A stretch of DNA of 64,000 nt from a virus: positions 1-64,000 of IMG/VR virus record IMGVR_UViG_3300029908_000007; one strand, given 5' to 3'. Shown in pieces: positions 1 to 64,000 of the stretch. The notes beneath the pieces are model-generated. The model ran no database searches, was not told where the DNA came from, and saw nothing but the letters and a program-made list of their open reading frames with translations. The stretch's first letter is position 1; the number at the start of each line of letters is the position of its first letter. A program made the translations under genes and the position numbers.

Positions 1-103
1 CGTGCGATTCGAGCCAGGTTAGGGCGTGCGATTCGAGCCAGGTTACGGCGTATGGTTCGAGCCAGGTTAGGGCGTGCGATTCGAGCCAGGTTACGGCGTA
101 TGG
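1..103 (+). repeat. 24-nt coding tandem repeat (gcgt[gc/at]g[at/gt]tcgagccaggtta[g/c]g)
   Basis: About 4 adjacent units with no spacers, each encoding 8 aa. Confidence 0.95.
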
Positions 104-578
104 AAATTCTATGATAGCCGTACTATCTGCGCTTGTAATTTTGCACAAAATTAAACAATATGCAATTGTCGCGCTTGACGGCGTTAAGGTGAAATTGCCG
201 AAGAAAGATAAGACGGCTACGGTTATCAAGCGTAAATTGGTACTACACAACATTAAATCATTTGTTGACATCTACGATCTAAAGATAGAGGATGATTCGG
301 TTATTCTTTATAAATCGGTCAATCCTGATACGCTCTGCGATTTTCAAACAGGTAAGGTAAAGTATGAGGGTACCGTAGAGGCATTGGATTTTGATCCAAG
401 TAAGGAAAGGGAATGCGGAGGAGGATTGCATTTGTGTGCTACTCCGGAATTAACCCAAACTTTCAATGTAGGTAAGATATTGAAATGTAAAGTCAAGCTT
501 AAAGACATTGGAGTCTATGGCAAAAACATTATGAAAGTACGGTGTCGCAAGGTAGAGGTTTTGGGAGAGGTGGGGTAA
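3..578 (+). CDS. 8-aa repeat (beta-solenoid-like) protein with a C-terminal conserved phage domain; 5'-truncated
   Basis: The frame of ORF 111..578 is open back to position 3 (CDSSQVRA CDSSQVTA YGSSQVRA...). The C-terminal ECGGGLH...KVRCRKVEV domain is typical of such phage proteins. Confidence 0.8.
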   Translation, partial: CDSSQVRACDSSQVTAYGSSQVRACDSSQVTAYGNSMIAVLSALVILHKIKQYAIVALDGVKVKLPKKDKTATVIKRKLVLHNIKSFVDIYDLKIEDDSVILYKSVNPDTLCDFQTGKVKYEGTVEALDFDPSKERECGGGLHLCATPELTQTFNVGKILKCKVKLKDIGVYGKNIMKVRCRKVEVLGEVG

Positions 579-597
579 GGGTTGAAATTGATAACAA

Positions 598-630
598 ACT
601 TTTGGGTTATCCAAAAGTGTTTTTGAGGAG
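598..630 (+). promoter_or_regulatory. Intergenic repeat copy 1: ACTTTTGG-GTTAT-CCAAAAGT hairpin followed by GTTTTTGAGGAG (RBS)
   Basis: Perfect 8-bp inverted repeat; near-identical copy at 2330 and a degenerate copy at 1692. Confidence 0.75.
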
Positions 631-636
631 AACGGT

Positions 637-807
637 ATGGCACTTATATTTTGGGTTTGTTTGACTCTTGGTCTAACCGATACCTTGCTGGGGTTGGTCT
701 TCGCGAACACCGAGGCGCTTGTCTTGGGACTGCTGATGCTAGGCATAGACGTGGCGCTGGTATACCGGGGTAGAGTTAAAAATCGTAAGCAAGGAAATAA
801 GAATTGA
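637..807 (+). CDS. Small membrane protein (56 aa, 2 hydrophobic segments)
   Basis: GAGGAG RBS; MALIFWVCLTLGLTDTLLGLVFANTEALVLGLLMLGIDVALVYRGR...; below the ORF-track cutoff. Confidence 0.75.
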   Translation: MALIFWVCLTLGLTDTLLGLVFANTEALVLGLLMLGIDVALVYRGRVKNRKQGNKN

Positions 808-834
808 AAAGTGAATTTTAACAAAGGAGACTAT

Positions 835-1704
835 ATGAAGACTATGAAAACGCAGATTAAGGAAGCCGCTCTAGTGGTGTTGGGATTGGGATTGCTAGCT
901 ATTGCAGTAAGTGCGCTGACGGGTTGCGGACGCCAGGAGTTCTACCAAGGACTTCAAGGGCCTCAAGGAGCGCAGGGCAATACAGGAGCGCAGGGGCAAG
1001 GCGCTGGGGTTCAAGTAACCGAAGCTACTAGCTGTCCCGCTGGTGGTATTAACCTGGAAACATTTATCGATCCTTTCAATACGGGTATCTTTCAGACCGG
1101 CGATACAGTTACATCGTTGTCTACTATCTGTAATGGAAATAATGGCTCAAATGGTACGAATGGCCAAAACGGCGATAGCTTTCAGGTAACTCAGATCGCG
1201 GCTACAGTAGCACAATGTACTACGGGCGGTGTAGTTTATTCTACTACAGAAAAAGATGGCAACGGAAATGTGTTATCTACTAGTCAAGCCGTGGTTTGTA
1301 ATGGATTAGTTGGACAAACGGGAGCTACTGGAAATACTGGTGCTACGGGCGCGACTGGCCAAACAGGAGCTACAGGAGCCGCTGGCCAAAATGCACCGGC
1401 AATGCTTGGGGTTGAAAAGTTTATTGCTCCATGCGGAACTGCGAGCAGTCCTTGGAAGGAACAGCTTGTGTGTTTTTCAAACGGTACATTGCTTGCGGAC
1501 TTCAGTGCTACTATGTCCGGAGATGAGACTCGACTCAGCTTCATTCCAGCTGGGAGTTATGAAGATACCGATGCCAGCGGGTGTAACTTCAGTGTTGCGA
1601 TTGACAGTCATGGCAATAGTACGGTGAGCTACGCTGCGGGTAGCAACCAATACGCTACATGGGTGGCGGGTAGTCAAGTTTGTACTAATAGCTTGGGTAA
1701 CTAG
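835..1704 (+). CDS. Collagen-like repeat lipoprotein
   Basis: AAGGAG RBS before ATG 835; signal peptide with LTGC lipobox; G-x-x triplet runs alternating with CPAGG/CNG modules. Confidence 0.8.
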   Translation: MKTMKTQIKEAALVVLGLGLLAIAVSALTGCGRQEFYQGLQGPQGAQGNTGAQGQGAGVQVTEATSCPAGGINLETFIDPFNTGIFQTGDTVTSLSTICNGNNGSNGTNGQNGDSFQVTQIAATVAQCTTGGVVYSTTEKDGNGNVLSTSQAVVCNGLVGQTGATGNTGATGATGQTGATGAAGQNAPAMLGVEKFIAPCGTASSPWKEQLVCFSNGTLLADFSATMSGDETRLSFIPAGSYEDTDASGCNFSVAIDSHGNSTVSYAAGSNQYATWVAGSQVCTNSLGN

Positions 1705-1723
1705 AAAAGTGTTTTTGAGGAGG
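1692..1723 (+). promoter_or_regulatory. Intergenic repeat copy 2 (degenerate): CTTGGGTAACTAGAAAAGTGTTTTTGAGGAGG
   Basis: Shares AAAAGTGTTTTTGAGG with the copy at 598; precedes ATG 1728. Confidence 0.6.
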
Positions 1724-1727
1724 ACTT

Positions 1728-1898
1728 ATGGACGATGTTAAATTTATTAAAATAGTTTTCGCTTACGGAGTTGGTCAAAACAAGAGAACAGAATCTTTCG
1801 AAGTCGAGGAAGATATGTCTGACCAGGAATTAGATGAAATGCTCAATGACTGGATTTTAGAAAATGTCAATGGATACTGGAAAAAGGAAAATGTATGA
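1728..1898 (+). CDS. Small acidic hypothetical protein (56 aa)
   Basis: GAGGAGG RBS; MDDVKFIKIVFAYGVGQNKRTESFEVEED...; ATGA overlap with the next gene. Confidence 0.8.
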   Translation: MDDVKFIKIVFAYGVGQNKRTESFEVEEDMSDQELDEMLNDWILENVNGYWKKENV

Positions 1899-2326
1899 AA
1901 CTATTAATGATTGCGATGTTCTTGGTTCCCGGATTAGCTCTAGCAGATGGAAAGACTATGCCTAATGGACAGAAGTGTGCTGACGGCTGGCTCTGCGTGC
2001 CACCGGGCAAGCCTAAAATCCATAAGAAAATGGCACAGAAACCAAAACCGAAACCAGCACCTACAGTATGTCCTAAGCTGGTTGTGGTAGAGACCAAAGA
2101 AGTTGTGAAAGAAGTCCAGACAGTCCAGAACAACCACCTGAGACTCTTAGGTGGAGTTGGTCCTACCGGCTTAGGAGCGAGCGGAGTCAATCCAGTTGTC
2201 TTTACTACGAATCGAATGGCGGTATTTGGGCTGGGCTACGGCAGGAATGTCAGTGGACGATGGAGCCTGGAGGGTGAAGCCGAGACCAATGGAACGGTGA
2301 TGGTGGGTGTGGGTTATCAATGGTGA
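1895..2326 (+). CDS. Secreted/outer-membrane beta-strand protein
   Basis: Signal peptide (ALA-D), Lys/Pro linker, about 4 amphipathic beta-strands ending GVGYQW. Confidence 0.65.
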   Translation: MKLLMIAMFLVPGLALADGKTMPNGQKCADGWLCVPPGKPKIHKKMAQKPKPKPAPTVCPKLVVVETKEVVKEVQTVQNNHLRLLGGVGPTGLGASGVNPVVFTTNRMAVFGLGYGRNVSGRWSLEGEAETNGTVMVGVGYQW

Positions 2327-2329
2327 CAG

Positions 2330-2360
2330 CTTTTGGGTTATCCAAAAGTGTTTTTTGAGG
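2330..2360 (+). promoter_or_regulatory. Intergenic repeat copy 3: CTTTTGG-GTTAT-CCAAAAG-TGTTTTTTGAGG
   Basis: Near-identical to 598..630. Confidence 0.75.
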
Positions 2361-2373
2361 AAAAGGAGACCGA

Positions 2374-2625
2374 ATGAAATACCTAACATTGGCTTTACTG
2401 TTGCTTTCAGGATGTGTGAGGGATCTGCAAGTGGGCGAATGTATTATTATTCGACACAAAACCAAACCTGCTCAGGCTTTGAAAGTTGTTGAGGTAGGTG
2501 AGTATAGTGTTAAATTTATTGATACAATAGGCACTCACTTTATTATAACAAAAGAAGATTTGAATACTAATGGAATCGATAGACTAGATTGCTTCAACTT
2601 TTTTGATAAAGGCGGTGGCAAATGA
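2374..2625 (+). CDS. Small lipoprotein
   Basis: MKYLTLALLLLSGC lipobox; AAGGAG RBS. Confidence 0.75.
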   Translation: MKYLTLALLLLSGCVRDLQVGECIIIRHKTKPAQALKVVEVGEYSVKFIDTIGTHFIITKEDLNTNGIDRLDCFNFFDKGGGK

Positions 2626-2807
2626 ACAAAGCACAGAAAGTATTTTTGGAGTTACTGGTCTGGCTAGGGTATGTGCTGGTTACTATGGCCTCTCTGATAA
2701 ATGCTATGTTTGATAACAGTATGGGAGCCCAGCTATTGCCAGTAGTTCTAATAGGTTCTGGGATCGGTATGATATTCATCATCCTAGGCAAAGAGAGGAA
2801 CAAATGA
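2622..2807 (+). CDS. Small 2-TM membrane protein
   Basis: Two hydrophobic segments; ATGA overlaps at both ends. Confidence 0.7.
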   Translation: MNKAQKVFLELLVWLGYVLVTMASLINAMFDNSMGAQLLPVVLIGSGIGMIFIILGKERNK

Positions 2808-2992
2808 ACAATCAAGAAGTCAAAGATTACGCGCTCAAAGTCCTAACAAGTATTCGTATCTATTGTGAAACCAGTAGCGCCAGTGGATACAGCGAAGATA
2901 TGCTGGAATGTGTCAATAAAGAGCTTGAACCAATCCTGGAGATATGCAATAATTCGATTAGAAAGATTCGAGGACAAGATGAAAACATTTGA
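2804..2992 (+). CDS. Hypothetical protein
   Basis: GAGG RBS, translational coupling. Confidence 0.7.
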   Translation: MNNQEVKDYALKVLTSIRIYCETSSASGYSEDMLECVNKELEPILEICNNSIRKIRGQDENI

Positions 2993-3146
2993 AATCTTAT
3001 ACACTGCGACGGTAAAAACAGCTTATGTTGTCCAGGCCGAAACCAGTGAAGAGGCCGAGGCAAAGTTTGATAGAGGCGTCTATGGGCGTGAGAGAGAAAT
3101 AGACCTATACGATGTAGAAATTATTGCAACTAAGGAGATTCCATGA
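2979..3146 (+). CDS. Hypothetical protein (MKTFEILYT...)
   Basis: GAGGA RBS before ATG 2979, within ORF 2865..3146. Confidence 0.7.
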   Translation: MKTFEILYTATVKTAYVVQAETSEEAEAKFDRGVYGREREIDLYDVEIIATKEIP

Positions 3147-3397
3147 AAAACAAAGAACTCAAGCAATGGGATTTTGCCGCTGTCTTTGATGAACGCTATG
3201 GCCACCTCAACTTTGATTGCTACAACAAGCCACCACAAGAGAAGGGCTGGGCTCAAGTATTTGTTTGCGCGGAACAGCCTATTCCACAGGAATGGCGGGA
3301 TGCTTTTTTAGATGAGATTACCAGTGAAGACGTGGGTTATAAGAAGATGCTCGAAGAAGATCTAAGAACTTTTGGTGTAAGATGGCTGTCTTCGTAA
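3143..3397 (+). CDS. Hypothetical protein
   Basis: AAGGAG RBS, ATGA overlap. Confidence 0.7.
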   Translation: MKNKELKQWDFAAVFDERYGHLNFDCYNKPPQEKGWAQVFVCAEQPIPQEWRDAFLDEITSEDVGYKKMLEEDLRTFGVRWLSS

Positions 3398-3469
3398 GCG
3401 TTACGTTACTATCAATTGCTTGGTTTATGGTTGGATGGCACGTTGGTGAATTTTATAGAGGGAAATGAT

Positions 3470-3694
3470 ATGAAGTTTAAATTTAACGATAAGGTTAGGG
3501 TTACTCAAGAAGGTTTTTATGAAGGTTGTACGGGAAGAGTGAAGAGCTACGCAAAATTCGATGTCTCTCCAACGAAACAAATTTGTTACGATGTAGACTT
3601 CAAAGGCCAACAAGCTCAATTCTGGCAACACGAGTTGGAGTTGTTTGTAAAGCCACGACCAAAACCTACGCCTACGCCTTCTAAGGTACGATGA
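3470..3694 (+). CDS. Small KOW/SH3-like domain protein
   Basis: FKFNDKVRVTQEGFYEGCTGRV pattern; GAGGG RBS. Confidence 0.6.
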   Translation: MKFKFNDKVRVTQEGFYEGCTGRVKSYAKFDVSPTKQICYDVDFKGQQAQFWQHELELFVKPRPKPTPTPSKVR

Positions 3695-3695
3695 G

Positions 3696-4199
3696 GTGAC
3701 ACTTAAACGCGCCTTCAAATACAGCCTAGCCCTCCACGCCGTCTTGCTATTCCTCATGGCGGGCAGTCCCACCGGATGTGGTGGCGGTGGTAAAGGTGAC
3801 AGCGACAGCGATGGCAAAGATAAAAAGAATGGTGGCGGCGAAAAGAAACAGCGTATTGTGGAGAAGCCCCATGTAACCAAGATCGATCTCGTCGATCCTT
3901 CCGAGGTCGGTGAGGGTAAAAAGAAACCAAAGTATAAAGATCGAGACTGTGGAAAATATTCTTGGTTTGGGGGCGTGGGTTTAGAAGAAAGTACGTCGAT
4001 CACTGGCACCAAGGTAGTCGTCAATATTTATAAAGATTATCCCGCCTACAAAGCTGGCGTGCGTGTAGGAGATGTACTTGGTAATCCCGGTATGTTAAAG
4101 GGACCTCCTGGAACTCAGGTCAAGATCATGTATTCCAGAAATGGAAAATATTACGCCGTTGAAGTTATCAGAGAGAAGATCTGTGTTGAAGACAATTAA
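3696..4199 (+). CDS. Membrane-anchored PDZ-domain protein with TonB/TolA-like anchor
   Basis: N-terminal SLALHAVLL helix (SxxxH); C-terminal FGGVGL...YPAYKAGVRVGD...GPPGTQVKI PDZ signature. Confidence 0.7.
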   Translation: MTLKRAFKYSLALHAVLLFLMAGSPTGCGGGGKGDSDSDGKDKKNGGGEKKQRIVEKPHVTKIDLVDPSEVGEGKKKPKYKDRDCGKYSWFGGVGLEESTSITGTKVVVNIYKDYPAYKAGVRVGDVLGNPGMLKGPPGTQVKIMYSRNGKYYAVEVIREKICVEDN

Positions 4200-4512
4200 T
4201 TGTGAAATCCAGGGATGCTCGCGGAAGATAAGAGCAAGGAAGCTCTGTAGCACTCACTATAATCGCATGATGAAAAAGGGAAGACTTCAAAAACTCCATG
4301 TATTCGATGGCCGTTGCAAAGACTGCGAACAACCCAAGATTAGAATTAGAAGCGAACGCAGGAAGTCTAAGACCAGCTTTCATTACGTCGATGATCGTGG
4401 ACGTTTGTGGAATGGATTTGTCTGTCCTGATTGCAAGAACCCGAAACTATTGGTGAATAATAAGACAAAAAAACGCAAAGAAAGTGTTGACGATGATTTC
4501 ATTTATTGCTAA
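4141..4512 (+). CDS. Cys-rich zinc-finger protein (true start probably near 4183)
   Basis: CEIQGC...LCSTHY, CKDC, CPDC motifs. Confidence 0.6.
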   Translation: MENITPLKLSERRSVLKTINCEIQGCSRKIRARKLCSTHYNRMMKKGRLQKLHVFDGRCKDCEQPKIRIRSERRKSKTSFHYVDDRGRLWNGFVCPDCKNPKLLVNNKTKKRKESVDDDFIYC

Positions 4513-4531
4513 GTTGGTTATGAGGTGACCT

Positions 4532-5071
4532 ATGCTTGGATCTAGACCACTGGAAAATAAAGAAATCGAATTAATGCTAGCTGAAATGCGTTGTCTGCGC
4601 GACCAATGTCTCCTGGTTGTAGGGCTCAAAACTGGATTTAGAATCAGCGAGCTGCTCAGCTTAACCGTAGACAGCGTCATGCAATACGGAGAAATCAGGA
4701 ACTCTATTACCGTCAGTCGGGCCAATATGAAGGGTAAGATCAGCAGTAGAACCGTGGTACTTCACGACGACGCTAAGAAGATTCTCAAAGAATATTTGTC
4801 ACAAAAACAGCTACAAATTTGTGACAAACTCTTCCCTATTAGTAGGATGCAAGCCAGCAGAATCATTAGGAATGCAGCTAAGCGTGCGCGAGTAGGGGGT
4901 AAGGTGACCAGCCATAGCTGCCGCAAGACGTTTGCTAAGAAAGTTTATTACGCTTTGAAGAAAGATCTCATCTCTACACAGAAAGCGTTGGGCCATAAAA
5001 GCGTTAATAGTACGGTGAGCTATCTTAGTTTCGACCAGAACGAAATCGACGCAGCAATTAAGGGTGTATAG
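4532..5071 (+). CDS. Tyrosine recombinase (catalytic domain only)
   Basis: TGFRISELL (R), HSCRKT (HxxR), LGH, VSYL (Y nucleophile); only 179 aa. Confidence 0.93.
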   Translation: MLGSRPLENKEIELMLAEMRCLRDQCLLVVGLKTGFRISELLSLTVDSVMQYGEIRNSITVSRANMKGKISSRTVVLHDDAKKILKEYLSQKQLQICDKLFPISRMQASRIIRNAAKRARVGGKVTSHSCRKTFAKKVYYALKKDLISTQKALGHKSVNSTVSYLSFDQNEIDAAIKGV

Positions 5072-5140
5072 GTATTAGATAGTGACTACAAGTTCTACGG
5101 ATTTAAAAAGTTGGTGATTTGAAAACATTGGGAAATTAAT

Positions 5141-5156
5141 TGGCACGAAGATAGCA
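5141..5156 (+). promoter_or_regulatory. Sigma54-type (-24/-12) promoter TGGCACGAAGATAGCA
   Basis: Matches TGGCACG-N4-TTGCW with 1 mismatch and correct GG/GC spacing; intergenic, upstream of the AGGAG RBS of 5184. Confidence 0.7.
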
Positions 5157-5183
5157 ATAGATATAAAATAGGAGATTAACAAA

Positions 5184-5717
5184 ATGTCAAAATTTACAAA
5201 CGCATTAGTTCCTTCGGTTCAACGCTTGATCGATGCCCTGCAGGTAAGTGTTATGACTTTATCTGAGATCCAAGAAGATCCCGAACTTGCAAAGGCTTTC
5301 GAAAACGTTCCCAGCGATTATCAGGGATGCTATCATCCCGTAGAAGACGTCATCATGATTAGAGATGAATACCTGTACAACTCTACTGAGATCGTTCTTC
5401 ACGAACTCATTCACTGGGCTGGTGCTGAAGGCCGATTGAACCGTAAATGGATTTTAAATAGTCGAGCTGCGATGATGACGTCAGACGCAGACGTTATCAG
5501 CGATCTTATGGATACCAAAGATACCGAAGAAGCTACGGCTCAGATCGGGATGTTAAAGCTGGTAATCGTATTGGGACTAAATCCCGCGCTGTACAGCGAT
5601 CTTACCTTGGAATACCTGGAGAGTCTGCTTAGCTTTAATCTGGCCAAAGCGGATCGGGACAGTGATAAGGCCGTGGAACACTTGGTTAGCTTTCTAGGGA
5701 TGCGGAAGGTGGCGTGA
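5184..5717 (+). CDS. Zincin metallopeptidase, ArdC/polyvalent-protein (MPTase) type
   Basis: HELIHWAGAEGRLNR followed by EEATAQIG, resembling the ArdC C-terminal domain. Confidence 0.8.
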   Translation: MSKFTNALVPSVQRLIDALQVSVMTLSEIQEDPELAKAFENVPSDYQGCYHPVEDVIMIRDEYLYNSTEIVLHELIHWAGAEGRLNRKWILNSRAAMMTSDADVISDLMDTKDTEEATAQIGMLKLVIVLGLNPALYSDLTLEYLESLLSFNLAKADRDSDKAVEHLVSFLGMRKVA

Positions 5718-6022
5718 TGAAATACCTACTTGTGTTGATGGTGTTATTGAGTGGGTGCAACAGCAGTCCAAAGTTTAAAGTGGGGGACTTGGTTTGTAGC
5801 AATTCTGCTGTTGAGAGCGAGTTCTCGCGCACTTTGACGGCCAATGACATTACAATGGTTAGAATTGAAAAAGTAGGAAAGAAACACTATCTTTACGTAA
5901 TCTGGAACCATTACGATCAAGTCTGGATCAAAAGTGAGCCCTACGAGGATTCGTTTCGGCTACTAGATGACTACAGGCATATCTGTACTAATGACGAATT
6001 AATGGCTGTCAGCTTCGAATAA
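5714..6022 (+). CDS. Small lipoprotein
   Basis: MKYLLVLMVLLSGC lipobox. Confidence 0.75.
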   Translation: MMKYLLVLMVLLSGCNSSPKFKVGDLVCSNSAVESEFSRTLTANDITMVRIEKVGKKHYLYVIWNHYDQVWIKSEPYEDSFRLLDDYRHICTNDELMAVSFE

Positions 6023-6032
6023 AGGAGAACGC

Positions 6033-6224
6033 GTGTCAGAAGAATTGGTTTTGTTAAGAGAATATGCTAGTAGTTTGGGTTTAATAGGCAAAGAACTTGA
6101 TGACGAAGACTGGGCCATGCTAAGAGCTGAACTTAACGATGCCGGAGAGTTCGGTCTGTACGGATGGGTTCGGGGACTTAAGAGCGCAAAAGAATTAGAA
6201 GAGTACTTGGGAGAAGAAGAATGA
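6033..6224 (+). CDS. Hypothetical acidic protein
   Basis: AAGGAG RBS, GTG start. Confidence 0.65.
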   Translation: MSEELVLLREYASSLGLIGKELDDEDWAMLRAELNDAGEFGLYGWVRGLKSAKELEEYLGEEE

Positions 6225-6442
6225 TTCATGGTAAGAACTGTATCGTCTATGTTTGCACTTGTAAAAAGCTCGTTCCCTTCGAGAAACTTAAGAAACTAAT
6301 AGCCGAAGATCCAATTATAGAAGCCATTGTTTTGGATAGAATGAGATCTCTGTTAGCCGCAAACGCTCTTCTATTTGAAGATAAATATATCTCGCCAGAA
6401 GACGCGGCATTTTTGAGAAGCTTTAATAAAAAGAAAGACTAG
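6221..6442 (+). CDS. Hypothetical protein
   Basis: ATGA overlap; convergent with 6439..6930. Confidence 0.6.
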   Translation: MIHGKNCIVYVCTCKKLVPFEKLKKLIAEDPIIEAIVLDRMRSLLAANALLFEDKYISPEDAAFLRSFNKKKD

Positions 6443-6930
6443 CCTTCATTCTCCGAATTGTTCAATCTACGTATGGCTTCAAAATTAAGGCCCCCCTGGG
6501 AGGGCAATTTCTCGGCTTCGGGTTTCGTGTTTTCAGAAGTGGCTTCTTCAAAAGACTTAATAACCTTCTTTTCCAAGCTTTTATGGATGGACCGACCGGT
6601 CCTGACTCTATCCGCTTCGTCTTCCACGATCCTTCGCATTTCGTCGCGTATCGCCTGCTCTTTTTTCTGGTCGTAATCGGGATCCGAAAGATGGCCAAGC
6701 AAATCGCGTAAATCGTCGATACGCTCTTCTTTATCCCAATCCGAGAGTTGGTCGGCGTAAACCATCTTGATGACAAAAGCGGGATCCAACGCCATGACTT
6801 CGAGCAAGGGTGTATAGAACTTTTGAGAGTAGCGACGGCAATAGTCTTCGTAGACGGAGATCTCCGACGCCTGAAGCTTGTCGGCTAAAGCCAAAGCCTG
6901 GGCGGTCTGGAGGACGTCTATGAAGGACAT
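6439..6930 (-). CDS. Hypothetical protein, possibly tail-assembly related
   Basis: 163 aa ORF in an operon with 8387..8863. Confidence 0.55.
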   Translation of the reverse strand: MSFIDVLQTAQALALADKLQASEISVYEDYCRRYSQKFYTPLLEVMALDPAFVIKMVYADQLSDWDKEERIDDLRDLLGHLSDPDYDQKKEQAIRDEMRRIVEDEADRVRTGRSIHKSLEKKVIKSFEEATSENTKPEAEKLPSQGGLNFEAIRRLNNSENEG

Positions 6931-6931
6931 A

Positions 6932-7273
6932 TTAAGTCAGACGAGTTTTCAGCATAAAGGGTTCGGAGTCGGCATTACCGCTTCCTCCGGATTGGATTGA
7001 ACCCAGAGGAAGGCCTGGCCCTGTTAGAGTAATACTACCGCCGTTCGGACTCTCGGAAACGCTCACATTACCATAAGGGAATCCTGGGCCAGGGGGATAG
7101 GTTAAGCCAGGATACGCGGGATTGTACGGAGGTGTATAGGGTAGGGTCTGAACACTGGGAAGGAACGAAACAGCGGGAGCGTTGAGACGTTGGATTTCTT
7201 TTTCCAAAAGTCCAATGATCTTTTCTTTGTCGGCGATAGTGGCTTTGAGAGCGGTGATTAGTTCTTGTTCCAT
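6932..7273 (-). CDS. Coiled-coil, Pro-rich hypothetical protein
   Basis: GAGG RBS; tight packing. Confidence 0.6.
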   Translation of the reverse strand: MEQELITALKATIADKEKIIGLLEKEIQRLNAPAVSFLPSVQTLPYTPPYNPAYPGLTYPPGPGFPYGNVSVSESPNGGSITLTGPGLPLGSIQSGGSGNADSEPFMLKTRLT

Positions 7274-7274
7274 A

Positions 7275-8384
7275 TTATTCCTCTTTATCAGAAATTAAAG
7301 TTTTTAGATCAGTATTTACTTCGTTAATGAGAGATTCGATCTCCCCCAAAAAGTGTTGCTCTTCTTTTTTTGATTGCCATTTCTTTTCTTCTTCATATTG
7401 TCTCTTGAGTTTTTTATCAAGATATTCTTTCTGTTCTTTACAACTTTTAAGATACGCGTCTTGGCGCTCTTTTGCTTCGTGTTCAAAGATATTAACTTCT
7501 TCGATTTCATAAGTTTTACGAAGTTCGGAATTACCAATAGCTCCTTCGAGTGTTTCAGTTTTAAGACCAAAAAGTTTATTAAGAGCTTCTGGTTTGTATC
7601 CTTCTTCCCGCCATTTTTCTTTGCCCACTAATTTTTCAAGTCTTCGATCATCCAGAAATAAGAGACAACCCAATACATAAGAAAGTTCTCCGGAACCAGT
7701 TGTGTCCGCTAATTGGAGTTGAAAGGGCATCGCTAGATGGCCTACAATAAGTTTCCTACCAGATAAAATTTTAAGATCATTTGTAAGGATTTCAACAGCC
7801 TTATCACGATTAGATTCGTCAAAACTGAGAGATAGATAACGACAAGGGGTAACGCGACGCGTATAGCCCGCTATGGGCAGGAGTGGAATAGATTTGATAT
7901 TGCCACGGAGTGCCCATAGACCATCGTCTCCTAGTTTGTGGTCGGGCATCCCACCTAACTTTTCCCATTGATCTTTGGCCCATTTGGTATTGATTTTATT
8001 TACAATCCAATTATAGGGGATAGCAATGGGATTTAAAAGATATTTATACCATTCCGATCTGCAATTATATTGGTATAACATGCTTTTAATTTTTTGTTTC
8101 TCCAACTGTTTTTTTATCTCGGGGAAATTTTCTAACACATCTTTGGCTTCTTGAATCGCCAATACACCAATACCATAAGCATTGTTTACTTTTGGCATTT
8201 CAACGGCAACACTATTGTCACCAGTTTCTTTTTTGACGTATTCGACAACCATTTCCTCTACGGATTTATTGTCTGATAGGGCTTTGCCGAGTGTAACATA
8301 GTAATGTTTGATCTTATTCCCTTCAAGAATTCTAGCATAGGTTGTTGAAAGTCCAATAGTGGCTAAGCGTCTAAGTACAATCAT
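7275..8384 (-). CDS. Hypothetical protein (369 aa)
   Basis: Long ORF with AAGGA RBS. Confidence 0.75.
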   Translation of the reverse strand: MIVLRRLATIGLSTTYARILEGNKIKHYYVTLGKALSDNKSVEEMVVEYVKKETGDNSVAVEMPKVNNAYGIGVLAIQEAKDVLENFPEIKKQLEKQKIKSMLYQYNCRSEWYKYLLNPIAIPYNWIVNKINTKWAKDQWEKLGGMPDHKLGDDGLWALRGNIKSIPLLPIAGYTRRVTPCRYLSLSFDESNRDKAVEILTNDLKILSGRKLIVGHLAMPFQLQLADTTGSGELSYVLGCLLFLDDRRLEKLVGKEKWREEGYKPEALNKLFGLKTETLEGAIGNSELRKTYEIEEVNIFEHEAKERQDAYLKSCKEQKEYLDKKLKRQYEEEKKWQSKKEEQHFLGEIESLINEVNTDLKTLISDKEE

Positions 8385-8386
8385 TT

Positions 8387-8863
8387 TTATTCTTCCTTTG
8401 CTTCTAATTTAGGGTTCATGTTTTCTTGAATAGTTTTAATGGCTTCTGCGGCTTTCAATACGGCTTCGTCACGCTTCTTCTTCAATTCTTCTTTGTATAA
8501 ACTTTCGGAACTGATCGCTTTGTCAAGTACTAACGTCAGAATGTTTGTGTCGGGCAGGTTGCCTTCGATCATGCTTTCCGTTGTTTTCCAAAAAGATGGC
8601 GCTTTAATAATACGGAATTTTAATTGACTCAGACTAAAGGCCACAAAGCGCTCCAATTCGCTGGCATTCTGAATATCAGTGCCTAGGAGTTCGCGGTAGA
8701 GCTTACCAGCGGCGAGTTGGTCCAAAGGGTTGAGGAAGCATTTGAAAACGAAGACTCCGGCATAGGTGTGGCCAGTGGAGTCGCCTTCCTCGCGAAGCGC
8801 GAATGTGGAAGTCCCATCGGGGTTAAGAGTGAAAGAAGAATCAGAGGGTTTTTGGTCGGTCAT
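8387..8863 (-). CDS. Putative tail assembly chaperone-like protein
   Basis: YAGVFVFK...LKFRIIKAPSFW pattern reminiscent of myophage tail chaperones; weak. Confidence 0.4.
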   Translation of the reverse strand: MTDQKPSDSSFTLNPDGTSTFALREEGDSTGHTYAGVFVFKCFLNPLDQLAAGKLYRELLGTDIQNASELERFVAFSLSQLKFRIIKAPSFWKTTESMIEGNLPDTNILTLVLDKAISSESLYKEELKKKRDEAVLKAAEAIKTIQENMNPKLEAKEE

Positions 8864-9505
8864 GGTGGGTTTATATCATAAGTCTTATATACAGGATTTG
8901 AGGCTATACAAAAAAATAGTATAGCAGTCCGAGGTCCAAAACGAGTACAAAAATAGTGGTTGTAATCATTGATCTTTTTAGATCGATTTTGGGCTCCTTT
9001 GACCGTGGCGAGGCGATCGGCGTTGAGATAAGGGGGTAGGTAGTGTTTTTGGCGATCGTCGATCCTAGGGCATTTTAGGAATTCGGATTTCCCCGGCTAC
9101 TTTGTTGAAGATAGTCCGGCTGCGCCGGGGCCGTAGAGAAAACTCTTTTTCTATATTTAGTAATTATTTATAGAATAAACAACATAGTTGTATTCTTTTA
9201 TTCTTTAATTAGCAAAATCGGGACATACTCCCTAACAGAAATCCTAAATCCAAATCCCTGATCCATAACATGGTTAGTATTAAATTAAGGATTGCGTGGA
9301 GTATTGAAGAAGTATTGTGTGGAGTATTGCTTTCAATCTTCTCTAAACCCATATATTTGAGATAATCCAATCTTTTTTCTTGACTTTTAAAAATAGAGAT
9401 GGTAGTTTACGATATAAGCAAGTGGATAATATCCCAGCTTATAAATTCGGCTCCCTACCTGAATGGAGGTAGCCATTCATACACCCATAAGGGTAGGGAG
9501 TCTCT
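8864..9505. other. Largest non-coding region: divergent promoters, possible origin
   Basis: About 640 bp without an ORF; GATC cluster, AT-rich core, three RAGTATTG repeats (about 9299-9329); TTGACT-N17-TAGTTT promoter at 9380-9408. Confidence 0.45.
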
Positions 9506-10108
9506 ATGTCTGAAAAAAAACTGTCTAGCTTAAAACCCCTCGTTAAGAAAAATTTCACCGATTACGATACGCTAGTTATTCCATCGCTGTATAAATTATG
9601 CCAAGTAATCCCCGTGAAATATAACGAATCAGATCCTATCTTAAATCAAATCTATAAACTGTGTACGGCAAAAGGAAGAAACAATAAGAACGATATCGTT
9701 AAAAATCAAATAGGGCTTGTCGCTTTGGCCTGTCTTACTCAGGGGATAACTATTTTCATGTGCTCCCGCCGTATCATGGTCGAACTCTTTGATGTTAATC
9801 GAAAGGTGAATTCTTTTATTAAAAGAGGCTCTTTGAATAAGAATGAGGCCGACAGATTTCTAGCTTGGGCTACGGACAACGGATTCTTTGCGAGAGTTGA
9901 GCGCCCAGAAGACGTTCCGGAGATTAAGGGCGGTTTTAATTCTAAATTCTACAAATTAGCACCCCCAGATCTTGTTAATTGTATTGAGAAAGGCCTATTA
10001 GAAGATCTAGTCGAAGATCGTCTAGCAAAATTACATGAGGAGCAGAATGAAGCCGAAGAGAAGGACTCTTTTTCTTCTTGCTACGATGACGTGGGGAATT
10101 TGTTATGA
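9506..10108 (+). CDS. Hypothetical protein, possibly DNA-binding/replication
   Basis: 200 aa ORF with GGGAG RBS next to the large intergenic region. Confidence 0.6.
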   Translation: MSEKKLSSLKPLVKKNFTDYDTLVIPSLYKLCQVIPVKYNESDPILNQIYKLCTAKGRNNKNDIVKNQIGLVALACLTQGITIFMCSRRIMVELFDVNRKVNSFIKRGSLNKNEADRFLAWATDNGFFARVERPEDVPEIKGGFNSKFYKLAPPDLVNCIEKGLLEDLVEDRLAKLHEEQNEAEEKDSFSSCYDDVGNLL

Positions 10109-10452
10109 GATATGTTCGTCCAATTATAAAACAAAAATTACGTTTTGATGTTCTTAGCAGAGACTCTTTTAAATGCCAGTATTGCGGTATTGCGGATAGT
10201 ACGAATTCGCAACTAGTTATAGACCATATTGTTCCCGTATGCGATGGTGGAACAAATCATATTTTAAATCTATCCAGTGCTTGTATTGATTGCAACAGTG
10301 GGAAAGCAGGAAAAAGACTGAGTGTAAAAAATATGCCTGAAAAATTGCGAAAGCAATTAACGGTGGCTTTGGAAGAACGTGAATTTTGGAGAAAAATTAA
10401 CAGCCGTTCAAATTACATTTACGATGAAAGAGATGACTATGACAAAGCCTAA
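10105..10452 (+). CDS. HNH endonuclease
   Basis: RFDVLSRDSFKCQYCG...IDHIVP...GGTN...NL...CIDCN. Confidence 0.92.
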   Translation: MRYVRPIIKQKLRFDVLSRDSFKCQYCGIADSTNSQLVIDHIVPVCDGGTNHILNLSSACIDCNSGKAGKRLSVKNMPEKLRKQLTVALEEREFWRKINSRSNYIYDERDDYDKA

Positions 10453-10615
10453 CCTACGGATTGTTAAAACAAATACCGAACACTTTCAATGTCCTAATTG
10501 CAAGGGCCATGACTTCGTAATTGTTGGTCAATTGGGTAAGGCTTGTTTTAATTGTCACCAATATGTTCCGTCTGAGTTGGTTCGTGATATACAGAGTAAG
10601 AGGGAAAATCTATGA
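10439..10615 (+). CDS. Zinc-ribbon protein
   Basis: CPNC...CFNC. Confidence 0.6.
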   Translation: MTKPNLRIVKTNTEHFQCPNCKGHDFVIVGQLGKACFNCHQYVPSELVRDIQSKRENL

Positions 10616-10866
10616 ATATCAATTTACGTGTTTTGAAAGTTCAGCATTACGGAGAAACTCCAGCAGATGATCTATGGATTACCTTAGCGGGTCCGATCAT
10701 CAAGATGCTTACGGTTAGAGATGGGATGGTTCAGAATCGGCCTATCAAAGAAACCACGATCTTTTTTCACAATGACCCCGAGCCCGTGGAGCTTAATCTC
10801 AACGAAATTGATCTAGCTCAGGTTGAGCACGTAGTGGGAGCGTATGGAATGGCTGAGGAATACTGA
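10612..10866 (+). CDS. Hypothetical protein
   Basis: ATGA overlap, GAGGGG RBS. Confidence 0.7.
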   Translation: MNINLRVLKVQHYGETPADDLWITLAGPIIKMLTVRDGMVQNRPIKETTIFFHNDPEPVELNLNEIDLAQVEHVVGAYGMAEEY

Positions 10867-11232
10867 TTACTTGCCGACCAAGCGCGTCAAAAGTGATATG
10901 AGCTGTGAGTGCTGTTCATTGAGTTGGTCGCGTAGTTCGGATATCTTGGTTCCTAGAACTTTGATTTCTGAGTTATAGACTTCCCTGATGTGTTCGTGTT
11001 CGACAAGATCTGTGGCTTTGTGAGCTTCGAATTCAGTCTCAAGCTTCTGTATCTTGGTCTCTAGGGCTTCCTTGACAGCGTGGGCTTCTTTTTTGGCCTC
11101 GGCTAGGATCTCCAGCCTATGGCGCTCTCTCTTCATCTCTGTGAGGCTTACGACGCGTCTGATGCCACCGTATACAGTGCCTACGGCGGTAAGGGCTCCT
11201 GCTATAATGCCAATCGTGGTGTTTAAGTCCAT
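10867..11232 (-). CDS. Single-TM coiled-coil protein (holin/antiholin-like)
   Basis: N-terminal hydrophobic helix plus coiled coil; adjacent to lysis-like genes; AATCTTTA motif upstream. Confidence 0.55.
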   Translation of the reverse strand: MDLNTTIGIIAGALTAVGTVYGGIRRVVSLTEMKRERHRLEILAEAKKEAHAVKEALETKIQKLETEFEAHKATDLVEHEHIREVYNSEIKVLGTKISELRDQLNEQHSQLISLLTRLVGK

Positions 11233-11295
11233 GCAAAGTCCTCGAAATAAAGATTGTTTTTTGGGTTATGATATAAGAACGGGTAGGAGACGGTT

Positions 11296-11571
11296 ATGAT
11301 GGAACAAATCACACAATATTTAGTTAATTTCCTTAATGTTATTCAGGGATTGCGTAAGACCGCAGTTATGTTTGGTCTGATGGCTATTGCCGTCGTTTTG
11401 AGGATTAAAGGGTATATGGATGGAACCAATGTCAGTGATCTTTTAAAAGGAACCGCAGTTGCCTTCTTTGCTGCCAATGGTTTAGAGCATGTGACGACGA
11501 CCGTCAAAACCTATATCAATTCTAAAGGAAAAATTAAGGACGAGAGTATTGTCAACGTCGAGGAACGCTAA
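11296..11571 (+). CDS. Putative holin
   Basis: Two hydrophobic segments, GLRK before TM1, charged C-terminus. Confidence 0.55.
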   Translation: MMEQITQYLVNFLNVIQGLRKTAVMFGLMAIAVVLRIKGYMDGTNVSDLLKGTAVAFFAANGLEHVTTTVKTYINSKGKIKDESIVNVEER

Positions 11572-11687
11572 TGAATAAATCCAAACTCCTCGTCATCCTG
11601 GCTATCATCCTCTGCCTGCTTTCACAAAGCTATCGGGTTTACCGTTTCTCACAAAAACAACTGACAAGGAGTTCAAATGCTCGTTAA
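11571..11687 (+). CDS. Tiny TM peptide (38 aa)
   Basis: MNKSKLLVILAIILCLLSQSYRVYRFSQ...; TAATG overlap; GAGGA RBS. Confidence 0.5.
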   Translation: MNKSKLLVILAIILCLLSQSYRVYRFSQKQLTRSSNAR

Positions 11688-11991
11688 ATTAAAAGCTATT
11701 GCTGCAACGGTTTGGGCTGATGTTGTTGATACCTACAAACGTTGCAAAATTATTTTACTAGCCGTAGGAGCCTGTATAGTTTATTTAGAATTCAATAAAA
11801 TAAAAGAAGCCCTTTTAGTCTCTGGAGAGAAAAAAGAAATGGCTTCTGATAATAAACAGGATCAGGCCTTAGCCACTAAAGAGAAGACCGAGAATGATGC
11901 CGCCAATGTTCTTGTAGCAGATGCTAATAAGCTAGGCCAGCAATCTACCACCCCTGTGGATCCGGATTGGTACGAAAAGGATAAAAAATGA
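11677..11991 (+). CDS. Putative inner-membrane spanin-like protein
   Basis: One TM followed by a periplasmic coiled coil. Confidence 0.5.
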   Translation: MLVKLKAIAATVWADVVDTYKRCKIILLAVGACIVYLEFNKIKEALLVSGEKKEMASDNKQDQALATKEKTENDAANVLVADANKLGQQSTTPVDPDWYEKDKK

Positions 11992-12380
11992 AAAAACTTA
12001 TTTCTTTTGTTTTAGCCCTGTGTTTGTTTTCCAATATCGCTTTTGCTGATAGCTGTGACTGGAGCACAATTAAAAAATTGCCTGACGGCGGATTTGAGTA
12101 TTCCGCACAACTAAATCTTTGCGTAGGAGCTTTGGTTCAACAAGCGCCGACACAAACACAGCAGCTGTCTGATCTCACACAGGCTTTGAGTCTCAAGAAT
12201 GCCGCATTACTGACTTCGGATCAGCGCACAGAGATGTGGATTAAAAACGCACAGGATTCTCAAGACAGGCTGTCTAAGATCTCAGCGGACCAAAAGACCA
12301 ATGAGTGGTTGTTTTTTGGCCTTGGAGTTGCGACCACGTTCCTCGCTGGTTATATGGCTTCTAGACTATTACATCCTTAA
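11988..12380 (+). CDS. Putative spanin-like protein
   Basis: Signal peptide (AFA-D), coiled coil, C-terminal TM. Confidence 0.5.
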   Translation: MKKLISFVLALCLFSNIAFADSCDWSTIKKLPDGGFEYSAQLNLCVGALVQQAPTQTQQLSDLTQALSLKNAALLTSDQRTEMWIKNAQDSQDRLSKISADQKTNEWLFFGLGVATTFLAGYMASRLLHP

Positions 12381-12919
12381 AGTCTAACGGATTCTACTAA
12401 CTCAAAATATTCAGGATGGGCTATAAAAATACTTTGTAAGTCAGCAGGAGCAATTGCGCCGTCTCCGTACCCACTCAATACGCTTAACAAACCGCACGCT
12501 TTTAGGTAAGCAACACATAGTTGAGAGCAGATAATCCCACTATTTACTGCCCAGTTACTCTGATCCTTAATATCTTTACCAAAAGCTAAACAGATTCTGC
12601 GCCATACAAACCAAGCAAATTCCAGATATCCATACCCGACTTCTAGATCGTTTAGGATAGACACTATGGCTTTATCTTTAATAGACTGATCTATTTTTAT
12701 ATTCCAGACTTGATAGCCTTCTCCTAAGTTGTTCACGTATCCGGTGTCGAATCTAACATAGTCTACACCACCCCCTGCGGCCTCTATACACATTGGAATC
12801 CCTAATACGTCTGGTGTGGTAACAAAACTATGGCTAAACTGAGATTTGGTAATCCACTTTATAGAATTTGGAACAAAACCAGATTTGGTATCTGCTAAGA
12901 CAATGTATCCATGAGACAT
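12377..12919 (-). CDS. Permuted papain-like (YiiX/NlpC-P60) amidase
   Basis: FSHSFV near the N-terminus and ICSQL near the C-terminus (His before Cys). Confidence 0.75.
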   Translation of the reverse strand: MSHGYIVLADTKSGFVPNSIKWITKSQFSHSFVTTPDVLGIPMCIEAAGGGVDYVRFDTGYVNNLGEGYQVWNIKIDQSIKDKAIVSILNDLEVGYGYLEFAWFVWRRICLAFGKDIKDQSNWAVNSGIICSQLCVAYLKACGLLSVLSGYGDGAIAPADLQSIFIAHPEYFELVESVRL

Positions 12920-12920
12920 A

Positions 12921-13718
12921 TTAATTCAACCTCGCCCATTGAAAATTGATTCTAATTCCGCCAGTTGTGACACCGGATGGCCTGCAATACTGTATTTTTA
13001 AATAGAATCCACTTGGACAAAACGCATATCCGGCGATAGATTCTACTTCGGTTTCCCCTACAGCTGAAAGATTGTTGCCCTGAGCCACGGGCCAAAAGTA
13101 CCATCCCGAGTTTTCAGATGGGGTTTCATCGTCATAATAGGTTTTAATTATTGGATAATTAGGAAGAGCCATACCTATTGCTGCTATTACGCCCATCCCT
13201 TGAATAATGGCATCAGCAACTGGAGCAGTAGCAGCGGGATTCATGGCAAGAGCCACCATCATGGCTATATTTCTGTCATCATCCGAAATCCATACTAAGG
13301 CGTAATCGTCTTTGTTGTAGTCTTCGGTCGTTGCGTATCCGCCTTCTATGTATCTACCGTCTGCGCTTCCAAATGTACCGGGAACCCTCATGCTTATAGT
13401 AGCCTGACCCGTAGCAGGATCAACCTCTGCACAAGCTCTGGCCAACTTTAAGTCTTTATTGTTTAATTCAAATTGGGTAGTGACTAATAAGTTTTGCGGA
13501 ACTATTTTATTAATCGCATTCCATGCGTCTGATGGCGAAGAGATGTCATTCACTCCATCATTTAAAACAAAAGTTCCAGAACTAAGAAGGCCAAATGTTT
13601 GATTATCCGCTAACTGATTAAGATTTCCGAGTGCCAGCTGCGTATAAGAGTTTGCTATAAAGTTAATCCCGCTATTTTTATGAAGAATGTTTGAACTAGT
13701 CGTATTTTTCATCTGCAT
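12921..13718 (-). CDS. Hypothetical virion protein
   Basis: In the tail-fibre operon; beta-rich. Confidence 0.6.
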   Translation of the reverse strand: MQMKNTTSSNILHKNSGINFIANSYTQLALGNLNQLADNQTFGLLSSGTFVLNDGVNDISSPSDAWNAINKIVPQNLLVTTQFELNNKDLKLARACAEVDPATGQATISMRVPGTFGSADGRYIEGGYATTEDYNKDDYALVWISDDDRNIAMMVALAMNPAATAPVADAIIQGMGVIAAIGMALPNYPIIKTYYDDETPSENSGWYFWPVAQGNNLSAVGETEVESIAGYAFCPSGFYLKIQYCRPSGVTTGGIRINFQWARLN

Positions 13719-13719
13719 A

Positions 13720-14310
13720 TTAATATCCTAAATGAATTTGAAGTACTGGATTTCCCGGAGAGTCTCCAGATTGTAGATAGGCTGAAATCTCCGCACTTTC
13801 TTCTACTGATATAAAAGGAGAAAAGGTTATATTTGTAGAATAAGATCCAACTGGAATTGAGATAGACGCGCCCTCTATATCCACAAAAGTATTTACGTCG
13901 GTCCTTTCCTGCAACTGAAAGATCATAGGATTGGAAATCACAGTGTTAGTATTGGTAACTGACATCCCGATTATAAAATTTCTTCCCAGCACAGACTGGC
14001 CACTATTGCTACTAGACACAGATCCGCTATTCAAATAAGTGCCAGGGGTCATAGCAGGCGCATTTTTAGAAAAAAGTAAACAAATACTTCCATTTATAGT
14101 ATCCTCTTCAACGCCATCATCTGGGGACTGAAAAGATATTCCATCAAAGGTCCAGCCAACAGCAGGCCTGGGATATAAAAAATCTATCTGTAGGACAAAA
14201 TCGTATGGTTGACCTGTAGTGGGATCATTCAAGAAGAGATTCAAAATAGAGATATCATTGAGCAAAATAGTATTTTTTATTATACCATTTGCTATTTGAG
14301 CGAATACCAT
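13720..14310 (-). CDS. Tail fibre assembly/associated protein
   Basis: MVFAQIANGIIKN...GWTFDG..F.SP pattern. Confidence 0.55.
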   Translation of the reverse strand: MVFAQIANGIIKNTILLNDISILNLFLNDPTTGQPYDFVLQIDFLYPRPAVGWTFDGISFQSPDDGVEEDTINGSICLLFSKNAPAMTPGTYLNSGSVSSSNSGQSVLGRNFIIGMSVTNTNTVISNPMIFQLQERTDVNTFVDIEGASISIPVGSYSTNITFSPFISVEESAEISAYLQSGDSPGNPVLQIHLGY

Positions 14311-14795
14311 TAGAACCTTACCTTTCTCAAGGCGTCATAAAGTTTTTGTGCATCGTCCCACGTAATTTCAAATTTTCCATGAGTGGGTCCCGTTTTAAGC
14401 GCGGTAAAATAGGTCGTAGTTTGCTGTTTGTCAATTAAAAGTTTATGCAACGTATCTAACATTCCGACAGCGGAATATTTCTTACATCCGATTGTTATCA
14501 CACCATTTTCGTAAGAAACAGAATATTTCGATATTTGGAACGGCTTAAATCCATTTTCAGTCCCAGTATGAAGATGGGCAGAAGATAGGTCTACAGGAAT
14601 TCGATGGTCGGTTAAATGGTTGGCTACAAATGTCTTAGTATCGGGATAATAGCTATCTCCAGTTGCAGGTCTTAAGCCCTCACTTACATCGATGGCAAAA
14701 TCGTATTTGCCCCTTATATTTTCTAAGAAATCATCGTTTCCAACTATAACGGCCTCTACTAAGTTATTTTTAATTAAAGCGAAATGTTTTTCCAT
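14310..14795 (-). CDS. Tail fibre assembly chaperone-like protein
   Basis: FALIKNNLVEAVIV...GDSY...F pattern, downstream of the glycine-rich genes. Confidence 0.55.
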   Translation of the reverse strand: MEKHFALIKNNLVEAVIVGNDDFLENIRGKYDFAIDVSEGLRPATGDSYYPDTKTFVANHLTDHRIPVDLSSAHLHTGTENGFKPFQISKYSVSYENGVITIGCKKYSAVGMLDTLHKLLIDKQQTTTYFTALKTGPTHGKFEITWDDAQKLYDALRKVRF

Positions 14796-15656
14796 CTATT
14801 CCACCCATTGGACTATGATTTGTCCAGCACTTCCAGCACTACCATTGCCGCCACTTCCGCCAGTTCCGCTAGAACCGCCTCCGCCACCGCCTGATCCCCC
14901 GATCCCTCCACCGCCAGCACTAGTAGTCGATCCAGCAGTTCCATTGCTACCTGCGGAGCCCGAAGCTCCACCCGCTGCACCACTGGAACCTACAACGGAT
15001 GTTGCATCACCAGCACCACCAGAAGCAGAGCCTCCGCCACCTCCACCACCACTAGTACCGCCTCCAGAACCTCCAAAAGCTCCAGAATTTTCTAAAAAGA
15101 AAGGAGAGGCAGCACCAACATTTGCGGCGCCATCAGCGGCTTTTCCACCTGCCGCACCGGGATTACCAGCTCCGCCAGCACCACTGTTTCCAGGAGTAGT
15201 TGTAAATAGGCCTACACCGGGATTACCAGCAGCCCCACCATTTCCGTTAATCGTATTTCCGGCTCCGCCACCAGTTCCACCGGTAGTCCCTATGAAGTTT
15301 ACTATGGTTCCAAAAGAAGAATTGCCACCATCACCACCGGCAGTGCCTGCGTGACCATCACTAGTTAATGTCGAAACCGCTCCCCCGGTTCCAGCAGTAC
15401 CAGCGGCACCAATAGTTATGGTGTAAGAAGTTCCAGGAACTACCGTTGCAAGATACATCATAGATGGCGCTTGTCCACCTGATCCACCGGCTCCTCCGCC
15501 CCCGCCTCCACCATTGGCGCCATTTCCACCTGCTCCACCCCCGCCTCCGCCACCTCCGCCTGTTCCGCCTCTTCCCCAGAGAGTTATATTCGTAACCCCT
15601 GCAGGTGCAATCCAAGTTCCAGAAGACGTAAATATCTTTTTAACGTATTTTGCCAT
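14796..15656 (-). CDS. Glycine-rich adhesin-like protein, paralog 3
   Basis: FTSSGTWIAPAG start, polyglycine runs, GQIIVQWVE end. Confidence 0.8.
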   Translation of the reverse strand: MAKYVKKIFTSSGTWIAPAGVTNITLWGRGGTGGGGGGGGGAGGNGANGGGGGGGAGGSGGQAPSMMYLATVVPGTSYTITIGAAGTAGTGGAVSTLTSDGHAGTAGGDGGNSSFGTIVNFIGTTGGTGGGAGNTINGNGGAAGNPGVGLFTTTPGNSGAGGAGNPGAAGGKAADGAANVGAASPFFLENSGAFGGSGGGTSGGGGGGGSASGGAGDATSVVGSSGAAGGASGSAGSNGTAGSTTSAGGGGIGGSGGGGGGSSGTGGSGGNGSAGSAGQIIVQWVE

Positions 15657-16520
15657 CTATTCCACCCACTGAACTATGAGGTATCCATCTGTACCTGCTG
15701 CACCTGCACTACCATTCCCACCAGCAGTGCCAGTTGTAGCTAATGCTCCGCCTCCGCCACCTCCGCCGCCTCCAGATCCGCCTGTTCCAGCGGTTGTTGT
15801 TGCAGCGGCTGGTGCATTTCCTCCAGCAGAACCTGCGGCACCACCAGCTCCACCATTTGTACCATTCTGTCCAGCGGCATCTCCAGCTGGAGATGAAGCA
15901 CTAGCTCCACCTCCACCACCATTAGTAGTTCCGCTACCGCCAGCGGCTCCTCCTGTCCCAGGTGTTCCGCTCGAAAACCAAGGAGCGGTAGCTCCAACAG
16001 GAGCCGAACCGTTCTTTCCAACAAGACCTGCTGTTCCACCGTCACCACCAACTACAGCAATTATACCAAAAACACCTGTACCGCTGTTACCACCAATTCC
16101 GGTTGTTGAAATGCCACCAGCAGTTCCAGCCCCTCCACCGCTGCCACCTTGAAAGGACATAAGAGAGCTAAACGATGTATTTCCACCGTTTCCACCGTTT
16201 CCACCAGCAGTTCCCGTTGATCCTGCAGCAGCAGCGGTTCCTCCAGCTCCTGATGCACCAGCTGTTCCGCCCAATCCAATAGTTATGGTATAAGCAGTAC
16301 CAGGAACCACTGTGAGTTCATATGCGAGAGAAGGCACCGAACCACCGCTTTGACCTGAACCTCCACCTCTACCTCCAGCAGTAGTCGAACCACCACCGCC
16401 TCCACTACCACCACTTCCGCCACCAGATCCACCTCTTCCGAAGACTACAACCATGGTAATGCCTGCGGGGCAAGTCCAGGTTCCACTAGTAGTAAAAAGT
16501 TGTCGTACCGATTTTGACAT
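15657..16520 (-). CDS. Glycine-rich adhesin-like protein, paralog 2
   Basis: FTTSGTWTCPAG...GYLIVQWVE. Confidence 0.8.
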   Translation of the reverse strand: MSKSVRQLFTTSGTWTCPAGITMVVVFGRGGSGGGSGGSGGGGGSTTAGGRGGGSGQSGGSVPSLAYELTVVPGTAYTITIGLGGTAGASGAGGTAAAAGSTGTAGGNGGNGGNTSFSSLMSFQGGSGGGAGTAGGISTTGIGGNSGTGVFGIIAVVGGDGGTAGLVGKNGSAPVGATAPWFSSGTPGTGGAAGGSGTTNGGGGGASASSPAGDAAGQNGTNGGAGGAAGSAGGNAPAAATTTAGTGGSGGGGGGGGGALATTGTAGGNGSAGAAGTDGYLIVQWVE

Positions 16521-17389
16521 TATTCAATCCACACAATGACTATTTGCCCATTACTTCCTGTTGCACCAGTTGCACCAGCTCCGCCAGCAGATCCGGTTGT
16601 AACAGTGGCTGCTCCGCCTCCGCCACCTCCGCCGCCACTTCCACCGGCTCCCGCAGAAGAACTTGGAGGACTAGGAGCGGCACCACCAGCTCCACCGCTT
16701 GTACCTGTTGTTCCACCGATTCCGCCAGCTCCACCATTTGAACCCGTAGCATTGGCAGCAACAGGAGCAGCACTTCCGCCGCCGCCGCCGCCACCATGAG
16801 GAGGTGTACCAGCTGCGCCTCCAGATCCACCGGTTCCATTAGAAAAAAATGGAGAAATTGCTCCAACAGGAACAGCACCAGTAGTACCAGCGCTCCCTGC
16901 TGTTCCACCATTACCACTTGTTGGACCTTCATCATTAAACACTCCAAAGCCAGCCGTACCCCCAGTGCCTGTAGTGGTTAATGACGCCGCACCTCCAGCT
17001 GCGCCTCCAGAACCTGGTTGAAAAGCAAGAAGACTACCAAATGTAGAAGAAGTTCCTACAGATCCAGCTGTACCTGCTGAACCCGCTGCTCCACCTGCTG
17101 CAGCAGTTGCTCCAGCACCGCCAGCACCACCTGCTCCACCAGAACCAATAGTTATAGTGTATGTGGTTCCAGGAACAACAGTGATTTGATATGGTAATGA
17201 TGGAACCGATCCACCAACACCACCGGCCCCTCCGCCTCTAGCTCCCAAAGCAGTGCTTCCGCCTCCGCCTCCGCCACCTCCGCCGCCACCGCCAGCACCA
17301 CCCCTACCCCATACAACAACTGTGGTAATGCCCGCAGGGCAAGTCCAAGTTCCAGAAGAAGTAAATGTTACCTTAGTGTATTTGGACAT
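16520..17389 (-). CDS. Glycine-rich adhesin-like protein, paralog 1
   Basis: FTSSGTWTCPAG...GQIVIVWIE. Confidence 0.8.
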   Translation of the reverse strand: MSKYTKVTFTSSGTWTCPAGITTVVVWGRGGAGGGGGGGGGGGGSTALGARGGGAGGVGGSVPSLPYQITVVPGTTYTITIGSGGAGGAGGAGATAAAGGAAGSAGTAGSVGTSSTFGSLLAFQPGSGGAAGGAASLTTTGTGGTAGFGVFNDEGPTSGNGGTAGSAGTTGAVPVGAISPFFSNGTGGSGGAAGTPPHGGGGGGGSAAPVAANATGSNGGAGGIGGTTGTSGGAGGAAPSPPSSSAGAGGSGGGGGGGGAATVTTGSAGGAGATGATGSNGQIVIVWIE

Positions 17390-17390
17390 A

Positions 17391-20300
17391 TTATCCTATT
17401 GTCCACCAGTTTCCGGATACATCTGCCGTCAAGACCAAAGATCCGTAATTGGTTTGATATACTTTTGAAGCAGCCAGTCCCTCGATCAGCTCAGAAGCAT
17501 GTCTTGCAATGGTGATATTGTTTGTCTGAGCGTTTCCTGAAATATCAACAATTGTTAGCGTTCTTCCATTAGTAGGCGTAGGCAACGTAATAGTTATCCC
17601 AGCGCTTTGGTTGCAAAAAATAATATCATCCGTTGTGGTAGTATCTACTGTCAAACTACCCGTAATAGTTCTAGTAGTTCTAATCCAACCGCCATTGACG
17701 GTATGGAGATCAGTGCTTGCGCTTTGAGGACCAAGAGTTACGCCGGTTGCAGCCACTCTCATATGTTCCGCAGAAGTTACGGAACCGGTGGGGGTTGCCT
17801 GAAACTGTAGATAGGTCATGTTAGAAGTATTTGTAAAGTTTTCACCGGCAACAATGTTCATCACGCCAGTAGAAGCTGCAGCAAACTGAGAAGTTCCATA
17901 GCCTCTGCCAGAAATCACGCTCAGCGTATCTCCGCTCTGAGTAGCCGTTGGACTCAGTAAGGTACCTCTGGCAAATCTACCTCTATATCCGGTTGTCGAT
18001 CCGGTTCCATAACCAGTCATTTGAACTAGCTTAGAGGCACCAGAAGTATTAACCCCATCGATCATTACCGTAGTTGCAGGCTGAACTCCAATACCTAATG
18101 CGTTATTGACAGAATCATGCACAAAAGATGTACTATTAATAACTAAAGCCGATGTAGAAGCAGGAATGATATTTACTGTTCCAGTGAAGGTTTTATTGCC
18201 AGCAAAACTTTGCGTAGCAGTATTTACCATACCAGGATTAGAAACAGAGGCACTTTGAGTAGATAAAGTGTTCCCCGAGATAAATAGGCCATTGGAGTTA
18301 GCGTTGGTATCAATAGCGCCAATAGTGGTTACCGTACCAAGCATCGTGTTCACTTGAGAGACTGTTAAATCAGTAACATTAGCAGTAGAGCCAGTATTGT
18401 TCCCCTTCAATGTATCTGCAGGTGCTTGTGCCAACTTAGAGTTACTGACAACGTTGGCTTGGATTGTGGTTGCACCCGAGCTTGCAATATTAATATCACC
18501 CGACATCGTAACAGCGGCTGGCTGATTCGATCCATTACCAACATAAATATCGTTAGTAGGAAGAGCTAGCATATAAGGTGCAGTCAACGGAGTTCCGTTC
18601 CATACGCCAGAAGTAATAGTTCCAACAGAAGTTAAAGAGGAGGAGACGACAGTACTATTTAAAGTAGTACCCGTAAGAGTTCCTGCAGGAGCGACCACTA
18701 CACTAGTAGATGCGGCGGTTATCAGTCCTTTGGCATTGACAGTAAACGATGGAATAGCAGTAGAAGAGCCAAAAGATCCTACATTTGAATTTACAGTAGA
18801 TAATGTAAACGTAACCGAACCAGGACCTGTTGCCGTACCATCTCCAGTTAAAGCAGTGATTGCAGATCCAACAGTGGCACTAACCTGTGCTTGTAAGTTC
18901 TCAAAAGCAGTGAGAATAGAGTTTGTAGCAATAATAGGAGTATTGGTTCCGGTTGTATATCCGGTCAGCAATTTGCCGGTTACGGTAGTGGAAGCAATGG
19001 AAGTAGCACCTGAACTAACAATGCTAACATCTCCACTCATAGCTACTGCAGCGGGCTGGTTAGAGCCATTGCCTACATATATTTCATTAGTAGGAAGGGC
19101 GAGCATATATGGGGCAGTCAATGCGGTACCATTCCATACACCGGAAACGATTGTGCCAACAGAAGTTAAAGATGAATTTACAACATTAGATGCCAATGTG
19201 GTACCAGTAAGGGTCCCAGCGGGTGCTACTACTGCGTTACCACTCGCTGCAGTGATCAAACCTTTTGCATTCACAGTGAAACTAGGAATACTTGTAGAAC
19301 CACCAAAACTACCGACATTGGTATTCACTGTCGCAAGAGTAAAAATTGCTGAACCGGGGCCCGTTGCGGTGCCATCCCCGGTTAAAGCTGTTATAGCACT
19401 TCCGACTGTAGCTGAGATTTGCGCCTGTAAATTTTCGAATGCTGTTAAGATTGAGTTAGTCGCTAGTATAGGCGTATTTGTACCCGTGGTATAACCAGTG
19501 AGTAGTTTTCCAGTGACTGTGGTAGAAGATATAGAGGTAGCACTTTGAGTACCGGTTACATCACCAGACAAAGAACCTGTGAAATTAACAGCAGTCGTAG
19601 CATTGGTAGCTGTTCCAGTCAAGTTTGATGTAATGGTACCGGCGGAGAAATTACCAGAAGCATCTCTAAGAACTAAAGTAGAAGCCGTATTAGAAGATGT
19701 CGCTGCTTGAGTGGCAGCCACTGAGGTTGCCACAGCGGAAGCAGTTACACCGCCTACTGTGGAAACAACTGTTGCGGTCTGAGTTCCAGTTACGTCTCCG
19801 GATAAAGAACCTGTGAAATTAACAGCAGTAGTAGCATTTGTTGCGGTTCCCGTTAGATTTGCAGTAATTGTACCAGCAGAAAAGTTGCCAGAAGCATTTC
19901 TAAGAACTAATGTAGAAGCCGTATTTGAAGACGTTGCATTACCAACTATTACAACGGTGGCAGCAATTGCAGATGCGCTTTGTCCTCCCACAGAATTAAC
20001 TGTTGCCGTTGCCGATCCAGGACCCGTAGCTGAAACATCCCCGGTTAAAGCTGTTATAGCACTTCCAGTAGTTCCACTTACCTGTGCTTGAAGTTTTTCA
20101 AAAGCAATGAGTATGGAATCAGTTGATAGGATAGGAGTGTTTGTACCAGTTGTGTAGCCGGTAAGTAATTTACCCGTAACTGTGGCAGAAGATATAGAGG
20201 TAGCACTTTGAGTACCAGTTACGTCTCCAGATAAAGAGCCGGTGAAATTAACCGATGTAATTGCATTTGTTGCATTTGTAGCGGTACCGGTTAAGTTAGC

Positions 20301-21116
20301 CGTAATAGTGCCAGCAGAAAAGTTGCCAGAACCGTCTCTAAGAACTAATGTAGAAGCCGTATTTGAGGAAGTTGCTGCCGCTACAGCAATTGCTGCAGTT
20401 GCAACAGCAGTAGCACTTTGCCCACCAACTGTGGAAACAACCGTAGCGCTTTGAGTACCGGTTACATCACCAGATAAAGATCCGGTGAAATTAGTTGATG
20501 TCGTAGAAGTAGTTGCGTTACCACTTAAATTAGCGGTGACAATACCGGCGGAGAAATTACCAGAAGCATCTCTTTTTACGATCGTAGACGCCGTGTTAGA
20601 GGGAGTAGCTGCATTAGCTAAAAGTTCCGCAGAATGTACGCTTGCCGCAGAACTTCCGCCCACAAACGAAACAACTGTAGCACTTTGAGTACCGGTTACA
20701 TCACCTACCAAAGAACCCGTAAAGTTAACGGAAGTGGTTGCATTTGTAGCGGTACCGGTTAAGTTAGCCGTAATAGTGCCAGCAGAAAAGTTGCCAGAAC
20801 CGTCTCTAAGAACTAATGTGCTTGGGATATTAGCACTCGTTGCGGCGAAGTAAGCAGCAGTCGCAGAAGCAACGTTAGCGGCACTTTCACCGCCAACAAA
20901 ATTTACAGTAGTTACAGCAGACCCAGGTCCTACTGCACTTACATCACCTGTTAATGCAGTGATTGCATTGGTAGCACCAAAAGTAAATACGTTTCCAAAA
21001 GAATCTTCTATATTAACGGTGTTGTCTGTTTTAATATATAGAACATAAGACCCTGTTGGGGGTGGCGAAGGAGTGGTGGCTAATGCTGGAAACTGAATCG
21101 TACCTGGTATACTCAT
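17391..21116 (-). CDS. Long repetitive tail fibre protein (1241 aa)
   Basis: Thr/Ser/Ala/Gly-rich repeats (LSGDVTGTQSAT; LVLRDxSGNFSAGTITANL; ITALTGDxTATGPG); C-terminal ITITLP...IVD.SG...NNITI domain. Confidence 0.85.
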   Translation of the reverse strand: MSIPGTIQFPALATTPSPPPTGSYVLYIKTDNTVNIEDSFGNVFTFGATNAITALTGDVSAVGPGSAVTTVNFVGGESAANVASATAAYFAATSANIPSTLVLRDGSGNFSAGTITANLTGTATNATTSVNFTGSLVGDVTGTQSATVVSFVGGSSAASVHSAELLANAATPSNTASTIVKRDASGNFSAGIVTANLSGNATTSTTSTNFTGSLSGDVTGTQSATVVSTVGGQSATAVATAAIAVAAATSSNTASTLVLRDGSGNFSAGTITANLTGTATNATNAITSVNFTGSLSGDVTGTQSATSISSATVTGKLLTGYTTGTNTPILSTDSILIAFEKLQAQVSGTTGSAITALTGDVSATGPGSATATVNSVGGQSASAIAATVVIVGNATSSNTASTLVLRNASGNFSAGTITANLTGTATNATTAVNFTGSLSGDVTGTQTATVVSTVGGVTASAVATSVAATQAATSSNTASTLVLRDASGNFSAGTITSNLTGTATNATTAVNFTGSLSGDVTGTQSATSISSTTVTGKLLTGYTTGTNTPILATNSILTAFENLQAQISATVGSAITALTGDGTATGPGSAIFTLATVNTNVGSFGGSTSIPSFTVNAKGLITAASGNAVVAPAGTLTGTTLASNVVNSSLTSVGTIVSGVWNGTALTAPYMLALPTNEIYVGNGSNQPAAVAMSGDVSIVSSGATSIASTTVTGKLLTGYTTGTNTPIIATNSILTAFENLQAQVSATVGSAITALTGDGTATGPGSVTFTLSTVNSNVGSFGSSTAIPSFTVNAKGLITAASTSVVVAPAGTLTGTTLNSTVVSSSLTSVGTITSGVWNGTPLTAPYMLALPTNDIYVGNGSNQPAAVTMSGDINIASSGATTIQANVVSNSKLAQAPADTLKGNNTGSTANVTDLTVSQVNTMLGTVTTIGAIDTNANSNGLFISGNTLSTQSASVSNPGMVNTATQSFAGNKTFTGTVNIIPASTSALVINSTSFVHDSVNNALGIGVQPATTVMIDGVNTSGASKLVQMTGYGTGSTTGYRGRFARGTLLSPTATQSGDTLSVISGRGYGTSQFAAASTGVMNIVAGENFTNTSNMTYLQFQATPTGSVTSAEHMRVAATGVTLGPQSASTDLHTVNGGWIRTTRTITGSLTVDTTTTDDIIFCNQSAGITITLPTPTNGRTLTIVDISGNAQTNNITIARHASELIEGLAASKVYQTNYGSLVLTADVSGNWWTIG

Positions 21117-21124
21117 TTAAACTC

Positions 21125-21457
21125 CTAAACTATAATTATATCAGCGCCGCTATCGATTACTATTGAGCCAGCTAGAGAAATTTCTAAACTAGGTGCAATC
21201 CATGTTTCATCGGTATTAACGATCACATTACCTGTAACGCTTCTCATGGTAATAAAGCCCTGAGCTTCGATAGCCCCACTGTCTTGAACTGAAGTGCCGG
21301 GACTATTTTTAATAGTGGTACCCGTTGTATCAGCCCACCGCGTAATAGCGTCAATCGTAGTAGGCGAGATGCCAGTTACATTTCCAGATCCACTACTAGA
21401 AGTGTTAACCAGCTGTAATTCCCCAGTAAAATAGTTCAGTGCAACTTTGTAAGCCAT
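21125..21457 (-). CDS. Hypothetical virion protein
   Basis: MAYKVALNYFTGELQLV motif common in fibre-associated proteins. Confidence 0.6.
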   Translation of the reverse strand: MAYKVALNYFTGELQLVNTSSSGSGNVTGISPTTIDAITRWADTTGTTIKNSPGTSVQDSGAIEAQGFITMRSVTGNVIVNTDETWIAPSLEISLAGSIVIDSGADIIIV

Positions 21458-22152
21458 TATGTTCTCACCACACTAAGAAGATTAGCGGCCCCATCGTAAG
21501 TCAATGTGAGGGTAGCTACAGTCACCGTAGCTTGTTTATAGACCACAATTGTAGGGACGACTTGCCCACCAATAGTAGAATTAGTGAGATCGATTTCGTT
21601 GAACTTGTCGGGGACTAATTGAGCAAGATTAATAGTATTTATGCTACCGTCAGCGTTTACGTCGAGTTGATTCTTATCTGGAGCGGGCCCAACAATTCCT
21701 ACTTCTCCAATAGATATGGTTCCGTCAAACGTAACAGGTTTGGGGTTATTTGGACCGTAAGGATTTCCGTATGGGTCAATATCTATAACTCTATCAGCCA
21801 TGACAGGAGCTGGCAGATATACGGCGTTGTAATGGTCATCTCGTGGAATGGGAAAATTGTTTTGTTCGGGTGCAGAAATAGTCGCGTCATCAGCAACCAA
21901 ATAAGCACTAATATCGCTGTGATTTGTGGGAGAAGCCTTGAGACTATTATTATTTGGACCCACTATCAATTGGGTGGGGCTAAGAATGTTTTTGATTTGA
22001 AATAATGCTTGTTGGAGCGCGTTGGATTGGAGATTGATTTGCTGTTTTATATAGAAACCAGCGGTACTGTCAATGGTAACAACGCCCAAAGACGTACCAT
22101 TAGATGTGAAAGCCTGCGGGGGTACCGCAGCCAATTTCTGTTCAAAAGCCAT
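21457..22152 (-). CDS. Hypothetical virion protein (first gene of the fibre operon)
   Basis: ATG 22152 with AAGGA RBS; ends VATLTLTYD...L.SV.RT. Confidence 0.65.
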   Translation of the reverse strand: MAFEQKLAAVPPQAFTSNGTSLGVVTIDSTAGFYIKQQINLQSNALQQALFQIKNILSPTQLIVGPNNNSLKASPTNHSDISAYLVADDATISAPEQNNFPIPRDDHYNAVYLPAPVMADRVIDIDPYGNPYGPNNPKPVTFDGTISIGEVGIVGPAPDKNQLDVNADGSINTINLAQLVPDKFNEIDLTNSTIGGQVVPTIVVYKQATVTVATLTLTYDGAANLLSVVRT

Positions 22153-22375
22153 TTTATCCAATCCTTACATTAAGTTAGGAGTTAGTGCCACCACTAACAA
22201 TACTTTTAGCCCACGCTGAAAGCCCCTGTATTGCTACAGGGTATATGGTAAAGATTGGTTTGGAAGGTCACTATTGTGTAATTCTTAAAAATTCCAAACA
22301 CTTTTGTATACAAGATTAACACTCTACAATTAAAAAGTCAACATATTTTATATTATAGAGATAACTTATTGATAT

Positions 22376-24142
22376 TTAAGGTCTATTATTTGCTTCATTT
22401 GTTAATTGATTGGGATCGGCACAAATTTTTTGATATTCTGCGTCAGCCCGTGCTTCACTTCTTTCGAACTCATTGTCCCTAGGTGAAACCACAATCCCCC
22501 CTAGGGTACCTAACACCCCAGCAATGCTCACAGCGTTCACCAGACTCTCTTCCACGGCTTTGGTGGCATCAAACAACCCCAACTCTATGGCATCTCCATA
22601 CGTCTCATTTTCTACGTCGTAAACCAATTCAGGATTACCGATGAGCTTTGAAATGACTTCGGCGATTTCCTCGACGTTATGGCCAGCATTGTCTAGAAGC
22701 GTTTTGGGTAGACTCAAGAGAGCTTCCATGAGGACTTCTCTGGCGGGATCTCCTTCGGGAAGAGTTTCCGCGAGTTTAATAGCCATGTCAATGGCAATCC
22801 TGGTGCCACCAGGCAAACAGCCATATTTAATAGCTGACCGCATAGCCATAGTTGCGTCTTCGATACGATCGTGTTTTTCTTTGAGATCAGCTCCAGAGCC
22901 AGCAAAAACTGTGAACTTGGCGATACCACAGGTCAGTAGGGCTACTCTTTCTTGAAGCCAAAGCTTTTCAGCCTTGGTTTCAGAATTTGCAATCATTTTA
23001 GTTAAGTCACCAGCTCTAACCTCGACATTCATGGGTTCTGGGTCTCCAACTACCGTGGATCTAAACCGATAACTCTCGAAATATTCCATGCCGCCGCCGA
23101 GATCGTTGATATTAGCTCCAGACAGCTGATCTTTGATGCCGAATACCTTGGCTCCAGTGAAAGCGGCTAGATCGTATAAAAAAGCTTGTTGGGAATTGGT
23201 GAAGCCTCGCATAGGGGTCTTCAAGGGCATAATATTGATAGTGCTAGTGTTGACGAAATTGAACGTCAACGTGGTGAGTACGTTATCCGAAAATCCATGA
23301 GCAACTACGACGGTGTTTTTGAAATCTTCGTCGCCAGCCGCATATCTTTCGCCGACCTCGTTTAGAATAGGGGTGATTTGGATGAGATCGTTGATCATAC
23401 CATCGAATAAGATGAAGCGGGGTTTCTCAAGATAGGCCCTTTGGTTTCCCTGATCATTGATAAAAACATTGTTAAACTTTCCCAGATCTTCGAGTCCGGA
23501 ATAAATGGGCAATCCGTCGATTCTTTCAATTTTATAATCCTCGGGTCCTGATAATTCTTTGATAGTGATATGAGAGCCTTCGCCGAATCCAATGAGTTCG
23601 AAACATTCATAGACTTTATTGGCCATTTCAAGATCGCCGTTGGCACTAATCTTGCCTACCTGTCTGAGAAGGTCTTTGTTGTCTTCGCTGATCGTGATAG
23701 CACGGCTTTGAATATAGGGTACCAGAATGTCGGAGACCGCTTTTTTGATTTTACGAACGGCTTTCTGAGGACTATATTTGGGATTATTTTGGCAAAATTC
23801 GAAAAGATTTTTGATAAGTTGGTGGGCTAGGATAGTGGTGGTTGTGGTGCCGTCGCCCGCGCCTTCGCCGACGCGCTGAGCACTGTCTCTAGAGGTTTCG
23901 ATGATGACGTGATCGATGGAATCGATGGAACCAAGACTGGTGTAAACGCTGACGCCGTCTTTGCTGATGCGATTACTAATACCGGGAAGGTCGCTCTCAA
24001 TTAAAACGGTTTTTCCACCGGGCCCGAGGGTACCCCCAACTATGTCCGCGATTCTACTGGTAATATTGAGGACTTTCCGCTTAATAAGCTCGCGGTCGCT
24101 GATGAACATTTTTGGGGTGGTCTTGGCTTTACGATGGGACAT
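22376..24142 (-). CDS. groEL: Phage chaperonin GroEL (Cpn60)
   Basis: TLGPGG, KDGVSV, GDGTTT, ISANGD, EKHDRIEDA, LPGG motifs; no GGM tail. Confidence 0.93.
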   Translation of the reverse strand: MSHRKAKTTPKMFISDRELIKRKVLNITSRIADIVGGTLGPGGKTVLIESDLPGISNRISKDGVSVYTSLGSIDSIDHVIIETSRDSAQRVGEGAGDGTTTTTILAHQLIKNLFEFCQNNPKYSPQKAVRKIKKAVSDILVPYIQSRAITISEDNKDLLRQVGKISANGDLEMANKVYECFELIGFGEGSHITIKELSGPEDYKIERIDGLPIYSGLEDLGKFNNVFINDQGNQRAYLEKPRFILFDGMINDLIQITPILNEVGERYAAGDEDFKNTVVVAHGFSDNVLTTLTFNFVNTSTINIMPLKTPMRGFTNSQQAFLYDLAAFTGAKVFGIKDQLSGANINDLGGGMEYFESYRFRSTVVGDPEPMNVEVRAGDLTKMIANSETKAEKLWLQERVALLTCGIAKFTVFAGSGADLKEKHDRIEDATMAMRSAIKYGCLPGGTRIAIDMAIKLAETLPEGDPAREVLMEALLSLPKTLLDNAGHNVEEIAEVISKLIGNPELVYDVENETYGDAIELGLFDATKAVEESLVNAVSIAGVLGTLGGIVVSPRDNEFERSEARADAEYQKICADPNQLTNEANNRP

Positions 24143-24172
24143 AGGGCTCCTTTGATATCTGAGCCTGTTATA

Positions 24173-25570
24173 TCATAAGTCTATGATCCATCGTTTCTTT
24201 CCACAATCCCAGATTCGAACGTAGCCAAGTGATTGAGCCATTTCTTTCTCAGTTTCTCCTATAGCACCCTTTTCAAGAAGATGCTTTTTTTGACAAGATT
24301 GTTTTGAAATTCTCTTATTTCGATATACATAGGAATAGTCAGGTTTTAAATTCTCTTCCATGACGAATCCCGTTTTTTCATAAACCCCTCCAATAGACCA
24401 ACGATTGTCGGACCAGGAAACAAGTTTTTTATAACTATTTTTCTTAGCATAATCTATAAGAGAAGTCAGCAATTTAGAAGAACCTCCGGAAACAGAAATT
24501 CCTCTTTTAAAAACCAATCTATTAAGCGCTAAAATCTCTCCATCTCCTTGACGATGATGATTGTTTCCCGTTACTAAACCGACTAGCTCTTCGTTATAGT
24601 ACAATCCAAAAGCTATTTTGATTGGAGCAGATCCTTGGATATGATGTTCGTCTAAAAAAACTCTAGCTACTTCCTTAGGAACTTCTTGAATTTGAGTCTT
24701 CCTTCCCATAATTTTTGTAGGATTTTTACCAATAGTAGACAGCAAAAAGTTTTTAATTTGATCCTTTCTTTCGGACCATTCGTCGCCAAAGATAGTTATC
24801 AAGCGTATTCCGTCATTTTGAGCCTTAATCATTTTATTAAAGTGGTACATTTCTTCTCTTGGAGTAGGACTTTCTTCGTTATGCCAGTATAGTCCACAAT
24901 ATTCTATGCCTATATTAAGTTCTGGTAAGTGTATGTCTATTTCGCTTCCACCAGCTCTATGTTTAAACTTATATTTTTCTACCTTCAAACCCAGACTTTC
25001 CATCCATTCTTTTATTTCTATTTCAAAACTAGAAGTTCTATTGCATCCAGAACAGTGCATGCACGAATTTTTAATGACGGTATGGATTTTACTAGTTTCT
25101 CTAGTATTTAGACATTTAAGGCATTTAATAATAAAAGATTTTGTTTTGCTTTGAAACCCAGAAACATACTCAAATCCTCTTTCGTTGAGCATTAGTTTTA
25201 TTTGCTCTAGCGCTTCTGGAGATCCAGCCTGTTCCTTATAAGCATTCCTCATATTTTCCATAGCAAGCGGATCTTTAGCTAATTTTGCTTTATAGGCATG
25301 CTTTTGACGTTCTTCTGGAGAAAGGAGGACGTTTTTTTCTTTATTAATTTCTTTTACTTTACTAAGTTTTACACCGCTTAACGCCACTATTTCTTTGTTG
25401 GTTTTACCTTGTTTTTTTAAGGAAACCACGAAATCAATCTGCTCTTCGGTATATTTTATCTTGCTTTTAGCAACGATAGCGGCAGTACACTCTTTCGAAC
25501 AAGAGTTTCCTCTGCCTATCCATTTATATTCAAATTCTTTACTGCAGTTTTTGCAATTCGCAACTTTCAT
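24173..25570 (-). CDS. Hef-like homing endonuclease (Vsr/PD-(D/E)xK domain plus GNAT/Mom-like C-terminal domain)
   Basis: EIDIHLPELNIGIEYCGLYWH; HIQG...LNRL...SWSDNRWS..VYEKTGF...IWDCG; own TTGACA-N17-TATGCT promoter. Confidence 0.8.
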   Translation of the reverse strand: MKVANCKNCSKEFEYKWIGRGNSCSKECTAAIVAKSKIKYTEEQIDFVVSLKKQGKTNKEIVALSGVKLSKVKEINKEKNVLLSPEERQKHAYKAKLAKDPLAMENMRNAYKEQAGSPEALEQIKLMLNERGFEYVSGFQSKTKSFIIKCLKCLNTRETSKIHTVIKNSCMHCSGCNRTSSFEIEIKEWMESLGLKVEKYKFKHRAGGSEIDIHLPELNIGIEYCGLYWHNEESPTPREEMYHFNKMIKAQNDGIRLITIFGDEWSERKDQIKNFLLSTIGKNPTKIMGRKTQIQEVPKEVARVFLDEHHIQGSAPIKIAFGLYYNEELVGLVTGNNHHRQGDGEILALNRLVFKRGISVSGGSSKLLTSLIDYAKKNSYKKLVSWSDNRWSIGGVYEKTGFVMEENLKPDYSYVYRNKRISKQSCQKKHLLEKGAIGETEKEMAQSLGYVRIWDCGKKRWIIDL

Positions 25571-25614
25571 ATCTAATAGCATATAATAAAGATTGCGGCT
25601 TGTCAACCACGAAA

Positions 25615-25649
25615 TAAAAAAGGCTCCCTATTTTTTAATAGGGAGCCTT
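25615..25649 (-). terminator. Intrinsic terminator after the major capsid gene
   Basis: AGGCTCCCTATT-loop-AATAGGGAGCCT hairpin followed by a U-tract on the minus strand. Confidence 0.85.
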
Positions 25650-25675
25650 AAATAATTGATTTTAAACGATTTCTA

Positions 25676-27061
25676 TTAGCTGAGCTGGCCAGTAATATTG
25701 TCGATTAACACGTTTTTTCTTGGCTGGTAAGCTGCCAATGACAGAAACCTAAAATGCGCCTCGGGGAGGCTGAGGTCGCTCACAGCAAGTTTAAGTTTGC
25801 TATAAGGAGCAAGCTGAGCGATACCGAGTGTATTGCCCTGGATCAGGAATCCCGTCACAGAACCTGGCTGTTTGTTGCCCAAGTCGGTGAATACAGGGTT
25901 GCCCGAACTCTGCTTGATCTTACCAATGAACTTGGCTTGTGCAGCGGTTCCGCCAACACCTGAGCGATATACGTTGTAGTATGAAGCTCCGGATACAGCG
26001 GTAATCGTCACAGTCACTTTGTCCCCAGCAGCGGTAACCGTTGCCGTTTGTGGAGCGCCTGGAAGAGATTCGCCCAAGATCGACACGCCCGTCGCGTAGT
26101 ACACATAGGTACCGGCTTGGAGCAATGACCCAGCAGCACCGGCATCAGCAACAGTAATTGCTGGAGCCGAAGGCGTGCCTTGGCGTGAACGAGCAGGCTG
26201 CGTTTTTCCAGAGAGGAAGCGTGAAGCTTCGAGGGAAACAACAGCGCTAGAAGTCCACTGCGTGCGAAGGTGAGCGCCAGTAGCTTCCTGGGCAGACCCA
26301 GCGAGCATAATGCGTTCTTTGGCATGCGCGATTTTGTTATAAGCACTCAGAGAGATCGGATCAAGGATTAAGCGATCAGCAGCGCCCATGTTCATGGCCG
26401 AGCGAACCGAAGAATCTTCGATGATTGACTGAGTCAGTGTTCCGCCCGAAGACAGTACAACCGTTTGGTTGGATCCGAATTCAGCGAACATCAAGTCTTG
26501 CGTGTTAGCTTGCCCATCAGACTGGCGAACCTGTTGGTCGACACCGATCATATTAGGAAGCTGAGCAACAACCGTTGGATTGCCGTCGAAAACACCGGCG
26601 TTCGAGAAATCAGCTTGTCCACGGAACAAGTCGAATTCGATATCGCCAGCGAGTTTCATCGCAGCATCGGCAGAAGAGCGGTCTTCAGCCTTAACGCCGT
26701 CGAAGGCGCCAATCATGTTTGCAGCAACGGTCACACGACGGATCGTGCTGTAGTATGCCATAGGCACAACAGCGCGAATGAAGTTCGACACGTCTTCTTC
26801 GCCGACGCCGCCTTCAAATTGAGCGGATCCACCGAAGATACCGTAGTCTAGCTGACGGTTGAATTGATGAAGTTGCGATTTAACTTCCTTGGAAGGAAGG
26901 ATTTTCTGCAATTTGATGTGGGAATCGTCGAACGTGACGTTTTGCATCACAGGCGACAAATCTTCCATCATAAGGGCGGCGCCCTGTTCCAGGTTCTGTG
27001 GGGAGGCCATGTAACTGCCCGCTTCGAGAGCCTTCATTAGTGACTGAAGTTGTTCGATCAT
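25676..27061 (-). CDS. Major capsid protein (SPO1/K/A511-like) with an Ig/FN3-like insertion
   Basis: MKALEAG...GAALMMEDLS N-terminus; biased codon usage; follows the scaffold; strong terminator; GTYVYYATGV...YYNVYRS insertion. Confidence 0.88.
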   Translation of the reverse strand: MIEQLQSLMKALEAGSYMASPQNLEQGAALMMEDLSPVMQNVTFDDSHIKLQKILPSKEVKSQLHQFNRQLDYGIFGGSAQFEGGVGEEDVSNFIRAVVPMAYYSTIRRVTVAANMIGAFDGVKAEDRSSADAAMKLAGDIEFDLFRGQADFSNAGVFDGNPTVVAQLPNMIGVDQQVRQSDGQANTQDLMFAEFGSNQTVVLSSGGTLTQSIIEDSSVRSAMNMGAADRLILDPISLSAYNKIAHAKERIMLAGSAQEATGAHLRTQWTSSAVVSLEASRFLSGKTQPARSRQGTPSAPAITVADAGAAGSLLQAGTYVYYATGVSILGESLPGAPQTATVTAAGDKVTVTITAVSGASYYNVYRSGVGGTAAQAKFIGKIKQSSGNPVFTDLGNKQPGSVTGFLIQGNTLGIAQLAPYSKLKLAVSDLSLPEAHFRFLSLAAYQPRKNVLIDNITGQLS

Positions 27062-27090
27062 ATTTTCATTCTCCTTTAATTAAAGACACC

Positions 27091-27930
27091 TTATTTGAGC
27101 AGGTGGCTAATACTGTTAATGTTTACCTGCCCATTGAGGTAAAACGAATTGATTGCGTCTCTATCGGACTTCTCAAGCTTGGACGGATCCTTCGCCATAA
27201 GAATTTTGTGAATCTCGCTCTTAGTAGGAGTCTTCACTTCAACTGGCGTTTCGCTTTTGGCGATAACGTCAAGGGAAGTAATTGCCTTACCTTGAGGAAC
27301 GGTTTTCTTAGCAAGAGCCGTCAAGAATTCCTTAATCGCTGCCTTTTCAGCTTTTTCAGCTGCAAGTTCGTTTTTAAGAAGTTCGACTTCTGTGTTTTCT
27401 GATTTTTCCATCTGCTCTCCATCTGCTTTGCTGGCGGGCGATTTAGCGCCTGGGGTCTTAGAAGGAGCATCGGCAGACATTTCTCCGCCGCTTTTGTGTC
27501 CTTCAGTACCTAGGTCTTTTGCCTTTTCGTGTTTTTCCATCTCGGCTGGTTTGGCTTCAGTTTTACCCATACACTTTTGAAGACAGCTATGATGAGCGCT
27601 TTGCTCTGCCGGAGACATTGAGCGATACATTTTGTCCATGTGCGCCATGTCTTCTTCGTCATAGTCATGACCCTGTTCATGGCCTTCTTTGGCTTCATGT
27701 TCGGGTTTTTCTTCGTGATGCTCTTCTTTGCCTTCTTCCTTAGCTTCTGGCTTCTCGCCTTCAGCAGGAGCGGCTTCTTTGTGTTCGGGCTTCTCTTCAT
27801 GCTTGTCTTCAGCTGGCTTTTCGCCATCTTCGGACTTCGCAAGAGTTGACTTTTTATTAGCCAATTCAGCAGTAAATGCTAGTTCCACATCGGCTACGAG
27901 TTTTGCAACGGCTTCTGGTGTGTACTTCAT
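27091..27930 (-). CDS. Capsid scaffold-like protein
   Basis: Acidic, His-rich, low-complexity; directly upstream of the capsid gene; multiple KSE motifs. Confidence 0.7.
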   Translation of the reverse strand: MKYTPEAVAKLVADVELAFTAELANKKSTLAKSEDGEKPAEDKHEEKPEHKEAAPAEGEKPEAKEEGKEEHHEEKPEHEAKEGHEQGHDYDEEDMAHMDKMYRSMSPAEQSAHHSCLQKCMGKTEAKPAEMEKHEKAKDLGTEGHKSGGEMSADAPSKTPGAKSPASKADGEQMEKSENTEVELLKNELAAEKAEKAAIKEFLTALAKKTVPQGKAITSLDVIAKSETPVEVKTPTKSEIHKILMAKDPSKLEKSDRDAINSFYLNGQVNINSISHLLK

Positions 27931-27971
27931 ATTTACTCCTTTCATTATTATATTGGTTAAAAAGTCTATAA

Positions 27972-28442
27972 TTATACGCCCTTAGTAGGCCAGTACAATT
28001 GGTCAAGGCTAGCCGTAGGAGCAGCAAGCGAAGCCAAAGCAGCAGCAGGAGTAACGGCAGTTCCGTTAGCAATTGGAGCTAGGTTGTATGCGATACCGAA
28101 TGGGAAAAGTTCCCATTTGATCGTGTCGAGATCGGCAGCGGCGGGAATTGGATATCCGCCAGAAGTCAGCTCATAAGAGAGTGAAGACGTCGAAGGCGTA
28201 TAAGCAAGTTCTGCGTTTCCGAAAATGTCGTTGCTAACCATTGGAATTTGTTGCAAATATACAAGAGCAACAGGGCTACCTTCCGTAACGGTTCCGTTAT
28301 GGGACAAAGTAAGAATCTGTCCACCTTGCGAATCCGAAGCATAGGTGACAGTGTTAAGTCCAGAGTTGTTTTGTAAACGAATTGCAAGTCTGTTGCCAAG
28401 ATCGCGGGCGACGGCTTGAATTTTTTGTGGTGATAGGATCAT
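27972..28442 (-). CDS. Hypothetical head-associated protein
   Basis: AAGGAG RBS; first gene of the capsid operon. Confidence 0.6.
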   Translation of the reverse strand: MILSPQKIQAVARDLGNRLAIRLQNNSGLNTVTYASDSQGGQILTLSHNGTVTEGSPVALVYLQQIPMVSNDIFGNAELAYTPSTSSLSYELTSGGYPIPAAADLDTIKWELFPFGIAYNLAPIANGTAVTPAAALASLAAPTASLDQLYWPTKGV

Positions 28443-28642
28443 AATAAATCTCCTTTAAAAAAGTTAGCCCACATGGGGGCATAAATACGCGTATCTACAG
28501 TTAAACATTGTTCTTAATATAGAAAACACTGCAATTTCAATAAGTTAATTAAAATAAAAAGCTTGACTTCTTTAATAGTTATGATATAACTTACATAGAA
28601 CGGTAATCTTTAATTAGGATTACCAGAAAATAGGAGCTATGT

Positions 28643-29269
28643 ATGAGAGGCCACAATTTATTAGGCAAAACGTTTGGAAAGCTAACAGCAGTAGAAAGAA
28701 TTGTGCGCGAAAATCCCGAAAAGGGGGAGCAAAGAAGTCGATGGCTTTTTAATTGTGAATGCGGGAGTACTAGAATATCCAAAGCAAGTGCTGTGGTTAA
28801 GGGCTTTATTAAAAGTTGTAAAGAATGTACCGCTAAAGAATACAAAAGTGCTCAAGGAGCACGCGGAAGAAATAAGAAATTTGAACCAAAAGAAGCTTCA
28901 TTCAGAGCAAAGGCTTCTAACGTCAAAGCTCACGCTAAAATTAGAAACATCCCATGGGCTTTGACTTTAGAGCAAACTTCCGAAATATTAAAAATGGATT
29001 GTCATTATTGTGGATGTGGGCCCTCCAATCCTTACAATACTTTTAAAAATAGGAGTTGGAAACAGTCTCTTAAATATCCCAAAGAAAATGTTTTGGAGAA
29101 AGGTGAAATATTGTATAACGGTGTTGATAGGTTAGATAGTGATATTGGTTACACACCCGAAAATTCGGTCCCATGTTGTACTTTTTGCAATGTCGCTAAA
29201 AATGATAGACCTGTAGAAGAATTTCTAATTTGGCTGGATAAATTAGTTAAATTTAGGAGCAAAATATGA
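28643..29269 (+). CDS. HNH-type homing endonuclease
   Basis: GKTFGKLTAVER/CECG N-terminal module; CHYCG...NGVDRLDSDIGY...N.VPCCTFCN. Confidence 0.85.
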   Translation: MRGHNLLGKTFGKLTAVERIVRENPEKGEQRSRWLFNCECGSTRISKASAVVKGFIKSCKECTAKEYKSAQGARGRNKKFEPKEASFRAKASNVKAHAKIRNIPWALTLEQTSEILKMDCHYCGCGPSNPYNTFKNRSWKQSLKYPKENVLEKGEILYNGVDRLDSDIGYTPENSVPCCTFCNVAKNDRPVEEFLIWLDKLVKFRSKI

Positions 29270-29928
29270 AACTGACTCTTATTTCCGACACCCACTGCCG
29301 CTTAAGAAAAATTATCGTACCCGAAAGCGATCTTCTTTTGCATGCCGGAGATCTCACCTTCCAGGGCAACGTTCAAGAGATCTCCCAAGAACTTCGAGAA
29401 CTTGGCCGTATCGCCAAGAATTTTAAACACGGCTGTATCCTAACTCCAGGTAATCATGACCGACTTTTTGAAAACAACTGGGCTCTTGCAAAACAAATGT
29501 GCGAGGATGAGGGCATAAAAGTTCTTCATCAAGAAGGAATTGAGGTAGAAGGCCTGAAAATATGGGCATCGGCTAACTCTCCGGCGTTCTGTAATTGGGC
29601 TTTTAATGTCGATCGTCTAGAGATAGCCAAGTATTGGGCGGAAATTCCCGACGACACCCACGTCCTTATAACACACGGACCCCCAATGGGTATTCTAGAT
29701 GGAGTCGAACGTTTTAATGGGAAATTATGCGAATTCGAAATCGAACATGTCGGTTGTTATGCCCTAAAAGAAAGGATTTCGGAGTTAAAACAACTTAAGC
29801 TCCACGTCTTTGGCCATATTCACGGAGGATATGGAAAACTCCAAGTAGGCGATATTACTTATGTAAACGCATCAAATTGCACAGAACAATATAGACCAAC
29901 CAATCCTCCAATCATAGTAGAGTTATAA
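29266..29928 (+). CDS. Calcineurin-like metallophosphoesterase (MPPED/239FB-like)
   Basis: ISDTH, HAGD, GNHD, THGPP, FGHIH motifs. Confidence 0.9.
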   Translation: MKLTLISDTHCRLRKIIVPESDLLLHAGDLTFQGNVQEISQELRELGRIAKNFKHGCILTPGNHDRLFENNWALAKQMCEDEGIKVLHQEGIEVEGLKIWASANSPAFCNWAFNVDRLEIAKYWAEIPDDTHVLITHGPPMGILDGVERFNGKLCEFEIEHVGCYALKERISELKQLKLHVFGHIHGGYGKLQVGDITYVNASNCTEQYRPTNPPIIVEL

Positions 29929-29996
29929 GCGAATTAATCTTTACATTGAATATTCCCCAACCAACGTTGGGTTCAACTTTAAAGGAGATTTTTAAA

Positions 29997-30473
29997 ATGG
30001 CAACTCAACAGACGCCTTCACTTTCGCAAAATACCAAAACCAGGATCGTAGAAGCTGTTACCGCTGTACAACAGGGTAATGAAATCATCGGATCTCTCGG
30101 CCTTATGGGCGGAGCTAGAATTAATGCCAGTGCTGACACCGTAGCTTATTCTACTGGAGACGTATCGATCGCATTGGATTCCGGTGGCGCCCCATGTACC
30201 TACAGAATCACCTTCCCAGCTACCAATTCACAGATTACCGGCATCAATTGGTTCGAAGTAAAAGGATTCACTCCTCGTGCGCCAAGTGCAGTCGAAACCC
30301 TTGATACGCTGGTTTGTGGATATAACTATGATACCACGCTTAATCAATGGTACATTACGGTTCAAATCGTAACCTATGGAACCGGAGCCGCAGTGTCGAC
30401 CGTAACCTCAGCGGGTTATGTTATCGGTGTACGCGCCGCTGTTTCTTTGAACGCTAACGCAAATCGCCCGTAA
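29997..30473 (+). CDS. Hypothetical virion (decoration-like) protein
   Basis: AAGGAG RBS, AATCTTTA motif upstream, terminator downstream. Confidence 0.65.
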   Translation: MATQQTPSLSQNTKTRIVEAVTAVQQGNEIIGSLGLMGGARINASADTVAYSTGDVSIALDSGGAPCTYRITFPATNSQITGINWFEVKGFTPRAPSAVETLDTLVCGYNYDTTLNQWYITVQIVTYGTGAAVSTVTSAGYVIGVRAAVSLNANANRP

Positions 30474-30497
30474 TTAGTTCTACAAGCTAAAATTTGA

Positions 30498-30529
30498 GGG
30501 GTGTCCGATTTATTTCGGGCACCCTTTTT
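30498..30529 (+). terminator. Intrinsic terminator
   Basis: GGGTGTCCGA-loop-TCGGGCACCC followed by TTTTT. Confidence 0.8.
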
Positions 30530-31211
30530 ATTTTTCGTAAGTCGCAGGAATAGAATCTAGCAAAGCGTAAAAATCTTCTATAGTTCCTTTATTGGGAATG
30601 GACAAGTCATGCGGGAAATCTACGAGATCGAGTTCTGAAGGATCCGAAGAAGGCGAGCTGTCGAATCTATTGATCCTGGCCGTCGTTAGTTTGGATCCAA
30701 ACGCCTCTCTTAGCTGATTTACCTCGCTTTTGTAGCGCATATCAGTAATGACGACATTCTTGGTTTGCAGACCCGCTTTTACCAAAGCCTGCTTTACCCA
30801 ATGCGCGGAATCCACACTGCGCATCGTAGATCCATGCAAGATGGCAAGGGCGCGGGGTGTCCAAAAAAGGTCTTCGTAGATCGGCTTTCCATTGGCGTCT
30901 TGAACCAAACCTTGATTTACGGTGGTAAAGAAAACCTGTGAGGTCTTTCCTTCTTTGGTTCGGAATTCCTTAACCAGGAAATTAGCGATCATCTTGGAGT
31001 AAGCGTCTTGGGGTTTGACTGGATAGTTTAAGAGAGGCGCTTCTTTGAAATTGGGATCATCTAAACTGTCTCTGGGAATGCCAAACATCTCCGCCGCGAT
31101 ATCTTTCAGGGGATCGGCGAATGCGACACGGACGAAATCGTGGTTTTTGACCAGGTAATCTGCGGCCAAATCTTTTCCGCTTCCCTTGAAAGCGCTGAGA
31201 GCTAAAATCAT
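30528..31211 (-). CDS. Deoxynucleoside monophosphate kinase
   Basis: GSGKD P-loop, FADPLK, TPR, ITDMRY.SE, SE. Confidence 0.9.
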   Translation of the reverse strand: MILALSAFKGSGKDLAADYLVKNHDFVRVAFADPLKDIAAEMFGIPRDSLDDPNFKEAPLLNYPVKPQDAYSKMIANFLVKEFRTKEGKTSQVFFTTVNQGLVQDANGKPIYEDLFWTPRALAILHGSTMRSVDSAHWVKQALVKAGLQTKNVVITDMRYKSEVNQLREAFGSKLTTARINRFDSSPSSDPSELDLVDFPHDLSIPNKGTIEDFYALLDSIPATYEK

Positions 31212-31387
31212 ACTATCTCCTTTTTAAGATTTACTGCGGTTTCAATTTGTACGTAGATCTTCTCTACGAGTTCTTTATTTCGAGCTTCGCATCCAACACA
31301 GCAGGTTAGATCGGGTAACATCTTAAAAGCCAGGAATGAGGATTCAATAATCTGCTCTAATTTTGCGATTTTCTCTTGATCAGTCAT
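31208..31387 (-). CDS. Small hypothetical protein (59 aa)
   Basis: MTDQEKIAKLEQ...CCVGC...; ATGA overlaps at both ends. Confidence 0.6.
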   Translation of the reverse strand: MTDQEKIAKLEQIIESSFLAFKMLPDLTCCVGCEARNKELVEKIYVQIETAVNLKKEIV

Positions 31388-31587
31388 TTGCGCCTGAGTC
31401 CGAAGATTTTCATAAGGCCGTCAACCCAACTGGGATGATTTTCTTTTTTAGCCTGCTCAATGATTTCTTGCTCAAGGGCTGTGTACTCTTTTATGATATT
31501 TTCATAGGTTAAACCAATGAGGCTATCTGGTTTCGCCTTCTTTTTCCCCTTCTTATGGCTTTTCTTCGTTTTCTTCTTAGTTTTCAT
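31384..31587 (-). CDS. Small basic protein
   Basis: Lys-rich N-terminus. Confidence 0.55.
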   Translation of the reverse strand: MKTKKKTKKSHKKGKKKAKPDSLIGLTYENIIKEYTALEQEIIEQAKKENHPSWVDGLMKIFGLRRK

Positions 31588-31679
31588 GTAGTTACCCCAA
31601 TTCTGGCTTAAAAGATCAATCTTTACATCAAAAGCTTATCCTATTTGGGAGGCTTTGTCAAGACAATTAAGGGGAACTT

Positions 31680-32108
31680 ATGCCCAGGCTGAGTGCAAAA
31701 CCAATCATAAACTTTCAGAATATTAACAGTTTTAAATACGCCAATCAATGGACAGTTCAGGCAGGAAACTCTAGTACTCTCTATTTCCAACTCGTGGATT
31801 TGGATCAATGCAATCTCAGGTACTTAGCCGGAATCGGAACCAGCAATCAACCCGCTGCGGTTAGGGTGTTCTTTCCGTCAATTGACTGTAGTCAGGTTTT
31901 AATGCTTCTGGCCGTACAGAACCCAAACGATGAGAGTGTTTGGAGTGTTGTGATCCCCAGCACGAATACGCCCCAAACCGGGGCTGTGAAGTTTGTACTA
32001 TTTGAGGGTAACACCCAGACCAATTTCCAGGTGCAACAGATGTTGGTTGTAGAATACTTGGCTGATGGTTCTGATCCAAACCTGCCAGATAATACGTTTT
32101 TCTTTTAA
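31680..32108 (+). CDS. Hypothetical virion protein
   Basis: AAGGGG RBS; AATCTTTA motif upstream. Confidence 0.65.
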   Translation: MPRLSAKPIINFQNINSFKYANQWTVQAGNSSTLYFQLVDLDQCNLRYLAGIGTSNQPAAVRVFFPSIDCSQVLMLLAVQNPNDESVWSVVIPSTNTPQTGAVKFVLFEGNTQTNFQVQQMLVVEYLADGSDPNLPDNTFFF

Positions 32109-32152
32109 ATTTAGTTGACAAAACAAAAGGTTATGTGATATATTAAGGGTGT

Positions 32153-33160
32153 ATGAGGAAGAATTGGGACTATCCAGACGAAATAATTCAACTAGCCCTG
32201 AAACACGGGAGTATGACGGATTTTATCAAAAATAGCGCCGGAGCATGGCAGGCCGCGAAACGCTTTGGCATAGACAAAAAGATCAAATCTCTTATGCCTG
32301 TAAAAAAGAGAGGCGCTTACACTTACGAAGAATTAAAAGAATTTGCTCTTTCGTGCGGAACTAGAGGAGAATTTAAAAAGAAATCTCCGTCTAAGTATAA
32401 CGCAGCTCGTGATATGGAAATTTTAGACGAAATTTGTTCTCACATGCCTCCTCCAAAAACGGAGGCTTACACGTATGAGGAATTAGAAGCTCTAGTAAAA
32501 ACTTGCTCTTCTAATCAGGAATTTAGAGATAAATATCCTGGGGCCTATACTGTTGCTTGTAGCAGAAAAGTGTTAAAAAAACTGTGTAAAGATTTTCCAG
32601 AAGCTAAAAATAAGAAACATACAAGAGAAGAAGTGGTAGCATTTTTTGGTAAAGATGGATACGAAGTAGTTAGCGAAAAATATGTAAACGCCAACACTCG
32701 TCTAGAAACCATTTGTCCGGCTGGCCACACTTATTTTGTTAGATATGGCGATTTCTATACTGGTTATAGATGCGCCGATTGCGTACTTAATAATGTCTCT
32801 AAAATGGAGTTGGAACTTCTAGAAGCTCTTAGAAAATACGTTCCAGAATTAAAAAGAAAAAAGTTTAAGGTTACCGTTCTGAATAAATCCCATATTAAAG
32901 CTTTTGAAGTTGATATGTATGACTCAGAAAAGAAAATTGGAATTGAATTTGATGGAGAATACTATCATTCTTTTGAGTACATGAGAAGCGATAAAAAGAA
33001 AAAGAAATGGTCCGATGAAGATATTCGAAATTATCATGAAATTAAGGATAGCGCTTTAATGGACTGTCACGGTATTTTGGTATTACACATTAAAGAAGAA
33101 GAGTGGAAAGTCGACAAACAAGCTTGTATCAACAAAGCTTTAAGGTTTCTAGGAGTATAA
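32153..33160 (+). CDS. PD-(D/E)xK/Vsr-like homing endonuclease with N-terminal helical repeats
   Basis: YTYEEL..A...EF...P..Y repeats, CPAGH/CADC, FEVDMY...IGIEFDGEYYH; own TTGACA promoter at 32115. Confidence 0.8.
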   Translation: MRKNWDYPDEIIQLALKHGSMTDFIKNSAGAWQAAKRFGIDKKIKSLMPVKKRGAYTYEELKEFALSCGTRGEFKKKSPSKYNAARDMEILDEICSHMPPPKTEAYTYEELEALVKTCSSNQEFRDKYPGAYTVACSRKVLKKLCKDFPEAKNKKHTREEVVAFFGKDGYEVVSEKYVNANTRLETICPAGHTYFVRYGDFYTGYRCADCVLNNVSKMELELLEALRKYVPELKRKKFKVTVLNKSHIKAFEVDMYDSEKKIGIEFDGEYYHSFEYMRSDKKKKKWSDEDIRNYHEIKDSALMDCHGILVLHIKEEEWKVDKQACINKALRFLGV

Positions 33161-33161
33161 A

Positions 33162-34016
33162 ATGGCAGATTTCTCAGCCTCAAGGACATTTCAAACCGCG
33201 CAATACCCCGTACACGCATCCCAAACTTCTGGATTGCTTAAGCGCGTAGAACCATTTCTAACTCCCGAACTTTTTATAAACAGATTTCTTTTGGGAGTCC
33301 CTCTTAAATTTGCAAACGGACAGTCATTTACCGATGAGATTATAAAAGATCGTATCATGCTCGCAATGAACGAATCAGAAGCGCAAATCGGAACCACAAT
33401 CACAAGAGAAGAGTTTAAGGATAAACTAGGATTTGACGCCAATTTATACCGCAGCTTTATACATTTAAAGCCACGGCATTCTCCAATTATAAGCATTGAA
33501 AGTTTAGCTATTGTTGCGAGCAATGACGAAGTTATTTTTGTTGTACCTAGTATGTGGATAGAGCTATCTTCTTTATCAATGGGTTACATTAACGTCGTCC
33601 CACTTTTAGCTGCTTTTGGAAGTTTTTCTGTCACCGGTTCACCAATCACAGCAACGAATCAGGGGGCGGGCGTTGCTTTCCTGGCCCTGTGGGGACAAAA
33701 TGGCTCATCGCAACACGTCCCAGGATATTGGCAACTTAATTACAGTGCAGGTCTTTCAAATCGCGAAGGACACGTTCCGACTATCGTCAATCAACTCATC
33801 GGAACAAATGCGGCCATCAACATTCTCAGCCAAATAGCACAATCTTTTACAACTACTTCTCAAACATTGAGTCAAGATGGAATTTCACAAAGCAGTTCGG
33901 GTTTGGGTCCTCGCACCTACGCACTTCGCCTCGAAGAACTCACAAAGAACAGGGATGAACTTATAAAGAAAATCAAGGGAATCTTCGCTAAATCCTATGT
34001 AATCGGAGAATACTAA
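33162..34016 (+). CDS. Head-tail adaptor/neck protein
   Basis: AMNESEAQIG...PIISIESL...LNYSAG...SQDGISQS pattern of myophage adaptors. Confidence 0.6.
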   Translation: MADFSASRTFQTAQYPVHASQTSGLLKRVEPFLTPELFINRFLLGVPLKFANGQSFTDEIIKDRIMLAMNESEAQIGTTITREEFKDKLGFDANLYRSFIHLKPRHSPIISIESLAIVASNDEVIFVVPSMWIELSSLSMGYINVVPLLAAFGSFSVTGSPITATNQGAGVAFLALWGQNGSSQHVPGYWQLNYSAGLSNREGHVPTIVNQLIGTNAAINILSQIAQSFTTTSQTLSQDGISQSSSGLGPRTYALRLEELTKNRDELIKKIKGIFAKSYVIGEY

Positions 34017-35243
34017 ATGTCCTTGCTTAAGCATCTCCGCAAAGCTCTTACCGAAGAGTACTCGCTGAAGAAAGCTGAGGATCCCGTTGCCTACGCTAAG
34101 ACCGCTTCCACTGGTTTCATTCTTGCTCACCCTGTAAAGATCAACGGCGAAAGTCACAGAAAAGATAATGGTATCGATTACCATTCCACTGTAAAATTCT
34201 TCGATAAAGAAAAAGACAACCACGACGACGCCCACAAAACCGCTTCCCAATTAGACCTCACCCCACCCGATCCCAAAGAAACCCATATCGGCACCAATGT
34301 GATTAAAGATCGCATGGGTAACGACGTATACGCGATAACTTTGCATGGCAAGCACGCCGACAAGCTCAAAGAGAATCATAAAAAGTTCGATCACATGGGT
34401 CACAAAGAAAACTATGACTGGAACGCCCACATCAGTGTGCCTAAAGCCGTACACGATGAAATCAAAGCCAGCGGCCATAAGACCGCGCATGAAGCCGGAA
34501 TTGAATTCGGGCCAGCACAGCTGAAGCGTGGCAAAGAAGTTATTCATACTTATAAATTAAAAGAGCCGATGAAAAAGTCCGAAGGCGACGCTCCCTCAAC
34601 CGTCAAGCCTCCTGTCAAAATCAATCCCGAACACGGTAAGGCCATAGCAGATGCCTACGAGGGTATGAAACACGAGCCCAATAGCCCACACGTCAAAGCC
34701 GCCTACGATGCTTTGACCAACGAGACCGGCAAACAATTCAAAGACATCATGGGATCCGGACTTAAGATCTCGCAAATCAAACCCGGTCAAGCCAATCCCT
34801 ACAAAAGTTCCAAAGAAATGCATAACGACATCAAGAATAACAAACATCTGTGGTACTTCCCAACCGAACAGGGCTTTGGTAGTGGTGGGCAAGCTTCGGA
34901 CCACCCAATGTTGGGCCCCAGCGGTTTCAAACACGACGGCAAGTCTTTGGTACACAACGACATCTTTAGAATCGTTCACGACATCAACGGCCATCACGCC
35001 GGTGGAGAAACCGGATTTGGGCCAACCGGGGAGCACCAAGCCTATCTCACCCATAAGAAAATGTATAGCCCTCTAGCGGGAAAAGCATTGGCTACAGAAA
35101 CTATGGGACAAAATAATTGGGTGAATTTTGGTCCTCACGGAGAAAACAATAGAAAAAATCCAGCCCAGACAAAGTTTGCGGATCAAAAAGCGGGATTGTT
35201 ACCAGAACACATTACCAATGGAGACTGGCACAATGCATCATAA
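34017..35243 (+). CDS. Two-domain protein: Acb1-like 2H phosphodiesterase plus HDxxGH (zincin-like) domain
   Basis: YHSTV (H56) and AHISV (H138) 2H motifs; after MKKSE, NDIFRIVHDINGH...GEHQAY...TETMGQN. Confidence 0.7.
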   Translation: MSLLKHLRKALTEEYSLKKAEDPVAYAKTASTGFILAHPVKINGESHRKDNGIDYHSTVKFFDKEKDNHDDAHKTASQLDLTPPDPKETHIGTNVIKDRMGNDVYAITLHGKHADKLKENHKKFDHMGHKENYDWNAHISVPKAVHDEIKASGHKTAHEAGIEFGPAQLKRGKEVIHTYKLKEPMKKSEGDAPSTVKPPVKINPEHGKAIADAYEGMKHEPNSPHVKAAYDALTNETGKQFKDIMGSGLKISQIKPGQANPYKSSKEMHNDIKNNKHLWYFPTEQGFGSGGQASDHPMLGPSGFKHDGKSLVHNDIFRIVHDINGHHAGGETGFGPTGEHQAYLTHKKMYSPLAGKALATETMGQNNWVNFGPHGENNRKNPAQTKFADQKAGLLPEHITNGDWHNAS

Positions 35244-36426
35244 TCAGTGGAAGAAAGAATTTGAAGATTCCGTGGAACCATCTTTACGTAAAGCCGAAGA
35301 TCTCCATCTAGTCCACTATTCCCCCCAAGCCGGTCTCAAATACATCGACCCAAAGTTCAGCGGAACCGGCGTCGACAGCAGAACCAAAGGCCGCAGCACC
35401 GAACACCCACACTCCTTCTATTATAGGCATGGAACCGAACCCGAAGAAGTGGTAACCGGTAGAGCTGCTAACAAATACCACGTTAAAATCGGCGCCGACA
35501 AACCCATTTACGATATTGGTAAAGATCCTAAGGGCTTGGTCAGACAAGCCATCGAGGAAAATCAAGGTATTACTAATATGGATACCGTACACTCCAAAAT
35601 CAAAGAACACGGCTTCCATGGATTCCATAATAGCGGGCACCCCAGTCTTTCCAATGTAGTGGCTATGTATCACCCGCAGCCGGTTCAGAACGACAGCATG
35701 CAGAAATCCGAAATCCAACCCCTTCTAAAACCCTGGTCCAGCCAAGCTCAAGCCGCATGGGGTCATTCACCTGAAGGTAAAGCCGCGCTTGGTGGAGAAG
35801 CCGCTGTGAAGGAATGGGATAACGCTACCAAAGGCAAGCATCTGCCAAAGCATGTTAAAAAGAACGAATCCCTCGAAAAAGGCGCACTCAAAAATCTCCT
35901 AACCGCTGGAACCATGGGCGCTGCTTTGGCCTCCGCTGTTCCCTCAGAAGCCCACGCGCCCAATCACGAACCCCTACATCCCCAAGCCGGTGCTCACCCA
36001 ACTACGGGCTACGATCGAAAAAAGATGTTAGACGCTATTTCACAAGTTGAGAGTAGCGGCGGAAAAAATACCGTGCACAAGCCAACCTCCATGGGCCGAG
36101 CATATGGCCGATTTGCCGAAATGCCCGACATGATCCACGACACTATTCGCCTCAACCCCGATCTGAAACGCCAGCATCAAAAAGCCCTAAATCTTCAGGG
36201 TGACGATCTCCACCGTTACATGCAGGACAACCCAAAGTTAGAAGAGCAGATCGCCGATAAACATCTTTCCAGACTCGAACACCATTTCGGCCAGAATCCC
36301 AGCCTAATAGCGTTTTCTTGGAACCAAGGTGTCACAGGTACGAATCGCGCCTTAAATCAAAAACACGACATTTCCTCGCACCCATATGTGCAGAAATTTA
36401 AACACGCCTACGAAGGCAAGGAGTAA
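35233..36426 (+). CDS. Multidomain protein: ART-like domain, small PWSSQAQ module and lytic transglycosylase (SLT/lysozyme-like)
   Basis: GGAG RBS before ATG 35233; LVHYS...SFYY...GFHG; ISQVESSGG...AYG...SWNQG. Confidence 0.65.
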   Translation: MHHNQWKKEFEDSVEPSLRKAEDLHLVHYSPQAGLKYIDPKFSGTGVDSRTKGRSTEHPHSFYYRHGTEPEEVVTGRAANKYHVKIGADKPIYDIGKDPKGLVRQAIEENQGITNMDTVHSKIKEHGFHGFHNSGHPSLSNVVAMYHPQPVQNDSMQKSEIQPLLKPWSSQAQAAWGHSPEGKAALGGEAAVKEWDNATKGKHLPKHVKKNESLEKGALKNLLTAGTMGAALASAVPSEAHAPNHEPLHPQAGAHPTTGYDRKKMLDAISQVESSGGKNTVHKPTSMGRAYGRFAEMPDMIHDTIRLNPDLKRQHQKALNLQGDDLHRYMQDNPKLEEQIADKHLSRLEHHFGQNPSLIAFSWNQGVTGTNRALNQKHDISSHPYVQKFKHAYEGKE

Positions 36427-36428
36427 TT

Positions 36429-36920
36429 ATGTCAATGAATATTCGCCCCGAAGATATTGATACCATTGAAGACGCAGGTATTTTAGATGGACAACCGGTT
36501 AAACTCATCAGAACCCGTGGTGGATTTTGGATGAGCATTATCAACGGCAAAGTCGTTGCAGGCGGATCTCACCCAGCGATCGTTAAGCACAGTGTGTCTA
36601 AGATGTTCCCTAACTTCCAAGCCGCTCTCTGCAAAAGTGAAAACGCTGGCATGGACGCCATCGTTGACAAACACTCACACTTCTTATCTGACGATCTGCG
36701 TAAAAGTGGTCACGACATCTACAGTATCCAAGAAAACGACGCCATCGAATTCCAAGTCACCAAGCACAACATCAAAGTTGCTGGTATTAACGGTTCCATG
36801 GTTGAGGGCTCCCTATCTTTGGAAGCCATCGACTTCCCCGAAGAGTTCAAAAAATCTCTAGCTGCGGCTACAACCGAAAAAGCTCTCTCTGTTAAAGCTA
36901 AAACCATCCGGATCAAATAA
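36429..36920 (+). CDS. Hypothetical head-associated protein
   Basis: AAGGAG RBS; LCKSE motif splits it into two halves. Confidence 0.65.
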   Translation: MSMNIRPEDIDTIEDAGILDGQPVKLIRTRGGFWMSIINGKVVAGGSHPAIVKHSVSKMFPNFQAALCKSENAGMDAIVDKHSHFLSDDLRKSGHDIYSIQENDAIEFQVTKHNIKVAGINGSMVEGSLSLEAIDFPEEFKKSLAAATTEKALSVKAKTIRIK

Positions 36921-36921
36921 T

Positions 36922-37269
36922 ATGTGCGTAGAACTTGTTAAGAGTGAAACCCAAGTCAGTTTTAAACCCGAACTTCCTCTAGAAGAGCAAATCTGTGGAT
37001 GCCAGGAAGCTATTATTGACTGCGAACCCGATTGCCCGAAGGTACTGAAGTTCTTGGCCGAAGTCGAAAAGGCCTGCCAATATGGGAAATCGTTGGGAAT
37101 CAAACTTAGCCTAGTTGATACACACAACTTCGGATTGTTTAAAAAAGTTAAGGATTTAAACCAAGCCATCGCTACTTCTGATATAATACATCAGATAGTT
37201 TTGTTTCACGACAAAGCCGATCGTAGACTAGAAGAGATTGCTAACATGTGTAGGAAACCGAATGAATAA
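36922..37269 (+). CDS. Hypothetical protein
   Basis: Operon packing. Confidence 0.6.
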   Translation: MCVELVKSETQVSFKPELPLEEQICGCQEAIIDCEPDCPKVLKFLAEVEKACQYGKSLGIKLSLVDTHNFGLFKKVKDLNQAIATSDIIHQIVLFHDKADRRLEEIANMCRKPNE

Positions 37270-38254
37270 AAAGCCCGAAGGCGAACAGATCGAAACTATT
37301 TCTTCTGAAGCACCTTATATTCAGGAATCTTTCGATTTAAATCGAATGGACGCTTTTGTAAAGAGTTTAGGTGTTCTCCTAACTCATTGGAAAGCCACGC
37401 CTTCACCAATTGGCTTAAACGATAAAGGCGACTATCGTAGAAATACCGGGCAAGTCGATGTTATGACTAGCAACGGCTATATATATAGTTTGGCAGGACT
37501 ATTCGTTGGTGTTATGACTGGAAACAGCAAAGACCAGCGGCGCCCTGTTGAAGGCGGATTGCTAGACTCAGCGCAGGCCAACCTAATACTACCCAGGTAT
37601 TACGAGCGCAAACAGACCAACGACGTGGCTTGCGGCGAAGACGGCTGTGTTGTTGATACCGATAAAAACGAAAGAATCTATCTCACCCCCGGAGATAGGT
37701 TATACTACGGTGATCCACAAGCCGACGACTTAGTGGTTGGCAAAGAATTGATGAATTTTGAGATCGACAAAGACACCGTTCCCATGTACCCCATTATTAA
37801 GATGGACGCACCTATCGTTGATTCTCGCGGAATTTCATATCAACAGAACATCGATTTCGTCATCACTAATTGCGGCGACATTCGGTGGATAGAAGGAAGG
37901 CCAAATCCGGGTATTGATCCAAGTACTGGAGAAGGCAGGACATTTTCGGCCCGCTACCTTTATAAAGCGTTTTACTACGTCACCTCTATCTTAAGAGAAG
38001 TTAGGATCACCAACACCAGCAAGTTTGGCGAGCCGAGCTGCGACAACCAGGGCCTGAGAAGCGCGGAACGCATGCCGATGTTTGTGCAACTAACCCGTGA
38101 ATACCTCTATCACAACATCAACAAGGGTTCGGAGACCAATAAAGCACCTCAAAAAGGTGCGGAACTCAGACAGACCGTTGAACCCCCTAGTACGGTTCCA
38201 ATACAGACTGGAATTGTTAGGGTAGAAACCACGGACCTCGATTTTGATGAATAA
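37262..38254 (+). CDS. Neck/head-closure-like structural protein
   Basis: Position among neck genes; Y...DF.I...G.I.W...P...FSARY pattern. Confidence 0.5.
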   Translation: MNKKPEGEQIETISSEAPYIQESFDLNRMDAFVKSLGVLLTHWKATPSPIGLNDKGDYRRNTGQVDVMTSNGYIYSLAGLFVGVMTGNSKDQRRPVEGGLLDSAQANLILPRYYERKQTNDVACGEDGCVVDTDKNERIYLTPGDRLYYGDPQADDLVVGKELMNFEIDKDTVPMYPIIKMDAPIVDSRGISYQQNIDFVITNCGDIRWIEGRPNPGIDPSTGEGRTFSARYLYKAFYYVTSILREVRITNTSKFGEPSCDNQGLRSAERMPMFVQLTREYLYHNINKGSETNKAPQKGAELRQTVEPPSTVPIQTGIVRVETTDLDFDE

Positions 38255-38336
38255 TTTAAAAAGCTTAAGGAAATCGGTATCCTGCAGGCTTTAAAATAAA
38301 GCAATGAATCTTTAATTAGTAAAGGAAAACAATAAC

Positions 38337-38807
38337 ATGGCCAACGTTTCAAAGCGCAATATTCCAGGTAATCAAGTTCAGGACCCCTCAGCCATTGGTA
38401 TCTTGACATACTCAGACCAAGCGGGCTCAGTAAAGACATCAGAAGTCGGCAGAAGTCTAGCGCCTCTTGGCGATGGCGCTGGTGGATTTACCACCGATGC
38501 TTCAACGGCGCGTATTTTACCCGGTGCTGGCCAAAATCTTGCCATTTATAATAAAAGCGGAACCGTACAATCGGTTACGGTTAGTTCTAGTGGCTCGACA
38601 ACGGCTTTGTCAATTGGAGCAACCAATGCAGCTGGCAATGTCGGCGTCGCGTGTACTCCTAATTCCTGGACTTACGTTGCTTGTAATCAATCCAACTGGG
38701 TCGTCACGGATTCCTCTAATCTGGTCGTATATTTAATCAATGATTATTCCAGCATCCAAGCCGTGGCACCGGTTTTGGTCAGCCAACCCAACTATCCTCA
38801 GCTCTAA
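38337..38807 (+). CDS. Hypothetical virion protein
   Basis: AATCTTTA motif plus AAGGA RBS. Confidence 0.65.
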   Translation: MANVSKRNIPGNQVQDPSAIGILTYSDQAGSVKTSEVGRSLAPLGDGAGGFTTDASTARILPGAGQNLAIYNKSGTVQSVTVSSSGSTTALSIGATNAAGNVGVACTPNSWTYVACNQSNWVVTDSSNLVVYLINDYSSIQAVAPVLVSQPNYPQL

Positions 38808-38811
38808 TTAG

Positions 38812-39738
38812 ATGAAACCGAACGCCGAGTACTTTCTCAGAAAGACACTTGGAGAAGACCTTAAAGAGTCGTTAGGCGAAGTCCTATCTAAGTCCGAAGT
38901 CTATAAGCAAGGTACTCGTACTATTACCGATACCGACGATCTTTTTCAAGGTCTTCAAATCGTTCCACGAGCACTACTAAGTCTTTTGGTTAGAGAGTTG
39001 TCTCCCATGCAAATCGGAGAAAATAAAGAAATTCGCATTCCAGGAAAAGAAGACACCACGGTTCAGGTTACCAAGCATGAGCGTGATTCCTATAGTGGTC
39101 AAATAATTCAAAACAACGTTAAAATCAACGACTTTATGCACCGCTCATTACCGGGTTTAGGTTTGGTTTTGATGACAATGCTAGAACTATACGACTTCGA
39201 AGATCTCAAAGAAACTCCTTCCGCCGACCACTCCCATATCAACAAGCTCATCGACGAACGCATGCATCTTCACTCCCTCATCAACCAAGTCGTAGATGGC
39301 AAGCTCATGCACCGCGACGCCGTTGAACAGCTTCTCATGACCAAGCTAAATCAGATGGGCACCGAACATAAAGAGATTAAAGAAGAACACAAAGAAATCA
39401 TGAAGCCCGAAGAACCTAAGGCAACAGTGGTTATTAACATCGAAACCGCTAAAAAACGTCGTCCGTTATCGGAATTCGTGGAAAATCGTAAAAAGAAACT
39501 TGCCAAGAAAGAGCATTTTATAGAAATGAAAAAATCCGAAGAAATTTCATGCCCGGATTGCGGGAACGTTATTTTTTCTGAGGGTGCTTACAGCGGCTGT
39601 ATTTGTTTTGGTGATAGCGATAAAAAGCTTTATGTTAAAAAATCTGAAAACGGCTATATGGTGCGCCCTGGTCGTGGGTGGGATGAAGAGAATCTGGAAA
39701 TGCTTTTGGAAGCTTTGAGGGGTAATAAAAATGGGTAG
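38812..39738 (+). CDS. Hypothetical protein with C-terminal zinc finger
   Basis: CPDC...CIC; LSKSE, MKKSE, VKKSE motifs. Confidence 0.7.
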   Translation: MKPNAEYFLRKTLGEDLKESLGEVLSKSEVYKQGTRTITDTDDLFQGLQIVPRALLSLLVRELSPMQIGENKEIRIPGKEDTTVQVTKHERDSYSGQIIQNNVKINDFMHRSLPGLGLVLMTMLELYDFEDLKETPSADHSHINKLIDERMHLHSLINQVVDGKLMHRDAVEQLLMTKLNQMGTEHKEIKEEHKEIMKPEEPKATVVINIETAKKRRPLSEFVENRKKKLAKKEHFIEMKKSEEISCPDCGNVIFSEGAYSGCICFGDSDKKLYVKKSENGYMVRPGRGWDEENLEMLLEALRGNKNG

Positions 39739-40480
39739 CGGCGGCAAGAACAGACTATCCGTTGAAGAAGTTGAGCGGAGGGTTCAACTTGCTCATGGTG
39801 GCATGGTTACAATGGTCGGATCTACCTACAAAGGTATGCTTAAAAAAGCATTGTTCGTCGACAAGGATCATGGGGAATGGTGGACAAAACCGGGTGACGT
39901 AACATTTAAGAAATCGGGCCATCCCTTAAGATCTTTAGAAAAATCAAGAAATACCTTTACGAGTAAATACGGTATTGGTATCATTAATGCCAGTCAAGTA
40001 GAAGAAATAAAAGAAAAAAAGAAAGCAACTACATTCAAAAACCATGGTGTTAAGCATCCTTCTCAGAGTAAGGCGATCAGAGAAAAGGCTCAAAACACGA
40101 CCCTAGAAAGGCATGGGGCTTTATTCCCGTATCAATGTTCAGACATTGCTCTCAAGGCCGCAAAAAAAGTAAACAATCCCAGTACAAAAATTCATTGGAA
40201 AACCGGAGAAGAACTATTTTGTCAAGGCGGATATGAAGCCAAAACTGTTGACTATCTTAATGCCAACCAAATTAACTTCGAATGGCAGCCCAAGACATTC
40301 AAAATGCCTGATGGTAAAACATATCGTCCTGACCTATACCTGTCTGACACAGGCATTTGGGTTGAAATAAAAGGCTGGATGAGAAAAGATGCTGAGTTAA
40401 AGTGGGACTGGCTCAAATCTGAATACCCTAACGCAGAACTTTGGAATCAAAAGAAACTAGAAGAAATGGGGATATTGTAA
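39731..40480 (+). CDS. PD-(D/E)xK homing endonuclease
   Basis: T..K.HGV.HPSQ repeats; YRPDLY...WVEIKG. Confidence 0.8.
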   Translation: MGSGGKNRLSVEEVERRVQLAHGGMVTMVGSTYKGMLKKALFVDKDHGEWWTKPGDVTFKKSGHPLRSLEKSRNTFTSKYGIGIINASQVEEIKEKKKATTFKNHGVKHPSQSKAIREKAQNTTLERHGALFPYQCSDIALKAAKKVNNPSTKIHWKTGEELFCQGGYEAKTVDYLNANQINFEWQPKTFKMPDGKTYRPDLYLSDTGIWVEIKGWMRKDAELKWDWLKSEYPNAELWNQKKLEEMGIL

Positions 40481-42150
40481 TGGATACTAATACGTCCCAG
40501 CACTTAGTCTTCGCCGGAGATGGCGATAACATTGGTCAAAGACACGCTCGGGCCATTTTGTCCGATGACATCGCTCAAGTAAGAGAAGTTTCGGAACATA
40601 TCACCGAAGGAAATAATTTTGTAAGAGACTTTGTTGAATCCCATGGGGGCGAATGGATTAGTGGCGGCGGCGACGAATTCTCATTTATGGCTCCTCCTGA
40701 GTTTGTGGAGCTTCTCGATCAGCTCCGAAAAGATTATGAATATATAGTTCAAGCCACACTATCCGTTGGATATGGAGATACTATCTCTCAAGCCGGTAAA
40801 GCACTTTTGGTTGCTAAAAGTCGCGGAAAAGATCAAGTCGTACAGTACGAAGATTCGATGGAAGACGAGCTTCAGCGTATCGGTGAAGAAGAAAATTCTC
40901 CCGACGCAGAAGCAAAAAAAATAAAAGGTGTACTTACTAGCGATAACGGCACGCAAGCACAAGAACCTGGAAACGCGCCTCCAGAATCTGACAAGGTATT
41001 GCCAGAAGGATCTGACGCTGCTGTTAACGAACCCACTTCTTGTGAGCCACCAGTTGAAGATAATAATAACGGATATGATTCGGGTTATAAAAATAGCAAT
41101 CCCACCACTAGAAAAGACTCTTATAGAGCCGAGGATATGACTCCTCCTACGATTGCAAAACCTAACCTAAAACAGCAAACGCCGGTCAAAGAAGCGGTTT
41201 CTACCGATATTCAAGAGACCAACCGTCAAATGAATGAAGAACCCGCCAATCCAGATGAAGAGGCTCCTATGATTGAAAAACCAGCACCAAAAGCATACCA
41301 TGGACAAGCTGAGGGCGACGAAGAAGTCCCACAAAGCAATGTTCCACAAAGTGAGGCTCAGCCTAGAGATAACGATAAACCCGGTGATCTTAAATATGGA
41401 CCCGGCGAAGGCGAACAGATTCAGCCCGAAGCCGATGTTCCCGTTGAAAACGCTACCACAGATGAAGCCGAAGCCACTGAAGACCAGGACATGGAAACCA
41501 AACATTGTGAGAGCTGTACTTGCGCAGATCACAAAGACGCAGAAACTACTTTGGACGAACACGTTGACAATGCTCAGGATTTTGAAAATACCTTAGATGA
41601 CGGCCAACCTGAAGGCGCGGAAGAAACTTTAGACCAGCACATCGATAATGCCACCGATATGCAAGATAACATGGATCAAGATGGAATTAGTCGTCCCGAA
41701 GACTATGACGATAAACGCGAAGACATGGGACTTAGCGAAGAAGACTCCGGCGAACCCGACCTAGACGGCGTTCTTCGCGATGGACTTGATGAGCACGCAG
41801 AAAATATCCAGAAAGAAAAAGTTGTCAACATGGTTGGAGAAGCCCTGGAAGGATTCAAGAGTCAGAAAGCAATTCTCGATAAAGCGAAGGAACAAGCGCC
41901 AGAATTGTACGCAAGTTGCATTTCCATGTTACGCGCTATGATCGAACTCTGCTCATTGGCTGGAATCAACGATGGTGAAGCCGAACAAGAAGTTAATGAA
42001 ATCGAAGGTCAGAGTACTGCTCCAGAAGAAACTCCTGGAGAAGAGGGTACGCCAGCTGAAGCCCCTGCTGAAAGCGCATGTCCTAGTTGTGGAAAACCTC
42101 ACGATGAAGCGGCTCCCCAGGAGGGGCCGCCTGGAGCCCCACAGCAGTAA
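40480..42150 (+). CDS. mCpol (minimal CRISPR polymerase/GGDEF-like nucleotide cyclase) domain fused to a long acidic region
   Basis: FAGDGDNIG...GGEWISGGGDEF...TLSVGYG...AGKALLVAKSRGK in the first ~120 aa; TAATG coupling to the upstream gene. Confidence 0.85.
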   Translation: MDTNTSQHLVFAGDGDNIGQRHARAILSDDIAQVREVSEHITEGNNFVRDFVESHGGEWISGGGDEFSFMAPPEFVELLDQLRKDYEYIVQATLSVGYGDTISQAGKALLVAKSRGKDQVVQYEDSMEDELQRIGEEENSPDAEAKKIKGVLTSDNGTQAQEPGNAPPESDKVLPEGSDAAVNEPTSCEPPVEDNNNGYDSGYKNSNPTTRKDSYRAEDMTPPTIAKPNLKQQTPVKEAVSTDIQETNRQMNEEPANPDEEAPMIEKPAPKAYHGQAEGDEEVPQSNVPQSEAQPRDNDKPGDLKYGPGEGEQIQPEADVPVENATTDEAEATEDQDMETKHCESCTCADHKDAETTLDEHVDNAQDFENTLDDGQPEGAEETLDQHIDNATDMQDNMDQDGISRPEDYDDKREDMGLSEEDSGEPDLDGVLRDGLDEHAENIQKEKVVNMVGEALEGFKSQKAILDKAKEQAPELYASCISMLRAMIELCSLAGINDGEAEQEVNEIEGQSTAPEETPGEEGTPAEAPAESACPSCGKPHDEAAPQEGPPGAPQQ

Positions 42151-42364
42151 GCCCGAAGCTCAGGCCGAGGGCGCCGTAGGATCGGTTAAGAAATTGCCGA
42201 CTAAACATTCTACACCACATATTCCCAAAGAGACCACTCCGGTTGGAGGCGTCAATGCTAAAGGCCAGAAACGCTATATCGATCCCTCTACGGGAAAAGA
42301 TGCTTACATCGACATGAAAACCCCTAGAGTTAAGGGACCAAGAGGTCTTCCCGTAAAAGGCTAG
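42104..42364 (+). CDS. Small basic protein overlapping the end of the mCpol gene (start uncertain)
   Basis: Fills the gap to 42366; +1 frame relative to 40480..42150; weak RBS. Confidence 0.5.
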   Translation: MKRLPRRGRLEPHSSKPEAQAEGAVGSVKKLPTKHSTPHIPKETTPVGGVNAKGQKRYIDPSTGKDAYIDMKTPRVKGPRGLPVKG

Positions 42365-42365
42365 C

Positions 42366-43214
42366 ATGCTAAAATTCAATATTGACCCCAAAGATATATT
42401 GGCTGCATGTAAGGATTCCCAAGAAGAGGTTAAAAAAGCCTTAACTAAAGGTGTAAAAGATCTCGCAGTTGCGGCTCAAGGACATATTGTCGAACTTGCT
42501 AAAGGCGAACTGAGTCCGGCTTTGTTTAAGATCTTTAAGGGTGACCAAAAAGAACCCACACTTCGCATAGATACTATTGACGCCAATACCCATGTTATAA
42601 CCTTATCGGGCTCTGCTTACTGGATTGAAGAAGGCATTGAGCCGGGCAGTGATATGAAAACGGACAAGTGGCTTTTTAAATCTAAAAAGACCAGAACTTC
42701 TAAAGAAGGTTACCGCTATTTATTTGTACCATTTGAACATTCAGCACCTCCTAGCACCCAGACCGGCTATGAAAAAGGCCTAACCGACCGCGTTAAGTTC
42801 GAACTCAAGGCTAAAAACAAACAACGTAAACAGAATGGCCTATCTCAGATTCCTTGGATGGGGATAGAAAGAGATGAGCATGGTAAACCCAAAGAGGGTT
42901 TGATCCATGAATTTGATTTCAAAGGCACCAAAGCAAAAGATAGTTGGACATCTAATCCATTAGAACGTTTGAGGGTCTATCAAGCCGTTGAAAGAGATAA
43001 AGAAGGAAAAGCTAAGCTCACTAAAGGCGGCAAAGAAAAAGTAACCCGATCGTGGATGACGTTCCGTACTGCTTCCGAAAATCCAAAAAGTAAAGATAAG
43101 TTTATACACCCCGGTTATACCGGCAACAAGTTTATGGATAAAACTAAAGAATGGGCTGAAACCGAATTCTACGGCAAAATCCTACCTGACATTTTTGCGA
43201 AGTGGAAGGACTAA
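42366..43214 (+). CDS. Neck/tail-completion protein (HK97 gp10-like)
   Basis: AYWIEEG...DMK...RYLFVPF...FRT.S...FIHPG. Confidence 0.6.
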   Translation: MLKFNIDPKDILAACKDSQEEVKKALTKGVKDLAVAAQGHIVELAKGELSPALFKIFKGDQKEPTLRIDTIDANTHVITLSGSAYWIEEGIEPGSDMKTDKWLFKSKKTRTSKEGYRYLFVPFEHSAPPSTQTGYEKGLTDRVKFELKAKNKQRKQNGLSQIPWMGIERDEHGKPKEGLIHEFDFKGTKAKDSWTSNPLERLRVYQAVERDKEGKAKLTKGGKEKVTRSWMTFRTASENPKSKDKFIHPGYTGNKFMDKTKEWAETEFYGKILPDIFAKWKD

Positions 43215-43215
43215 T

Positions 43216-44229
43216 ATGGGTGGAATATTTCAAACCGACGCACTGCTTAAGACCATACTTGAAGAATCTCTGCAGGATGTTAAGAATAATCTGTGGCTTG
43301 TCGAATACATATTAGAAGATTTCACTCAAAACAAGTTCTTGCGCACAAAATTTGGACAAAAGCAAATCGCTGCTGCCAAAGAATTCTTTTTAAATAACAA
43401 TGTCAATGTTCAGTTACAGTTCTCCAAAGATAAAGAGAAATTCCCAGCTATCTTCTTAACGATGGGCAGTAGTAATGAATTTCAAGAAAATCGCACCATG
43501 GGCGACGTTGGAGAAAGAAATATCATTTTACAGCCGTCACAGGTTGGTTTAAAAATACCTTATGTGGTACCACCCTTTATTCCCACAAGTTTTGATGTCG
43601 CCACAGGAACTATCGGGGTCCCTGAAGGAATTGATCTCATGCCAGTTTCTCCAGGCATGGTCGTACTGAATCCTGAAAATGGTAACGGCTACCCAGTAAT
43701 CAGTATTAACGGTCAAAGTATTATGGTTCAAGCCGGGATCGAATTAGACGCGTCCCAACTCGGGGTTGTTCCTCAATATCGTTATTTCCAATCCCGTCTG
43801 GGACGTTCATTCTTCGAAGAAACCTGGGCCATGACTATTGCAACGAATGATCCTCAGACGTTGCTTTGGCTTCATAGTTTGGTAGTTTACACACTTCTCA
43901 GATATCGTGAGTTTTTTGAACACAATGGCTTTTTGGAAACCAAACTGAATAGTACCGACATTTTTACTCCCGAGTTTAGCAATGCCGGTGGCGAAGAAAT
44001 CTACTGTAGACAAGTTACCATGAGCGGTCGCGTAGTCCAGAGCTGGATTCGTGGTCTTCATAAGAAAATCGAATCCGTTCTTATTAGAGATATTAATCCT
44101 GCCGCTGTTACTTTAGCCGATCCTTCAGGCTATGTCGGCGGCATACGCATCGTTAGTAACCTAACAACTCCTCCTCTTCAACAGAATGATACGACCTATT
44201 TTACCGAAAATCCGGAAGACGAAGAGTAA
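43216..44229 (+). CDS. Tail terminator/completion-like protein
   Basis: Upstream of the sheath; FPAIFL motif; AAGGA RBS. Confidence 0.5.
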   Translation: MGGIFQTDALLKTILEESLQDVKNNLWLVEYILEDFTQNKFLRTKFGQKQIAAAKEFFLNNNVNVQLQFSKDKEKFPAIFLTMGSSNEFQENRTMGDVGERNIILQPSQVGLKIPYVVPPFIPTSFDVATGTIGVPEGIDLMPVSPGMVVLNPENGNGYPVISINGQSIMVQAGIELDASQLGVVPQYRYFQSRLGRSFFEETWAMTIATNDPQTLLWLHSLVVYTLLRYREFFEHNGFLETKLNSTDIFTPEFSNAGGEEIYCRQVTMSGRVVQSWIRGLHKKIESVLIRDINPAAVTLADPSGYVGGIRIVSNLTTPPLQQNDTTYFTENPEDEE

Positions 44230-44501
44230 TGAAACTACCCAAAACCCCCAAACTCGGTGCTACTTTGGGCTCGACTCTGGGTACAACTTTAGGTACGCCC
44301 GCCGCTAGTGCTCCTAAAGACATAACCAAAATTGGTAAGCAAGGTGTGGCTGCGAAAATGCCAAAGCCAAAAGCGCCACGCGATGCATTTGCGCCGCCAA
44401 GCGTGTTTTTTGGGAAAAGTGAAGATAAGCCAAAACATCTAAGTGTCTGTAAATTAAAGGATTTTATTGAACATAAAATGAAAAAACGGGCTCAAAAATG
44501 A
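44229..44501 (+). CDS. Small basic low-complexity protein
   Basis: TLG repeats; FGKSE motif. Confidence 0.6.
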   Translation: MKLPKTPKLGATLGSTLGTTLGTPAASAPKDITKIGKQGVAAKMPKPKAPRDAFAPPSVFFGKSEDKPKHLSVCKLKDFIEHKMKKRAQK

Positions 44502-44537
44502 TTAGGGAATCAATCTTTATGTGTATAAGGGGCAACT

Positions 44538-45224
44538 ATGGCCGAAAACAATAAAACAGTTTCAGCACGCGATGCAATTCTAGCCGTTCTCGCCAAGGCC
44601 AAACAAGTCCTTGAAACTTCCGATCTTGTTAAATCCGAATACAAGACTGAAAATTCCCCTAAGCCCGGCGTTAAGTATGGCAAAATTGAAACCGCTCAAA
44701 AAGCGACCGAACGCGATTATAAAGAATATGAAGTGAAATCAGGTGGTTCCAAGGATTCTACCGGCCCTCGTGTTGCTAAGCAAATTTCTCCAAGTGGTAA
44801 TCCAAAAGAAGAAGCTGAAGGCAACAATAAGCCCGATGGCATGGAACCCCACTACGAGTTTAAAGACAAGGTTGCCGGAGAATTGGCTAAAGAAAAGAAA
44901 GCTTTAGGCAAGGCTGAAAATCCAGATAAAGAGCAAGACGCTGCGCTTGGTGAAAAAGTCGAGAACGACGTCGAAGAACATTTTAAAGAAAATGCAGGCG
45001 CTGAACGACAAGAAGGACATTCTATGGCTAATCCTGAAGATAAGACCGACAAAGCAACAACGATTCCAAGGCTGATTTTGTCGGCTAAACTATCGAAATT
45101 TATGGAATTTCGCCACGCAAAGAAAAAAGCTCAAGAATCCGCCGCCGCCGTAGGATCTCCAGCCGCTTCTGCTCCAGCCCCAAGATCGACCCAGGATAGT
45201 CAACCGGACACAAAGAAGATATAA
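44538..45224 (+). CDS. Charged low-complexity (internal head-like) protein
   Basis: LVKSE, LGKAE motifs; AATCTTTA upstream. Confidence 0.65.
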   Translation: MAENNKTVSARDAILAVLAKAKQVLETSDLVKSEYKTENSPKPGVKYGKIETAQKATERDYKEYEVKSGGSKDSTGPRVAKQISPSGNPKEEAEGNNKPDGMEPHYEFKDKVAGELAKEKKALGKAENPDKEQDAALGEKVENDVEEHFKENAGAERQEGHSMANPEDKTDKATTIPRLILSAKLSKFMEFRHAKKKAQESAAAVGSPAASAPAPRSTQDSQPDTKKI

Positions 45225-45226
45225 TA

Positions 45227-45823
45227 ATGAAAACCTGTTCGAAGTGCGAAATCACAAAAGACCTTGAATGTTTTGGGAAAGCTCCCCAAAACAAAGACGG
45301 TCTTAATGGGCAATGCAAAGAGTGTAGAGCCGCTTATTTACTAGATTATAATGAAAAAAACAAAGAAAAGGTTATGGCGGGTCAAAGAAGATATTATAAA
45401 GAAAACAGGGTAGAGATTATAGAAGAAAAAAAGATCTATCGTGCTTTGAATTTAGAAACTATCAAACCCAAAACCAATGCTAGACTCAGGGCTAGAAGAA
45501 AAAATGATCCTCAATTTAAATTGGCAGCTAATTTAAGAGGACGTCTTAATATGGCTATTAAAAGAGGGTACAAGGCAGGTTCGGCGGTAGATGATTTGGG
45601 ATGTTCTGTAGAATCTTTTAAATCTTATATAGAAGGTCTACTCCAGCCGGGCATGACATGGGCTAACTATAGCCCAAGAGGATGGCATTTGGATCATAAA
45701 GTCCCCTTGGCTAGCTTTGATTTAACAGATAGAGAACAGTTTTTGAAGGCTTGTCATTACACCAATTTACAGCCTTTGTGGGCCGTAGACAATATTAAGA
45801 AAGGTGACAAAATTTATGGCTAA
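45227..45823 (+). CDS. HNH homing endonuclease
   Basis: CSKC...CKEC; GMTWANY..WHLDHKVP...HYTNLQPLWAVDN. Confidence 0.9.
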   Translation: MKTCSKCEITKDLECFGKAPQNKDGLNGQCKECRAAYLLDYNEKNKEKVMAGQRRYYKENRVEIIEEKKIYRALNLETIKPKTNARLRARRKNDPQFKLAANLRGRLNMAIKRGYKAGSAVDDLGCSVESFKSYIEGLLQPGMTWANYSPRGWHLDHKVPLASFDLTDREQFLKACHYTNLQPLWAVDNIKKGDKIYG

Positions 45824-46082
45824 GAAACAAACTCAAGCCGCAGAGATGACTCTAGAAGAAGCGAAGGCTTTTCGAGCTGCTTTAGCTCGTCCCCAAGAAA
45901 AAACTTTGTCCGGTAAACAAAGACGCGAAGCTTTTAAAGCCTTTTGGGCCCAAAATAAAAAAGCCTACGGCATGACCAATAAGCTAGAAGAAATTCTTTG
46001 GCTTCATATGGTTGCCACTAAGAACGATGAACCCGCTAATTTCGAAGCCGGTTTAAAACATTTTGGAATCAAGAAAGTTTAA
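45816..46082 (+). CDS. Small conserved pre-sheath protein
   Basis: Immediately upstream of the sheath. Confidence 0.6.
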   Translation: MAKKQTQAAEMTLEEAKAFRAALARPQEKTLSGKQRREAFKAFWAQNKKAYGMTNKLEEILWLHMVATKNDEPANFEAGLKHFGIKKV

Positions 46083-46097
46083 TAGGGAGAAATACAA

Positions 46098-48236
46098 ATG
46101 AATCAGCAATTAGTCACTCCAAATGTGTCGACAAACATTCCAGGCACTTATGTTAATTATACCGTACTAAGTCAGCCAATCGGCGTAACTTCCAGCGGTA
46201 TTCTTTTGATCATGGGCGAAGCCGCAGGCGGCCCTAGCTACGAACAAGTCGCGCTTAAAAACAGCGTTTACACACCCGATCAGCTTCAAAAGGTCATCCA
46301 GACCTACACCAGCGGTCAGATCGTCGACGCTTTCCAGGCCATTACCGCTCCTTCTAACGACGCCAACATCTCGGGTACCGCTACCCAAATCTACGTCGTT
46401 AAGACCAACACGGGAACCAAAGCTAATGCGACACTTCCTAGTTCTTATGGAACGCTAACCGATATCAACTGGGGAGTTCTTGGAAATCAAGACCAATATC
46501 AAACTTTAGCTGTTCAAGCCGAAGTCGCTCCCACTGTGACCGGTGGAACCATTCCTTCTTTCAGTGCAACTCCCAACGCTACTTTTACCGTTCGCTTGAA
46601 CGGTGGCGCTGCTATGGTTGCAACGGTTGGATCCGGTCCCTATACTACGGGCGCTCAAGTCGCTGCTTCCATCACCGGGCTCCCATCTGGTATCACCGCT
46701 AGCGGTAACGCTACTTCTATCACTTTAACTGTCACTGCAGACGCTTCTGCTTGGGGTAAAGGTTGGGGTAAGAGCTTCGAGCTTATCGACAGCACTCCAG
46801 GCGATCTGGCAGCTTTAGGTCTTGCTCCTGGTTTGACCGTTTCTTCGGAAGAACCTGAAATCGAACTCCAAGATTCCAATGCTTCTCGCGGTGTCAGCGA
46901 AACCTTAACTGCCAACGCAGCGGTAGCTCTTGCTGTTGGTTATGCTGGAACCACAGCTACTCTCACTATTGCCTTGGTTTCTGGCGTCTATACCTTAACC
47001 ACAACGGTTACCGGCGGCAGCGGTGGAAATCTGAGCATTAACTTAAGCCAGTATTCCACAATCGGCGCTTTGGCGACATTCATTGCAAGTCAAATCGGCT
47101 ACTCCGCCACTGTCATTCCTGCCGCTAATTCTCTTCCTACTTCGGCATTGGACGCGGTTTCTGCAATAGGTATTTGCGCAACTGGCGCTGGAGACGAACC
47201 CGGTCGTATTAAAATGGGACTTTATCAGTTCGAACAAGCGATGGCCACCAGCAAACAGTTGGTTTTCACGCCAATCGCAACCGCAGGGCTTCCCGCTCCT
47301 ATGACCGCCCCCGCTTATCTGACTGGCGGAACCATCGGCGCCACTCTGGCTGCTGATATCGTTAATGTCGTCGACACCCTGGGCGGTGTAAACGTTGACA
47401 TTATCGTTCCATTGTTCTCGCAAAACGCTAGCGCCGATATCATCGCTGGTTTGACGGATCCTGCTTCGACTTATACGATTGCCGCTATCAATGCATTGCT
47501 TAAGAGTCATTGTATTGAGGAAAGCAATCCGAGCCTTAACAGAAACCGTATTTGTATCTTGTCTATGAACAGTACGTTTGCAATTGCCGCAGCCGCCGCT
47601 CAAGGCCTTGCAAGCGCTCTGTGTTCTTTGACCTTCCAGAATGTAACACAGGTTAATAGCCTTGGTGTTATCACTCAGTTCCAACCTTGGTACGCCTCGG
47701 TTGTCGCTGCTGGCATGCAGTTGGGCGGATTTTACAAAGCCATTGTAAACAAATACGCAAACCTGATCAGTATCATCGATCCATCGGACTACGATAGTGG
47801 GTCTCCTGGCGATACCTCAGAAGCTTTGTCTGCTGGTTTGCTTCCTCTATATACCGATATCGGTGGACCTAAATGGGTTAGCGATCAAACAACCTACGGA
47901 ATCGATTCCAACTTTGTGTGGAATTCAATCCAGGCCGTGTACGACGCCAACTTGATCGCAAAAGATCTGAAAGTCAGTTTCACCAATGCTTTTGTTGGTC
48001 AAAGTTTGGCCGACGTTTCCGCAGCATCAGCTTCTGCTTTCTTAACGCAGAAGATGGCTGGCTACATGCAGCTTAAACTGATTGCGCCTAGCAATGGTGC
48101 CCCACTTGGTTTCAACAATGCGAAGATCACAATTGTCGCACCTACAATGACCGTGGCCGTGAACATCTATCTCGCAACGGCGATTTATTTTATTCCAATC
48201 AGCTTCAGTATCTCAGCTGTGGAACAATCGGCTTAA
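46098..48236 (+). CDS. Tail sheath protein
   Basis: IPGTY, IMGEAAGGP, YLTGG, FVGQ motifs; 712 aa; followed by the tube gene. Confidence 0.9.
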   Translation: MNQQLVTPNVSTNIPGTYVNYTVLSQPIGVTSSGILLIMGEAAGGPSYEQVALKNSVYTPDQLQKVIQTYTSGQIVDAFQAITAPSNDANISGTATQIYVVKTNTGTKANATLPSSYGTLTDINWGVLGNQDQYQTLAVQAEVAPTVTGGTIPSFSATPNATFTVRLNGGAAMVATVGSGPYTTGAQVAASITGLPSGITASGNATSITLTVTADASAWGKGWGKSFELIDSTPGDLAALGLAPGLTVSSEEPEIELQDSNASRGVSETLTANAAVALAVGYAGTTATLTIALVSGVYTLTTTVTGGSGGNLSINLSQYSTIGALATFIASQIGYSATVIPAANSLPTSALDAVSAIGICATGAGDEPGRIKMGLYQFEQAMATSKQLVFTPIATAGLPAPMTAPAYLTGGTIGATLAADIVNVVDTLGGVNVDIIVPLFSQNASADIIAGLTDPASTYTIAAINALLKSHCIEESNPSLNRNRICILSMNSTFAIAAAAAQGLASALCSLTFQNVTQVNSLGVITQFQPWYASVVAAGMQLGGFYKAIVNKYANLISIIDPSDYDSGSPGDTSEALSAGLLPLYTDIGGPKWVSDQTTYGIDSNFVWNSIQAVYDANLIAKDLKVSFTNAFVGQSLADVSAASASAFLTQKMAGYMQLKLIAPSNGAPLGFNNAKITIVAPTMTVAVNIYLATAIYFIPISFSISAVEQSA

Positions 48237-48258
48237 TTTAGTATAAGGAGAATGAAAA

Positions 48259-48789
48259 ATGGCTGGAGCACAACTACCTAATTTAAATCCCACCAATGGT
48301 GGAACAGGTCAAAGCTACACCGTAACTGGTGGAAGAGCTTTGCTTTATTTACCTAATCAATCTGGGCAACTGGTGTTGGCTGGGACCTTTGATACCGTTA
48401 GCAGAGGCCGAGGACTTGGGACTGAAGCAATTCATACCCTCGGTCAATATTCGGCCCGCGAAATTGCAATTACTTCTTACAACGAAGTTACTGTAAATTG
48501 TAGCGGATTCCGTGTAGTCGGAGCTGGAACTACGGTTCTTGGTCATTTCCCCACACTTGCTGAGATCTTAAACTATTCATCTGTCACAATCAAAGTTGTT
48601 GACAGGCAGACTGGCGATACGATTTTAGTCGTAACCGGCGCTGTTCCTACTACAGACAATGAGAACTATTCGAGCCGAGCCACCACCAAGACATCGATTT
48701 CTTATACGGGAATCGCGGCTTTCGATGAATCGACCACTGATTCTTCGGGTAATCCGACAGATGGTGAAGGCACGCCAAGTTGGCCATAA
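48259..48789 (+). CDS. Tail tube protein
   Basis: Follows the sheath; IHTLG...EIAIT.Y..VT.NCSGFRV. Confidence 0.8.
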   Translation: MAGAQLPNLNPTNGGTGQSYTVTGGRALLYLPNQSGQLVLAGTFDTVSRGRGLGTEAIHTLGQYSAREIAITSYNEVTVNCSGFRVVGAGTTVLGHFPTLAEILNYSSVTIKVVDRQTGDTILVVTGAVPTTDNENYSSRATTKTSISYTGIAAFDESTTDSSGNPTDGEGTPSWP

Positions 48790-48822
48790 GTATTTGACAC
48801 TACATAGTTAAATTATTATTTG

Positions 48823-48855
48823 AGGCCGTCAAAATAAAAACTTGACGGCCTTTTT
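48823..48855 (+). terminator. Intrinsic terminator after the tail tube gene
   Basis: AGGCCGTCAA-loop-TTGACGGCCT followed by TTTT. Confidence 0.85.
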
Positions 48856-48875
48856 ATATATGATATAGTGGGTAT

Positions 48876-50210
48876 ATGAATAGAACTTGGACTTTAGAAA
48901 AATTACAGAACGAAGCTATAAAATACACAAAAAGATCTGCTTTCCAAAAGGGAAGTAAGACGGCCTACAATACGGCTCAGCGCAAAAACCTACTGGACAT
49001 TATCTGTAAGCACATGGAAGCCTTTAACATCAATGGCGACAGAAATCCTAATTTTAAATGGTCCCTGGATATTTTAAAACAAGAAGCTCTGAAGTACAAT
49101 TCAAAAAGCGAATTTAAAGATAAAAATCCAAAAGCTTACCACGCAGCTTGGTACAGCGATGTGCTAGATGAAATCTGCTCCCATATGAAAAACCTTCTCC
49201 ATTATTGGACGGACGAAGAATTGGCCAAAGAAGCTTTAAAACATAAAAGCAGAACCAAATTTGAAGAAAAAAGCGGAAGTGCCTATCTAACCGCTTGTAG
49301 ACGAGGTCTTATAGATGAAATCTGCGTACATGCTCCAAAAAATGAGAAGAAAAGCTATGTACAAAAAGAAATATTTGATTTCATTAACTCTTTTTATCCT
49401 GATACCGTATACGATACTAGAAAAGTAATATCTCCGTTGGAACTAGATATTTACATACCATCATTGAAGCTAGCCATTGAATATTGTGGCCTATATTGGC
49501 ACTCAGAAGAATATAAAGAAAATAGCTACCATTATGATAAAATGAAATTTTGCAATGAAAAAGGTATAAGACTGATTACAATATTTGAAGATGAATGGCT
49601 AAAAAGGCAGGATCAAGTAAAGAACCTTCTTAAGTCGGTTATCAATAAAAATGAGTTCAAAATAATGGGAAGGAAAACTAAAATTAAAGAAGTGCCCAAA
49701 AAAGAAGCTAAAGAATTCTTAGAACAAAATCATATTCAAGGGTCTTCTGTATTTGAAATATCGTTTGGTTTGTATTATTTTAACGAACTACAAGCAGTAA
49801 TTACCGGCAACAAACATCATAGACAAGGCCATTCCGACACGCTAGTTTTAAATAGATTGGCTTTTAAGACCGATGTGTCTATTGCTGGAGGCCCTTCTAA
49901 ACTTTTCAATCGTTTAGTGAGCTATGCGAAAGAAAGGGGATACAAGAGGTTAATTTCCTGGTCCGACAATAGGTGGTCTGAAGGAAATGTTTACAAAAAG
50001 TTAGAATTTGAATTAACTGAAAATTTACCTGCCGACTATTCTTATTTTAGCAATCAGTCTAGAATATCCAAACAATCTTGTCAGAAAAAGATGTTAATTA
50101 AAAAAGGTGCTAAAGGAGATATGTCTATGACCGAAAAAGAATTGGCTTTAAGTCTAGGTCTATATAGAATTTATGACTGCGGTAAGAAACAGTGGTCCAT
50201 TAATTTATAG
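48876..50210 (+). CDS. Hef-like homing endonuclease with N-terminal helical repeats
   Basis: WT.E.L..EA.KY repeats; ELDIYIP...IEYCGLYWH; C-terminal half closely similar to 24173..25570. Confidence 0.82.
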   Translation: MNRTWTLEKLQNEAIKYTKRSAFQKGSKTAYNTAQRKNLLDIICKHMEAFNINGDRNPNFKWSLDILKQEALKYNSKSEFKDKNPKAYHAAWYSDVLDEICSHMKNLLHYWTDEELAKEALKHKSRTKFEEKSGSAYLTACRRGLIDEICVHAPKNEKKSYVQKEIFDFINSFYPDTVYDTRKVISPLELDIYIPSLKLAIEYCGLYWHSEEYKENSYHYDKMKFCNEKGIRLITIFEDEWLKRQDQVKNLLKSVINKNEFKIMGRKTKIKEVPKKEAKEFLEQNHIQGSSVFEISFGLYYFNELQAVITGNKHHRQGHSDTLVLNRLAFKTDVSIAGGPSKLFNRLVSYAKERGYKRLISWSDNRWSEGNVYKKLEFELTENLPADYSYFSNQSRISKQSCQKKMLIKKGAKGDMSMTEKELALSLGLYRIYDCGKKQWSINL

Positions 50211-50276
50211 CACCCACAACCTCTTGTTTTACCTACTCTTTTTGGATTCAGACCCCCTAAAAACAATCTTTACCTT

Positions 50277-52130
50277 ATGGCGACAGAAACTCCTAAAACC
50301 GGCCCAACATATATCCATGGTGTTGGATCTAGCACTGCAATTGATACTGCCGGAGAAATTGTGGATTTGGCCGGTATCGACTGTTCTGCACTTCTGCAAG
50401 GCCCATTTTCCTGGGAACATCAAAATACTCAACCAAATCAACTAGTTGGAAAAATATTAGAATACAAAAAGATCTTTTCTGAAGCTGATTGCGAAAACGA
50501 ACATCACAAACGCTTTTGGGAAAAATGCCAAAATCCGTTCCTTTATGTAATGGGACGTCTTTTTGATGATAAAAAGGACTCTTCAAAAGAAGTCGCTGCC
50601 TTATTCATAGACGATGCGGAACATCCTGATGAGCCCCCAATGGTTGGATTCAGCATCGAGGGCAGCAAAGTCGACAAAAAGGGTATTATAGTGACAAAAT
50701 CTATTGCTCGCAAAGTAACCGTGACAAATGCTCCCGCCAATAAACAGTGCGTCGCCGAACTCATTCCCGGCCCTGAAGTCAAACAAAAATCCGAAGACTC
50801 CATCTTTAAATCCGAATTCACCCATACCATCGATCTTGTAAAAACCGAACTTAAAAAAGACGGCAACATGCCCGCTCCTGCGGCCTCACCAAAACCTGAT
50901 CTGGGTTGGACCGCTAATCCTACCCCTTTTGGTAATCCTATGAGCAATCTAATGTCAGGACTTGGAATGGGTAAAAAAGAAATGAAAAAATCCCAGGTTC
51001 CTGGTAGCAAATATCCGCCGAAGTCTGATGTTAAGCCTGGAACTCCTCCCCAAGAAAAAGTTGGAGGCATTCCTAAGTTTGGACCCATTGCTAAACCAAC
51101 ACCCAAACCTTTAGAAAAAGCCCGTGTTGATGAAGGCAAGACTCCGGAACGAAAAGCTTGGGATAGATCTGCTAGAAATGATAGAACTGGCACCACAACT
51201 ACAACTTGGATTAAACGTCCTAGTGCGGTTGGAGAATTGCTGGGTGCAAAACCTAAAAAAGAAACTCAAACCAATACTCGTTCCCATGCAGCCGCCGGTA
51301 ACATCGATATGAGAATCGGAACTGCCGCAACCCCAGGACATGCGCCCAGAACATCGTCTACACATGGCGGTGGGACCGTTACGTCGAGTAGAAAAGTAAT
51401 AGGTACACCTGCTAAATCAATGCAAAAAGCAATGACCGCTGGATCCGGTATGGCTGGACCCGGTACCCTTAGTGGTGGTGCCGCGCTTAGTAAGGAAAGT
51501 CTTGACAAGAAGATGAAAAAGGCCGAACTTTTGAAACGCGCCAAAGAAGCCTACCAGACCTGGGAAAAGAGAGAAGCTTTTGAGAATTTTATGGCAAAAA
51601 GTATGCCAGAACTTACGAAGCATGAAATTATTGCTATTGGTCAAACGATTGCTTTGTCTAAGTCCTTAAAAGCTGAAGCCAAATTAGCCAAGATGCTAAC
51701 TTCTAAAGAAGCTATTGATGAGAACGAAATCGGGACCAAGTTCGACAAGAACATGGCAGGCGACAATATCAGTTCTTATGTTTCGCCTGCAACTGGCAAT
51801 CTAGGTGCTTCTGAAGATTTTAAGAAAGCTGAAAAGAAAGCCCCTGGTGAATATGGTAATGTTGAGCCACATACTAGCCATAAAGGTATGATGGGTTTAG
51901 GTTTCGACTTTCACATGAAACAGAGTGGGATCCATAAGGAACACGCCGAAAAAGCCCATACTAGCGGAAATAAAGATTTGGGCCAGAAGCACCGTGAAAT
52001 GGCCGAAATGCATCGCATGTATACTCACGCTCTTCCTCATGAAAAAGATGAGCCGGGTCGTGATTATTCTTCCGCTGAAAAAAGCGCTAAAAAATTAAGG
52101 ATTGCCTTAACAAAATCTGAATCTGAATAG
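50277..52130 (+). CDS. Prohead protease with a long C-terminal extension
   Basis: SSTAIDTAGE, WEH (His), GFSIEG (Ser), PAN; the extension contains many K[SA] motifs. Confidence 0.85.
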   Translation: MATETPKTGPTYIHGVGSSTAIDTAGEIVDLAGIDCSALLQGPFSWEHQNTQPNQLVGKILEYKKIFSEADCENEHHKRFWEKCQNPFLYVMGRLFDDKKDSSKEVAALFIDDAEHPDEPPMVGFSIEGSKVDKKGIIVTKSIARKVTVTNAPANKQCVAELIPGPEVKQKSEDSIFKSEFTHTIDLVKTELKKDGNMPAPAASPKPDLGWTANPTPFGNPMSNLMSGLGMGKKEMKKSQVPGSKYPPKSDVKPGTPPQEKVGGIPKFGPIAKPTPKPLEKARVDEGKTPERKAWDRSARNDRTGTTTTTWIKRPSAVGELLGAKPKKETQTNTRSHAAAGNIDMRIGTAATPGHAPRTSSTHGGGTVTSSRKVIGTPAKSMQKAMTAGSGMAGPGTLSGGAALSKESLDKKMKKAELLKRAKEAYQTWEKREAFENFMAKSMPELTKHEIIAIGQTIALSKSLKAEAKLAKMLTSKEAIDENEIGTKFDKNMAGDNISSYVSPATGNLGASEDFKKAEKKAPGEYGNVEPHTSHKGMMGLGFDFHMKQSGIHKEHAEKAHTSGNKDLGQKHREMAEMHRMYTHALPHEKDEPGRDYSSAEKSAKKLRIALTKSESE

Positions 52131-52190
52131 ATCTTAATTTCCCCTTGACAAATTCTATCTCTTATAATAACCTCTGTACTGGGAGGCATT

Positions 52191-52553
52191 ATGGGCACAA
52201 AAGTGTTTTGTTACAGGAATTTACACCAAAAAGGCGTCGTTTGGTCAGTAAAAAATGTTAAAACCGGATTAGTAATAGATAGATCTAAAACCGTATACAT
52301 TTCAATGGCCGATCTCATAGTTTCTCAAGCCGGACGCGATAGAGTGATAAGAGAGAAGAGAAAGCATGTCCACGCCGGTATCAGGGGTAAAAGGATCAAA
52401 GCAGCCCCTAAGAATGTGGTTTGGATTAAAGCTACTTACAATCCATACTTATATAACTCTTTTGTTACTTCCGAAGATGAAATTCCTATTCATTCTGCCA
52501 GATATGCTAAATTAAATAGGTTTGGTTTGTGGATTGGAAACCTTAAGCGTTGA
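52191..52553 (+). CDS. Conserved phage hypothetical protein
   Basis: YRNLH..WSV...AGR.RV.RE.RK.VHA...TYNPY...SFV; TTGACA/TATAAT promoter upstream. Confidence 0.75.
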   Translation: MGTKVFCYRNLHQKGVVWSVKNVKTGLVIDRSKTVYISMADLIVSQAGRDRVIREKRKHVHAGIRGKRIKAAPKNVVWIKATYNPYLYNSFVTSEDEIPIHSARYAKLNRFGLWIGNLKR

Positions 52554-53145
52554 AATATCTAGCATTCCCAACAGGATGTAGGTCGATATGAATCCATGTT
52601 GGAGTATTGCGTTCCATCCTAATCCCGTACTTCTCTAAAAATGGTTCCAAGATCCCATGCGTTTGTTCTATTGTAAGTTTAGGACTGCAATCGAAATCGC
52701 AAGCCAAAAACTGGGCATGGACATCGTTTGGAATTGCCTTGACTACTTGAGCGTTATACTCCGGAGAACGATACATACAATGCACGGATATAGGGCACCC
52801 CAGCAACGTCCTAATTTCTTCCATCTTATTGCAAAGTACTACTAGTTTTGCTTTCCCATCATCAGTTAAGCCGTCTGCTGCCGTAGCCAGTCGATTCCAA
52901 CTATGTAAAGTAACGGCATCTCCCACAGTGAAATGGGGGGTAATGGAGTAGTCCTTGTTGGTCCAGTCGATCGCCCCCACAGGGGTGATCCCAGCAGCAG
53001 GCGAGGAAGACTCAGGAGCCACCGCAGGTTCTTCCTTAGGCGCCCCAATAGGGATATCTACCGAGATCTCTGTCTTTCCATCAGCCTTATTACTAAGAAA
53101 ACTTAACAGTATCTTACCCAATGTAGCCCAAATCGAATCGCCCAT
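52543..53145 (-). CDS. Peptidase M15A-family endolysin
   Basis: HF...YRSPEYN...H....ACD...WIHID. Confidence 0.85.
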   Translation of the reverse strand: MGDSIWATLGKILLSFLSNKADGKTEISVDIPIGAPKEEPAVAPESSSPAAGITPVGAIDWTNKDYSITPHFTVGDAVTLHSWNRLATAADGLTDDGKAKLVVLCNKMEEIRTLLGCPISVHCMYRSPEYNAQVVKAIPNDVHAQFLACDFDCSPKLTIEQTHGILEPFLEKYGIRMERNTPTWIHIDLHPVGNARYFNA

Positions 53146-53207
53146 ATTATCTCCTTGACATCGGAATCTTTAACTGGTAACCTTATAAAGATTGTCGTGG
53201 TAAATAC

Positions 53208-53522
53208 ATGAGATTAGACATAGTTTTTGGGTCGGATGGGACAAAAAAGAGAGTAGTTTGGGATCAATCTCTTGAGTCCTTCCCAAAGCTCATGTTGTAC
53301 CAGGGCAAGAAATGGGAATGGGCAATGTATAAGGAAACACCATACGCGGATTACGAACTCATTTATTCCCAACTCCCTACCTATGACCCCAATTTCTACG
53401 TGAACGACTACACGGTTTTCGAAGACAGATTTGAGAAAAGCATTGGCTGCGAATGCGGAGCACATTGGACCAGCTTTCCAAATTTTCACATGTTTTATTG
53501 TAAAAAATGGGTAGCCTGGTAA
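53208..53522 (+). CDS. Hypothetical protein with C-terminal CECG..H..C motif
   Basis: ORF track; promoter motif upstream. Confidence 0.6.
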   Translation: MRLDIVFGSDGTKKRVVWDQSLESFPKLMLYQGKKWEWAMYKETPYADYELIYSQLPTYDPNFYVNDYTVFEDRFEKSIGCECGAHWTSFPNFHMFYCKKWVAW

Positions 53523-53890
53523 TGGGTTACAAAAGCCTCTACACAGAACTCGCCTCTGCTTTAGATCACCTAGGTGTAGCGGTTTGCGATCACGACTACA
53601 TGGGCTATTGCTTTCAAACCCTGGGTCTCAGAGGTTTTATCTATATCAAAAGTCGCCTGACCTACAAGGAGAAGTACATGGCACTCTGTCATGAAACCGG
53701 CCACCTGTTTTACATGAAAAAGGGTAAAACGTTGAACTGGTCGAAAAAGCCCAGAACCGAAGAACAAGCCAATTGGTTCGCCATGCAACTGCTTAGACGC
53801 AACGGAATCGACGTCGAAGAATACAAAGAATTTTACAACAAAGCATTAGTAGCTGTTAAAAAAAGAAAGAAATCGTGGTTTGAAATATGA
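53522..53890 (+). CDS. ImmA/IrrE-family metallopeptidase
   Basis: LCHETGH...EEQANWFAMQLL. Confidence 0.8.
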   Translation: MGYKSLYTELASALDHLGVAVCDHDYMGYCFQTLGLRGFIYIKSRLTYKEKYMALCHETGHLFYMKKGKTLNWSKKPRTEEQANWFAMQLLRRNGIDVEEYKEFYNKALVAVKKRKKSWFEI

Positions 53891-53918
53891 ATGGTGACGA
53901 CTTAATCAATTTGCTGGA

Positions 53919-54680
53919 TTAATCGCGCTGTTTGGCGAGTTCGTCGTGGTCGGCATTGATGTAGGTGATGTGGCCGCTTTTGTTGAACCCATAACCCTGT
54001 GGAACATAAATCATAGTACAGCGGCAGTGTGGGTGCAAAAGCAGGATGGAAGGAAAATCTTCTCCCCTTACGTGATAGCCACCGGAAAGCTCTGACAGTT
54101 TAAATAAACGGGGTTGTCCGGAAGGAGTTAGGTGGACTTTTACACACTCCTTGCAGGTCACATTGTCTCTAATAACGATGAATGCCACGGTTGGATCTTT
54201 ATCGCCGGTTTCCGCAGCTTTCCTTGAGATATCCATCAAAGCGCCGAGATTACGAGTTTTCGTGGCTTCTGAGGCCGCAATCCTCTCCATACCGCTCTTG
54301 GCCTTACCCAGTTCTTCTTGTACAACCTGGTTCAGGGCTTCCTCTGGTATGGGTTGATTGGCGATCCTAGCCTCTCTGGCGAGCCCGTCAAGGCGCTCCG
54401 AGATGGCTGTGGTGGTCTTAGCCTTCAAAGACTCGATATACCCAAAGGCACCCCCTAGGATGCCTTTAATGACGTCGTTTTCGGTATGATTGAGGTATCG
54501 ATTGTTCATTGCCTGGATGAACAGCGTGGCCAGGGTAACGCCCTCGGCGAAGCCTATTAGGGTGATTTTCTTATGGTGGAGTTTGGGAATAGGGCCTAAA
54601 AGGCGCAGGGCGGTCTTATCGAAAAGGTCTTCGACTACTCTGTTGATTTGCTCTTTGGACTGAGAAGAGATGCCATACAT
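53919..54680 (-). CDS. Phage head morphogenesis protein (Mu gpF/SPP1 gp7-like)
   Basis: RIA.SE, TCKEC, HPHCRC. Confidence 0.8.
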   Translation of the reverse strand: MYGISSQSKEQINRVVEDLFDKTALRLLGPIPKLHHKKITLIGFAEGVTLATLFIQAMNNRYLNHTENDVIKGILGGAFGYIESLKAKTTTAISERLDGLAREARIANQPIPEEALNQVVQEELGKAKSGMERIAASEATKTRNLGALMDISRKAAETGDKDPTVAFIVIRDNVTCKECVKVHLTPSGQPRLFKLSELSGGYHVRGEDFPSILLLHPHCRCTMIYVPQGYGFNKSGHITYINADHDELAKQRD

Positions 54681-54690
54681 GAAACACTAC

Positions 54691-54888
54691 TTAGTTTTTA
54701 ATAATATTAAACAGAAGAGGAAATTTCTTTTTGAGTTCTGAATTGGTCATAATTTTATTGGGCTCTTTTTCAAGCATTCCCATACCCTTTTTAAATTCTT
54801 TAGATTCCAATTTGAACTTTTTCTTTTCCTTTTCAAAGTCCTTAAGAAATTTATCTACTTCTTTTTCTAATTGTTTTACAGTTTTCAT
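54691..54888 (-). CDS. Small basic protein
   Basis: AAGGA RBS. Confidence 0.5.
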   Translation of the reverse strand: MKTVKQLEKEVDKFLKDFEKEKKKFKLESKEFKKGMGMLEKEPNKIMTNSELKKKFPLLFNIIKN

Positions 54889-54891
54889 AAA

Positions 54892-55530
54892 TCAATCCTT
54901 CTTAACGACTCCATCCACATTGAGAATATTAGAAATGTCTGAAGCCGCTTTTGATTCTTCTTGAGCCCACTTTGCGAAGACGTCGCCGACGATTTTTTCC
55001 TGCATACTGAGAGCTTTCTTGGCGGGTTCCGGCAGGTTGGCCTGGAGTCGTGGGGTGAAGTTAAGAGCAGCCTTAGGGGCTTTACCCATTTTGGTGTTCT
55101 TGATGGCGTCCATGGATTTGGTAAGGTTGATCTGAATTTGAAGTGATTTAATATCTGAAAGCGTCTTCTTGAGATCGCCGAGTTCCATGGAAGTGATTTC
55201 GGATTTGCCAAGCATCCCCTCAAGTTTGGAAATGTGTTGATCGAGTTCGTCGCCATTGGGGTTCTGAGAAACGGGTTGACCCGGCTGTTCCGGGGCTCCG
55301 GCTTCTTCGCCAGGTGCGGCTTCTTCGCCGGGTTGGCCGGGTTGGCCGGGCTGTTGGCCGCCCGCTGCGGCTTGTGCCATAGCGTTGGCATCTTGAACCT
55401 GTTGTGCGGCTTGATCGAGTTGAGATTGCTGGAGACCGGCTTCCACTCCCAACCTGAAAGCCAGGTCAACGGTGCTCTGAAACTTTGTCTTAAGATCTTT
55501 GTATTTTGCTTTGTAGTCGGTTAATGACAT
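54892..55530 (-). CDS. Hypothetical head-associated protein
   Basis: Gln/Pro-rich linker; LGKSE, LTKSM motifs; portal operon. Confidence 0.7.
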   Translation of the reverse strand: MSLTDYKAKYKDLKTKFQSTVDLAFRLGVEAGLQQSQLDQAAQQVQDANAMAQAAAGGQQPGQPGQPGEEAAPGEEAGAPEQPGQPVSQNPNGDELDQHISKLEGMLGKSEITSMELGDLKKTLSDIKSLQIQINLTKSMDAIKNTKMGKAPKAALNFTPRLQANLPEPAKKALSMQEKIVGDVFAKWAQEESKAASDISNILNVDGVVKKD

Positions 55531-55531
55531 A

Positions 55532-56587
55532 TTAGGCTACCTCTTTGAGTGAAACTTCTAAAAATTTAAGGCATTGGTCGACACATGCTTGTCGATCTAG
55601 ATCCCAATCGGTTTCTTTGATATGAAGAATTTCTATCCCTTTATTAGCAAACCAGAAATCCTTGATTTTCTGATAGTTGATCAGATCTTCGTCAGGCCAA
55701 TTAGGCCTACCTCTTTTAAGTCCTTCAAAGCTATGATGATATCTTCCATCAAATTCAATACCTTTACGAAGTTCTGGAATATAGATGTCTAACTCAAAAC
55801 CGTGAATATGAGGTTTTCCTTCTATTTTAACTTTTCGATCCCAAAATTTCTGAGCCTTTGGGTAAAGAGCTTTTATTACATTAAAAAGGTCTATTTCAGC
55901 CAATGAAGAGCCAGTATAGTTACTGTTTGGGAAAACTATTTTATCTAAGAGCTTCCTTTTCCATGCAACCCTGTACAGGTTAGGATTTTCCTTAAGAAAT
56001 TCACCCTGACTCCTATATTTAGAACCCTCTTTTATAACGTAAGAATTGGTATAAAGCGCAAGAGGATGGTTTTCTCCTATAGAATCTGTCATATGACCAC
56101 AAAGATCCTCTAATAGTCCTCTTCTATAGATAGCCATATAAGAATCAAAATCGTGTTCCCTAAAAAGAGATATTTTATCATAAAGAAGGGCTATTTTCTT
56201 TAACTTTTTGTGCGTGTGCTTTTTATTGGAATGCTCGTCTCCCGCCGGATTTGCCTCAACAACATGATCTGTAATTTTGTTAAAAATGCCTCTATTGTGA
56301 GCAAGCACATACTCACTAGGGTATTTTTTTCTGAATTCTTTTTTTGTTTTACAACTTCTGGCTTTTTTCTCAATAGCTGCGTCAGTATGCCTAAATTTAG
56401 GATGATTTTCTCCAAACAAAGTTCCGCTGATCATATGAGAACAAGCTTCTTTAAGAATTCGTCTTTTGTGACATAAAGTGTAAGCACTTCTATCCCCCTT
56501 AGAAAAAGCTCCAGGTGTTTCAAAGGATAGCGCTCTTTTAAACAATTCTTCATTAGAAACTGGTTTGTTGCTTTTCCTTTTCTTCAT
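55532..56587 (-). CDS. PD-(D/E)xK/Vsr-like homing endonuclease with helical repeats
   Basis: GENHP repeats; FELDIYIPELRKGIEFDGRYHH; nuclease domain similar to that of 32153..33160. Confidence 0.8.
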   Translation of the reverse strand: MKKRKSNKPVSNEELFKRALSFETPGAFSKGDRSAYTLCHKRRILKEACSHMISGTLFGENHPKFRHTDAAIEKKARSCKTKKEFRKKYPSEYVLAHNRGIFNKITDHVVEANPAGDEHSNKKHTHKKLKKIALLYDKISLFREHDFDSYMAIYRRGLLEDLCGHMTDSIGENHPLALYTNSYVIKEGSKYRSQGEFLKENPNLYRVAWKRKLLDKIVFPNSNYTGSSLAEIDLFNVIKALYPKAQKFWDRKVKIEGKPHIHGFELDIYIPELRKGIEFDGRYHHSFEGLKRGRPNWPDEDLINYQKIKDFWFANKGIEILHIKETDWDLDRQACVDQCLKFLEVSLKEVA

Positions 56588-56588
56588 T

Positions 56589-58448
56589 TTAGGCGCCTTC
56601 TTCCTCATCAAGAAGCATATCTTCTATTTCCATGGAAAGCAAATCTTTTATTAGTTCGGGTGGTCTAGGAGCATATAAGGCCTTGATAGCGTTAGGATTT
56701 GCTTGCATTAAAAGTTGAAAATTTTGAAGCCAGAAGGCATCACGTTTGAATTTAAGTAAAGGATCAAAAATTGCGCCAGGGTCTCCAAAGAACCTAGTTC
56801 TGACTTCGCCGACGTTCGAATAAAAATCGAGTACCTGTCTATAACGCTCATTAAACGGAACCGCTCCGCCCATTGCCTTACCAACCGGATCTAGATCAAC
56901 TTCTCTTTGTAGCGTATCGTAGTCGTAGAAAAGTGCGGAGTCCTGTTGAAGACGTGCGGCTTCCTGCTCCTTTGATTCGGAATCGAGGCCGGAAAGTTTT
57001 ATTTCTACGATTTGTGCGAGTTCGGCGTCGATGATTGGAAGCAGTCGTTGATTTAAAAATACCTGCCAGCCTAAGATCAAAGGGCGCAAGCCGGAATCAC
57101 GAGCGGCGGTCATTTTAAATTCGTTATTACTTTCGCTGAGAGTTTGAGAATTTGTTCCCTTAGACAGATGTCCATACCCAGGAATTTCATCAGGCGACAC
57201 ACCGAATGCCGCCAAAATATTTCTGGCTATTTGATCGTAAGTATAAGAGAATTCGGAATCGCCAAGTTTGTCCGCCGTACCAATCCACGCGACGTCATCT
57301 TCTTTCGCGATCCCAAAGATCGGGGTTCTAAAAGCGTTGGAGACAGAATTGATAGATGCGTTGAATTGCATTTTAATTGCATCAAGCATCTGTTGATCAA
57401 CCTCGTCGCTCTTGATAACTAACATCCCTTTGGCTGATTTACCGTTACTGAAATATGTTTTCCAGTAGGCTTCGATAGAAATATGCGTGGTGATGCAATT
57501 CATACAGGTATCTAGTGGTGAAACCGGATAGCCGTTGTGCTCGATGTCGGTGCTTGGGAAGAGATTGTAGACAAGCATTTCATTCGACGTAAACGCCTGT
57601 CGTGGCTGCATTTCAATAACTTGTAGCCAGGTATACTCGTCTTCCTTGAGTTTTTGCATGTCGATGTTAAACGACGCGCCTTCCATTTGCTCCAATGCTT
57701 TTAGCGCAAGTTCTCTTAGATTATTTCCAACGCTTTCGCCTTTACGAACGGCACGAAAAATTGTAGCAATATCTACGGGACGAAATCTATGAAAAGGATA
57801 ATTACCGTCTTTGTCGGGATCCTTAGATCTGTCGTAGATAATTTCAGTGCCATGCGATCCAAAAGCAAGTCCGTTTTGAGTTTGAATGCTCAAGTAATCC
57901 GATAACACCATTTGGTCTTGGTGTTCCAAACCCTCGGTGTGTCCGCAATTAAGCAAAATCTTTTCCAGACGTTTGATTCTTTCCACGACTTTTGTGTACT
58001 GCTCAGGAGTCAATAGTTTTAAAAACTCCGGTCTGATATCAACTTCAACACCAACGTCGAAACGGTCCTTTTTGAGGTGACCGTAGAGTTTCATGATGTT
58101 GCCGCGAGTTCTTAGAATGGCGGCGACAAGATGGTCGGTGACACGGATGGCCTTGATGAGTTCGGGAGGAAGCAGACGGGTACGGGCTTTGAACAAGCCT
58201 AAAAAATTTGATTGCGGTGCTGGGAGTTCGGAAAATGCAAGAGAGGGAGCTTTTTTCTTAGCAGCGGTTCCAGACAGAACTCTAATAGCTTCTGATAATG
58301 GTTTGGTTTCGCCCTTGCGTAGATCAGTTCCTGGAACTGCCAAAGCTTCTAACGCTTTGGCCAAAGACGTTAGGCTATGCTCTTGGCTTCCTTCTTCAGG
58401 ACTATCACCAAAGGTAATGCTGACGGTTTTTTTATCTTTGACGTCCAT
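56589..58448 (-). CDS. Portal protein
   Basis: GYPVSPL, YFSNG..AKGML, AAFGVSPDEI, GLRPL motifs. Confidence 0.9.
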   Translation of the reverse strand: MDVKDKKTVSITFGDSPEEGSQEHSLTSLAKALEALAVPGTDLRKGETKPLSEAIRVLSGTAAKKKAPSLAFSELPAPQSNFLGLFKARTRLLPPELIKAIRVTDHLVAAILRTRGNIMKLYGHLKKDRFDVGVEVDIRPEFLKLLTPEQYTKVVERIKRLEKILLNCGHTEGLEHQDQMVLSDYLSIQTQNGLAFGSHGTEIIYDRSKDPDKDGNYPFHRFRPVDIATIFRAVRKGESVGNNLRELALKALEQMEGASFNIDMQKLKEDEYTWLQVIEMQPRQAFTSNEMLVYNLFPSTDIEHNGYPVSPLDTCMNCITTHISIEAYWKTYFSNGKSAKGMLVIKSDEVDQQMLDAIKMQFNASINSVSNAFRTPIFGIAKEDDVAWIGTADKLGDSEFSYTYDQIARNILAAFGVSPDEIPGYGHLSKGTNSQTLSESNNEFKMTAARDSGLRPLILGWQVFLNQRLLPIIDAELAQIVEIKLSGLDSESKEQEAARLQQDSALFYDYDTLQREVDLDPVGKAMGGAVPFNERYRQVLDFYSNVGEVRTRFFGDPGAIFDPLLKFKRDAFWLQNFQLLMQANPNAIKALYAPRPPELIKDLLSMEIEDMLLDEEEGA

Positions 58449-58470
58449 ATAGACCCTTATATATCACAAC

Positions 58471-59424
58471 TTACTCAGTACTAAGCAAGGTAATGTTGGA
58501 CAGGTTGATCGAGGTATTGGTAACCGCGAGGCTATAGACAGTTGCATTGAGCAAGAATAAACCGGGATTGACTAGACCGTTACTCACGAGCGGAGTAATG
58601 GTTGGACCAGGAGTTCCGCCGTTAATAATCAATTGCGTGTCCTGATCGACTTCCATATAGACCATGGTTTTGGCCATACTGTAAATGGCGACTTCTGTGG
58701 TAATAGGTCCTTCGGTTGGAAGATCCCCGGTATAACTAAACTGAACCCAATAATCGGTTACCAGGGTAATCTGATATGCGTTTTGAGAAACCGGAGAAAA
58801 GCCCGACGTGATCGCCAGAGTATCGCCGATTTGAACACCAGCAGCACTAAAAATCCTAACTTGATTAGCATAATCAGACCCCAAGGTGATAGGACCTTCG
58901 ATATAACCGCTTGGATTTACTACTGTAAAGCTATTACTTGTTTTGGAAATAATCTGCCAAATACCAGTAGTTCCCTGGTTTAGGGGATTGAAATTACTGC
59001 CGATTAATACGTCGTCGCCGGGCTGAACCGAGGTGAGTGTCGGGAGAGTCCCGCCAGTGAAGGTGTAGGTTAGAAGAGGGCCATTTACAGAAGTTGTGAC
59101 CTGAGTCGTAGCGTCGCTGCCGATAGTTCTTAGAGTTCGAAAAGTAGGAGCGGTGCCACCGGTATTGATGAGCTGGTAGATGCTGGTTTGAAACGGAGCG
59201 AGTGCTAGGCTGTATTGAGTGGTTCCATCTTGGGTGAGTGTTCTGGCACCACTAAAGAGCGTCTGTGTGGCGCCTGCGGCAACCTGGAACGTTTCAGAGA
59301 GCGCATTTTCAATAGTGGCGTTACTGATTTCGCGTGTCCATCTAAAATTTTGGGCGCGAGGCTGGTTTGAGGGACAACTGTCTTCGTAAGCATTAAGAAA
59401 AATGAGAGTTTTAAGAGTGGCCAT
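58471..59424 (-). CDS. Hypothetical virion structural protein
   Basis: Beta-rich; between terminase and portal; AATCTTTA upstream. Confidence 0.65.
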   Translation of the reverse strand: MATLKTLIFLNAYEDSCPSNQPRAQNFRWTREISNATIENALSETFQVAAGATQTLFSGARTLTQDGTTQYSLALAPFQTSIYQLINTGGTAPTFRTLRTIGSDATTQVTTSVNGPLLTYTFTGGTLPTLTSVQPGDDVLIGSNFNPLNQGTTGIWQIISKTSNSFTVVNPSGYIEGPITLGSDYANQVRIFSAAGVQIGDTLAITSGFSPVSQNAYQITLVTDYWVQFSYTGDLPTEGPITTEVAIYSMAKTMVYMEVDQDTQLIINGGTPGPTITPLVSNGLVNPGLFLLNATVYSLAVTNTSINLSNITLLSTE

Positions 59425-59494
59425 CGTTTTACGCTCCTGGTAAGATAAAGATTCATCTTTTGGAACGGGATAGATAAATAATGGTAATTATTGA

Positions 59495-61351
59495 TTAATT
59501 TGTAAAATGAAAGCCGCCTTTTTTCTTGGCCGTGCCGATATAAGTAGATGTACCGGCGATGCGCTTTGCGATTTCCTGTTGCATTTGCTCATTCACCGTG
59601 TAATTGGGTTTTGGAGGAACTCCGGCCTTTCCAGGATCGTCCGTATATCTCACATCAGGTTTGTAAGTTCCTTTAACGGACCAAAGATTCTGTCCTATAT
59701 ATCTCAAAGAATCGCAGATATCGGCAATACCCATTTCATCTGCTGGTTGTGTCGTTACGTTACCTTGGCCATCTAACTGAAAACGATGCTTGGAGATAGC
59801 GTTAATAGATCTCTTATTACTGTCCACATCAAGTATTCTAAGTGCCCTTTTCCCAACGGAATTGGTAATTTTAGAACGAACAGCGGAAATACCTCCAAGT
59901 ACGTCCTTTTTGTATTCGGCGCAACGCATGGCGTTTTTGTTAAAACTCTTAATGTAAGCTGGCATTGCGGTATCACAAAACCATTTCATTGGATTGTACT
60001 TGTCCCTAAATGTTTTTGCGGTTTCCAGCATATCGTCGAATTCCAAGCCAGGACATGCGTAGGTTTCCATTAACCACCAGTCGCCATTAGGAATTCTTGC
60101 CACTACCAAAATTACAAAATCGTGTGTGAATCCCCAATCAACACCGCAATAGAATTCTAGCCCCAATTTTTGCATTTCAATAAGAAGTGTTGTTTCATTG
60201 ATATTTTGAAGTCTAGTTGGCCCCATCAGGGTTTCATAGGCTTCTTTGATCGATATAGCATTTCCGTGTTTGCTGAATCTGGGATAAACCAATCCCTCAC
60301 TACCTGGTCTACGACACAGAAGCTGGGATTCAGAAATTTCTGGATCATTTTCTCGAAATTTCTGAATAACTGATGAAATAGGTTTATAGAAACCACCGGT
60401 GGCCGAGACATCTTTTGTGGCTAATTTTTTCTTACATAGTGGAAGTAATGGACATTTGATACAACCCGTGTGGGCCTGTGATACTAAATCGTATTTATTC
60501 TTCTCAATATCGGGCAAACCCACGTATTCCACCACAGTCAAATTTTTAAGAGGTAGAACTTTCGATACATACATGTCTTGTTTAGGCCCATCAGGTAGAT
60601 GGCGCTCGGTAGGACATCTTTCGGTTAGGTCCATTAAATTCCATCGTAGAACTTTGTAGTTCATGTCCGGAGCTTTTTCTAATGCTTCTGCGACATTACC
60701 AAAAGAATATTTATATGAACTTACATAAATTTGCATCCCATAAACACCACGAGAAAATCCTACGATATTCCGACCCTCTTTTAGTGCGGCTTTATCTGCG
60801 AGATCGAGTTCATCCAAAAAAAGTGCAGAGACATGCAAACCATTCATACCCTTTGACGAACAAATTACCACCTTCAAAAAAGGCGTTTTTCCTTGTGGGG
60901 TTTTGTATTTAATAACGCGCTTATTAGTTGAATGAGGTCTCCACCCAGCAGCCTCTAAAAGAGGTCCTATCTTAAATAAAAAACCTTCGATGTAACCTAA
61001 GGCAATAGAAGACTGCGACTCAATGGCGGCAGCATGCCCAACCTCTAACTGGAAATGCAGCAAAAGAAGAAGTTCAAGAATGGTTACAATAATTGTCTTT
61101 AGACCTTCTCGACAACTAATCATGATAGCGCCTGGTCGCTCATTACCTAGATTGTACTTAAAGGTTTCGTAAATATACCATGCACTGTGTAATGGATTCG
61201 ATGTACTATCAGGATCCGTGTTTTCGGTCGGAATCTCTAAGTCAAGAAAGAACTTCGCCCAATCCTTGATTTCCAGGGCGGAACTCAGGGGTGCTAGCAT
61301 AAATCGTGCCAATTCTTGCTTTCTCTCTTCGGGTAAGGTTGCAAAGTCCAT
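59495..61351 (-). CDS. terL: Terminase large subunit
   Basis: SCREGLKT (Walker A variant), LFLDE, GLVYPRF, GVDWG, DICDSLRY. Confidence 0.9.
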   Translation of the reverse strand: MDFATLPEERKQELARFMLAPLSSALEIKDWAKFFLDLEIPTENTDPDSTSNPLHSAWYIYETFKYNLGNERPGAIMISCREGLKTIIVTILELLLLLHFQLEVGHAAAIESQSSIALGYIEGFLFKIGPLLEAAGWRPHSTNKRVIKYKTPQGKTPFLKVVICSSKGMNGLHVSALFLDELDLADKAALKEGRNIVGFSRGVYGMQIYVSSYKYSFGNVAEALEKAPDMNYKVLRWNLMDLTERCPTERHLPDGPKQDMYVSKVLPLKNLTVVEYVGLPDIEKNKYDLVSQAHTGCIKCPLLPLCKKKLATKDVSATGGFYKPISSVIQKFRENDPEISESQLLCRRPGSEGLVYPRFSKHGNAISIKEAYETLMGPTRLQNINETTLLIEMQKLGLEFYCGVDWGFTHDFVILVVARIPNGDWWLMETYACPGLEFDDMLETAKTFRDKYNPMKWFCDTAMPAYIKSFNKNAMRCAEYKKDVLGGISAVRSKITNSVGKRALRILDVDSNKRSINAISKHRFQLDGQGNVTTQPADEMGIADICDSLRYIGQNLWSVKGTYKPDVRYTDDPGKAGVPPKPNYTVNEQMQQEIAKRIAGTSTYIGTAKKKGGFHFTN

Positions 61352-61429
61352 ACCCCCTATATATCATAAATGAAAATAGTGCTTGACAATTGCCAAAAAT
61401 CAGGTATTGTGGGCTATAAGAGGAATAGT

Positions 61430-61897
61430 ATGGGCGATTACACACTTTGCAACCTACATTTTACCTTAAAAGAGGAAACCCCCGAGGAAGTACTGGATTT
61501 TGTTAGTAGAAAACTTACGCATAAACCAGGCCTGCCATCTGATCCCACCTTTCTTGATAATTTTTATCCCTGCTCTTCTGCCTATCACCACATAGAATCT
61601 TTTGTGGAGCAAAAAGATATGTGCAGTGAATTTTATGGAGACTATGAAGGAACAAAATTTAACACCATTTTTCAAGCTAAGTATGGCCGAGGTATTAGCG
61701 AATTTGAGGCCTATATTGGTCCATGGGTTATTGTAAATGAATGGAATCGCGGGTGCATTGGTTGGATTTTAAGTGAATATTGTAATGTTCCAACTTATTT
61801 GTTTGTTAAATCCCAAGAAGAAGATCCCAAAGATAAGTACATACATGAATTAGAAAGTAAATGTCAGGAATTGGTAGAAAAATTGAAAATTAAATGA
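61430..61897 (+). CDS. Hypothetical protein
   Basis: GAGGA RBS; TTGACA promoter at 61383. Confidence 0.65.
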   Translation: MGDYTLCNLHFTLKEETPEEVLDFVSRKLTHKPGLPSDPTFLDNFYPCSSAYHHIESFVEQKDMCSEFYGDYEGTKFNTIFQAKYGRGISEFEAYIGPWVIVNEWNRGCIGWILSEYCNVPTYLFVKSQEEDPKDKYIHELESKCQELVEKLKIK

Positions 61898-63399
61898 AAC
61901 TTAGAATCCTATCCCCCACACGCGCCTACATTGCCGACCATACCGAGTTGGAGATGGAAAGCCTTGTAAAACAGATGAGTTATGTAGATCTTACTGCGAA
62001 ACATGAACTTAAGAGAGTTTCTAAGAATCATTGGTTTAAAACACAAAATCCCGTAAAATGGCAGTTGACGTGTGATCTGCTCAAAGAACAAATCAATCAA
62101 TGTTTGATATTTACCGACAAGACCGGATTCAAATACATTCGTCCCGGCTCCATACCCTATCTTGAGGGCCTCTCACTGGAAATCGAAGATTTTCTAGTAT
62201 ATCCCACACCCAAGAGGATTCCATGGGTAAAACCGATTCCCTACACTTTGTACGATTATCAAACCCTATCCGTTACTAAACTAATAGAAGCAAAACACGG
62301 GAATGTTTCCATAACCACAGGCGGTGGTAAATCCAATATCATTCTATCCATCTGCCGTGAAACCGGATTTAGATGTGCCATCGTTGCCCCCTCCAAGGCC
62401 ATTTTCAACGAATTGGTCGAGAAATTCGAATACCATCTCGGCAAGGGCAATATTGGCAAGTTTGGCGCCGGTAAGAAAAAACTCGGCAAAAGAATTACGA
62501 TCTGTATCGGAGATAGTCTTTGTAACGTGGCAAAGGGCAGCGAGGAGTGGAAGTTCTTTTCTGGTCTGGAAATGCTCGTTATTGATGAAAGCCACACCTG
62601 GGGATCTGAAACCCTGGAAGAAGTATGCCATGGAATTTTCTCCGAGGTTCCCTATAGATTCTTCCTTTCCGCCACCCAGACTCGTGGCGATGGCGGTGTA
62701 AAGCTCTTACAATCTATTATCGGCAAAACCGTACACACCCTAACTACACGGGAAGCTGTCGAAGGTGGCTATATCATTCCCCACGATTACCGCATCGTAC
62801 AGATCGATGGCAGCGATCTCAGCCAGTTGGGCACCGATCCTCTGATGATTAAAAGAGAGCTATTCCTTAGAAATCCAAAGATTGCTAGGTTTTATGCAAA
62901 ATTAGCTAGCGCTCTCGCAAGTAGAGGAGAGCAGACTCTTATTCTAGTAGAGGAATTGGGTCAAATCGCCATGCTAACCAAGCTATTGACGGCCTCCTTT
63001 GGGTACGCACACTCAGAGTCCAATAAGGAGCGTCTGGCTTCTTTGGGATTAGAAAAAGTTGATGTAGCCGAGCAAATTGATCGGTTTAATAAAAATGAGT
63101 TTAAAATACTTATTGTAACTTCTTGCGGGCACGTAGGCGTTAATATCTATCCCATGACCAATACCCTTAACTGGGTGGGCGGAGCTTCAGAAATTAAGAC
63201 CAGGCAGGCCGCCATTGGCCGCTCGATTAGGCTACCGCAAGCCAACCCTTACAAGAGTAAGTGCGGAAATAAGAGCAAATGTACGATCTGGGATTTCGAT
63301 ATAACCGGAAATTATGTCCTTGAGCGCCATTTGGAATCTCGTATTCGATGCTATGCAGATTCTGGACCAAATCTCATCAAGTATATACGCTTGAAATAG
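61894..63399 (+). CDS. Superfamily 2 DNA helicase (UvsW-like)
   Basis: TGGGKS, DESH, SAT, QAAIGRSIR motifs. Confidence 0.9.
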   Translation: MKLRILSPTRAYIADHTELEMESLVKQMSYVDLTAKHELKRVSKNHWFKTQNPVKWQLTCDLLKEQINQCLIFTDKTGFKYIRPGSIPYLEGLSLEIEDFLVYPTPKRIPWVKPIPYTLYDYQTLSVTKLIEAKHGNVSITTGGGKSNIILSICRETGFRCAIVAPSKAIFNELVEKFEYHLGKGNIGKFGAGKKKLGKRITICIGDSLCNVAKGSEEWKFFSGLEMLVIDESHTWGSETLEEVCHGIFSEVPYRFFLSATQTRGDGGVKLLQSIIGKTVHTLTTREAVEGGYIIPHDYRIVQIDGSDLSQLGTDPLMIKRELFLRNPKIARFYAKLASALASRGEQTLILVEELGQIAMLTKLLTASFGYAHSESNKERLASLGLEKVDVAEQIDRFNKNEFKILIVTSCGHVGVNIYPMTNTLNWVGGASEIKTRQAAIGRSIRLPQANPYKSKCGNKSKCTIWDFDITGNYVLERHLESRIRCYADSGPNLIKYIRLK

Positions 63400-63420
63400 T
63401 TATGATATATAAGAGTTGTA

Positions 63421-64000
63421 ATGGCAAAAACAACTCCGAAAAAGAAATTCGAAACCTTCAGCAATGACTTTTATTGGCTGGCTACGGCTATCTCCCATAT
63501 ATTGGCTAAGAATAAGGAAGACGATACCAGTCAAAAAGAACAGGTAGAAGAGCTGATTTTAAGTGAACACCTCTTTAAAGAAGAAATTCTCAAGTATAAG
63601 TATTCCAGTCAGGTTTACAAGAAATTCATCCAAAAGATCCGCGTTACCGATCACAATATCCTATACGCCAAAGTCTATTTCCGTGAGTCCTCTGACGTTT
63701 TCTCTCAAAAGATCACCCCCTGTCTAAAAAGCGATGATACCGAGGGTCTAAAGAAGTTCAATATTAACTACAATTTGATCCAATTCATTAAAAAAAATTG
63801 GAGGGGGCCTCTAGGCGCTAGAGCTGAAAAACTCTATCTCAGAGTCGAAAGAGCCCGTCGTGTCCTCCAGGAAAACAACCTCCCCTTAGTTATCAACGCC
63901 GCCAAGCTCTTCTATCGAAAAGTCCCTAAAAGCTCCATCACCCTCCTAGACATGATCAACGTAAGCGCTATGGGTTTGAGTTCCGCTATAGACAAATATA
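63421..64000 (+). CDS. Phage sigma70-family RNA polymerase sigma factor (3'-truncated)
   Basis: Open frame from ATG 63421 to the window end; ENNLPLVINAAK...LLDMINVSAMGLSSAIDKY matches sigma region 2. Confidence 0.85.
   Translation, partial: MAKTTPKKKFETFSNDFYWLATAISHILAKNKEDDTSQKEQVEELILSEHLFKEEILKYKYSSQVYKKFIQKIRVTDHNILYAKVYFRESSDVFSQKITPCLKSDDTEGLKKFNINYNLIQFIKKNWRGPLGARAEKLYLRVERARRVLQENNLPLVINAAKLFYRKVPKSSITLLDMINVSAMGLSSAIDKY

Follow-up and report, generated by a model that had tools for sequence, protein, structure and literature searches.

An mCpol domain as cargo of a conserved carrier protein in an uncultured Mx1-like myophage

To our knowledge, Panoptes, whose bacterial half it forms, is the only system in which mCpol has been characterized so far. 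In that system it makes a decoy signal, the loss of which betrays a phage. The product of type I systems is 2',3'-c-di-AMP and related dinucleotides, and that of type II systems is cA3. Panoptes is triggered by depletion of the mCpol product (PMC12657218, PMC12657230, PMC13577387). Among phage proteins, GGDEF domains have been noted in the polyvalent proteins (Iyer 2017, PMC5512222). We found no description of a phage mCpol in the papers searched.

The gene analyzed here, P0001, lies in IMGVR_UViG_3300029908_000007, a 162,308-bp virus record that is 98% complete. The window, that is, the whole stretch of 64,000 nucleotides that was analyzed, corresponds to positions 1 to 64,000 of this record; coordinates below are those of the window, with strand marked as + or −. 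The source phage is an uncultured Mx1-like myophage, a relative of Myxococcus phage Mx1. P0001 (40480 to 42150, +) encodes 556 amino acids that comprise an mCpol domain, an acidic tether, a helical domain, and a Pro/Glu-rich end, and its ATG shares one base with the stop codon of the preceding ORF (TAATG). Neither DNA nor protein matches to the ORF were present among 50,697 deposited phage records, a search in which the filtered tblastn also overlooked the Mx1 orthologue that synteny revealed. No PHROG family matched any segment of P0001, and PADLOC gave weak mCpol/Cas10 models only. A genome-collection scan with P0001 as a single-protein query returned no matches; with a small alignment as the query, it returned one 8-kb contig of a Deltaproteobacteria MAG, which is a faint hint as to the host.

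Compared to Panoptes OptS (KpOptS; 9mnr, 9pd0, and 9nwn), the P0001 mCpol has the same minimal palm fold, with D14 and D65 in the places of Asp6 and Asp57 and S38 in that of Ser30, and a symmetric dimer, with an active site built by both protomers, is predicted for it. Several features set it apart. P0001 is encoded by a phage and not in a bacterial defense island, its mCpol is only ~25% identical to OptS, and the domain is fused to ~430 to 500 more residues. It also keeps the full GGDE[GF] hairpin, which according to the Panoptes paper is nearly absent from OptS. While Panoptes often sits beside CBASS, the P0001 record has no SMODS cyclase, and in place of an effector partner the gene has conserved virion-module genes as neighbors. 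The polyvalent proteins that bear a GGDEF or a RelA/SpoT domain (PMC5512222) are alike in placing a signal-nucleotide-making domain on a phage virion-module protein, and the relatives of P0001 add enzyme modules (GNAT), with a recurrent motif at the module borders. Unlike those proteins, P0001 has a single recognizable enzyme domain, which is an mCpol and not a canonical GGDEF. Its carrier is neither MuF nor portal, domains of both kinds being absent from P0001, and it is a fixed-position gene throughout a clade of ~160-kb phages.

The mCpol domain and its active site

The palm domain, residues 11 to 123 (40510 to 40848, +), was identified with Pfam, a family profile, AF2, and Foldseek. Pfam PF18182 matched P0001 with an E value of 6e-16 and 59.2 bits against a curated cutoff of 26.4 bits, residues 11 to 123 covering profile positions 2 to 114 of 114; in the whole-genome search, the score was 63.2 bits. 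A full-profile match above the cutoff places the assignment far beyond chance. The family profile matched OptS 9mnr/9nwn at 3e-18. The AF2 model of the domain had a pLDDT of 95, and its six best PDB matches in Foldseek were all OptS/mCpol (including 9mnr, 9pd0, and 9nwn, at TM 0.78 to 0.90), with TM scores of 0.77 to 0.90 and rmsd values of 1.8 to 2.3 Å; GGDEF and Cas10 ranked behind. The original prediction had named an mCpol from four motifs at the N terminus, and all four were located, namely DGDNIG (residues 14 to 19), GGGDEF (62 to 67), TLSVGYG (93 to 99), and AGKALLVAKSRGK (105 to 117). The profile and structure comparisons that it proposed both bear it out. By sequence and predicted fold, the P0001 domain is a genuine mCpol.

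The first metal-binding acidic motif, D14-G-D16 (40519 to 40527, +), and the hairpin motif, G62-G-G-D65-E-F (40663 to 40680, +), were aligned to 9nwn and are equivalent to KpOptS Asp6 and Asp57, respectively. Across 239 mCpol homologues, D14, D16, G64, D65, G97, K113, and G116 show little or no variation. D14 is conserved in 238 of these and E66 in 217, while D16, G64, and D65 are found in all. The aspartates, the Gly-rich hairpin, and K113/G116/K117 are invariant even though the homologues are elsewhere 35 to 50% identical. Routine loss of the catalytic aspartates, which the original prediction had named as a sign of a purely structural role, was not found: D14, D16, and D65 are present in 238 to 239 of 239 proteins, a set gathered by similarity to the active domain and so biased against degenerate copies, which Mx1 proves to exist. 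KpOptS reads adenine through Ser30 (PMC12657218); the residue aligned with it here, Ser38, is present in 223 of the 239 homologues. Judged by these residues, the P0001 mCpol is apparently a catalytically competent nucleotide cyclase of the Cas10-palm/GGDEF type, and its predicted product from NTPs is probably an adenine-containing cyclic di- or oligonucleotide.

When modeled as a homodimer, the domain scored 0.58 against 0.00 for the best control, a score to be read as likeness only, since the solved OptS dimers may have been memorized. Of 30 proteins whose solved structures are pairs of one chain, 20 attained the mark used, as did 1 of 23 with single-chain structures. At least 94% of the contacts were common to the runs, with a partner pLDDT of at least 88, and residues 37 to 38 and 41 to 42 contacted residues 60 to 64 of the other protomer. 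By the model and by analogy to Panoptes OptS, the protomers probably pair head to head, with the base-reading helix of Ser38 completing the active site of the partner.

The carrier and its basic tail

The acidic, low-complexity tether spans residues 129 to 427 (40864 to 41760, +) and was recognized by its composition (81 D+E versus 23 K+R; pI 4.05) and short conserved patches. An acidic disordered stretch followed by a small helical domain had been predicted. The acidity and the helices hold; the stretch called "disordered" contains patches conserved among orthologues. The C-terminal three-helix domain, residues 428 to 512 (41761 to 42015, +), was defined by an HMM and an AF2 model (pLDDT of 86 to 97). 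It lies outside known families, with no Pfam family, PDB fold match, or usable Atlas neighbor, and domain and tail together gave no match to known virion protein families or folds. The HMM located this domain in 259 collected proteins, 248 of which have a strong mCpol; some relatives bear GNAT or other additional N-terminal modules. At the N terminus of P0001, mCpol rides as cargo on a conserved carrier made of the acidic tether, the three-helix domain, and a 74-residue basic tail, an architecture that is new here.

The original prediction ended the gene at 42150. This is probably not its end, as a conserved tail of 74 codons (42140 to 42364, +; pI 10) runs on in the +1 frame relative to P0001. 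The tail peptide is conserved at an E value of ~1e-30 across 49 loci in three arrangements, with 17 in frame, 21 in the −1 frame, and 11 in the +1 frame. Many of the −1-frame relatives have a canonical A_AAA_AAG or C_CCA_AAG heptamer preceding the tail. In P0001 the candidate is a −2 slip site, CC_CCA_CAG (42137 to 42144, +), which all nine distinct +1-frame loci share without change except that the last base is G or A. An SD-like box, AGGAGGGG (42119 to 42126, +), lies 10 nt 5' of it. Its AGGAG core is present at this position in seven of the nine loci; of the other two, L007 has GGAGAG and L013 has AGGAG farther upstream. Third codon positions are conserved in the region of the box as well. 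Two hallmarks of a frameshift cassette, a conserved segment in another frame and a conserved slippery site, are present.

This arrangement resembles the E. coli dnaX (tau/gamma) cassette in having a slippery run shortly before the 0 frame ends, with an SD-like box ~10 nt upstream, and the canonical heptamers of many relatives add to the likeness. It differs from dnaX in that the tail of P0001 is in the +1 frame, so that ribosomes would have to shift by −2 (or +1) at CC_CCA_CAG, in that there is no significant downstream hairpin, and in that shifting yields the longer product. In the region from 42142 to 42225, RNA folding was no better than that of shuffled sequences (z = −1.0). Slippage by +1 at CCC_C (42115) was ruled out, the run being unconserved in the +1-frame group. 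Slippage by −2 is rare in bacteria; at CC_CCA_CAG, such a move would let both tRNAs re-pair at the first two codon positions. In this genome, the tail may instead be translated from a start of its own, ATG 42104. From the conserved sequence of the site, we believe that the +1-frame tail is probably attained by the −2 slip, which is new here and would give a long form of ~628 residues.

Gene neighborhood and the exchangeable cyclase

As had been predicted, P0001 is surrounded by virion genes, which encode a major head protein, a tail sheath, a tail tube, a terminator-like protein, and a tail fiber. The upstream neighbor (38812 to 39738, +) encodes a conserved 308-residue protein with LSKSE and MKKSE motifs. 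Between it and P0001 lies a homing-endonuclease-like ORF (39731 to 40480, +) with PHROG endonuclease matches, which is missing from the same junction in the genomes L021 and L029 and in Mx1. Conserved downstream neighbors (42366 to 44229, +) encode a 282-residue protein and a 344-residue SP10_terminator-like protein. Synteny, which the original prediction had wanted surveyed, is clear: the gene order around the mCpol gene is identical in L003, L004, L005, L021, L029, and Mx1, and the carrier lies between neck and tail genes. Since the neighbors at 37238 to 38254, 42366 to 43214, and 43195 to 44229 have no solved relatives, the name "neck/head" reflects position only. The absence of a cognate effector was likewise confirmed for the models searched: Cap15_CD_rec (2TM-beta receptor), SAVED, SMODS, and GGDEF gave no matches in the 162-kb record.

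A putative head-protease motif, [LMI]xK[ASG]E, was counted 25 times, where 8.6 ± 3.2 copies would be expected. Nineteen of the 25 sites are within the structural block of 27 to 58 kb, three of them in a scaffold-like ORF and some in both neighbors. P0001 itself has no copy of the motif, so processing or head targeting of P0001 is not indicated. Of 26 relatives that have an additional N-terminal module, 11 have the motif 2 to 20 residues ahead of the point where mCpol begins; it is found inside mCpol in 0/248 proteins. Gene position and the putative protease motif at neighbors and module borders hint at packaging of the carrier in the virion.

In Mx1, the positional orthologue of P0001 is WNM70340.1 (OR576727.2, 33963 to 35369). 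Both of its domains are homologous to those of P0001: the N-terminal domain matches the mCpol family HMM at 2e-22, the C-terminal helical domain is kept, and the tail is present, fused in frame. What differs is that the catalytic residues are lost (D14S, the hairpin DE changed to AV, and K113Q), and Mx1 has instead a separate 243-residue canonical GGDEF protein, which belongs to the head module and adjoins the prohead protease. The positional counterpart of that GGDEF gene in our window, the ORF at 21457 to 22161 (−), is unrelated to it. In a complete (100%) 170.6-kb relative, Cys-x-Tyr-Cys repeats occupy the place of mCpol, and both mCpol and GGDEF are absent genome-wide. The carrier thus keeps its place where the mCpol is dead (Mx1) or replaced (the 170.6-kb relative), which makes the cyclase an accessory. 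Taken together, the carrier is conserved and the cyclase on it is an accessory head that can be exchanged, which is new here; the carrier is probably the ancestral part of the protein, tied to the particle.

Possible roles of the cyclase

We lean toward a joint explanation in which P0001 is a late virion-module protein of two parts, an mCpol and a conserved carrier, with the cyclase in an accessory role. According to this model, mCpol protomers would pair to form a composite active site and convert NTPs into a cyclic di- or oligonucleotide that contains adenine. The carrier would tie the exchangeable cyclase head to the particle, and ribosomal slippage at CC_CCA_CAG would add the 74-residue basic tail to a fraction of the molecules. 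The product would be used to tamper with host cyclic-nucleotide signaling or immunity.

Two narrower accounts of the target are each rather unlikely. As the original prediction had proposed, the phage enzyme could replace the inhibitory nucleotide of the host, so that Panoptes effectors stay shut while a phage sponge or phosphodiesterase depletes the native signal. Its domain shares fold and family with OptS and has its active site intact, the phage has no effector of its own by the Cap15_CD_rec, SAVED, and SMODS models, and since Panoptes is triggered by product depletion, extra supply would logically silence it. However, the gene is in the late structural block and a silencer would be needed early unless it were injected. 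The product must also match the ligand of the host effector, and the GGDE[GF] hairpin, missing from OptS but kept in the phage family, means that the product chemistry may differ. The candidate Acb1-like ORF nearby (34017 to 35243) has neither Pfam nor PDB sequence support, and so a pairing of "writer plus eraser" was dropped. The second account, which late timing supports, is manipulation of host signaling, either by mimicry of a housekeeping messenger (of the c-di-GMP/c-di-AMP type, acting on pili, motility, or the envelope) or by late activation of cyclic-nucleotide-gated host effectors for exclusion of rival phages or timing of cell death. The canonical GGDEF that Mx1 has beside its dead mCpol suggests that there is value in nucleotide signaling itself. 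Other ways in which phages raise host c-di-GMP are known (the Yip peptide; PMC11461919), and such roles have been proposed for GGDEF in polyvalent proteins (Iyer 2017, PMC5512222). Yet the domain is most closely related to immune-type mCpol and not to housekeeping GGDEF.

Readings without a cyclase fare worse. The palm fold is common to Thg1 and polymerases, Dpo4 is among the weak fold matches, and a tether joins the domain to a virion-module protein, all of which would suit a nucleotidyltransferase that makes linear oligonucleotides, primes, or nucleotidylates a protein or DNA end at packaging or ejection. We regard this as very unlikely, as cyclases match far better than anything else and the two active sites of the predicted symmetric dimer face each other, like those of cyclases. 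That the mCpol fold is a catalysis-free building block of the carrier would agree with the Mx1 orthologue, which retains its place and C-terminal domain without catalytic residues, and with the relative that substitutes the whole domain. Invariant aspartates, hairpin, and K113/G116/K117 amid 35 to 50% identity would be unexpected without selection for catalysis, which leaves this reading highly improbable.

The two-part cyclase and carrier can be extended to a specific scenario, which we consider quite unlikely as a whole. A whole clade of large phages from soil and freshwater would pack a working mCpol on the tethered carrier into the virion and inject it with the DNA; from the onset of infection, the decoy nucleotide would flood the cell and silence Panoptes-type guards or other nucleotide-gated effectors, and the two-length frameshift would set the number of anchored copies. 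If this injected-decoy reading is true, it would be the first countermeasure against "inverted" immune signaling.

An mCpol with an intact site at a fixed position in hundreds of large-phage sequence clusters implies that viruses may also write such signals, beyond erasing or sponging them. It is a candidate countermeasure to guard-type immunity or a case of viral exploitation of host nucleotide signaling. The locus adds a recoded gene family in which one tail is found in −1, −2/+1, and fused arrangements. Active copies, the dead copy in the culturable Mx1, and mCpol-less relatives offer a natural comparison set.

An mCpol domain at the N terminus of a phage protein

The ORF at 40480-42150 (+) encodes a 556-aa product, P0001, and its ATG shares one base with the stop of the preceding ORF (TAATG). 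The four mCpol motifs claimed in the original prediction were located at aa 14-19, 62-67, 93-99, and 105-117. The Pfam mCpol profile (PF18182) was covered in its entirety by aa 11-123 with 59 bits (cutoff, 26.4), and the Cas10 palm and GGDEF models scored far below it. PADLOC returned weak mCpol/Cas10 matches and nothing else, and a PHROGs search with P0001 gave no match. A profile of 118 homologous domains matched the crystal structures of OptS, the mCpol synthase of the bacterial Panoptes defense (9mnr and 9nwn; E = 3e-18). AlphaFold modeled aa 1-135 with a pLDDT of 95, and the top six PDB matches to this model were OptS/mCpol chains (TM, 0.77 to 0.90; rmsd, 1.8 to 2.3 Å), with GGDEF cyclases and Cas10 ranking below them. 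Because the Pfam and profile matches agree with the predicted-fold match to OptS, we consider the proposed identity confirmed and, on sequence and modeling grounds, assign the domain to the mCpol family.

Catalytic residues and possible roles of the cyclase

Residue conservation was assessed in 239 aligned domains that are otherwise 35 to 50% identical. D16, G64, D65, G97, and K113 were kept in all 239, D14 and G116 in 238, and E66 in 217 (Q in 20). By alignment, D14 and D65 correspond to Asp6 and Asp57 of KpOptS, and Ser38 (kept in 223 of 239) corresponds to KpOptS Ser30, which reads adenine and is supplied by the neighboring protomer (PMC12657218). A two-copy model of the domain scored 0.58 versus 0.00 for the best control, a mark reached by 20 of 30 solved one-chain pairs and 1 of 23 solved single chains. 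At least 94% of the contacts were common between runs, the partner pLDDT was at least 88, and residues 37-38 and 41-42 of one copy faced residues 60-64 of the other. Since OptS dimers have already been solved, we read this model as a likeness and not as proof of binding. We consider it likely that the mCpol domain of P0001 is an active cyclase.

The alternative that the domain is purely structural would fit routine loss of the aspartates among homologs. No such loss was found in the 239 domains, a set biased toward active-looking domains, and the near-invariance of the catalytic positions makes this alternative very unlikely. A further alternative, which we regard as improbable, is that the phage mCpol supplies a decoy against Panoptes. 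A search of the whole 162,308-bp record for Cap15-type 2TM-beta receptor, SAVED, SMODS, and GGDEF domains found none. The phage locus thus does not qualify as a Panoptes system, and with respect to these domains its synthase is an orphan, as had been claimed. Phage-encoded mCpol receives no mention in the Panoptes papers, their follow-ups, two reviews, the genome note on Myxococcus phage Mx1, or a 2026 myxophage survey. The general idea of nucleotide-signal domains on phage proteins does have precedent: GGDEF and RelA/SpoT domains were recorded in phage polyvalent proteins, with interference in host nucleotide signaling proposed (Iyer et al. 2017, PMC5512222).

Gene neighborhood, a candidate protease motif, and the 3' tail

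The virus record is rated 98% complete, and the window is its first 64 kb. Among deposited phages its only relative is Mx1 (169.6 kb); the major head proteins of the two are 53.5% identical. Around the mCpol ORF lie genes for a tail fiber, a terminator-like protein (Pfam SP10_terminator), the tail sheath, and a tube-like virion protein. The opposite strand carries the head protein, a GroEL-like chaperonin (22376-24142, −; PHROG 5725, E = 7e-75), and a 1,241-aa ortholog of the Mx1 "prohead protease"; between the latter and the head protein lie the chaperonin gene and one for a 477-aa protein (24173-25606, −) whose C-terminal domain is Mom/GNAT-like. In distant relatives and Mx1, the conserved order is 338-aa, 156-aa, and 308-aa genes, the carrier (P0001 minus mCpol), a 282-aa gene, a 344-aa terminator-like gene, and the sheath. 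The window has an inserted homing-endonuclease-like ORF (39731-40480, +) exactly where the 308-aa gene would otherwise meet the mCpol gene. The first 8 nt of this ORF are shared with the end of the preceding gene, and its stop has 1 nt in common with the mCpol ATG. This insert is absent from Mx1 and two other relatives' loci (L021 and L029), with a partial look-alike in L004. The structural block also holds at least three more homing or HNH/endonuclease VII-like ORFs (32153-33160, 45227-45823, and 48876-50210, +).

The motif [LMI]xK[ASG]E, a candidate cleavage site of the phage head protease, was counted 25 times across the predicted proteome versus 8.6 ± 3.2 times in shuffles (about threefold), and 19 of the 25 fall in the structural block at 27 to 58 kb (27091-58448, both strands). 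Both conserved neighbors of the mCpol gene contain it. Three copies lie in a Glu/Lys/His-rich 284-aa ORF immediately upstream of the gene for the major head protein (27091-27945, −), which looks like a scaffolding protein. Two lie in a 432-aa protein (35128-36426, +) whose C terminus has a weak lytic-transglycosylase (SLT) match just below the cutoff (20.4 bits), possibly an ejected cell wall enzyme. Of 26 relatives with a module preceding mCpol, 11 have the motif 2 to 20 residues ahead of the point where mCpol starts; inside the mCpol domain it occurs in none of 248 proteins. Such placement would look like a head-protease site joining cargo modules. P0001 itself contains no copy, and the carrier gave no match identifying a known virion component. 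We see the chances for and against association of the carrier with the particle as evenly balanced.

Between the stop at 42150 and the following gene lie 215 nt whose +1 frame specifies a basic peptide (pI 10) conserved in 49 loci (E around 1e-30). This tail is fused in frame in 17 loci; it occupies the −1 frame in 21 others and the +1 frame in the remaining 11, the window among them. The −1-frame loci have canonical heptamers (C_CCA_AAG, C_CCA_AAA, and A_AAA_AAG) a few codons ahead of the stop. CC_CCA_CA[GA] is common to all nine distinct +1-frame loci, most of which have a Shine-Dalgarno-like AGGAG-type box about 10 nt upstream, and third codon positions are conserved across this region; the window has the two elements at 42137-42144 and 42119-42126 (+), respectively. 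The gene is thus probably recoded at its 3' end. In the mechanism we propose, a −2 move would let the P-site Pro tRNA and A-site Gln tRNA each retain their first two pairs, yielding a long product of about 628 aa. We consider a +1 slip at the upstream CCC_C run unlikely, given that the run lacks conservation. No significant RNA structure was found downstream of the slip site (z = −1.0). Translation of the tail from its own start at 42104 is possible in this genome.

A conserved carrier with an exchangeable head

A word-indexed search yielded 129 relatives comparable in length; PF18182 was present in nearly all, and many were on contigs of 155 to 177 kb. An exhaustive search with aa 1-135 gave 741 clusters at 50% identity (E ≤ 1e-3), 514 of them at E ≤ 1e-10; the best 150 of the 741 were mostly 350- to 750-aa proteins with mCpol at or near the N terminus. 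When 185,579 species genomes were scanned with a pattern-limited search, one 8-kb contig alone matched (PLEQ01000023.1), so we regard the long form as essentially viral. That contig was binned into a Deltaproteobacteria MAG from a bog, which hints faintly that hosts of the clade include Deltaproteobacteria.

The stretch after mCpol, originally described as acidic and disordered, is acidic, but it is not featureless among 36 close orthologs, in which aa 430-510 form the most conserved segment of P0001. The small helical domain predicted to follow was modeled as three helices (pLDDT, 86 to 97), with no Pfam family, PDB fold match, or Atlas neighbor. Of the 259 collected proteins that its HMM matched, 248 had a strong mCpol as well, and a search seeded with this domain alone returned mostly mCpol-bearing proteins.

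The Mx1 (OR576727.2) ortholog is clearly homologous (family HMM, 2e-22), with D14 replaced by Ser, the hairpin Asp-Glu by Ala-Val, and K113 by Gln. Mx1 also encodes a separate, intact 243-aa GGDEF protein (17173-17904) adjoining its prohead protease, which may functionally replace the catalytically dead mCpol on the Mx1 carrier (carrier gene, 33963-35369). One subclade (loci L028, L029, and L032; proteins P0268, P0275, P0277, P0278, P0282, and P0288) has four to six N-terminal Cys-x-Tyr-Cys repeats in place of mCpol and retains the tether motifs, C domain, and synteny; mCpol and GGDEF are both missing from one such genome, which measures 170.6 kb and is rated 100% complete. In P0001, two CxxC groups stand in isolation, at aa 343-348 and aa 534-537. 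Other relatives place GNAT or other modules ahead of mCpol; in P0104 and P0269, GNAT acetyltransferase domains precede or are combined with mCpol on the same carrier. Taken together, the Mx1 copy, the Cys-repeat subclade, and the added modules show that the cyclase is an accessory head on a conserved carrier. We lean slightly toward the view that it is accessory cargo, borne on a conserved carrier that belongs to the virion module and is produced in two lengths.
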